Assembly (NCBI GenBank): GCA_036172245.1
Contig: JAYWIR010000054.1
Location: forward strand, 868,001 to 932,000
DNA: 64,000 nt
DNA from: Raillietiella orientalis
Taxonomy: Eukaryota
Reading direction: 5' to 3'
Both the position numbers and the translations under genes were made by a program. The notes beneath the pieces were generated by a model. It had not been told where the DNA came from. It worked only from the letters and a program-made list of their open reading frames with translations, and ran no database searches. Shown piece after piece: positions 1 to 64,000 of this stretch. Numbering within the stretch: the stretch's first letter is position 1; the number at the start of each line of letters is the position of its first letter.

Positions 1-939
1 CTCTTTCGCCTAGCGTCGCTCGCGACACCCGCCGGCTTGCGAACAAGTCATATCCTGGTTCAAATCAGACGCTGCGACGCAGCCGTTCTTTCCCATAACA
101 ACGTAATTAGGGAGGTTGCCATGATAAGAATTCCCTCAACCATAATGGAGAACGATTTCTCCTAGCTTTAAGCTGGGAGCCAATGTCAGGACGCTGAGAG
201 GGTAGAAAACCTCATGCTTTCCAAACATTGATAAGTGAAGAGGGAATGCAACCGGTGAAAGAACTGGTGAATAAATGCGGAAATTTTCTATTCCAAAGAG
301 TGCAGGGAAACTCGAAACTCGAGAAACCTGGTCCATGCTGGAACCTGGATAAAAGGGGTATCTGAATTTCTCATAATCATCCAGGTGTTTGTCTGGTCAT
401 GTTGTTCTTTTATGTTGGTGCTTCCTTGTCAGTCAGTGACTCCAGGAAGCTTTGTTTTTCAAAAAACAAACAAGCAAATAAAGGAAGTGGGTCACGGAAC
501 CTGCGAGACTTTCCTAGCTCCAGATCGGGGGATGAACCACCAGCTCGCAGGTTGTTGCGCAGAAGACAAAGGAAGTCACGAGGATGGCACAATGAATAGA
601 AAAGAAAGGTTGAAGAAGCGATCATCAGTTACCACCCTCCGCGTCTTTTGCGGCCTGCATGCGATGCACACTGCACCCTTCTTCAGCAGCTCTTTAGAGA
701 TCTTCCATTGGGAGATGTTCTGCAGGATTCCAAGAAGTCTGTCCATCTGACCGTCTCACACCTTGCCACAACATTGTCTGCCCTAAGGGCAAGTGAGAAC
801 GGTTGCCTAACGGCGGGCTGGCACTTGTCCTGCATCATTGCAGGAAGAGCGAAACTCCTGAGCGTCTGGAAGCCGAATGAGATGGTGGTCGTGCGCCACT
901 CCGCGTCAGCGGACGAAGGAACTGCTTTAATAGAAGAAG

Positions 940-1270
940 CTGTTAAATGTGCCCTCCAAGGAACTCACTGTCCGTCCCCTGTGCCTGAACACTTCCATGT
1001 CCACTTTGAAGTGGAAACAAGATGTCCTGCTGTTTCTGTTCAAGGGTATCCGATGCAACAAGACTGAGACTCCTGACTGCCACCGAGCTGCATCCCCAGA
1101 TAGTTAAAGGTGCGGGACGATTCTGCAGGAACTTTGAGGACTGACCACAGGCCCCTGCATACAAAAGCACTGCTAAGGATTCGCGGCAATCTTCCACAAG
1201 AGAAGAAGTCACGGCAAGAGCCGTGCAAGAGCTGCGCCCACACCATCATGACAGCCATCCCCATTTGCTG
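940..1270 (-). mobile_element. Heavily decayed Tx1/L1-like ORF2 (RT thumb region) remnant
   Basis: Minus-strand peptide 'DFF...KVPAESSRTFNYLG' resembles 'DFFDLL...GIPTARGLKYLG' of the intact copies at 50.1-50.3 kb; boundaries approximate. Confidence 0.35.
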
Positions 1271-2689
1271 GAATTTCGGGCGCAGCCGTCTACGCGAAGA
1301 CTTCCAAGCGGTCTCACCTGGAGGAAGAAATCAAGGAGGAGATCTCCATAATCTAACGATGATGAAAGAAGCAAGGAAGGGCAAACACCGGTGGCCTTTC
1401 TCCACACCTTCCCTTTATTTGGTTTTGTTCGTTTCTTCTTTTTTTTTTAACTCACCCCCTTTCACTGGTTTTGGACTTCTCCCTGTTCCTCAACAAGGAA
1501 CAAAATGCATCAAAAAACCTCGTTCTCACTTCTCATTTTTATATCTTTCCTTCCGTTCCTGACTTTGAGAATATCGACCTGCGTGTTGGTGTATCCCCTA
1601 AATGAACTTCCTTTTTTTTGGTTTCTGTTTCGGGAGCTGTCTTCCTCCCAACTTGCTCGCATGTTTGTCTGTTTTTAAGAAAAAACCACTCGGCGTTTCA
1701 CGCTGAAAATCCTCTTGCTTCCCTTGGGAACCTGTTTCCAAGGGAAGCAACTTTTTGCAAGTTTAGCTTTTAGAAAAGAAGTTCTTTCTGCTTAATCGAA
1801 TGAGAATGAAGACCTGGAAAGTAGGAGGACCTTCCAAATCCGTGCCCAGGAATTCTTTTGGAAATGGGTCAGTTCTTACGAGCTTTCCTTGAAGACGCCA
1901 AAATGCAGTCGTTTTTGCACACGAGAAAACCTCGAGATTTGGATGTGATGAAATCATTCGATTCCGTTGACGCTAAAAATGACAGAGGAGTTGCAGCAAT
2001 CTTCTTCGCACTGGAACTCAGGCTGCTCTGTGGTTCCGAGCTGCACTTTGAGAGCTTTAAGTGCAGAGAAACTTCTCGAAAACTCCAGCGATAAAATTTT
2101 ATCCAGATTTCGAAATTCCAGTAATGACTTAATGAGGAATGCTAGCAAGAATTGTGTTGTGAAATATTTGCTTCTCTTGGATTCCGGAGAAACCCTGACT
2201 ATTGTCTGGACTCTCTCTCCAGTCTGCTGCACAGGTTGGTGTGCCTTAGCGTCTGCACACAAATTTATTTTCTTTAGAACTTGAAATTCGCGCATCGCTT
2301 GTTATGTGGTCTTCAGCTCACGTCAATTGCAAGAGCACTTTCTCCGGTGAACTATGAAGACGAGAGAGAAAGAGCGCAGCGAAAATTCAAAATTTTCCCA
2401 TTTTCCAATCACGTGAAAGGAACAGCGGCCTCCTCCACGGATGAAGGCAAGGAATGTTTGCCACGTCCATGAGATGCCTCCAGGTTCCCTGTCACACGGA
2501 GAGGCTCACGCGCTGAGAGCTGAATTACAGTGGAACATCACAAGGACTTCTCAGAAAAATACTGATTTGCTCATATAAGGTGGTTGGAATGTAGAGCCAG
2601 TATTGGCCGTCTTATTTTCTAAGAAATTACATTCTGAGCGACCATCCAAGAATTTATAAACGGTAGTGCCTGGTTTCCGGGGAACGGTT

Positions 2690-3300
2690 CTGCGTGTGGG
2701 CGAAGATCAAAGATCCGAGCCCGGAGCGACGGCAGAGATTCCTGAATTCCTTTTGCTACGTCTTCTCGCTCCAGGACATCGTCGTGCATCCCATCCCAAC
2801 TGCTCGTGGGCGGAAAGAAGCTCCCTTGACGAGACGCTGCCTTCTTTGAAAATGCACATCAGTGGCAACCGTACCGGCAAAATAAGAGGTCTTCTATGAG
2901 CTCAACTCCAGGTGGAAGACGCTTAATGGTCGGACCACAGACCTGCTGAAGACTCTGGACACCAAGTGCACGCCATGAAAAGGGCTTTTGTGATGGAGTG
3001 AGCTGCTGAGAATTTCCCGTGAAGATCACCAGTAGTCCCTAGCGCTCCTGAACGACCTCACCCTTCTGAAGAGGCAGAAGTCGGCGCTTATGCTGCTGCA
3101 CTGGGGCCTCCCATGCAACGTACACTGACGTCACTGGACCCAGGGGGATGGATGGTCTGAAGCTGTAGCAAATGCAGGTAATATGGAACCCTCCCACACC
3201 CGCTCGTGGGCTGCGTTGCCCTGCGACCGTTATGGAGACGCTTTGCAGCGAAAACTCTTCGGACCCCATGTGGCAACCCAGAAACTCACCTCACATCTGA
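2690..3300 (+). mobile_element. 3' fragment of Tx1/L1-like non-LTR retrotransposon (ORF2 C-terminal Zn-binding region)
   Basis: Translates in pieces to 'QKSALMLLHWGLPCN..RHWTQG..CSKC..LPHPLVGCVALRPLWRRFAA', matching 51164-51676. Confidence 0.75.
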
Positions 3301-4216
3301 AAAAACTTTTCTTCTTATGTATTAGCAGTACCTTCCTGCGCGAGTTTTGTTCCTGCTGAAGACGAGTAGCCGTCCACGTTTCATCATCCACTGTCCTTCC
3401 GCTTTTCTTTCTTTCTTTTTTTTCTTTCAGCACGCGGTTCAGGATTTCCTGCGACCGCGATCGTCGGAAGGGAATCCGCAAGGTGTCCTGCAGTTGTTTT
3501 GAACCTGGTGACACCGATTCCTTCATGGAATCAACACACAATAAAAAAAAAGAGAAAAATAGACTTAGTCTGGGGGAGGGGATGTAAGAGAAACAAACGC
3601 ACAGGGGAACCGGGTTCCGCGGACGAAAGGTGCTCGGTTGCTCTCTGCCCGGTGGCCGTGTCGACGCGGAGCTCTGGCGTGGGAGCGCGTCGATAGACGG
3701 GGAGGTTCCCGAACGATCCGCGTCGGTGGCACGCGCGTGCCAGGCTTGCGTGCATCTTAACCAGTGTGTGATATAGCAAGATTAACGAGGACTACTATTC
3801 TTTTTATGTTTCTTCTGTCCCTTTGTAATTAAAAATTACCGGCAATTTTATATTATATTATCTTTTAGATGATAATATCATAGTGCAGTGTTACGAGGTT
3901 TACTGATTATGATTCCAAGTGGATTACTTGCTTGAAATCTGGTTTTCATAATTCAAAACCAATTCTGAATGAATGCATTCAGAGATTATTCTTCTTTCAA
4001 ATATGAGAAGAGAAGAATTTTAGGTATGTATTTCTCAGTATTAGGTTTTGCAAGAGTAGCTGTGAGCTGTATAATTGTGCAGCAATCGCGATGGAATTCA
4101 AAAAATTAGCAACGAAGTTTTGCGATCTTCAAAGTTCTGGAATTGTTTGGCATGCCTGCATCCTCCAGAGGATCCATGTTCAGTTTTTAAACACCAAGGA
4201 GGAACAATTGCAGTCA

Positions 4217-7200
4217 ATGCCTTGGAATAGCTCTCCGTCTCCATATTGCTGGCCTTTTCCCGATTTTCAGAAACTGAGATCTTCCTTAAGATGGAAGTCC
4301 CAGAGCAGCATAATCATACCATCAGTTGGTATTTTCAGTAAACTTTTGCTAGGTAGGTATGAAAAGCCCGGCAATTAAATTAAGTTGACGGTATTCAGTG
4401 ACTTATTAAAGTATTACAAGAAAGAGTTTAACAAATTTGATTTTCTTGTATCTTAAAAAAATGCAAAACAGTAAAAAGTGTTATTAGGTAATTCCATAGT
4501 AATTTGAGGTTTGTTATTATGTAGGTATCATTTCCAGGATTTCTAAATAAATTAAATGTGCATAATATTGAGATCCTTCACAGGGCAGTGGAAAAACGAG
4601 AAAAGAATGTTTCCCTCATCACATTTTCAAATCATTATAGCTGTGCTGATGATCCAATTTTATGGGGTATGTTATTTATTACAGAAGATTCATACAGTGT
4701 TTGCCTCAATAAACTTCCGGGTTTTGAATGGTTTTTGTTGAAGTTGTGTCATCATTTGTGGAATCATTTAATTCTTATACGTGCAAATACATTCCAGGCA
4801 TTCTCAACTGGAAAACATTGTTTTCTCCAGGAAAGATGCGATGGAGTTTAGCAGCACATGATATTTGCTTTACAAAACAGTGTCACTCCCAATTTTTTGG
4901 CTCTGGAAAATGTATCCCAATCATTCGAGGCAATGGAGTTTATCAGGTATGAATGTTTCTTCCAGTGTTTCATAAATACATAACAGAGGAAACCGATTAG
5001 TATTTACATAAGTGGTTTGATGCAACCGTATGAGAGTGCATTCTTCAGAGTGATTGCTTCAAAATATCAGAATGTGTGCAATCATATTTATTCTGAGTTT
5101 ATAAAAGTGCAGATAAAAAGCTCAAAGTGGATTATGTGATTTGGCAAACCATGATAAAGTTTTTCAGGGTTTTTTTTTATTCCTGAAAAAGAATGGTTTG
5201 TTGATGAATATGCTTATAAGTGCAGACATGTATATAATAAGTGGTCGTTGGTAATGTTTGGAGATAGTGTGTTGTTGGAAATGACAGAAAACATTCCCTT
5301 CCTAAACAAAAGCCCTTTATTTGAAGACACTTCCATTATTTCAATAAGAATTTTGTATGTCCATGCAGAATCCTGAAGTCATTGTACAATAGCATCCTGC
5401 AAATGACTGGTATACATGCATGCAAAAATATTTTGGATGGTCTGATTACATCCAAGAAATTCAAAGTTTAAAGACCAATAGACTAATAAGACTTTTTTCT
5501 GTGTAAGAAATTGACTGAAGATTGTTATTGTCATGTCACTTTACCATAAATTTATGCTGATCACCGTTTATGTTTTGTACACAGGAGCATTTGAAAACTG
5601 TGATCAAAAACAAGCAAAACCATTATCCATGTGTAAAACAACACTGAATGGCTAGCTATCAGTTCTAATTTTCCCTGTTTTACTGCACTAACTTCTGATG
5701 CTAATCTTTTGCTCCTGCATATTAATCCCCGCCTGGGAAGTCGTATTCAGACACGACACGAAAATAACTTTTTGAATTTAAGATGATTTTACAACTTCAA
5801 GTAAATTTTGCATAGAGCATGATTGTTTCACAATATGGTTCATCTTAGCTTTTCAATTGAAAGATTAGATTGTCTGGGAATGCAGAAGAAATAAATGTAG
5901 AATCGTTTTCGTATTCAAGAAGAAGTATTTCTGATCATTGCTTGCAGATTCATATCTGCTGTTGGATAACCAAATTCAGCAGGTGTTAGTTTCAGTCACC
6001 ATAAGAATTTCTTGTTTCTTGATAATTTTTGAAGTGAACGACTTCCATTTCGTAAACGGATTGTAATGTAAGGGATTACAATGAGAAAAAAAAAAAAAAA
6101 AACCTAGGCTTCTATTTGTTTTTTTGCGTTTTTCCTGTGTTGGAGACAGTAGTTCTTAGAAGTAGGGAACCTACTAAAATTGAAGATAAGAGTGAAAAAG
6201 CACTGATTGTAAGAAGAAGAAGAAGAAAACATTGAGGAATGGTTTCTTTGAAATGCCTATGTATAGGATCAATGGTAAATAGTGCAACTCTGGACAAGAC
6301 TGAAAATGATAATATGGATAGAAAAACGCCTTGAAAAACTTGGAAAACCCTGAAACTAAGCTTTGAATGGGAAGTTTGAAAATTGAGGATTGACAGTTTG
6401 GAACTTAATTGATAGCATTATTTTTAAAGCAAATGAAAGAGGCCAACTGATTAGGATGATTATATCATCCTTCTTTCTAATTTGCCATGAAATACATGTT
6501 TGCATGTTTTGGTTGCAATCCAGTTAATTAGTTGTTGGTGATGGTGTAAATTTGAAAGCAAAACAATAGATGCATGTGTAAGACTGCACAGTGGTTGCTG
6601 GTATGGTTACTAAGCTTGTAACGTTGTGTATGTTCTTCCCGAAAATGCTTTTGGAACAGTACTTTGGGTGCGCTAACTGAGTGAAATGTGTTAACGTTTT
6701 TGCCGATTATACCATTGCAATTATTACATTTTCAATGTCGGTAATTAAAGGTTTGTAAAATCAGCATGATTGCTGCAATATTTCATCAGTTTCGATGTTT
6801 TCAGAAAGCAATGGACTTTTGTGTAGACCTCCTGAACCAGGGCCAGTGGATTCATGTTTTCCCTGAGGGATTAGTGAACATTCAAAAAGGTCATTTGCGT
6901 TTTAAGTGGGGTATTGGTCGGCTGATCGCCGAATGCAACATACCACCAATAGTGATCCCTTTATTTCATGTTGGAATGGACAGTCTTCTTCCCAATAAAA
7001 AGCCGTATTTCCCACATTTTCAGAAGAAGATAACGGTATGTGTTGGAAATGCTCTGGACATGTCAGAAGTGTGCAGTAAACAAATGAGGTTGAAATTGTG
7101 TCCAACGAAGCACAGGAAATACATTACGGATTTCTTGCAAGAAGAGTTTTATAAACTGAGGCGAAAAACGGAGCAGTACCATCAAAATGTTCAAGTCTAC

Positions 7201-7218
7201 TGTAATGGAATTTCGTAA
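4217..7218 (+). CDS. TAZ: Tafazzin (cardiolipin transacylase), 4 coding exons: join(4217..4352,4538..4666,4798..4946,6805..7218), 275 aa
   Basis: All introns are GT-AG with compatible phases. Motifs WPFP, SNHYSCADDPILWG (HxxxxD acyltransferase), MRWSLAAHDICFTK, GKCIP, GVYQKAMDF, WIHVFPEG, RFKWGIGRLI match tafazzin. Start ATG chosen by homology; the frame is open upstream to 4091. Confidence 0.95.
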
Positions 7219-7324
7219 CCACCGTGATGCTGAATCATAATTTTTTATCAAATAGAATATATCAGCACTTATATTTCATATGCTTATACTGTTATTAGGA
7301 TAAGCTAACGGGCTTTCCTGTAGC

Positions 7325-7480
7325 CGATTTCCGAAGGTTGCATGTGACCCGGTGTAACATCAAAGGGCTGCTTGGCGGCCGCGGTGGGCGAGATACAGCC
7401 AACGCCCTGTATCCGTTCGATCTGGCATTACTTCAAGAAGTCCATGTGACCCGGGCGAATGGAGCTGCGGTCTCCCCAGA
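7325..7480 (+). mobile_element. Short fragment of Tx1-like APE endonuclease N-terminus
   Basis: 'RRLHVTRCNIKGL..RDTANALYPFDLALLQEVHV' matches 'RDTADTLREFDLALLQEIHV' at ~48160-48220. Confidence 0.55.
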
Positions 7481-8439
7481 CTTTTACTTCTAAAGAGAGT
7501 AATCAAACAGGCGCGCCTTGCAAGGATGCGTTTTCCATATTCATTCAAGTCAAGTAACGCCGACTGGTAGGTTGGCCAATATAGGAAAAGTGGCGCGAAG
7601 AAACGTAAGAAATGTCACTGCCGAATGAGAGTATGATGGAAAGCAGAAATATAGATAGTTATATGAAATAAAAATAGCTGCCGTGGTGCAAGGAAAGGCG
7701 CTCGCGTGAGGCATCCGAGAGCAGTGTGCGGCGACGGTCGCGCGGACGTTGCACAGAGGTTCTCCGCTCAGCAGCAAGGGTATGTGCATCGGCACGATCC
7801 TGGAGGACAGCAGCGAGCCGGTGCCGCTTTTCGTTTCGGGACTCGCATCTCCAGAAGGCGCGAGAGATCTTTTCCGTTTCCTCTGGCGTCCCGCACAGCA
7901 GGGGACAGCGGCTCCTTGCGCTCAGTGGCGGCGGCGCTAGTTGCACGGGAAGCCTCAGTGCCAAGGCCGAGTTCGCCGCATGCTGCCATCGCACCGGCCG
8001 GTCCAAGAACATGGAAGTCACTACCATGCCTACCACGGGGATATTCAAGGTGAGCGCCCGGAGGTCCGACCCTAGCGGGCGATGGCGACGCCCTCACGGT
8101 GCATGTGCCGTGATCTTCCGGTGCACTGGAAGGGATTTCGAAAGAGTGGATCCAGGACTGTCTCTGGTGACGACCCGGTCCAACATTGAGATTTTTCCTG
8201 GACTCTGCTAAGGACATGGAATGTACTGTACAACCCCACTTTGAGGATAGTATTAGGCTTCTTTACCCGCAGCATCTTCGTCAGGAGGACCAAGCCACGT
8301 GGAGGTGCAGGTGGCAGCGCGCGGATGCACCAATGAGTGTACTCAAAAAAGATATCGGTGTCGGAGCAAGTGGAGGAGTTTCTGCGTAGACGATCCTTTA
8401 GGAAAAGCGCCTCAGTTGCCTCAGCGACCGTAATGAAAA

Positions 8440-8800
8440 CGTCGTTTTCATCACGGTCGCTGCTGACGTGTCCAGAATGCCAGTTTACCTCACGGACGAC
8501 AGTCAGGTACACGGTGTGGATGGATGAACCATAATGTCTTAGGGAAGTACGGGCAGGCGTTGAGAAATGATGCACAATCAACGGCCTTTGTGCCTGGTGG
8601 CTCGTCGTGCGTCACCTGGTGCTCCCATGAACCATAAGGTGCTGCGTTATCAGTGTGGTGCGCCTGACTGTGTCATGGCATTTGCTAAAAGGCATGCAGT
8701 GTTAAGGCACTTGGCACGAAAGAAAAGAACGCAGGTGGGGGTGTCGAGCAGTCCTTTGAGATTACTGCCGAATGATGAGGATCCGGATGCTCCTTCCAGA
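8440..8800 (+). pseudogene. Decayed C2H2 zinc-finger-like coding remnant
   Basis: 'LTCPECQFTS' and 'YQCGAPDCVMAFAKRHAVLRHL' in broken frames. Confidence 0.35.
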
Positions 8801-11720
8801 TAGCTGTAGCGCGTAGCGAGCGATGACCTAGAAAGGTTGGAAGTCATGGATAGGGTATAGTCTTTCGCTACGTATAAAGTAATGATGTCAACGACGAAGA
8901 TGACGATTGCTCACGGTATTGATGCCATGGATTTCGGGATTTTCTTCCCATTGAAGATAAAGAATTAAAACCACATTGGTGGAACATATGTCTTTCATTC
9001 ATGTGCAACAAACATAAGGTCAACCTGTTTTGGAGGAATGGTAGTTCTTTCTCACGAAACGTTCCTTGCTTTGGAGATTCCTTATTTTGTACCACTTCTT
9101 AAATAGGATGAAGGAGATGCAAAGCCCTCTTCCTGAAAGAGCAGTGGGACTTCCAGGACATTTTTTTTTCTCCAGCAGGCATTGACATGAGTTTTTTAGT
9201 TCGTCATCAAAGAGGGGTGACCAAGGGGAGTCTTCAGTTTCAGGGAAGTCTCTCAAACTGAAGGAAATAATCGTCATCATTTGGATGGACAGTACAGATG
9301 TTCTCGGAGGCAAACGCTCCACAAAAGAAAGGCAGAGAGCGATGTGGACATGGAGCAGCACTTTGACGGATTGTGCTGTTTATTTTGTAGATAAGAAAGT
9401 GAAATTTTCAAAAGTGTCAAGTCGTGAAGATTCCTGTTGGTGGAGTTTTAGGCGCACACTCCTTCATACCCCGCAGATTAGGGAAGTCTTGACGTCTACG
9501 CTGTATGCTGCAGAGTTGGCTGTGGATTCTTAGAGAAAAGAGTTCAGAATTCTTACAGAAAAGATGGTCACTTTGTGAAAGTGTTGGGGTCCCAGGCTGA
9601 AGTAGATCCGTCTGTTGCCAACTCTGTGGCAGTAGGTGAAGGAAAATGCAAGGCAAAATCTATGGAAACTCATTTTCTCCTAAAGTCTTTTCCGGTCTAA
9701 AGCGTGGTGATAATGCCTCACGGTGATAATTCATATGAACGAAATGCACAATCCCCGAAAGATGAAATTCCTTAAAGTGTAATTCATTGTTTATTGAGTG
9801 TTCGAAATGATAGGGCAAGGAAATACGTAGCATAGAGAATTGTGTCAGATGAGGCCTTCGCCACGGACAGCTGCCTCAAGTTCTTATCCTCACCGGATGA
9901 CGCTGTCAAATCAACACAAGCAACTCCCAGTGATGTGGTGCGGAAAAAGATTCTTTCCATACCCGCGGAGGATGACCTAGGCAAACTTGTCAGGTGCCAC
10001 ATCTGGTAATGTTTGCAGAACAAGTGGTAATATGTGAATATTCCAATGGTGCATAAGAAGACGAGCTCTGTTGAGATCAGTAGCATTTCGGAAGTTTCGA
10101 ACTGAGAAGAACTGATTATTCAGATCTTGGCAAAATCTTGCTGCCAGAGTGGATAGAAAACTGCTCCTTCGTAGGAGGTGCGCAGTACGAGAAAGAATGA
10201 AATCGCCTTAAGGCTACGTCTGCTTCGCACAAGAGAGCTGTCAGCTGAAGTAGGAAAGCTGACTGCTCATGTATGACAAGGCGTTGCATAACATCACCGC
10301 ATGAGAAAACTCATGCGTATTGGTTAGCACTGTTACCATGATGAGCACCAGGACTAGAAGGCGCAGAAAATTTTCTCATTTCCCGGTAATTCCAACTCCA
10401 TATGTTGTTTATTCCGTTCAGCAATGTTTCCTCCCTCAGCCAATCAAAAACTCTTTTGCCCATGAAAACTCTATATTAGGTTTCATATCAATCTTTACCT
10501 TCTGGCTTCTTTTCAAGTACTGTTCCTTCGACCTGTTTGTTGTCTTCAAACCTAATATAGACAGACATTCTTTTACCTCTAAATCTCACACGTGTTCAAT
10601 GATCGTGGACATTGCCTAGCACTGAGTGTCCTTTCCACATCCACCTGAAATCCTGTGAGTAGAAAATTGTTACGCATGTTATAAGTCCTCCACGGCATAA
10701 ATTGACTACAGATATATATGTCACCTGAAAGCATACCTTCAGTAACTTTTGCTCTGAAATGTACATAAGGTGATGTATAGGAGTAACGTTGCTACAGTTT
10801 TTCCAGCTGGAGTTCCTACATAGCCAGATGCGATACAAATTGTCTACTGGAACTCGTGTGTATCGGTGAGCACTTTTCCATTGTGCTCTCGAAACCCTTG
10901 ACTTATTGGCATTAGTGCCCCCAGGGGTTTGCTTCCATCCTCCCGGCTGCTGACCCGACAAAGTCTTAAGTTCACATTGGTTGCAGCTTAAGCAAACATT
11001 ACTGCAGGTGCAGCATAGGGGTAGTAATATATCTTATCACGCCTCGCATAACTGTTGCTTCTATACAACTCTCCGTAAATTAATGTGTCTTTGTGTCCCT
11101 CTATAAAACGCAATTGTCCTGGGCGATAAAAGCAGCGTAACTTGTTATCAGATGTATGACTCCCTCCCTGGAAGTAGTTGCAACATATAGTCGTTTTCCT
11201 TTGTATCGCTGTTCCATTGACCCAACTCCGTTGTGACCAAGATGATTCTGCTTTCTACTCAATACGCCAAATAAGGGAGGCAATGATCCAGGTTCGATCA
11301 TACTGCGCTTCCTTATTTCGTTTACAAGAGAGGCTTTCATTTGAGCATCCCGGGTTTTCACTTCATTTAAAGCGGATGTTCTTGATTGTTCATCTCGAGT
11401 TTCTATTTCTCCTGTAATGTAACGAGTCAAGTGGTACAGTATTAACAGCACGAAAGTCTTCTACCAAAACTTGAAGACCTTCTTTAGGGTTGCTGCTTAC
11501 GCAGCTTATTGCTGCAATATTGGCATCTCTTCCCGTTGCCGGTAACGATACCTACGAATCTGATCACGCTTTCAAAGTATCCAAAGTATTAGTTTTAATA
11601 ATATTGATTTCTTCTGCAGACTCTGTCTTCGATGCAGACATTGCTAATATATAATTTGCCTTATTGATGACTGTTGTTGATCATCTTGCTGGTGAACACT
11701 CGTTGCAGTCCCGCGTTGGA

Positions 11721-12478
11721 GGCCGTGTGGCTGCGGTGGTCTCCGCGCGTGGCACCACCAAGCGTCGTGGGTTCGAATACCCCGAAAGGAATCGACGCAG
11801 CGCGTCGTGGGTTCAGAGTTCACCCCACAAGATGACGCTGGTCTGCTTACATTCATCCGGGTGCGGCACTGATAGCGGTTGAAACCGAATGCCCCCGATG
11901 AGGGCCGGGACAAATGGAAGTCGACCCCCGGGTCCTTCCAGGAATCACGGAGTGGGAGCTCCCCTCCGGTTGTGAAGGGGCGAACCCCCAATTCCGGGGC
12001 GACCGTCCAAGTCGTACTGATGGAGTCGCCGCCACCTCTCCAGAGAGTGCAGAGAAGCGAGCCGATCCCTTCGGGGAAGCTACGCCCTTCCGAAATTTGG
12101 AAACGTCCCTTCTGGGTTCTCTTCAGAGGAGTAAAAACAGGAGCGGATCCCTTGCGGGGGATCCCTTTGGAAAAGAAATTCCAGGATCGGATCCTTTCCA
12201 GGTTCCCTTCAGAGAAGAAGGAATGAAGCGGATCCTCCAGGGGTCCTCCAAAGAGAATAAGGAAGGAGATTCCTTTAGGGATTCCCCTTCGGAGACAACC
12301 AGGGTAGAGGTGATGTCCATTTCCGGGATCCCTCCCTAGGCGTGAGAGGAACAAGTCCTTCCTGGATTCATAGGGCGGACCCCTCCCGGGGTACCCCCTA
12401 TCTTGAAGAATCACCCACCTTTGGGTGGCGTGGAACCGTGTCGAAGAACTGCGAAGACAGAAAAGAAGGATTTCCATT
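11721..12478 (+). mobile_element. Long tRNA-derived SINE-like repeat, copy 1
   Basis: A-box-like TGGCTGCGGTGG (11728) and B-box GGTTCGAATAC (11770), followed by a ~600-bp body repeated inverted at 16.8-17.6 kb and 22.4-23.0 kb. Confidence 0.65.
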
Positions 12479-13766
12479 ATCCCTGAAGTGCTTTCGCTAT
12501 TTCAGGACACTTTGACACAAAAAATCTTTAAGAGCGTATCGCAATTTTGATTAGACTTACGAAGTTCATTTCTCCATTGAATTCCGATAGTTTTTCCACT
12601 GGAGCTGCGAGGTTTCCATTCTGCTCTTCAAACCTTTCTAGTTTAAGGGTGGGATTTCTATTCCGGCCTTCAATTCTTTTCACTGCGTCAACCCTTCTTA
12701 AGACTTTTCTACTTTTCTAGCCAGATACCTATTTAATCCTAGGATTCCATCCAATTTTCCTTCTGGTCCCAATGTTTTTACTTCTGTTGCAGGAAGACCA
12801 GCGCCTTGTTTTTGTGTTCCAAGTTCCTTTGAATTTGACCCAGCAAAAGCTCCATGCAATCGTTCAACGGTCCTACTTTTAGAGTCGAAATTTTCAGACT
12901 TGCTACGCATGTCCCTTAATTTTCTTTTGAAACCTACAAGTGATGCCTCATCCTCTTCATAAGAACGCTTTTTGTACTTTCAGTTGGTAGTCTTCTTATT
13001 TCTCTATTTCCCTATTAAAATCAATAGCATTCGACTTGAGGAAGAAACCTTCGGAATCCATCTGCAAACCCAAAGGTCCCTTATCCTTGGCTTCTTTCAT
13101 AGGTTTACTGAACTCATCCACAAGGCTTCCTACTGCTTCCTCCAATTCCTCAACTTCACCAGCAACCTATTGATTTGCCAATCGTTTAGGCAACTGTTTA
13201 CTTGCCACACGCCTGAGGCTTACCTGAGCCTAATAATCTAAAATAATATGTAAGGTAAATTGCAACTGGACTATAATCAGAAGTCAACGTTTAGTGCACC
13301 TGAAGCAATTTTGGGAACGAAGGAAAACGGCAGCGAAAACACTGACGCTCACAAACAACAACTTGCAAGTGCAAGAAGTTTTAAAATCCAAGTCTTAAGA
13401 AGACGGGCATTTCCTCAACATCTCAAGAGTTTCAATCGCTTACCCCCTCCAGAAAGATGAAAATAGCACGTGTGTTTTCGCGAGCAAGTTTCGTAGAAAC
13501 GGGGTTGTGGAAATGGAAGCGTAAAACTGTTGCGGCAGAGTTCAGCAGATCAAGTTTGTATATGCATTCAGTAGAAGTAAGCCAACGTGGCTGGTTCTGG
13601 GGTATAGCAAAGTAGTAGAATGGAAGTACAAATAGAAGCGCGCACGGATCCAGCGGGGACAGCACGCTTCCGAAACGAACCCTTCTCTCAATAGCCGGTT
13701 TTGCCTCCCGGAAGTGATCACACTATTTAATTGTACACATTGCTAAATTAATAGCAGTTCACTTGA

Positions 13767-25564: not shown

Positions 25565-28500
25565 TCCTCAAGAAAAGAGCCGGCGAGTGATTTCAAGAAA
25601 CACAGTTCCTAGTTTTCACGCCACAACAACGTTCCCTATAGAAAATCTGTATATTTTCTTTCCATACCCGTTGAACTCATGACACCGACGACTTCGTAGT
25701 CGGCTATGAGAGAAAAAAGTAATCTTCTAGGAATACCACGTCGATTGGCGCATTCACGAATTTCATGGTACACTTTCCCCGAGGGCAAAAATTCGTCCGT
25801 AGACTCAAGAGCACTCCTTGGGCAGAGACCACGCTGCAGAGGTCAGGCACAACTGGGGGCGGCTGGAACTCGCGGCGAGGGGGAACTCTTATATGGGAAG
25901 GTGGAACGGGTCACGTGGTAGAGCAGCCGATTCCCCAAGGAAGGGTTACAAGGGCAGCTGAAAGTGGTCGGAGCATTCAGACTATAACGAATGTGTACTG
26001 CTGAATCGAAACCAAAAAGAGTGATGATGGCGAATTTCTCGGCAAAAACGAAATCCAGAAGTAAACATGTATAACAAAAAAAAAGAGAGCCTGTTAAGAA
26101 GGTATTACCGAGAATCGCTCTAAACTAATAGAGAGTCCTCCAAGTGGCAGCTGGCAAAGCCTCACAGTGGAGTGTGCGACGTAAAATGTGCTACTTTTCA
26201 ATAGAATGAGAAGGGTTACGAGCAATGTAATAGAAAAAGTAGGAAGCAGCTAGCCCCACAAAGTCTAGCTAGCAGTCTGGAATAGATGACCAATAGACAT
26301 GGCATGGGATCAAAGGACGTAAGGATTAATGCTTTCCAAGTGATAGAAGACTGCGTTGCGTATCGCAAAGAACTCTTAAGAAAACTTAGGCGACGGTCTG
26401 CCTTTCTTCCTAGGGGCTGTTATAACAGCACAATGGAGGTGACCTCAGGCAGACTGTGTGAAGGTGCTATGTACGGAGCAAGCACAGTTGGTATGGTAGC
26501 AGTTAAACTTAACGGGAAGTTATGGTGTCTGCCAATTAGAAAGTACTTTATTGCTTCAAACATTGGCAGACATTAATGTTGAGGAGGCCCTGAGCTATGG
26601 AAATGTCGAAAACATGTGATGAACTTCTGCGGAGGAAACTGGAGACAACAGGTGGTGCACTGCATACTCACCACTAATGAAAAGTGGAGTTTTGAAATGC
26701 TATGTTGATTCAAAGCATCTTCACTGATGAAAAATTGTTAGGTAGAAGAATGTACTTGAGATCCAGTTAAAATCAGCTCCCAAATATTCTTGGAAGAAAA
26801 TTTCATCCTCCAAAGCCGAAGGTGGTCAAAAAGAAATCTTTTCCGGCACCTTTGATGGCAGCGCGGTTGCTTGCTGGTGTTTTCTGAAGGAGAGATTGAA
26901 ACTGTTCTTGAAGAATTCAAATCATCATTAGGTAGCAGACCAGTAGAGAGTTTGGTTACAGGATGCAATTAAGGAGTTTCAACGATTCACATGGCACGCT
27001 GTGAAAACTTTGTAGCATTAGCTAGAATTATTATAGCTAGAATGAGCATTTATACGTTTGCGCTCTTACATGTGCAACGATAGAAAAGTATTTTACCTTG
27101 GAAGCCTTGGAGCTTTTAAGGTAAGTCACAATCAGTTGACTCTTTCCTTAGGAAGGAAAGAGGTTTTATGGATGCAAGCAGAATGTGACAAGAGGAATTC
27201 ATTTAATGATGATGTTGGAAGGTTGACTTCTGCCCACTTTATCTTCACGACAATAAATGTCCTGAATCAGCAAATTCAACGGAGCAGATGTGCTTCCATT
27301 ACATTGATGGAAAATAATGAATATCTTTTGAAATTCTCCAAGATGATCTCTATTAGAGTATTTGAGCACGAACATGAGAATTACATTATTGCAAAACCAT
27401 GCAAAGTTTGAGTCGAGAGAGTGCTTGTCTCTAGGCTTTGGTCCTGTAACCTTTAGTTTTCGACCCTTATGGAAATGAAGCTCTGTTCCACTTGGAGCCC
27501 CGCTGCTACCCTCAATGCAGTAATTTAGTGAATTTAGTCACCGCAACCTACAGACAAGATGGTGAGACTGGTGTTGAAATGCCATACAAGTGGATGAGCT
27601 TAATGGTAGTACGTTAATCTTAAGGGAGATGAAAACTTTCAGAGTTTGGAGCACGAGATTTATAGGCGATGAAAACTCATGTGAAATGGATCTTGAACCA
27701 GTTCTTAAAAGGCAAAGTGATGACACCTTTAATACGTTGTTCAGAGCTATTTTTACAGGTGGAATTCTCCGATTAAAGAATCGACTCATCGCTTTTATTT
27801 GCCTTAGGGGTATATCGAGAACAATTTCCAGCGAATCAATGAGACTAATACTGATAAGAAAACAGTTAACCTTTTTGGCAGATGAAGAGCAATCATATTT
27901 ATTTGGGAGTAATGGAGCTGATGCGAAAGCAGGGATTCGAGATCCTCACTAACCTAGTGGAGCTAATGACCGCCACAGCGTCTCTGAAGCAGAAAAGCGA
28001 GGTGGAGCAGTGGGCCCGGTTCCTGTCGTCGGTAGAGAATGTTGAGGCTGCGTCCTGGAACACCAACGGACACGGAGCTGCTGAACGGGCACGCTGGCTG
28101 CCATCGAGGAGGCCGGCGTGACAGCTGCGACAAGAGGCCGTCAGCTGCCTCAGAGCTCGGAACAAGAGCTGGCCCGCCACCTGCAGGCGGAGAGGGATCT
28201 GCGTCAACCAGGGCGGATGGTTTCCTGGGGCCCTCCCTGGTGGTGGATACCGCCCTGGAATTTCCCCAAGGGCGCACAGGCTGCGTGCTGGGCCTCATGG
28301 GGAAGTCTCAGCGGCGAATGTGTGCGAACCATGCAGCAAGAAGTGCTCAGATCCCTCAGATCAGGTCCTTTCTGAAGGGACAGTGGAGCTAATAACTGGA
28401 GAGTATAATAAATGATTCGATAAAGTCGAAATTAGCGGCACAAAAGGGAAGAAGAGGCAAATTAGTTGTAAAGTGCTGCAAGATAAGAATAGTATTAAAC

Positions 28501-31500
28501 AAATCAAAGAACTAATTATGGAAGCACTTGTGAAAAGCACTTCAGAGTTTTATGTGGAATTTATGTCATATGCGAAGATGAAAGATGGAAATTTATTGGA
28601 AACATAAACCCTGCTTCTTGTCTTAATATGGACATTCGTGATTTTAAGGAAAGAAGCTCAAATTCAAAGATAAGTTATAAAAAATTGATTGGAATTTGGA
28701 ACCCGAAGTGTTGCTATTCGACGTCATGAGGGACCAAAACGCTGTTGACATAAGCAATTGTTTTCAAATGATTTGCATCTATTTTTGATAAATTTTGTAA
28801 TGCTCTGAGTGTGCCATCAGAAGTGATTCGGAAACATTTGAAATCCAGGTGTGGTCTTCAAGAACTGGATAAATTAGGAGTAATTCAATTTCCCAATCAT
28901 ACACTGAATTTGAATTACCAGAGGAAGAAGTTAAGCATTTGATAAATAGGGAACTCATGGCTTCCAATGCATAATCGACAACGCAAGGATGCTCTGAAAG
29001 AAAGAAAAGATTTTCCTAGTAACTCAACTGAAAGCATTGAAACCCAAGATCACAAAGATAGAGATCCGGCTAATAGCACATCACCTAGACGTGGATCCAT
29101 ATTAGGCAGGAGAAAGAAGTGAACCGGATTGCTTCATTCCCATGAAAACCCGGTGGAAGCTGCAATTCTACCGAATCAAACCTTTTAAAAAGCAGATCTG
29201 CATTATAATACATTTGTGTACATCAAACTTTCTGCTAGCCCATTATGAATTTCTCCTGTGTTGCTGGTTGTCTGAATGATAAGCTGCAGTTTGTAATTCG
29301 TGCCATCGAGAATTTCAATTGATGGTGGTGCTCGTGGTTTAAACAAAATAGCATGAAAGAAGTGCAGCTGTTGTAGAAGTTGACTCGTGCAGCACAACCG
29401 AGATTCAACAAGAACTAACTGGCTGTGATTTCTTTGAAATGAATGATTTCGCAACTGATGATAATGCAGGCAATACTCGACCACTTTGTTATATTTAGAG
29501 ATGTATCCGTACACCTCGAGGGCATTTATCAAAGCTGAATTCAAAATCCCGAGGCCTTTTATGCGGTAGTGGAAAAGACTCTTTTTCCCTTGAAAAACGT
29601 GTATGCTTATTTTCTGGTAGTACAGAAGTTAGAAAAACACTTTTGAGAGTCTTCTGATACAATATGGATGCATTTTATGAAGGCCGAAGAAGGTCTGACG
29701 CTGCGAAGGAACAGCACAGTTATCACAGAAAATTAAGGGAAACTTCACTGGTTTCCTTTTTTCTTTCTACAGGGATAATAACCATATTTAGATGGCCCAT
29801 GAAAGTGCAAAACAAGAAAGTACCTCTAGGATAACGCGGAGTGAACGAGATGGATACCAAGTTCCATCAATGGGTGTACACTAGATGAACTAGGAAATGT
29901 GCCAAGGGAGGCATATTCGTCGAGCAAAGTATCCAAGGACACGGAAGACATATTAACTTTCTAAAATCCAAATTTTTAGCTTTCTCTGCAGGTTCTATAT
30001 CAAGCAGAGCTGACGATGGTATAGCGCCTCCATGGGAATTCTTTTTCCTGTACGGATAAAGAGGCTTTTTAAAGGCGGTAGTAAAATAGCAATGTCTGAC
30101 CCTTTGGTATTGGACCCAAAGAGGAAGGCAAAAATGAACACTTCAATTTTTAACTTAGAAAAAGCTGTTACTGGGATCTGTATGATCAAGCAGGTGTGAG
30201 AAACTTACTTTGCTGGCAAGGCAACCTTTTTGCTGCTTAGATGGTCAGAGGGAATGATATTAAAAAAAAATCTCTAAAACCAAGGAAGCTTGTGAGGGTG
30301 AAGGTGGGGCTTTTGATTTCTCATTGCGTTCTGCTTTCGACAGTAGGCTTATTTGATTTTCGATTTCCTTGAATTAAGGAATCCTATGATATAGTATCAT
30401 CGCCATGTGATAAAATTCCTGTAGACGGGGGCATGCAATTATTTGCATCAGTTAATGCCTTAGGTGTTTCCATGTTTGCAGGTGATGGAACTGGAAAGCA
30501 TCAAACTCAGCCAGCACTTAACATAAAAGTAGCTGTTTTTGATGCCAATGAAATTGTCAACGACTCTTTTGCTCTGCATCACATGCAAAGGCTAATGAAA
30601 GAGCCAAACTGTAGCAGGAGTTCCAGAAGGAGTCAGAAAGACTTATGCCCTCCGGAGAAAAGTATGAACCGTCATAAAAAGGAGAAGAAAGGCCTGATTG
30701 ATTTAAAAAATGCTTCATTTGAGTAAGAGAAGCTGCACTCCAAAAAAAAAATCATACTCAGAAAGTTATCCAGTAGATCGTTATTTTTTAAAAGCATAAA
30801 ATAAGTTGCTCAAGGGAAACGGAAGGGAAAAAAAAAGTTATTGAAATCACGCTACAACATGTACTTGGTACTATTTATTTTAAAGGAAGAACAAACTTTT
30901 GTACTCGATGGGTGGAATTACTTCATCAATGAAATAATTACTTCAATTCAAGTTGAAAGACATGAACCCGTTTTATTCCAAAGGAGCTGTGCGGTTTAAT
31001 AACAGTGGTATCATAAAAACTGAGTCTTAATCATACTGTATCTTAGATCCTGATGGATAATGGAATGTGACCTTGGTAAAGATTTACAGGAAGGTTAAGA
31101 ATGCTACCTTCTAATGACCTTTATTGTCCTTTTCCTGGTCATCCAATCAAACCAAAAGGCATATCTAATGATCGTATCTCTGGCTCAAGCATCTACAATA
31201 TGTTTCTTGGCAACCACGGAGATAGAAAAGCGGTTGCCCACCTCATGTCTATTGAGAATGCAAGATTCAGAGTGCAAAAATTATTTCTGAAGCACACAAA
31301 TTACATGAAGCTAATGAACATGCACGTTGCATTGCTCATATAAATTTCAATTCGCTGCATACATTAGCAAAGAAAAAACTTGCTAAAGCAGCAATTTTAG
31401 CCGAGGTGCAAAACATGAGAGGCAGTGAATTTTCATTTGTAGGAATGCTTGAACACCCTACATGGTATGGCAATGATGCGAAGTTTCAAAAACTCATTTC

Positions 31501-31685
31501 CGAATCTAAATACAATAGATTTGATCAAATTAGATGGAGCCTTCATAGATTACTCAAATCATGCGATAGAGATTTCCACTGGCAAAACAGCGATCGACGT
31601 TGACTATGTTAAGAGCAAAGTGAATCGATCTCTCACCTCATCTGCGACAGAAAAAAAAACACCACCGAGCAGGCAATGCCCTAAA

Positions 31686-31760
31686 GACCGTGTTCGCAAC
31701 TGTGGTCTCCGCCCGTGGCACAAAAAGCGCCGCGGGTTCGAATCCCTTCGTAGCGGCCTT
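31686..31760 (+). mobile_element. tRNA-derived SINE head
   Basis: GACCGTG..TGGTCTCCGCCCGTGGCAC..GGTTCGAATCC, similar to 11721-11780. Confidence 0.55.
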
Positions 31761-31979
31761 CACCCAGAGCATTCTCGGATTCGAAATTTCGTTCCTCTCA
31801 GGTTTTACCCTCTAAAACATCAAGAGTTACACGCACCCCTGGGTGGTGTGAACAGAGCTTAGTGAGTACCCCAAAGGAGGCGGATAATTGTTTAGTACTT
31901 AGCAAACCCAAAAACATGAAACTGGAAAAAAAATGCTAGAGGCGAAAACAAATAACTCCATTGAATTCCCATCATCCTA

Positions 31980-33115
31980 GGCAAACGAGTGTGTTGTTTG
32001 CTCGCTCACGGCTTCTAGGTACTCATCTAATTAGTAAGTGAATGTGGGGTTCTTGGTAATGGCAAATGCAGAAATACCTGACTCCACCACCAAGAAAGGC
32101 GAAGGTGAGATGCCCACATCGAGCCTTGAGGCTATGAAAGTGGGAAAATCTGCTCCCACAGACTTGTCCCTTGCGCCAGCTATTGCATGAAACGCCGTGG
32201 CTGCCGCTCCGTCGCCTGCAGCCATGCCAGCCCAAAGAACCTAAGTGGAGGCAGGGTACAATGTGTCTCTCTTTTATAAAGCAGGCAATTTATACTCTCC
32301 CAAGAGCGCAAGCTCCTTTGCGAAGTAACTGCACACTTTTACTGTGCCTGAAGAGGAGCTTCTCGCCCTCAACATACGCAGCGGGGCCAGTTCATTGAAT
32401 TGATATGCAAGAAGTCAGCTCCAGTTTAAGCACTGTTGATGACCCTCGTGATGGCTGGAGACACGAAGCTCCTAGATAACGACGGACCTCTCTATAGTGG
32501 TCCTCCTACTCGGCATCACATTTCGGATGAGCAAAAGATCCCATCTGGTGAGAATTTGAAGAATTCGCAACGGTGCACGAGCTGTGGGTCAATCGCCCAA
32601 CCTTCGTAGAGTAGGGCGGGCTTCCTGGCGATTTCCTGGAAGAGAACATCACCGTTCATGAGGGATGTGCTTTGCTCCACAGACTCCACAGACTGTCTGG
32701 GAAACAGTAGACATGTGGGACCAAATACTACGGCTTTTGTAATTTTCCAGGCCAACTCAAAAAGAGATGACCGAATATTCAATACCAGCTGTGCGGAACC
32801 ACGGGTCACACTCAAAATATGTGCTTCCAGCGTAATGTCCGCGTTGCGGCTGCAAAAAGCAGCGAGAAGCGCGTGGCCAAAAAAATAAGGAAATCCGCTG
32901 CGAAAAGAGCTGTGGAGAAAGCCACCACCAAACCACAAGCCAAGGCCGCCTTGCGTACCTGAGCCAGAAAAGCTAAGAACGTCGAGCGAGGCAGTTAGGA
33001 CGGATGACAGGTGGTTAGAGGTAAGAAAAGCTAGAAAATGACACAAAAGAAAGGGATCACATAATGCAGCGGGAATCCACCTCTTTGCAAAAAAATAAAA
33101 AGCTGCCGCGTAGCC
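31980..33115 (+). mobile_element. T1: decayed Tx1-like element (alpha-like), 5' part with ORF1 from 32059, interrupted by T2
   Basis: 'VEAGYNVSLFYKAGNLYS' and decayed zinc knuckles match alpha ORF1; many stops. Confidence 0.8.
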
Positions 33116-34165
33116 TTTTGCCACTCTAATGAGCGCGAGCGTTTATTTAAAAAGTACAAACCGTCTGGGAACCTAGTTTCTAGACAGGGAAAAGGAAGTT
33201 CGAGGGGAGGGCTTACCACTACGCAATTAGTCACATTGAAAGTCCGAAACGGGAGGGAGGGGAACTAGGAAACATACAACGACCGTTGCATCGCTTCAAA
33301 ACCGGCGTTGAGTGCCGGCGGTCTTCTTCCTGACTTCGTTCACCTGAGGCTACCTAGCAGTCGTCCGCAAACTCACGTCGGGAATCCAAGTGAGCTCTCC
33401 GGAAACAGTTCGCGATTCCAACAGGTAGCAGTCCATGAAGATGGCTTGGATGCAACAGGTCGTTCAGATGACCGCACCTAGAGAGAGACCACCGCGCTTC
33501 AAAAAGCGGCGCATGATATCGATGGCAGCGTCCCCCTGGTGCAGGTGCACTAAAAGCCGTCTAGTCACAGTCCTTGGAGAATACCCCAGTCAAAGAGCAG
33601 GCACTCTGTACCGGAGCGGACCGTTCTGATCTGGAAGCGAAACAAGCTGCTAGCCCCCTTTCAGTTAGCCAAAGGGAGAGAAGTTGCTACGAAGGTCTGA
33701 TAGAATTCTGCATTCAGGCCGTTCTCCCTTAGTACTTTCCTTTTTCTGAGCGCCTTGATGGCCAGCGACAGCGGCTCTTCCAGGCTCTCTCGTTCCTCCT
33801 CCCCTATCGCGTTAGTGCACCATAACAGTCTCTGAAAGAAGGCTTTTTTCCATTGATGCATATGCGTAGAGGGAGCAGTAAAAATCGCGCAATAACCGGC
33901 GCACATCCAAATGTGCCGAGCACTTCTGTCCTTGGTCGTCCAACAAGCAATCTCTCCCGGACTGCCAGACCTTATGCTCTACTCTGTCCTTCACTTTTGC
34001 CAGTCTTCGGACGTCAGGATGTCTGCAGGCGGTGCGTTTTCAGAAAAGCTTTGGCGAGGTCTGCGCACTCTCGATAAATAATAATAGGAGGAGAGTTAGT
34101 GGGAACTGTTCTCAGAACTCATACCAAGAACTTGAAGAGATCGCAATCCTCGAGCGTCTGCCCTG
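33116..34165 (-). mobile_element. T2: decayed, internally deleted Tx1-like element (family gamma), 3' part
   Basis: 'WQSGRDCLLDDQGQKC', 'GLNAEFYQTF', C-terminal 'MRRFLKRGGLSLGAV' as in T10 ('MRRFYTRGGLSIGAV'); AATAAACG terminus. Confidence 0.8.
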
Positions 34166-37100
34166 AACTGATGTGTTCTGTCTAGGCACTGGTCTGGGGA
34201 AACTTTATTTGTTTGTGTGTGTGTGTGTGTGGTGGTGGATTTGGTGGCGGAAGAGTCAGAAATGCCTGTTATCATCACCATCAAAGGCCAGGGAGCGACA
34301 TTCTCGTCACCCTTAGAGGCTATGGTGGTGGGAACATCCATCCTCACAGTATCGTTGCTTGAGAAAGCGAGGACATGAACGTCGTGTCTATGGCTCCATC
34401 GCCAGTTGCTGCTGAAATGAGAGCCCACTTGGAGTAGGGGTACAGTCTCCCTCTACTCTATAAGGTAGGCAATCTCTATTCTTCGGAGAGCCCTCGTGCC
34501 TTCTCGAACGCGCTGAGCGTCCTCTGCGTTTCGGAGGGAGAGCTGACGGCTATGACCATCAGAAGCGAGGGGCAGTACGTGGAGGTGATCTGCAAGAAGG
34601 CAGATCTTGCCCAACATACCCCTGTGCTGATGGGCCTTTGTAGGCTCTTCCGTATGACAGAGGACCGCCCTATGGTGTTCATCTGTTAGGTGTTACCATG
34701 GAAATGAACAAGGAAGAGGTCCGCGAGGAACTCCCAAAAGTAGGGACGGTCCACGCACTGTGGAGAAACCGGCTTCATTCCTGAAGCATGCGGAGATTCC
34801 AACTGACCTCGCAGCCATGAGAATAAAGATCTGCAAGAGCTGTACGCTACCTCACAAGCTGAAGGTCTCCGGCGAGTCCGTTGACCTCTGGTATGTGTGG
34901 AAACCACATTACTGCGTGCATTGCAGCACGTCGGGTAACCTGAAAAAAAGGTGCCCTCACTTGCAATGCCAGCAATGCAAGGAATCCGAGCACACTCTCC
35001 AGGTGTGCCCACCAAATCAAGTCTGCGTCGCGTCCGCACGCAATACGAAGTAGCGCGAGGCAAAAACTAAAAAAAATAGCAGCGCGAGCTGCCACTAAAG
35101 ACGCGACTGCCGCACTCAAGAAGGTCAGCTCCGAAACCCCTGCGGAATGAGAGGGCATGAGAGGAAGACTTTCAGAAGCACAAAGACTGGCCAGCCTTCC
35201 AAGAAGACAGGAGAAGGCAGAAGGAAAACCCTCCCGATATACCGGAGGAGATGCCCACCCCAATTCCTCCTTCACTGGAGGAGAAAAACCCCGCGAAAGG
35301 CAAGAAGCCAACCACGAAAGACAGGAAGACCATGATCCGGGAAGGGCCCGAGGCTGATAGTCCCCGCCAACGAGACTCCCGAGAGGGAAATCGGGTAGGA
35401 GACGACCATGAACGAGCTGCAGGCCAAGATCAACGACCTGCGCTCAACGATTAGCGATGTCGCTAACGAAGAGCAAAAAGGACTGGCATTCCAGCATTCC
35501 AAGGAGCTGCTGGAAAGCCCAAGGCAACCAGCAATCTCGCCTCAGGTGGAGATGCACCTGGAGGAGCAGGTGTACGTCAGCCTCACCTCCTTCGTCCTCT
35601 CGGATGATAACCGGAAACAGGGGGAGGTAAAAACTCCAGCGGAAACGCTGAAGAGCTTTAAGACGACTGCATCCCAGGAAGCGGAAGCCAACGCAGCCAG
35701 CAGCTTCACCTCGAAAGAGGAGAATCCCGAGGTGGAAACAGTAGCAGTCCAGGAAAGCAGAGAGCAGACCAAGAGAGACAGGCGCGTCCAGACAAGGGCA
35801 CAACTGTCGAAAATAAAAAAGGTCAAATAGACCGTCCCAGCCGTCCGTAAATGATCCAATACCTCTCGTCAATGTGGAAGATCGGGTTCGCATCCTAGAA
35901 TATCAACGGATGTACGCATCCGACGAAGAGAAGATACATGAAGTTTCTCCTGCGATAGGAAGACATCGCCTGCCTGCAAGAAACCCAATTCATGTCATTG
36001 GGAGTATGCGAAGTACTACAAAACGGTCTACAAGTCGATGTTCATATCAAGCAGGGCTCGAGCTGTCGCAAAGGTGTGGCCATTCTCGTACCGATCATCC
36101 TGGAGGTGTTCCATGAATGAGAAGGCCGCGTCGTGGGTCTGAATATGGCATGGTTCGGAAGCGTACACCTGTTCGTGGTGAACGTCTACGGACCACTGTT
36201 TAAGAAGTAGACTTTTGTAAACTCCCTTGCGCAGCTAATCAGGAACAAGGTCACTGCGAAAGACGTGGTCATGATCGCGGGCGACTTCAACGTTCGTCTG
36301 GATGGCACTTGCCACGACGAGACGGAAGTTCTTATCATTTGCCTACACCTTGCGGACGAACTCGCACTCTTCCGCACGGAAGCGAGCATGACCTGCATCG
36401 ACTACGTCTTACACTCGGAAGCTCTTGGTAATCGCAGTCAGGGGATCCAAGAGATCGACACTGGGATCTCGGACCATCCCCTGTTGAAATAAAGAATGAC
36501 AGCCAGGAATCCCAGGAAGAAAAACGTGGTAACCTGGGCAGCACTCATCTGCATGCTCGAGTGGTACGAACGTTCTCTTGCGTACCAGGGCGTCGTAGAA
36601 ACCATCCTCGCCACAACCAACATCCTGCGCGTATACGACTAAGAGATCCTGAAACACCCCTTGCACGTCTTCTCCACCCTTCAATATGGCTACAAGTATC
36701 CCCGGGAGGAAGCGTACAGGGAGACCCAGCAACTCCATCCCTACCACTCTGCGTACTGGTAACAGTACCAGGGGCGCTTCCTCGATAGGAGTGTTACAAA
36801 GGACATCGGACGGCTGGAAAAGCTCAACCTGGCAACGGACATCTTTCATGTCCGTTAGCAGGACAAAGTTTATCGGAACTCGGAGCAAGTGCTTGAAGTC
36901 TTTCAACACCACTACTCCGAACTATTCAAAAAACGGACTCTGGATCTGGGAGACCAGGAGTGGATTCTCCTTTTGTGGAGAAACGCTTGGCTTCCCAAGA
37001 ACAAAAAGAACTCGATGAACACTTCACCGTCGACGAGGTCAAAGCGGCGTTTGATGGACTGCGCAAGGACATGGCAGCGGGCCCCGACAGGGTACTTGTC

Positions 37101-39206
37101 ACGCACTACCAGGGACACCTGCCTGCTTACTGGCGCTTGTTCCATCAGCTGCTAGACTGCATCTACCGAGAAGAACGACTGCCCGCCTCCTTTCATCGAA
37201 GCAGGATGAGCCTGCTCCCCAACAGCGGCGGGGACCTCCGCAATGTCAATCAATGGAGGCCCATATCCGTCCTGAACTCGGACGCGAAATGGATAGCGAA
37301 GATCTGGGCAAATCGACTGAAGAAAGTGCTAAAGTCAGTGGCTTCCCCCGCACAGACGTGTGCCGTTCCAGGTAGACGCATGTGGCATAACCTGAACTGC
37401 GTCCATACCCTCCTGGTATGCAATCGTGTCCTGGGCAAGCACTTGGTACTGGGCTTCACCGACATCGAGAAGGCCTTCGACTCGGTGGTCCACACCATGC
37501 TGCTAAAGATCCTGGGAAAGCTGGGCTCCAAGAAAGATTCGTGCAGCACGTGGCTCACATTCTGGAGGAGGCGAATTTCTCGATCACCGTGAACGGGCTA
37601 TCGTCGCGGATCAAAATGCAAAGAGGAGTCCGACAGGGAGATGCCCTGAGCCCGATGTTCTTCGTGCGGTACATGGAGGCAGTTAGCGCTTTCGTTCAAC
37701 ACGGGAGCCGACTCAGGGGTATTATCCTGCGAGAGGAAGAACCAAACATCACGCACCTGACCTACGCCGACGACCTGCTTTTCGTCATGTCTGACCAGTG
37801 GGACGCAGAGACATTCCTGGAAGTCGTACAAGCCATGTAGTGCGACCTCGGACTGAAAGTGAACCCAAACAAGTCCCATCTGCTAGCCGTGGGAATACCG
37901 GACGTTACCGTCCTTTATGCCCACGGCTTTCAGATTGCGGACAGTGTTAAGTACCTGAAAGTTCTCTTTGGCGACGATACAGCGGTTCTGGTTTCGCAGC
38001 AGTGGTTGGCCATCCTCACCAAGCTACATGAAGAAACCAGCCAATATGGTGGTAAATCCTTCTCGCGGAAGGACAAGGCTAAACTCTGGAACGGGATGAT
38101 GGCGGCGAAGTTTCTCTTCGCTGCGTCATTTCTATCGTTTCCCCCGAGGACGGCAAAATACCCGGCCTACATCCAGAGGAACTTGTCTAGCGGCAGAAAA
38201 TCGAAGACGAAGCCGGAGTCCCTGTGTCGTCCGTGGATGTTAGGAGGTACCGGCATGAGCGATGTCGCCTCTGCCATGAAGCTCCAGGACCTCAAACACT
38301 CGTCACTGAATGGGACGAGTGGCCGTTTGCGTTCCACCGCGCCTTTGCAAGATTGGTACACGGAACCGACGGCCTCACGTCTGCCCTGGAGCTCACCGCC
38401 GGAGGCTGGGACAAAATGGACCCTACATGGCCCCGAATCCAGAAGCTGATATGGACGTTAAAACTGCGTATTGAACCCAGAAGTAAGGAGATATGGAACA
38501 AGGAACTCACTAAAGTGATCCCGCTGTTCATCAGCGTCCCTCGGGACACTGAAGCATGAATCACGAAGACCAGGAAGATAACCATGGAAGCTTCCGAGCT
38601 GAGAGACTGGCGAACAACGTGGTTATACACGCCCGCGGAGTCCTCGCCTACAAGCGTGAGTTCGAAGGGAGGATAACCCACAGGACCCGGAGGTTTTGGC
38701 AGGATCAAGGCTCCCAGTGGTCCAGGGTGAACCTCCTGAACAACAATCCTCTTGGTCCTCAGAATACAACACCGTCCGAGGCGATGCAGAAGATGAAGTC
38801 CCAGTTAGGCAATCCCGTCGTCGACGCACAGGCAATCAGGACGGTCCTATGGAGATCCTCGTTGCTACCGGACATTCAGTACTGCCTCCTGATGTTTCAT
38901 CACAGAGACATCCTGTGTGGCACGAGGTTTCAACACTAGACTGGCAATCCCGACGACGACTAGTCCCCAGGGTGTGGGTCCATCGAAGATTAACTACACA
39001 TCTATACCTGTAGAACCCTCGCGAGGAACTGTAGAAGCATCAAGAGGGCGGTGCGGATGGAGGAGACGCCGAAGATCCTGAGAGGACTCTCTGAAGGCGA
39101 GTTACAACACCTCCGTACGAGTGACTGTGGCTTCCTTCATGAGAAGTATTCTCATCAGGAGAGCCATACTTTCCAATGGTGAAGTATGCGTGCCCTGGAT
39201 GTTCTG
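34166..39206 (+). mobile_element. T3: near full-length decayed Tx1/L1-like element (ORF1 ~34262-35850, ORF2 from 35851)
   Basis: CCHC knuckle 'CVHCSTSGNLKKRC'; EN 'IAGDFN','IDY','SDH'; RT 'WRPISVLNSDAK','DIEKAFD','GVRQGDALSP','YADD'; frameshifts. Confidence 0.92.
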
Positions 39207-41349
39207 TTTTCACCCGGGTAAGCCGGAACTTTTATTATTTTAAAAAAAACGGAATTACAATTATTAATTGCAGTCGATTGATTTTTCATTGTTTTTGTGT
39301 TCCTGTCGGAACACATTTCCGTATTGTTTTGCAATTGTTCACCGACTTGAGTGCTGGTAAGGCCTACTCCATTCGCGAAAGGGACGGGAAAAAGGAAAAA
39401 AAAATACAAAAAAAAGGAAAAAAAAGGCTTGGGGAACATTGTTTATTGGGAGGGGGAGGGAAGGGAAGGGATCACTGTTCGCCGAGAGGAGGCCTCTGCA
39501 TCTGGTTTCGGATGATAACAAGTGCTGGCAGAATTTTCCTCAGCCGGCGCCAACGGGAAGCCTTCTCCATGGAGATGACCGCCCAGTGGATGGCATTCCG
39601 ACTGCTGTGGCCTCTTATCGACGCGTTCCACTTGTCCAGTATTCCTCGTATGCAGCAGAGAACTGCAACACATGCGGCACATGACAGGGAGTTCCGCATC
39701 AAGAGGCGACGAAAAATATTTTTAAAGTCGCCCTCTGTTTATGGCCGACGAGAGTCCATCCCACGTTCGGCGGAGGGCAACACATTCGATGAGTAAGTGG
39801 GGAAAGGTCTCCCTTTCCCCACACTCTGTACAATGGGCATCCAATCTCCCCAATGTCCAGTGAGACAGGCGTGCTCTGCTCAAAAGTCCCCAATGGAGCT
39901 CAAGCATCGCCGTCTCCTGCCAATCCAAAGGGAGGATGCCACTGTCCCAAGACGCCGGGGGTCACTTCACCTCCTCCGGAGGCATGCCGAGAAGCTCGCT
40001 TCAGCGCACAATTTCATTTCGCGGGACACTCGGGGCTATAGCGTCCGCTAGTTCCCGGGACATCCACGCCTTCATTGGTTTTTTCCTGCCTCGGATGAGT
40101 CAGGACACTTCGGAACAAGCCTCCTCTTGGCTGTTCCTGGCTTCTATAAGGGAGGGAGAACGAGGGCAAGAGGGGTGAATGAGGCCCACAAAATCTTTTG
40201 CGGGTTGCATACGATCTCCCGCAGGGGCTGGCCAGCGTTCCTGCCTCGACAAAGGCAAGAGAATTCCACCTCGCTGGAGCGGTTGATTTTTGCCCACGCG
40301 GAAACAGACTCCTGAAGGCAGGTAGTCCAGTTTGCGGGGCTGCAGGAGATCCATGGGCTGCTCCTCACCAGGGCCACCAATTCACGTTGCTGTGAACCAC
40401 AATGGTAAAGACTACCGTCGCTGGCTACGAGGACTGAAGTCAGTCCATCGCAGCCGCTTGCCCTGTGGGCTAGGAGTTGTATGGGCGCACACCATAGTGC
40501 TGTCCAATATTTTGCCGCAAAGGCAAGTTTTCTTAGTTGGAGCTGACACTCCATGAGCTCCAACGTCGGGAAACCAAGTCCACAGTCCCTGCGTGGAGCG
40601 CACATGTCTTTAAGTCGGACGCGGGGCCTCTGGCTACCCCAAAGGGCTTTCCTGATGAGGCCCCTTGTCCGTGTCCTAATTTGAAGAGGGCGAGGCACAC
40701 AAAAAGTAGAGGGCGAAGGAGAGGGGCCGCAAAGCCGTTTCACACCGCGGCATGTTCCCGCTAGTAAAACTTGCGGGAACGGTCCGATCGCCAACTCCAC
40801 CTTTTGGAGATGGTCGGACCAGGCTTCTGCGCTGCAGAAGTTCCCAAACGGAATGCCAAGGTACTTGATGTATCCGCCCGTGAAGATCCCCAAGCGGATC
40901 CAGTCCGATCGTCCTGCCCGCGACGAGTCAGAGAAGATGATCGACGACTTCGTCCTATTCACCTCAAGGCCTGTCCCGCGGCGTAGCAACTCGAAAAAAT
41001 TCTCGAGCGCCGATGCCGGAGTGGACCCGGGGAGCAGGAGCAAAAGGACGTCCGCATAGGCTGACACGGCAGGCGTGCCGGGACGCAAGCTGGGAAAGGT
41101 TGCCGAAGTCTCCCTGTATGCTCTCAGCACCAACTCAAAGTAGATGCTGAAGAGCAGGGGACTGAGGCTGTCGCCCTGCCGGATGCCGCGAAGAACCGTC
41201 ACGCCGTACACGTGCCGGCCGCTGCAACAAATATTGATGTATGCGAAGCAACAGCAGGAGCGCAGATAGGCCAGGAAGTCGGCCGGAAATCCCATGCCTT
41301 CCAGAAACTCTAGGAGGAGTTCCTGGTCGACGCAGTCGAAAGCTTCACG
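39207..41349 (-). mobile_element. T4: Tx1-like element, 3' half, cut at the RT 'REAFD' motif by T5
   Basis: ORF 40144-41403: 'EAFDCVDQ..GIRQGDSLSP..YAD..KYLG'; 3' terminus AATAAAAGTTCCGGCTTACCCGGGTGAAAA. Confidence 0.92.
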
Positions 41350-42641
41350 CCCGTTAGGACGGACGTGTTTCCTCGGTGCTCCTCGTACCGGGAACCGTCC
41401 CAAGGTGTAAGCTTCGTGTGTGTCGGTGGTCGATAAGGCAGCGCTGCCTGATAGGACAACCAGTGCGTGTCAGGGGGCGGCGGCAACGTCGCCTCCTGAG
41501 AAGATGGAATGCCAGGGGGTGGCGGCAACGTCGCCTCTAGAGAAGATGGAGTGCCAGGGGCGGCGGCAACGTCGCCCTCAGTAACGAAGAAGATGGGGGC
41601 ATCCGCCCCCACACAATCGGTCCCCGCTGCAGAGGGGGCGTGGAGCGCCGTGGTGTCGGCGAAATCGCCTGCAACCGCGGCGATATTATCGGCCTATGTA
41701 GAAGAGGGGTATAACCCTTCGCTTTTCTACAAGGTAATCAATCTTTAGAGAGCGCGCGCGCCTTCTCGAAGGGGATGCGAGCTCTCGATGTGAAAGAGGA
41801 GGAGCTCTGCGCTATGACCATTCATAGCGGGGGGCAGTACGTAGAGGTGATCTGCAAACATGGAGATCTGGCCCAACGTCTGCTCAAAACCCCCGTGGTA
41901 ATGGGGACACGCAGGCTCCTTCCCATTACGGCGGACCACAGTATGGTGGTCCACCTTTTAGGAGTTACCGCGCGGATGCGAAAAGAACAGTTACGCGCCG
42001 CGTTGCGAGAAGAAGCTACGGTAAATGCAGTATGATCCAAGCCTAGTGCTCTCGACGACTACACAAAAGTTCAATGCGGCCTCACGGCTACATGAGTAAC
42101 CGTCCGCGAGGGCTCTACCCTTTCCCACAAACTGGTGGTCGGTAGCGAAAGCGTCGACCTCTGGTAAGTGGGGAAGCCCAAATACTGTGGCTTCTGCAAC
42201 ACGTCGGGACACCTCAAAAGGAGGTGCCCCAACGTACAGTGCAAAGTATGCGGAACAATGGGCCACAAGAGAGAGGTATGCCCACAAGCCGCTGTGCGCG
42301 TGGATTCCGCAAGGATTAAAAAAAAACCCACCCAGCTACTGCAAAAAAGGCTAATTGCGAAAGCTGCTGCTAAAGCTGTGCCACTCACGCCCATGTCTTA
42401 GGCCTCAGCCGAGACCCCGGCAACAAACGGCAAAAGGATCGAGGGAAGCTGCAAGGAGCCTGGATGGCAGGCTGCAACAGCGAAAAAGAAAAGTCCAAAA
42501 AACAGCGCCAACTTGAAAAAAAGCTCGCATACCAAAATAAAAAACAGGAGGGTAGCAAGACTTTAAAAGAACGCAGCGTCATCGTGGAACGTATTAGCGC
42601 CGTTCGCGAACGCCGCAAGGTACAACTCGCTGCTACCGACG
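41350..42641 (+). mobile_element. T5: family alpha element, 5' UTR + ORF1 part, interrupted by T6
   Basis: Nucleotide similarity to 44747-46010; knuckles CGFCNTSGHLKRRC / CKVCGTMGHKREVC. Confidence 0.92.
41471..41596 (+). repeat. 42-bp tandem repeat x3 in alpha ORF1 N-terminus
   Basis: CAGGGGGCGGCGGCAACGTCGCCTCCTGAGAAGATGGAATGC units start at 41471, 41513, 41555; two units in T7 and T9. Confidence 0.85.
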
Positions 42642-44746
42642 TTATCATCCGGGTTCGGCAGGGGCGTTCATTGATAAAAACTTACATTCGCGCTACAAAA
42701 CCCCGTTCACAGCCATAGGCAACGGACCTGCCGGGACGACGGGACGCAGTCCGGCGTGGCTCTCCTTGGCAGTGAAAGGAGATGGGGGAAAAAAACAAAA
42801 AGGAAAATAAAAAATAAGGAAAACAAAAAGAACTTGGAGGGTAATGAAGGGATCACTGGTCACTGGGAGGAGAGCCCATCCTTCGGAGGAAGCCCTGTAG
42901 GTACTTCTGCATTTGTTAAAACTAAGGCCACTCTGTGGCTCTTGCTAGGAAGCGAAGAGCATATGGGATGATGTCCCTCTCGTTTTGGTCCACTTCGTCG
43001 CTGGCTTCGCTCCAAGCCACCACGATGCCTCGGGTGCAGCACAGTGGTGCCACGGCTGCGGCAGGCTGCAGGGCGTTCCGCACGTAGAGGAGTCGGAAAA
43101 CGTCTCTGGGGACACTACCCGTTGGAAGTCCGAGGGTCGTTCCAAACCGTTCCCATAGGGGTTGGAGGGCAGCACAATCCACAATAAGATGAGGGAGCGA
43201 TTCCCGCTCCCCGCACCTGATACACGCAGGATGCACAGCTCCCCTTGTCCAGTGGTAGCGGCGTGCATTGCAGAATAAACCCCAGTGCAACATGAGCAAC
43301 GCCGACTCTTGCCACTTAAGGGGCAGGATCCTGGATTCTCTTAAAACCGGGGGCCACTTCAGCTCATCCATCGGGATGACGACCGGCTCGCCCCATTTCC
43401 TAAGTCCACTCAAATAGACGCTCGGGGTCGTAACGTCAGCCAGCTCTCAAATGGTCCATCCGCTCATCAACTTCTCACGTCCCGCGAAGCAGCAGGAGAC
43501 TTGCCACTTTGGCGTCCGGCTGCGGTGAAGCGCCCTCCTCAGGAAGGGCATCGCCGTAGCAAGGCACGTTGTATTGGCGCACGTGCTTGTAGCGAAACTC
43601 TCCAAGAGATCCCGCAGCGTGCAGCGGGCTTAGGGGGCCGCATCGGAGAGGATTCCACGTTTCGTGGCTTCTCTGGTTTACCACATCCCAGGTGCCGATG
43701 TTCTCCTCCAAACAGGCGGAGGAGTTCGCAGGGCTGCAAACCATCCAGAGGTTCTTCATGGCCAGGGTTAACATGCGCCCGACCAGTAGGCCGCATCTTC
43801 TGATCATCCGGATGGGGCACAGAAGAAAAGACACGAGTCCATCGCACCGAGACACACGCCTGGCAAGGACGCGGGCCGGAATGCACGATGGGCTGTTCCA
43901 CATCTACGCTGCGATGGCCATGATGCGCCATCGCAGCTGAATTTCCAAGGGCTCTAGCGTCAGGAAGCTGAGAACACCGTCCCGATGCGGATCGCACAAG
44001 TCCTTCAAAGGGACACGGAGCTTTCCTTTGCCCCAAAGGGCGAGGCGAAAAAGGTTCTTTGTCCTCTTTACGTCAACGAGGGCGGGGCATACAAAAAGGA
44101 AGGGGAGGAGGATGAAGGCTGCGAAGGCGTTCCAAACCGCGGCTCGTTCAGGCAAGTGGAACTTGCCTTCCAGGAACGGGCCGATCGCCGTCTTGACTTT
44201 TCGGAGGCAGCTGGACCACGCTTCCGCAGGGAAGTATTCCCCCAGCAGCAAACCAAGGTACTTCAAGCACCTCGCCGTGGGGATCCCCAGACGGATCCAG
44301 TCCTGCTGCCCTGCACACGCCGCATCAACTGGCACTACCGACGACTTCGCCCTAATCACCTGCAGTCCGGTTCCGCAGCTAACCAGGTCGAAGAAGTCTC
44401 CGACTGCCGCCGCAAGGGAGAACATAGGCAACAGAAACAGAAGATCGTAGGCATAGCCTGCTACAAAAGGCGTGCCGGGGCACAAGCACGACAAGAGGGA
44501 CAAAGTACCTATGTATGCTCTCAGCACCAACTCAAAGTAGGTGCAAAAGAGCAGGGGACTGAAACTATCACCCTGCGTAACGCCTCGAAGCAGGGGCACG
44601 CCATACACCTGCTGACCACTGAAATTAACAGTAATTATCTCACTAGGCCAGCAAGAGCGCAGGAAGAAAATCAGGAAGGGTGGCAAGCCCATGCGATTTA
44701 GGAGCTCCAACAGAAGCTCCTGGTTTACGCAGTCGAACACCTTGCG
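42642..44746 (-). mobile_element. T6: family beta-like element, 3' half, cut at the RT 'RKVFD' motif by T7/T9
   Basis: ORFs 43904-44740, 43475-43903 and 42922-43413 closely parallel T8 ORF2. Confidence 0.93.
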
Positions 44747-44840
44747 TGCTCCAGGGTGGACGTGTTTTCTTGGTGCTCCTCGTGCCAGGAAGTCTCCCCC
44801 AGTGCAAGCGTCGTGTGGTTCGGTGGTCGATCAGGCAGCG

Positions 44841-46149
44841 ATGCCTGACGCGACCACCAGGGAAGGCCAGGGGGCAGCGGCAACGCCGTCCCCAGAGGCG
44901 ATGCAGAGCCAGGGGGCGGCTGCAGCGTCGCCCCCGGAGGCGAGGGAGATGGGGGCATCCGCCCCCACAGAATCGGTCCCCGCTGCAGCGCGGGCGTGGA
45001 GCGCCGTTGTGTCGGCGCCATCGCCTGCAGCCGCGGCGGAATTGTCGGCTTATGTAGAGGAGGGGTACAACCCCTCATTGTTCTACAAGGTAGGCACTTT
45101 ATACTCTTTAGAGAGCGCGCGCGCCTTCTCGAAGGACATGCGCGCTCTCGATGTGAAAGAGGATGAGCTCAGCGCTATGAACATCCGCAGCGGGGGTCAG
45201 TACGTTGAGGTCATCTGCAAACAAGCAGAGCTGGCCCAACGACTGTTTAACACTTCCGTGGTGATGGGGACGCGCAGGCTCCTCCCTATTACGGCGGACC
45301 GCAGCATGGTGGTCCACCTGTTAGGTGTTACCGCGCGGATGCGCAAGGAACAGGTTCGCACCGCGTTGGAGGAATACGGAACGGTCCACGCGCAATGGAC
45401 GAAAGTTAGTCCTTTCGAGGACTACACGGGGCTGCAACACGGCCTCACTGCTGCGCGAGTGACCGTTCGGGAGGGCTGCACTCTTCCCCACAAACTGGTG
45501 GTCGAAGGCGAAACCGTCGAACTCTGGTATGTGGGGACGCCGAAATACTGTGGCTTCTGCAATACGTCGGGCCACCTCAAAAAGAGGTGTCCCAATGTGC
45601 AGTGCCAAGTATGCGGCACAATGGGCCACACGAGGGAGGTGTGCCCAAAAGCAGCAGTGCGGGTGGTTTCCAAGAGAAACCTTAAAAAACGCGCCCGGCT
45701 TCTGCAGAAAAGGTTGGCGGCGAAAGCTGCCGCGAAGGCTGTGCCACCCGCGCCCAAGACCCAGGCCGCACCCGAGACCCCGGCGACCAACGCCGAAAAA
45801 GTTGAGGGAGCCGGCCAGGAGACTGAGTGGCAAGTGGCAACAGCCAAAAAATCAAAGAAGGAGAGGAGGATGGACAAGAAAATCGCCTACCAACAGAAGA
45901 AGAAAGAGCAGGGTAGCGCGATAATTAAAGAGTGCAGCGTCGTTGTCGAACGCGTTCTCGATGTTGCCGAACGCTGTCGGAAAGAACTCGCCGCTACCGA
46001 CGACCTCCCCTCTGTTGACACTGTCAACAGCGAGGGGAGCGAGCCGGCGGCGGCGTCCGTCATCGACACCACCATCGATGACGTAGCTTTCGCGCGAGCC
46101 GCGGAGCAGCTGGCAGCCTCGTTGCAGCCAGAACCCTCCGCGGCCAGTT
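44841..46149 (+). pseudogene. T7 ORF1 (gag-like, two CCHC zinc knuckles), 5' part, disrupted by insertion
   Basis: Open frame with CGFCNTSGHLKKRC and CQVCGTMGHTREVC; continues after 51892, as shown by the uninterrupted copy at 63070-63644. Confidence 0.9.
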
Positions 46150-46229
46150 ATGGCCGTGAGCGGGGCCTTGTACCGCGGATGTAGAGTTGTTTTTTAAAAA
46201 TAAACGCCCCGGGCGTACCCGGGTGTAAA
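46150..46229 (+). mobile_element. T8s: 80-bp extreme 5'-truncated beta insertion with perfect 15-bp TSD
   Basis: Matches the T8 3' end (51814-51891); flanked by CCTCCGCGGCCAGTT at 46135-46149 and 46230-46244. Confidence 0.85.
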
Positions 46230-46331
46230 CCTCCGCGGCCAGTTGGAGGACGTGTTTTTTCTTCACTCCTCAAAGGGTAGTAGGAAAGCGCTTTCTTGTG
46301 TGTGGTGTTTTGTGTACATCGTCGGTGTTCA

Positions 46332-48083
46332 ATGGCCACGACGCCAGAGGACACCGCGATGGAGGTGGGAGTGGGGGAGGCTAGTTCGCCCCCACAGCCA
46401 ACTGGAGCAGGGGCAGCCGCCCCGGAATCATCCCCGGCCACGCCGAGGACATGGAGCGCCATGGTGGCCGCGCCCAGCGCAGAAGCCATGGCGGAGATGG
46501 CCGCATAGAAGGCCTCCGGGTACAAGCCATCGCTTGTCTACCAGGTAGGCATCTTGTTCGACGGCCGGACAGAGCGCGCCTTCAGCAAAGCGTTGAAGGA
46601 CGCGAATGTCACTGAGAAGGATCTGGACGGCCTCTCCGTCCTCAGCGGCGGGCAGCGGGTTGAGGTGGTCTGCAAAGATGTCACCCTGGCTCACCGCCTA
46701 ATCCATGCGCCGCTGAACGTAGACGGCCGCAAGATCCTGCCAGTATCAATGGACCGCTCCGTGGTGGTCCACATGACTGGCATCACCAGCCGCATGACGC
46801 GGTCAGCGGTTGGTGAGGAATTGCGGAAATACGGTGAGGTGCACGCACTGTGGCCGAAACCCTCCATTTTCGACGGCTTCGATAGCCTTTTTGGTGGGCA
46901 GGCTGCAGCGCGGGTCACCGTACGGGAGAATTGTGGGCTTCCCCACAAACTACAGGTGGCGCAAGAAAACGTCGACCTGTGGTATGTAGGGAAGCCCCGG
47001 TATTGCGGGCATTGTGATACCGTGGGACACCTACGTAAAAGGTGTCCCAATATACAATGCCATTTGTGCAGGGAGCGGGGCCACGTTCGGCGCGTGTGTC
47101 CCAAACGCCCCACCCCGGTTCCCCCTGCCGCGACAAAAGCGCAGGGGAAACGTGCTTCAAAGGTCTCTAGACCTAAAGTAGAAAAGGGCCAGCACAAGCT
47201 GCCAACACCTCAACCTCCGGCGCGTAAGCCGGAGGATAAACCTTCTGAAACGGTGGAAGGCGAAGAGGGATGGCAGCTTGTAGAGGCCAGAAAGCCGAGG
47301 AAACTCCCACCCGCGGAGAGCAGAGAGCGGAAGACGGCCGGTAAGCCGAAGAAACCCGGTCCGCGCTCGAAAACTTTGCGCGAGTGCACGGTGGCACTGG
47401 AACGAATCGTCGTTCCCGAGATTGCCACCCGGAGCGTCGATCCTCCCCTTGCCGTGTCCGCTGCGCCCGAGGCTCGCGACGGCGAACCCTCTGTTTACAC
47501 AGAGGGTGAGCCGCGCGACATAGCGGCGGTCGAAGCCGCGGACGCCGCGTTCGCGCAGGCGGCGGAGGAGCTCGCGGTCACGCTGGCCGAGCGTGAGAAC
47601 CCCTCACGCAAGGCCGTGCGAAGGCCGGCTCCGGCGAAGAAGGCCCCCAAAGGTGAGTTAGACCTGGGGGCCGCAAGCACATCCTCCTCCTCGGAGGCAC
47701 CCCCCAGGAAGTCGGGACGCAAGTCCCAGAAGCCCAGGAGGCGCCTCCCCTCCACCAGCGAGGAGGAGAAGACGGAAGCCGTCGCCAGCGTGGGAAATTC
47801 GGAGGAGGAATTCCCACGCTCGGAAGCCGTCGATGCGGCCACCCCCGTGGAGGAGGGTGAACAGGGGGGTGAAGTCCCCCTTGCAGGCGCCGACCCTGAA
47901 CAGCCCGCCCCCATGGAGGAGGACGAACAGGTAGGCGCGACTCCACCTGCGGGTGATCCGGCCGACGCGCCGGCACCGATGGAGGAGGGGGACCAGGTGC
48001 CTTCAGCACCTGACCCCCCTCCTCCACCTAGCGTCCCGCCCCAGCAGGTGGCGGACGCCGCACTGCCATCTTCCCAAGAGTAA
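46332..48083 (+). CDS. T8 ORF1, gag-like zinc-knuckle protein with acidic/proline-rich tail; one in-frame TAG at 46506
   Basis: ORFs 46296-46508 and 46554-48083 are in the same frame; CGHCDTVGHLRKRC, CHLCRERGHVRRVC. Confidence 0.88.
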
Positions 48084-51000
48084 CACCTGGGCTCTCCAGG
48101 CGCCGTCGGATTCGCGCGGGCTGTTGGAATGTCAACGGGCTGCGCGACGACGGTAACAGGCGAGATACAGCCGACACCCTGCGGGAGTTCGACCTGGCCC
48201 TGTTGCAGGAGATCCACGTGATCACCGCGGCAGACGTCCAGGAGATCGACACGATCGCGGGGGGTCGGCTGTACTGGCAATGCGGCATCCGCAACACCTG
48301 CGGGGTCGCGTTCTTCGTGAAGCCGGCCATCGACGCTGCCGTGAGGGGCGTGCGCTTCCATGACGACGGTCGGGTCAGTCAGCTGACTCTCGGCTGGTCC
48401 GACTCGATCGATCTGGTCGTCACGAATGTGTACGCCCCAACCGGTCAAAAGGGATACAGCAACCGTACCAGGCTGCTTGAATCCCTGAAGCGCGACTGGC
48501 TGGCGAACACGAGCGTGCGGAAGGCTCACCTGATAGCGGGAGATTTCAATCTCCGCCTGCTAACAGGTGAGCCAGAAACACAAGTGAACGCGATGAATGA
48601 GTTGTGCGCCGCCATGCGTGCGCGCAACTTGTTCGCGGGTGAGAGGGAATTGGTCCGCAGCATCGACCACGTCTTCCTCGACGCTGACCTGTGTTCACGG
48701 GTCGGCAAACGGGGGAGGGTTGCGTCAACGTTGTCGGACCATTCCCGGTTAATTTTCGAGATGCGGCCTCGCGACAAAGGACCGCCATCCAGGGAGTGGC
48801 GTCTGCCGGGGGACTGGACGCGACTCTCAGGTGCGAAGGAACACCTTCGCGAATACCTGAGAGGCGTCACGCTCCGGAATCTCCAAGACTGGGACCTTTT
48901 TAAGGAATCGGTCCGGGAGTTCTGCGAGCAGTTCCCCCTGGACCGCCTGCCCTCCGGATTTGGCGAGGGTCCTCGCAACCATCGGGCCTATTTACAGGCT
49001 CGTAGGTACGAGCGAACCCCTAATGTCCGTCGCCTGGCCGAGTACCGCGCCGGGGCCGAACGCCCAGCCTGGCAATCCGGGTCGGCCAGCTTGCTGGACG
49101 ACCAGGGCCGGGAATGTTCGTCCCCGGCGTCGGTACGGCATCTCGTGCGGAGTTGTTATTCCTCCCTTTACGCCAGGGCGCCCCCGGATCAAGATGCCTC
49201 TCGGCTCTTGCTTCCGGATGGTGCCCCGGCAATAGGGGAGGAGGAGTCGTTAAGCCTCGATGAGCCTTTTACCACCGGCGAAATTCTCGCCAGTATCAAA
49301 AGGCTCAAGAGGCGGAAAGCTCCAGGGGAAGACGGCTTGCCCGCGGAGTTCTATCAGAGCTTCGCGGAAGAGCTGGCACCCCTGCTGCTTCAGCTGACAA
49401 GGCTGATCCGAGACGAAGGCGATGTTCCCGCCTCGTTTCGGTCAGCCAGAGTGAGGCTCCTTCCGAAAGGGGGAGACCTTAGGAATTTGAACAACTGGCG
49501 TCCGATCACGATTGTGAATACGGACGCCAAGTTGGTTGCCGGGCTATGGGCTTCGCGTCTGGGGCAGGTGGCAGAATCCATTATTAGCCCGGAGCAGACA
49601 TATGCTGTTCCCGGGCGAAGTATGGATGCCAACCTCTTCTTCGCGAGCACATGGATGCACGCGCAGAGGTGTCAAAAGGAAGGGAAAGGAAAAATCGGCA
49701 ACCCCACTTTGGGGCCGCCAGCAGGGCAGGGAATGGTCTCCCGGGCGGGGAAGGGGGCCTTAGCGCTCGCAGTCGATCTCCATAAGGCGTTCGACTGTGT
49801 TGACCAGGGGCTTTTGTTGGAGCTCCTGGGTCGCATGGGCTTCCCACCCTCCTTGATCAACTACCTGCGCTCCTGCTGGCGCCATGCGATAATTTCTGTC
49901 TCTTTCAGCAGTCAGAAGGTGCATGGCGTGCCTGTGCGGCGGGGCATCAGGCAGGGAGATAGCCTGAGTCCCCTGCTCTTCAGCACCTACTTTGAGTTGG
50001 TGCTGAGAGCCTACAGGGTGACTTTGGCCTCCTTGCCGAGCTCGTGTCCCGGCACGCCCGCAGTAGCAGCCTATGCCGACGACCTTCTGCTCCTGTTACC
50101 TATGTCCACCCCGGCGAAGGCGGTCGGAGACTTCTTCGATCTGCTCAGCCGTGGGACCGGACTGGAGGTCAACAGGGCGAAGTCGTCGGTGGTGCCAGTA
50201 GGTGCGGCGTGGGCAGGGCAGCAGGACTGGTTCCGTCTGGGGATCCCCACGGCGAGGGGCCTCAAGTACCTTGGTGTGCCGTTGGGTGACTACTCCCCTG
50301 CGGAAGCGTGGTCCAGCTGTCTTCAAAAAGTTGAGACGGCGATCGGCCCGTTCCTGGAAGGCAAGTTTCACTTGCCGGAACGGGCCGCGGTTTGGAACGC
50401 CTTCGCGGCCCCCATCCTCCGCCCCTTGCTTTTTGTTTGCCCCGCCCCAAGAGTAGTTAAAAAGAGGACGAAGGACCTCCTCCGCATCGCCCTTTGGGGC
50501 AAGGGGAGGCCCCGAGTCCCTCTGCAGGACTTGTGCGCTCCGCGTCGGGACGGCGGCCTTGGCCTCCTGACGCTGGAGCGCGTGGAAATCCAGCTGCGGT
50601 GGCGAACCCTCGCCATCGCAGCGAAGATGTGGAGCACCCCTGGGTGCGTTCCGGCCCGCCACCTCGCCAGGCGTGTGTCCCGATGCGAAGGACTCGCGTC
50701 GTTTCTTCTGTGCCCTGGCCGGAAGATCCGAAGATGCGGCCTTATGCTCGGACGCATAGCAACCTTGGCGAAGACGAACGGTTGGATGGTTTGTGGCCCC
50801 GCCAACTCCTCCGCCTGGTTGGAGGAGTCTGCTGGCACATGGGCTAAGCTGAACCGGAGGAGGGAAACCCACATGAACTGCCTGCGAATCGGCCCATACG
50901 CCAACCGCAACCTGCGGGAAATACTGGAATTTCCTCGGAGTCGCAGGTGGGTGTTGACGACCCCCCTTGCTACGGCGATGCCCTACCTCCTGAGGGCGCT

Positions 51001-51676
51001 TCAGGATCGCCAGAACCCGAGGTGGCAAGTCACCTGCCAGATCGCAGGCAGGGAGAAGATGCTAAGCGGCTGGACCACAGGAGAACTGGCGGACGCCACG
51101 ACCGCGAGCGTCCAGCCGCGTGGATTAATGAGATAGGGCGAGCTGCTCGCCATCCCTACGGATGTGCTGAAGTGGCCCCTGGTACTAAAGGAATCCAGGA
51201 TCCTGCCCCTTAAGTGGCAAGAGTCGGCGTTGCTACTGCTGCACTGGGGATTACCCTGCAACGCACGCCGCTTCCACTGGACAAGGGGAACTGTGGATCC
51301 TGAGTGTGTCAGGTGCGGAGAGCGGGAATCGCTCTCACACCTTATTGTGGACTGTGCTGCCATTCGACCCCTCTGGGAACGGTTCGGGGCGACCCTAGGG
51401 CTCCCTACGGGCAGCACGCCCAGAGACGTTCTACGGCCCCTCTTCGTGAAGGACGCACTGCAGCCAGCCGCAGACATCGCAGCCTTGTGCTGTGTCCGTG
51501 GCATCGTGGCGGCATGGAGCGACGCCAATAACGAAGGAGTGGGTCCACACGCGAGGGATGTCATCCCATACGCCCAACGCTTCATGCGGAGAGCTGCCGG
51601 ATGGCCCCAACTGGGGAATATACGGACGGACCTCGAGGGCTTCCTTGAACGGATGGGCCCTCCTCACAGCGTTTAG
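48083..51676 (+). CDS. T8 ORF2: APE endonuclease + reverse transcriptase + C-terminal Zn-binding domain; one in-frame TAG at 51134, start codon is ACA
   Basis: WNVNG, LLQEIH, AGDFN, IDHV, SDH; KAPGEDGLPAEFY, WRPITIVNTDAK, DLHKAFD, GIRQGDSLSP, YADD, YLG; CVRCGERESLSHLIVDC. Confidence 0.93.
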
Positions 51677-52272
51677 TGATCCCTTCCCTGCCCTCCAACT
51701 TCTTTTTGTCTGTTTATTTTTTTATTTTTCTTTTTGTTTTATCCCCATCCCCCTTCGCTGCTGAGGAACGCTACGCTGGGCTGCGTCCCGGCGTCCCGGC
51801 AGGTCCAGTGCATATGGCCGTGAGCGGGGCCTTGTACCGCGGATGTAGAGTTTCTTAAAAAATAAACGCCCCGGCCGCACTCGGGTGTAAACCTCCGAGG
51901 CTGGCAAGAAGGCCGTAAGGCGTCCGGCCTCAACTAAGGAGTCCCCCACTTCCGACCCCGAGGTGGAGGCCGGAAGCGCAGCCTCCGTTTCCACGGCACC
52001 GCGCAAGAAGGCTGGACGTAAGTCCACAAAGCCAAGGAAGCTCGTCTCCCCCGTCGAAGGGGAAGAGATGGCTTCCGCAAGCGAGGGTGCCATCAGCGTG
52101 GGAAACTGTCGGGACCCGTAACCGAGAGAATTCCACGCTCGGACACGGAGGATATGGTGAGGATGGAGGCCGAACAGGTACCCCAGGCGCCTGAAAAGGC
52201 CGAAACCCTCATGGACATCCCGCCCGCCTCAGAAGAGGCGGGCTCCCCCACACCTTAATCTTCCCAGCAGTA

Positions 52273-55200
52273 ATGCCGGGAATCTCCTCCCGCCGTCGTC
52301 TGCGCATCGCCGTTTGGAACGTGAACGGCATGACAGACGCCGGCAGGAGACGAGACATGGCCGCCCTTCTCGAGTCCCACGACCTTGCGCTGCTGCAGGA
52401 GATCCACGTGATCTCTGCAGAACAAGCGCAAGAGATCGAATGGATCTGCGGAGAGCGGATATGGTACATGTGTGGGAGAGCGAGAAGTTGCGATGTCGCC
52501 TACCTGCTTCGGTCAGCCGTCGAGGCCGCGGCTCGGGGCGTACGGTTCGACGATCACGGTCGTGTCGGCCAGCTGACTCTCAGGTGGTCCGACTCGATCG
52601 ATCTGATCGTCACGAACATGTACGCATCGAACGGCAAGGACCTGATGAACAGGAGGGCGAGGAAAGAGTTTTTTATGCCCTCCGGCGAGACTGGCTGACC
52701 GAAGCAGGCGTGCGGAATGCCCATCTGGTTGCAGGCGATTTGAACGTTCGCCTGAAACCAGATGGGCAGAATCCCGAGCGTGACCTGGTCAACGAGGTGT
52801 GCATGGCGGTGCACACCTGTAATTTGTTGGCCAGTGCACCGGGGATGGAAGGCAGCATTGACCACGTGTTTCTTGACGAGCACCTGTGCCCTCGCGTGGG
52901 CAGGCGCGGCAAGTTACCGTGCGAGCTGTCCGACCATCGCCCGCTTGTCCTCGAGATCTATTCGCGCGACAGGGGCCCCCCTACGTCAGCGTGGCATCTC
53001 CCAGGAGACTGACTGAAGCTCCTTGACGCGGCGGAACATCTCCGCACGTTCATACGGAGCTTCAGCCTGCGGACACTCCAGGATTGGACCGCTTCAAGCG
53101 GTCAGTCCAGGAGTTCTGCGACCAGTTCCCTCTGCAACGCCTACGTACGGGTTTTGGGACCGAGGTCCGTAACGAACGAGCCTACCTGCAGGCCCGTCGT
53201 TACGCCAGGACCCCCGACATCCGCAGGCTAACGGAATACAAAGCGGGAGCCGAGAGGCAAGCCTGGCAGTCCGGATCCGCCAGCTTACTGGACGATCAAG
53301 GCCAGGAGCACTCGGCACCTGTCCAAATCCGCGACCTGCTGCGGAGTTACTTCTCCTCCCTGTATGCCAGGGCACCTCCGGAGAGGAACGTCTATCGACT
53401 ACTGCTTCCGGAAGGCGCTCCAGCGATCGGGGAGGAGCAGAGAAAGACCCACGACGAGCCTTTCACGATGGACGAGATCCTCTCGGCCATCGGAAAGCTC
53501 ATGAGGCGAAAGGCTCCAGGGGAGGACGGCCTGCCCGCGGAGTTTTATCAAACTTTCGCGGCTGAGCTTACCCCCCTGGTACAGCAACTCACCTTGCTGA
53601 TACGCGAAACAGGTGACGTTCCCACCCCGTTTCGTTCGGCAAAGGTGCGGCTCTTCCCTAAGGGAGGAGATCTGAGGAGCTTGAACAACTGGCGTCCCAT
53701 CACAATAGTGAATACGGACGCCAAGTTGCTGGCTAAGGTTTGGGCAGAGCGTCTGGGAGGGGTTGCCAACATCTTCATCATCCTGGAACAAACATATGCT
53801 GTTCCCGGGCGAAGCATGGAGGTTAACCCGTTCCACGCTTCCACCTGGCTGGAGCTCCAACATGAAAGGAGCTTGGTGCGCAACCGGAATTCCGGTGCGT
53901 GCGCCGGCAATGGGTTGGATGGTCGGGTGGGGGAGGGAGCCCTTGCGGTCGCAATCGACTTGCGAAAAGCATTCGAATGCGTCGACCAGAATTTCCTTCT
54001 GGAGCTTCTGGAACGCTTGGGCTTCTCGGCCTCATTAGTGGCCTATCTGCGCTCCTGTTGGCGCGACGCGCTCATCAAGCTTACTTTCAGCGGGCAGACC
54101 GTGCACGGCGTGCCGGTGCGGCGTGGGATCCGGCAGGGAGACAGCCTGATCCCCTTGCTCTTCAGTAGCTACATTGAGTTGGTACTGAGAGCGTACAGGG
54201 GAACTCTGGCGCACCTGCCGCACGACTGTGCCGGTACGTCGGCCGTTTCAGCGTACGCGGACGACCTTCTGCTTCTGCTCCCTATGTCCACCCCGGCTGC
54301 GGCGGTCGAGGAGTTCTTCGACCTGCTGCATCGGGGAACCTGAATTACTGTGAACAGGGCGAAGTCGTCCGTGATGCCAGTTGGTGCGGCGTGGACAGGG
54401 CAGCAGGACTGGGTCCGTTTGGGGATCTCCACGGTGGAATACTTCAAGTACCTTGGTGTGCCGTTGGGGGACTACTCCCCTGCGAAAGCGTGGTCCGGCT
54501 GCCTCCAAAAAGTAGAGACGGCGATCGGCCCGTTCCGAGGCGGCAGGTTTTTCCTGCCTGAACGGGCGGCGGTTTGGAACACTTTCGCATCGCCTCTCCT
54601 CCGCCCCCTGCTTTTTGTTTTCCCTATCACAGAGAGAATTAAAAAGAGGACAGAGGACCTCCTCCGTATCGCCCTTTGGGGCAACATGAGGGTCCAAGTC
54701 CGCTTAAAGGACTTGTGCGCTTCTCGTCGGGATGGTGGTGTGGGCCTCCTGACGCTGGAGCGGCTGGAGCTTCAACTCCAGCTCCGATTGTCGGCACTCG
54801 TTTCAGAGTTGTGGTGCACCTGTTGGTGCGTCCCTGCACGTCTCCTTCTAGAGCAAGCCACCTGCAAGACGGGACTGACGTCGTTTCTTGCACTCCGTCG
54901 CCGCGTCAACCGATGCGGACTCCAGCTACGGAGGGTGGCTGGGCTGTATCGCAAAAACCCAGGATCGCTCACCTGTCGCCCTTTGAACGGTAGTGCCTGG
55001 TTGCAGGAAACCGTTCGAACGTGGGGAGAATTCGGCATGCAACGCTCCCAACAGGAACGAAGGTTCCTGTTTAGGGGTAACAGAAGTTGCACGCTTCGCG
55101 AGATCCTGGAGGATCCAAAGAAGAGAGCGTGTGCAGGAAGAACCCCCCTCGCTGCTGCGCTGCCCTCCCTGATAAAAGATCTGGACAGCGATGTTGCGGC

Positions 55201-55852
55201 GGAGTGGGTGGTTACAGTAGCAATCTCCGGAAAGGAGAAGAAGATAGGAGAGTGGAAGATGGGCCAGTTATCAGACGCTGCGTCCCCGAGTACGCCTCCC
55301 AATGGACTTCTGCGCTCTTGCGCGCTGCTCGATGTTACCATTGAACATCTGAAGTGGCCCCCGGATCTCATGAACACTTCCACCCTCCCCTTAAAATGGC
55401 AGGAGTCGGCTCTCCTGTTGCAGCACTATGGACTCCCCTGCAACGCCCGCCGACACCATTGGACCTGGGGAGCGGTGGACCCCAATTGCGTCAGGTGTGG
55501 GGAACGGGAGTCCCTCCCCCACCTGCTAGTGTATTGTGTTGCCCTTCGGCCCCTTTGGTTTCTCTTTGCTGCGGCCATCGAAATCCCCTGCGGCAACCCC
55601 AGAAACGCACTGAAAGCCCTCTTCGTTGCCGACGCCCTTCTGCCCGCGGCCTCGTTAGCAGATTTGAGCAGTCTACGCAAGATCGTCACCGCTTGGAGCA
55701 AGGCTACGGGAGGACAACGCGACCAGGTTGCCATCCAGCCAGCCTCCCAGTTTCTGAGGATGGCTTCCCGATGGCCCCACCTGGATCGAGGAATACAGAA
55801 GGAGCTTGCCGGCATTCTGCAAAGGATGCAACGGCCCCACCAGCAACTGTGA
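52273..55852 (+). pseudogene. T7 ORF2 (APE-RT-Zn) with several frameshifts/stops
   Basis: Pieces 52273-52698, ~52680-53012, 53084-54343, 54350-55852 carry EN, RT (YADD) and zinc motifs. Confidence 0.92.
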
Positions 55853-57484
55853 TCCCTTCGCTTACCCTATGAACTTTCCTTTTCTTTTTTTGTTTTGTTT
55901 TTTGTTTTTCCCCCTACTCTCTGCTGCCGTGGTGGACCGTACCGGTCTGCGAACCGGTGATCCAACAGGCTCTGTGTTTCTTCGTTGGTGGCTGGAGCAA
56001 TGGTCCAGCCACCGCACGTCTTTGTAAAAGTTTATTTTACAATAAACGCCCCAAAGAAATCCGGGTGAAAATCGAACGCCTTGCGTGCTCCAGGGTGGAC
56101 GTGTTTTCTCGGTGCTCCTCGTGCCATGAAGTCTCCCCCAGTGCAAGCGTCGTGTGGTTCGGTGGTCGTTCAGGCAGCGATGCCAGACGCGACCACCAGG
56201 AATGGCCAGGAAGCAGCGGCAACGCCGCCTCCAGAGGCGATGGAGAGCCAGGGGAGGCGGAAACGTCGCCCATAGAGGCGAGGGAAGGGGGGGCATCCGC
56301 CCCCACAGAATCGGTCCCCGCTGCAGCGCGGGCGTGGAGCGCCATTGTGTCGGCGCCATCGCCTGCAGCCGCGGCGGAATTGTGGGCCTATGTAGAGAAG
56401 GGGTACAACCCCTCATTGTTCTACAAGGTAGGCAATTTATATTCTTTAGAGAGCGCGTGCGCCTTCTCGAAGGGCATGCACGCTCTCGATGTGAAAGAGG
56501 AGGAGCTCAGCGCTATGACCATCCGCAACGGGGGTCAGTACCTTGAGGTCATCTGCAAAGATGCAGAGCTGGCCCAACGACTGCTTAAAACCCCCGTTGT
56601 GATGGGGACGCGCAGGCTCCTCCCCATTACGACGGACCGCAGCATGCTGGTCCACCTGTTAGGCGTAACCGCGCGAATGCGCAAAGAACAGGTTCGCGCC
56701 GCTTTGGAACAGTTCGGAACGGTCCACGCACAGTGGACGAAAGGAAGTCCTTTCGAGGACTACACGGGACTGCAACACGGCCTCACTGCTGCGCGCGTGA
56801 CCGTTCGGGAGGGCTGCACTCTTCTTCACAAACTGGTGGTCGAAGGCGAAATCGTCGACCTCTGGTATGTAGGGAAGCCGAAATACTGTGGCTTCTGCAA
56901 TACGTCGGGCCACCTCAAAAAGGGTTGTCCCAATGTGCAGTAATAAGTATGCGGAACCATAGGACACACGAGAGAGGTGTGCGCTAAAGCAGCAGTGCGG
57001 GTGGTTTCCAAGAGAATCCTTAAATAACGCCCGGCTTCTGCAGAAAAGGCTGGCGGCGAAAGCTTCCGCGAAGGCTGTGCCACCCGCGCCCAAGGCCCAA
57101 ACCGCACCCGACACCACGGCGAACAACGCCGAACAATTCGAGGGAACAAGCTAGGAGCCTGGGTGGCAGGTGGCTACGGCCAAAAAATCAAAGAAGGAGA
57201 GGAGGATGGAGAAAAAGCTCGCGTACCGCCAGCAAAAACAGGAGGCAAGCGAGCAAATTAAAGAATGCAGCGTTGTTGTTTATTACTCTGTTGCGCCGGG
57301 TCGTTTATTATAATATCAACTGAGAACTGTGTTTCCAGGCAAGGGGAACAGAAAATGGGGAGTAGATTTCCCGGAACGCAGTTTGGACACACTGAGAGTT
57401 CGGAACGGGATGGGGTGAGACAATAAATAAATAAACTGGGTGGGGGGGCGGGGACAGGGGCATACCGTCTAACCGTTCCTATTC

Positions 57485-60400
57485 TCAGAACCGGCGGTGA
57501 ATGCCGCCGATCTGCGTCCTCACTTCTGCTGCAAGATGTGGCCACCCGGCAGCCATTTGCAGGTTGCAGGCTGCGCTGTCGGGGACCGATGTTGGGACTG
57601 CTCGCATCTGCAATACGTGGCGGGCCCTGACAATGGCGCGGACGCAGCAGATGATTGCGACGACCGCTCCAATAGAGAGTCCGCCACGCGTGTAGAAGCG
57701 TCGCATCCAATCCAGTGCGGTGTGTCCGGGGTGCAGGAGCGCTGAAGACAGCCGCCACCACAGCTCCTGGAAGGCACAGCACTCAAACAGCAAATGCGGA
57801 AGCGATTCCACCGCTCCGCATTTGGCACAGTTCGGGGACGCAGCTCCCCCGGAAATCAGGTGCACCCGCTGGTTGCAGTACAAACCCCAATGCACCAGCA
57901 GAAAGGCGTCCTGCCTCCACCGAAGGGGGAAGAGAGTCGCGTCCAAACACGCAGAAGAGACCACAAGTTCATCGGTGGGCACCCTGAGGAGCTCACTCCA
58001 CCGGTGAAGCCCCTTTGCAAGAATGCGAGGTGTGGCAGCGTCTGCCACTTCGCAAGTCCGCCAGCCGCCCAGCACTCGGGTTTCGCCTGCGATTTCGCAA
58101 GTGATCTCCCACCCCGCCGGCAGGTCACTGTCATCTCGCACCATCAGTGCACACAGTGCTTCGGCGAGTGGCGTAGCGGCTAGGCGTGTCCACTGGTCCT
58201 GGTCTTCCAGCACCTCCCCCACTGGACAGTATGGGGAAAGTTTCACGCAACGGAGTTCCAAACAGGACACATCCTGTTGCGCTGCCCACGACGATAAGGC
58301 TTCCTGCCTTTAGGCGTTGAAGTTCGTCGGCCGGCAGGAGATCCACTCAAGCTTTCCCAGAAGCGTGGCGAGCTGCTTGAAAGGGAAGCCGAATCCTCTC
58401 TGGAAGCGCTCCGTGCGCAGATGCAACGAACGTAGTCCGTCGCCACCCGTGCTGCGCCGCAGCAGCAGCCGCGCTGAAGCACACCAGGGAGTAGTCCAGA
58501 GCTGCGCACAAAGTGCCAGCATATGGAACTGCACTAGCAGTCCGATCCGCTCCAGCGTCAGGATGCCCAATCCTGCATCCCGCCGAGGAGCCGTCAAGTC
58601 CTTCAGGCGTATCCTGGACCTCGCCGGTCCCCACAGGGCGTCACGCAACAGGCGTTGCGCCCGGCGCTTAGCCGAGTAGGGAGGGGGACAAACAAAAAAG
58701 AGGGGACGGAGGAGGGGGGCAACGAAAATGTTCCACACGAAGGCCCGTTCCGACAGGAGAAACCTGCCGCCTTGGAACGGGCCCAGAGATGTCTCGGTCT
58801 TGTGATGGCAGTCCGACCACGGTTCTGCTGGACAGAAAGCGCCTAAGGGAACGCCGAGGTACTTCAAGCACCTGCCCGTGAAGATCCCCAGGCGGATCCA
58901 GTCAAACTGCCCCTTCCACGTAGAGCCAACCGGTACAACGGTTGATTTCGTCCTGTTCACGCTCAGGCCCGCTCCCAGACGAATGAGATCGAAGAAGTCC
59001 TCGAGCCTGGACGCCGTGGTGGACATGGGCAGCAGCAGGAGAAGGTCGTCAGCATAGGCGGCCACGGCCGGTGTTCCCGGGCAGGAGCTCGGCAGGTTGG
59101 CCAGCGACAGCCTGTACGCCCTCAGCACCAACTCAAAGAAGATGCTGAAGAGCAGGGGGCTTAAGCTGTCTCCCCGCCTGATACCCAGCCGTATAAGAAC
59201 ACCGTACACGTGACGCCCGCTGAAAGAGATACAGCATAACGCGTGGCGCCAGCAGGAGCGCAAGTAGGCGATCAGGTGCGTCGGGAGGCCTGGGCGTCCC
59301 AGAAGCTCCAGAAGGAGGTCCTGGTTTACGCTGTCGAACGCTTTGCAGAGATCGACGGCGACCGCTAAGGCTCCCGGCGTTCCATCGTGCCTTGAATACC
59401 GCCGCTTTCCTTTGGCAGCGGCGATTTCGGCTGCCTGGCTCTGCTGCGCCACGCGCTGCAGCAACTCGAACCATGTTCGCGTGAAGAAGAGATTCGTGTC
59501 CATGGACCGCCCCGGAACAGCATAAGTCTGCTCCGGACTTACCAAGGACTCTGCGATTCTCCCCAGGCGCGCGACCCATAGCCTGGAGAACAACTTGACG
59601 TCCGAATTCACCAATGTGATCGGACGCCAGTTGCTAAGGTGGCGCAAATCACCGCCTTTCGGTAGGAGCCGCACCTTTGCTGAGCGGAAAGAAGAGGGAA
59701 CATCTCCCGTCTCACGCATCAGCGAGGAAAGGCTTAGCACCAGGGGGACGAGCTCCGCCGCGAAGCACTGAAAGAACTCCGCGGGCAGGCTATCCTCCCC
59801 AGGCGCCTTACGCCTCTTCAGGCCCGCTATGGCAGAAGATACTTCTTCCGCCGTGAAGGGCCAATCCAATCTGGCGCGTTTCTCCTCGTCGATAGCAGGG
59901 TTGCCCGTCGGAAGAAGCAGCTCGGAGAGACTGCGTTCCGTGGGCTCCTCCGCGTACAACGAGGAGTAGTGGCGCTTGACTACGCGGTGTACTTCGGCTG
60001 CAGCCAAACATTCCTGGCCAGCGTCATCGAGCAGACAATCCGCTCCAGACTGCCAAACCTGGCGCTCGGCCTGGCCTTATACTCCGCCAGACGCCGGACG
60101 TCCTGGCATCGTGAAAAGGTACGCGCCTGCAGATAGGATCTGCTGTTCGCGACACCCTCCCCGAAGCCGCGGGGAAGCAGGTGCAAGGGGAACCGGCAGC
60201 CGAACTCGCGGACCGATCTCTTCAGATCGTCCCAGTCCTCGAGTTCACAGATGGCGAAGCCCCCTAGGTGTTGGCGGAGATGCTCCGCCGCCTCCGAATT
60301 GCTAAGCCAGTCGGCCACAACCTCCAGACATTCATCGGAGGCCCTTTGCCAGGCGGGAGGAGCTCGAAATCCAGTCTCGGATGATCCGAAATCGCGGACA

Positions 60401-61046
60401 GCAGGCGCCCTCTCCGACCTACTCGTGAGAGCTGGTGTTCATCGAGGAACGCATGGTCCGGAGATCTCTCCATCCTGGGCTCACCAGCAAGCAAGTTTTG
60501 CACGCGCACGGACGCGTATACCTCGCTCACCAGTTGCTTCTCCCTCAAGCGGCATCTCTCCTCTGTTAGCAGGTGGACGTTGAAGTCTCCTGCAAGGAGG
60601 TGCGCCACGTTAGGGCCGGAGTCAGCGAGCCAGCGGCTGCGCAGGCCACCCAGGAATGCAAGTCGCTGGGCGTAATGCCGGCCGCCGCTCGGCGCGTAGA
60701 TGTTCGTAACGACCAGGTCGATCGATTCGGACCACTTGAGGACAAGTTGGCCCACACGACCTTCCTCGTCGAAACAAACGTTCCGGTTCGCCTCCGCCAC
60801 CCTGCCTCGGACGAGGAACGCGACTCCGCACGTGTGCGCGGAGCCTTGCCGCCAGTGAAGCGTCCCGCCAGCGCGCTCTTCCAGATCCAATGCCTGCCGT
60901 ACGGAGATGCTATGTATCTCCTGCAGCAGCACCAGATCGAACGCGCGCAAAGCGTTGGCTACCCTCCGCATTTTGTCAGCATCACGTAGCCCGCTGACAT
61001 TCCAACAGGCTACGCTGACGCGACGAGCGGACGCGAGTCCACGCAT
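57485..61046 (-). pseudogene. T10 ORF2 (APE-RT-Zn) with frameshifts
   Basis: Pieces 60264-61061 (WNVSG, LQEIH, GDFN, SDH), 59980-60318, 58310-60007 (DLCKAFD, YADD, YLG), 57485-58270 (CAKCG..HLLFEC). Confidence 0.92.
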
Positions 61047-62989
61047 CACTGCTGCGGACATGACGGCGTGCTCCTCGCCCCGTCCGGCGAGAAGTCAGCT
61101 GGTAGGAGAGCGGATTGGGAAGTGGAATCGCTCCCGTTCGCCGCCACATCGCGCCCAGCTGAGTCCTGGGAGCCGAGGATCATCGCCTTGGTCTCCGTGC
61201 AGGAGCCGGAACCGCCTTTGGAAACAGGCTCGTGCTTTCGCACTATAGCCCGGCGCGCTACCGGCTTACCCCGGGATGCGCGCTCCATTTGTTTGCACTC
61301 GGACTCCACCTCGGAGTCCGAGTGCCTGGCGCGAGACTGGCGTTTTGCCAGTCTCTTTTTGTTTCGGCAGCTGGAGGCTTGCCCTGCCTGCGCGGGGGTC
61401 GTCGCAGTCGCCAACGCAGCTTCCGGAGCTTTGGCTTCCGCAGCCGCCCTCTCGCGCGAAGCGACGGAGACAGAGCACGCAGCCGTAGTGCGTACCTGGG
61501 TACGCACCTTCTTCGGCGTGCTTCTCTTTTGCCTCCCACCTACCTTAAGGATGGGGAATATTGAAAGGTCAACCTTCTTCTTCCCCTTTGTTGGCGTCCT
61601 GGAGACTCGAGTCCAGCCCGCGTCGGGGATGCCCTCCTGGGATGCCGAAGCCTCCCTCAATTGTTTGGCCGGAGATGCCGTCTCACGTTTCGCGCTCGCG
61701 GCGGGAGACGGCTCCGTCCCCGTTACGCACTGCACCTGCTCCTTAGCCGATGCGGGCGAAACGGTGGTCATTGCCGTCGTCCCGCGAGGCGCTATTGCAG
61801 CCTTCGCTGCTCGTGCCTTCGGCGTGGAAGACGTGATCTCCACCGCCGTAGGAGGAAACTGCCGTTCAGAGGCAGCTCCGAGGGTACCCGCGCACGGTTT
61901 CCCGTGTGCTCCGCTGGACGCGCAAGCGGACGCGGACGGTTCAGCAGCCTTGATTGAGTGCGTGCCCGCACTCTTAGGCTGTTTCGAAGGGGGCGATTTG
62001 CCCCCAGAGCGACGTGGCATCTTTCCCGTCTGCGCGGTTGTCTGGGATGGTGGCTTTCCTGAAGCAACCGCGCCCTTTTTCGCGGGACCGCCACTTGAAG
62101 ATGCCCCGCCCTTCGCGCCTGATTTCTCCCGTGGCACAACGGGGGATCTTTTCGGCGCGGACGGGGTTGATTGTTGGCGGCTTTTCGCCTGCCTCTTTCT
62201 CTTCAGCTCGGCGCACTCTTTCATGCAGTGGCCGAGCTGTTTACAATAGCGGCAGTTGCGTGAAGGGCACGTCCACGGACGGTGGCCCTCGGCACCGCAA
62301 ATGCCGCAAGCCGGTCGCTGACCGGCAAATTTAAGGTAGACGATCGCATCGCCCACCTGCAAGTGCGGAGGCATTTGCCTCCTATCCGCCATGGTGACAC
62401 GCGCCATGGCAAGTCCGCTGTGGAGAGATGCAATCCTTTTGATCGGATTTTCTGCTCCCCACAGCGCGTGCACCGTGGCGAATGCACTTAGTGCAGCGAC
62501 GAACACGCGATCGGGCGTGTCCACCTGGACGGCGGATAATCGGAACACGAACGACTGGTCCATGGCCGACGGGACCACCTCCTTCCCGCGGATATTTAGC
62601 GGGGTGCGGAGAAGGCGCTGGACTAGTGATGCCTCTTTGCAGTGCACGTCCCAGTGTCCGAGCGCGTTAACCGGCATGACGGCCAGGAGGTCGTCCTTTC
62701 GATCCCCGACGCGCAAAAGCTCGTCCCACAAATTTTCTCCGACCCCGTCGGAGATAGAAGCACTAACCGGATAGCAGAACGCAGGCTTGTAGCCATGGGC
62801 TGCATATGCCTGCAGCTCTGCTTCGTCGGGCGGTGCTCCGTTGGCTGCCGCCGCCTTGACGACGGCGGCGAAGCTTCTCGCCGGTGGCGAGACACAAGAA
62901 TCAGAGGCGGACCGGACATCTGGAGTAGAATCTCCACTGCCAGTAGTAGCCTTCACATCCATCTTTTGCTGCAGGGGCTCCGTGGACAT
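61046..62989 (-). CDS. T10 ORF1, intact gag-like zinc-knuckle protein (647 aa)
   Basis: Open frame; CGICGAEGHRPWTC and CRYCKQLGHCMKEC. Confidence 0.88.
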   Translation of the reverse strand: MSTEPLQQKMDVKATTGSGDSTPDVRSASDSCVSPPARSFAAVVKAAAANGAPPDEAELQAYAAHGYKPAFCYPVSASISDGVGENLWDELLRVGDRKDDLLAVMPVNALGHWDVHCKEASLVQRLLRTPLNIRGKEVVPSAMDQSFVFRLSAVQVDTPDRVFVAALSAFATVHALWGAENPIKRIASLHSGLAMARVTMADRRQMPPHLQVGDAIVYLKFAGQRPACGICGAEGHRPWTCPSRNCRYCKQLGHCMKECAELKRKRQAKSRQQSTPSAPKRSPVVPREKSGAKGGASSSGGPAKKGAVASGKPPSQTTAQTGKMPRRSGGKSPPSKQPKSAGTHSIKAAEPSASACASSGAHGKPCAGTLGAASERQFPPTAVEITSSTPKARAAKAAIAPRGTTAMTTVSPASAKEQVQCVTGTEPSPAASAKRETASPAKQLREASASQEGIPDAGWTRVSRTPTKGKKKVDLSIFPILKVGGRQKRSTPKKVRTQVRTTAACSVSVASRERAAAEAKAPEAALATATTPAQAGQASSCRNKKRLAKRQSRARHSDSEVESECKQMERASRGKPVARRAIVRKHEPVSKGGSGSCTETKAMILGSQDSAGRDVAANGSDSTSQSALLPADFSPDGARSTPSCPQQ

Positions 62990-64000: not shown

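Follow-up and report, generated by a model that had tools for sequence, protein, structure and literature searches.

We found that one family of L1-like LINEs, here termed alpha, recurs at one nucleotide and in one orientation within the RT 'KAFD' codons of host LINEs that are clearly distinct, as the original prediction had proposed for this DNA. The evidence base comprises three events in one window (the whole 64,000-nucleotide stretch of DNA that was analysed), all in one LINE island, and one contig from outside it. We consider that alpha is probably an autonomous L1-like LINE whose insertion machinery has a strong preference for one site in related LINEs (sequence-preferential TPRT), and it looks like a site-specific element with other retrotransposons as its safe harbour.

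Within-window alignment and tblastn resolved the 39-64 kb segment as nested L1-like LINEs, namely seven nested pieces (T4 to T10) plus the 80-bp fragment T8a between 39.2 and 64 kb, which constitutes self-nesting of the Zepp-like kind. An older LINE nest occupies 32-38.5 kb, such that 32-64 kb is LINE nested in LINE throughout, and GC rises stepwise from ~40-47% to ~60%. The relevant features of the window are the following:

20469..20909, minus strand: truncated alpha, 5'-truncated, 78% identical to T7
39212..41349, minus strand: T4, host LINE, 3' part, from the RT 'REAFD' codons to the 3' end ..CCGGGTGAAAA
41336..41349, plus strand: target 14-mer TCGAAAGCTTCACG between T4 and T5, antisense of R-E-A-F-D
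41350..42637, plus strand: T5, alpha, 5' UTR and ORF1, interrupted by the T6 3' end
42638..44746, minus strand: T6, host LINE, 3' part, from the 3' end ..CCCGGATGATAA to the 'RKVFD' codons
44733..44746, plus strand: 5' TSD copy of T7, TCGAACACCTTGCG, with one CG>CA change relative to the 3' copy
44747..46140, plus strand: T7 left part, full-length alpha, 5' UTR and ORF1 open over the stretch read
46150..46229, plus strand: T8a, 80-bp 3' fragment of a T8-like element
46236..51891, plus strand: T8, near full-length LINE of another lineage, nested within T7 ORF1
51892..56071, plus strand: T7 right part, ORF2 (APE, RT 'RKAFE', sub-threshold zf-RVT) and 3' end ..AATAAACGCCCCAAAGAAATCCGGGTGAAAA
56072..56085, plus strand: 3' TSD copy of T7, which is also the T9 5' flank, TCGAACGCCTTGCG
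56086..57279, plus strand: T9 left part, alpha, 90% identical to T7
57280..63069, minus strand: T10, near full-length LINE of a third lineage, antisense in T9 ORF1
63070..64000, plus strand: T9 right part, 91-96% identical to T7, running past the window end

The ORF1 of alpha contains two CCHC knuckles, and its ORF2 combines APE and RT with a putative C-terminal zinc motif, for which the zf-RVT profile (PF13966) scores below the 27.5-bit cut-off both in T7 (E 3.2e-4, 21.7 bits) and in T10 (E 0.01). The ORF2 of T8, with which that of T7 is colinear (tblastn), matches the Pfam families Exo_endo_phos (4.2e-12) and RVT_1 (2.3e-22), both above cut-offs. In the PDB search, ORF2 recovers L1 ORF2p with E 3.8e-48 as against E about 1e-12 for R2 proteins, the best solved-structure match being human LINE-1 ORF2p (PDB 8uw3 and others) with colinear APE and RT. 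Identity to the human element is low, however, and the elements here differ from it in their zinc-knuckle ORF1 and in a 3' end where a conserved AATAAACGCCCC..GGGTG motif is followed by a short A-rich tail, in place of a long poly(A). The named distant matches are plant L1-type proteins at 23-28% identity. TPRT is indicated by TSDs of 14 bp (T7), 6 bp (T8), 15 bp (T8a), ~14 bp (T10) and 8 bp (truncated alpha), and 5'-truncated as well as full-length copies occur. On the order of APE then RT, an RT nearer to L1 than to R2 and these signs of TPRT, alpha is classified from its sequence as an APE-type L1-like non-LTR retrotransposon, which, having its own ORF1 and an APE-RT ORF2, would be autonomous in design. 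The earlier label of 'hyperparasite' is not supported by this, as the use of dead LINE copies fits a safe-harbour strategy equally.

The alpha 5' ends at 41350, 44747 and 56086 each lie directly after an equivalent 14-mer, with no difference in base position or orientation; the coordinates (41336-41349, 44733-44746 and 56072-56085) and strings given in the original prediction, each followed by a homologous alpha 5' end, proved exact. The junction core GGACGTGTTTYCTYGGTGCTCC occurs three times in the window against an expectation of 0.00. On the minus strand, the T4 14-mer reads R-E-A-F-D(C), in frame with an RT ORF of 441 aa, and the T6 14-mer R-K-V-F-D(C), in frame with one of 308 aa; the motif aligns with 'DAEKAFD' of human L1 ORF2p. 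Nine comparisons of the alpha 5' UTR with the antisense RT upstream of the motif found no detectable homology (z -0.2 to 2.4); hence, the RT truly breaks at the 14-mer. By simple arithmetic, the chance of two independent insertions sharing base and orientation in a ~5.6-kb element is ~1 in 11,000. Three of the four alpha copies in the window adjoin a KAFD 14-mer, and alpha is antisense to the host RT at 3/3 window junctions as well as at a joint in the outside run X1.

This run, in which only 6% of the sampled words occur and the alpha 3' end is covered at low depth (2.9-6.4), supplies at least one further junction of the same kind, beyond the window. The X1 contig joins position 49784, the T8 KAFD position, with 56083, in the alpha 5' flank, the two being on opposite strands, and among the joints listed this RT to alpha-5' junction has 11 letters shared and at least 61 letters on its shorter side, matching the T8 sequence and not T6. 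Another outside contig connects 46129 to 51901 without T8, i.e., it presents the empty T8 site. Although the region is highly repetitive, it is scarcely credible that the junctions are assembly artefacts: outside contigs cross both a junction of the same kind and the empty T8 site, an assembler would not be misled by an overlap as short as 14 bp and the junction sequences differ from one another.

The insertions can also be told apart by the divergence of their partners. T4 and T6 are different elements, as first claimed, with 72% nucleotide identity, dS 1.17 and dN/dS 0.34 (277 codons), T6 being nearer to T8 (78%). The corresponding values are dS 0.56 and dN/dS 0.27 (245 codons) for T5-T7, and dS 0.18 and dN/dS 0.34 (193 codons) for T7-T9. 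Since T4-T6 and T5-T7 have both diverged as coding sequence, they are not copies of one dead composite. The scenario in which all junctions come from one RT plus alpha composite, copied by segmental or tandem duplication or retrotransposition and then left to drift, draws on the colinearity of 40541-42641 with 43935-46002 across the junction (72%) and on a repeat spacing of 3397 on both junction sides. A broken composite, however, cannot feel coding selection, and the dN/dS of 0.27-0.34 at dS 0.56-1.17 between partners rejects this duplication, which the original prediction had itself raised as fatal to its claim. Moreover, the 441-aa ORF of T4 spans the junction (tblastn match to P0001 residues 585-977) and stays open over 400 RT codons behind it despite 28% divergence, T6 resembles the free-standing T8 more than it does T4, and the 5' side of T9 is without an RT half, its 14-mer following the T7 3' end directly. 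A single-composite origin is thus largely refuted by the dN/dS between partners, and we regard it as very improbable.

T7 is complete (44747-46140 plus 51892-56071), with the 14-mer on either side; the matching 14-bp TSD that had been anticipated is thereby present for this copy, with a single CpG-type mismatch (CG>CA). T7 and T9 lie in tandem on a single T6 site, with T7, whose ORF1 stretch is open, on the 5' side. T9 has three stop codons in 196 ORF1 codons examined and T5 has four in 249, while T7 ORF2 has an in-frame stop at 54341-54343. In the mechanism that we propose for sequence-preferential TPRT, the sense strand of the host ORF2 would be nicked at ..TTCGA^CTGC.., within the Asp codon of R-K-A-F-D or immediately behind it (RT motif A region), and reverse transcription would prime at this nick, such that alpha is always antisense to its host. 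The second strand would be cut 14 bp away, splitting the host RT and generating a 14-bp TSD (13 bp if the T after GAAAA is alpha's). The site is likely set by the endonuclease and not by RNA-target pairing. A point against the mechanism is that the primer end (..TTCGA) and the alpha RNA 3' end (..GUGAAAA) have no complementarity that would explain targeting. As the upstream context and the 14-mer survive on the 5' side of each insertion, re-nicking is possible: T9 would have entered T6 first and T7 later, into the regenerated site, yielding the T7-TSD-T9 tandem. The placement of T7, with its open ORF1 stretch, 5' of T9, with its three stops, is the outcome predicted by such re-nicking, and we infer the insertion order T9 then T7.

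It is clearly improbable that the 14-mer is instead a part of the alpha RNA 5' end derived from an earlier flank, with the 5' junction made by homology-directed joining as the finished cDNA anneals to KAFD-like sequence of a nearby LINE, the nick and 3' junction lying elsewhere and T7-T9 representing a head-to-tail dimer. The stretch of 11 nt that separates the 14-mer from the conserved core GGACGTG does not differ between T7 and T9 and also occurs in the X1 contig, which would suit a templated 5' leader, and the start of T9 with the 14-mer right after the T7 3' end fits a TSD or an element terminus alike. Further, no alpha 3' junction backed by host RT sequence is visible within the window; it ends before the 3' junctions of T5 and T9 are reached, and likewise before the 5' halves of both hosts, T4 and T6, the half of T4 being expected past the nested insertions. 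An antisense RT 14-mer in alpha would, however, lack an explained origin, and three of the five differences between the 14-mers of T5 and T7 are at third codon positions of the host RT frame and one more is CpG decay, as in host coding sequence. T8a (see below) likewise tells against an RNA-borne 14-mer, being a true TSD-making re-insertion at an existing 5' junction in this LINE group.

We infer that the KAFD preference of alpha holds genome-wide, though not as an absolute rule. The truncated alpha, with its flank TCAAGAGAATGCG, is as first described and bears out the caveat attached to it, in that it lies outside any RT, with its own TSD CAAGAGAA (20921-20914, 20467-20460) in non-RT DNA; its nick context GCAC^YCAAG only loosely resembles the target GCAG^TCGAA. 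Of the five KAFD sites that this LINE group has in the window, two are occupied, those of T7 itself, T8 ('HKAFD', 49781-49794) and T10 ('CKAFD', 59334-59347) being empty. Alpha's own site has three mismatches in the 14-mer and an altered base at the nick, and the motif reads KAFE. Fixation at the target is confined to the peptide motif and the core TTCGA. At nucleotide level its conservation is unexceptional: 12 of 20 nt around the nick are invariant among three ORF2s, a score matched by 25% of all stretches compared, and the notion of a site that 'its hosts cannot easily change' is not supported. Alpha might alternatively be a general nest-forming LINE with a weak short nick consensus and a chromatin or regional preference for LINE islands, of the sort suggested for Zepp-like clusters, in which KAFD is a local hotspot and most copies lie elsewhere. 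This would accommodate the LINE-in-LINE make-up of the whole 32-64 kb with its GC step, the nesting of T6, T8, T8a and T10 at non-KAFD sites in alpha ORF1, the non-RT location of the only alpha copy outside the island and the three empty sites. It is nevertheless unlikely, as it leaves unexplained the identity of base and strand in hosts only 72% alike, the fourth junction in X1 and the one orientation in all cases.

The sister LINEs have insertion sites of their own. T6 is inserted antisense within T5 ORF1, T8 has a 6-bp TSD, CCTCCG (46230-35, 51892-97), and T10 a TSD of ~14 bp (57266-57279, 63070-63083) with two mismatches. T8a lies between two identical copies of a 15-bp direct repeat (46135-46149, 46230-44), which covers the T8 TSD plus the first 9 nt of T8; T8a is a second insertion at T8's nick, and a sister lineage thus behaves as alpha does. 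The insertion points of T6, T8, T8a and T10 are confined to 190 bp at the 3' end of alpha ORF1, and two of them share one nick. A more speculative and quite unlikely reading is that these lineages are at a sequence-specific war, wherein the alpha endonuclease recognises the RT motif-A codons (..GCAG^TCGAA..) of sister lineages and splits their RT, the sisters strike back at the 3' end of alpha ORF1, the alpha RT escapes on account of its KAFE motif, 14-mer mismatches and changed nick base, and the islands build themselves.

LINEs with a specific insertion site have been described for rDNA, snRNA genes, telomeres, microsatellites and a few transposons, with R1, Keno, Mutsu and TRAS/SART being rDNA-, snRNA- and telomere-specific APE LINEs. 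Like alpha, the latter display sequence-specific nicking by APE, fixed orientation and tandem or repeated occupation of one target, but their targets are host multicopy genes or repeats, whereas those of alpha are the genes of other retrotransposons. Excerpts of a survey of Tx1 families (PMC4494074), where a LINE counts as target-specific if one kind of sequence makes up >20% of the family's flanks, describe insertion of Tx1L into the piggyBac element Tx1D, of the crocodilian Tx1-Mar into Mariner-N4_AMi, of Tx1-9_AMi into Harbinger, and of Tx1-8_Crp and Tx1-4_AMi into LTR retrotransposons. The original prediction knew of no described case; by these excerpts, Tx1 families targeting DNA transposons and LTR retrotransposons are on record, and alpha would represent a new target for a known behaviour. 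Both the Tx1 families described there and alpha are APE-type LINEs with their own ORFs that occupy a defined position, in fixed orientation, in another mobile element. Alpha differs from them in that its target comprises the codons for a conserved RT motif of related LINEs, i.e., of the same kind of element, and in that its specificity is drawn from 3/4 copies in one window as against hundreds of flanks; the likeness considered here is that of targeting behaviour. The Zepp/ZeppL clusters of L1-type LINEs in green algae (bioRxiv 10.1101/2025.03.28.645958), to judge from the part of that account available, are likewise islands made almost wholly of mutually nested L1-type LINEs; their nesting is described there at cluster level, with no mention of one nucleotide position being used again, whereas alpha returns to a single base of a coding motif.

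If true, alpha would offer for study an APE endonuclease with a long, defined recognition site and, as the motif is common to the attacker itself, raise the testable issue of self-avoidance. Codons of a conserved RT motif carried by an element's own relatives would form a new class of LINE target, and its use would amount to direct interference between retrotransposon lineages and provide a simple mechanism for self-building LINE-only islands.

We found the right half of the window (~32-64 kb) to be a GC-rich island (GC ~58-63%, versus 34-48% in the first 32 kb) of non-LTR retrotransposons lying one inside another. Its pieces T4 to T10, whose anatomy was derived from self-blastn, tblastn and the reading of junctions, comprise copies of a LINE lineage that we term alpha, fragments of host LINEs and near full-length LINEs of other lineages:

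39212-41349, minus strand: T4, host LINE, only the 3′ part, stopping at the REAFD codons
41350-42637, plus strand: T5, alpha, 5′ UTR and ORF1
42638-44746, minus strand: T6, host LINE, 3′ part up to RKVFD, with its own 3′ end inside the ORF1 of T5
44747-46140 and 51892-56071, plus strand: T7, complete alpha
46150-46229, plus strand: T8a, 80-bp 3′ fragment inside the ORF1 of T7
46236-51891, plus strand: T8, near full-length LINE inside the ORF1 of T7
56086-57279 and 63070-64000, plus strand: T9, alpha, continuing past the window end
57280-63069, minus strand: T10, near full-length LINE inside the ORF1 of T9

The empty site for T8 is given by T9 and that for T10 by T7, and a contig from an outside sequencing run (X1, a DNA run and the only one found, with 6% of the sampled words and no RNA counterpart listed; contigs placed at 80% likeness) bridges 46129 to 51901 without T8. 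T8 is the best-preserved copy: its ORF2 (P0001) displays AP-endonuclease and RT domains, both above the Pfam cut-offs, and its top match among solved structures is the human L1 ORF2p (E 3.8e-48). Two CX2CX4HX4C knuckles can be read in ORF1, where the Pfam zf-CCHC match is weak, and a C-terminal zf-RVT match, found in T7 and T10, remains under the cut-off. An older nest at 32056-38449 features more distant LINEs, namely an ORF1-like piece (32056-32986, plus strand), an antisense ORF2 piece (residues 296-451; 33670-34120) and an element with ORF1 and ORF2 (34244-38449, plus strand) of 25-36% identity to T8 ORF2; its head-to-head junction falls elsewhere than the KAFD position of the RT considered below. 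Beside the island lie two host genes (6745-7218 and 24049-25536), one an exon of a tafazzin-like acyltransferase (Atlas score 0.95; commonest recorded phylum of the cluster, Chordata) and the other a 495-aa ORF with ankyrin repeats by eye.

The three alpha copies start (41350, 44747 and 56086) directly after the same 14-mer (41336-41349, 44733-44746 and 56072-56085), and on direct reading the strings and coordinates claimed in the original prediction match exactly. On the minus strand, these 14-mers complete the RT frames of the hosts, R-E-A-F-D and R-K-V-F-D, a motif (R-[KE]-[AV]-F-D, "KAFD") that aligns with DAEKAFD of L1 ORF2p; the catalytic residue of motif A is the Asp located four positions upstream of AFD. 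Past the 14-mer, no homology to antisense RT is seen in the alpha 5′ UTR. The 14-mer is found on both flanks of T7 with a single CG>CA difference, the sort of change expected of CpG decay. By our own arithmetic, another insertion would hit one given base, on one given strand, of a ~5.6-kb element with a chance of about 1 in 11,000; the junctions are real and not a product of chance.

These junctions could descend from a single composite of RT fragment and alpha that was then copied, and the two junction regions do share a colinear identity of 72%. However, both halves have diverged as coding sequence (T4-T6: dS 1.17, dN/dS 0.34; T5-T7: dS 0.56, dN/dS 0.27; T7-T9: dS 0.18, dN/dS 0.34), and we reject one-composite origin because neither a broken RT half nor a passenger fragment can stay under such selection (dN/dS 0.27-0.34). 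Further, 400 RT codons remain open in T4 behind the junction, and T6 resembles the free-standing T8 (78%) more than it does T4. The earlier judgment that a single duplicated junction is unlikely is thus borne out, and the coding-type divergence of both halves, together with the affinity of T6 to T8, means that there were at least three separate insertions at one site, with T5 entering T4, T9 entering T6 and T7 landing where T6 meets T9. Head-to-head junctions may also be generated by twin priming or by 5′ transduction; both are ruled out here, since T6+T7 lack contiguous outer flanks and the RT halves show coding-type evolution.

A further junction of the RT|alpha kind is provided by X1. Among the matches listed, at least one of its contigs joins 49784, the first base of the T8 KAFD codons, to 56083, inside the 14-mer preceding T9, on opposite strands, with eleven letters shared at the joint and at least 61 letters on the shorter side. 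Its host part is placed on T8 and not on T6, and it is therefore not the T6|T7 junction itself. Another X1 contig joins 49943 and 54628, two RT positions on opposite strands that lie beyond the KAFD position on its 3′ side, by about 160 nt and 660 nt, which suggests more inverted LINE-in-LINE junctions at other sites.

Several observations limit the specificity. A 5′-truncated alpha copy (20469-20909, minus strand; 78% identity to T7) with its own TSD, CAAGAGAA, sits in DNA devoid of RT similarity, and its nick context, GCAC^YCAAG, bears only a loose likeness to GCAG^TCGAA. This LINE group has five KAFD sites within the window, of which those of T4 and T6 carry an insertion and those of T8, T10 and T7 itself are empty. 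Alpha had been portrayed as a hyperparasite of a target that hosts cannot easily change; both wordings exceed the data, and an unchangeable target is a fair description of the peptide and of the core TTCGA but not of the whole site. Around the nick, 12 of 20 nt are invariant among three ORF2s, a level that 25% of all windows reach. Alpha's own RT (53963-53985) reads RKAFE in place of RKAFD, with three mismatches to the 14-mer and an altered nick base (TCGAAT versus TCGAAC). This could be an escape, i.e., self-avoidance, or the decay of a dead copy, since an in-frame stop interrupts the T7 ORF2 at 54341.

The best-supported reading, which we hold with moderate confidence, is that alpha is a site-preferring LINE with the RT codons of other LINEs as its target. 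The first nick would fall on the sense strand of the host, at ..TTCGA^CTGC.., such that alpha would always come to lie antisense to the host. By analogy with R1, TRAS and Tx1L, we infer that the endonuclease sets the site; between the primer end ..TTCGA and the alpha RNA end ..GUGAAAA, no primer-template complementarity was seen. The TSD spans 14 bp, or 13 bp should the T following GAAAA be part of alpha, as the truncated copy hints. The upstream context and the 14-mer would survive insertion solely 5′ of the new copy, which would allow a later insertion to stack upstream of an older one; in the ORF1 stretch examined, T7, located 5′ of T9, has no stops and T9 has three. The T8a fragment lies between two identical copies of a 15-bp direct repeat, CCTCCGCGGCCAGTT (46135-46244). 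This TSD equals the 6-bp TSD of T8 followed by the 9 nt with which T8 begins; hence, one nick was used twice, and nick re-use also occurs in a lineage other than alpha.

The alpha 5′ end is marked by ..GGACGTGTTTYCTYGGTGCTCC, and the 3′ end reads ..AATAAACGCCCC..CCGGRTGAAAA. A 5′ core, GGACGTGTT, is present in five elements of three lineages, i.e., the three alpha copies, T8 and T10 (41361, 44758, 46248 and 56097, plus strand; 63068, minus strand), its distance from the TSD being 11-12 nt for alpha and T8, and 1 nt for T10. The 3′ motif AAACGMCCC is common to all lineages (7 matches versus 1.05 expected), and a fuller form, AATAAACG[CA]CCC..(C)CGG[GA]TG.AAA, recurs at 20488, 46202, 51864, 56044 and 57298; this conserved end may be a stem-loop for RT recognition. 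A long conserved hairpin is also present in the alpha 5′ UTR (alignment A3, columns 86-132). No Rfam family reaches its gathering score in the window, and on the alpha 5′ UTR Rfam returned only chance-level matches, with no HDV-like ribozyme and no ribozyme match to the hairpin. All four insertions seen into alpha copies (T6, T8, T8a and T10) are confined to a stretch of ~190 bp at the 3′ end of ORF1 (45946-46140 in T7 coordinates; also 42637/42638 and 57279/57280), a clustering with a chance of ~0.004 by our own, post hoc arithmetic; no shared sequence is obvious among the three distinct sites.

This LINE family is almost absent from protein collections. The only close relative recovered by protein searches is P0003, from a 2870-nt metagenome contig, with KAFD intact and 68% identity to T8 ORF2 and 54% to the junction-spanning ORF of T4; all remaining matches to either are at most 31% identical. 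ESM Atlas searches with ORF2 retrieved generic APE-RT clusters only. A metagenome scan with generic patterns recovered no member of this family among the best 80 of 204 confirmed loci, all at most 42% identical. Neither the alpha 5′ core nor its 3′ end nor P0003 had a match in contigs of viruses and prokaryote genomes, which were scanned by pattern and by protein.

Zepp-like L1 clusters are likewise islands of nested LINEs (bioRxiv 10.1101/2025.03.28.645958). Tx1-type LINEs are on record as targeting other transposons, namely piggyBac Tx1D, Mariner-N4_AMi, Harbinger and, among LTR retrotransposons, two groups (PMC4494074). In listings and abstracts from the literature other than most subscription journals and Repbase reports, we found no account of a LINE targeting the RT-motif coding sequence of other LINEs. 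We file alpha as an L1-like, target-preferring LINE.
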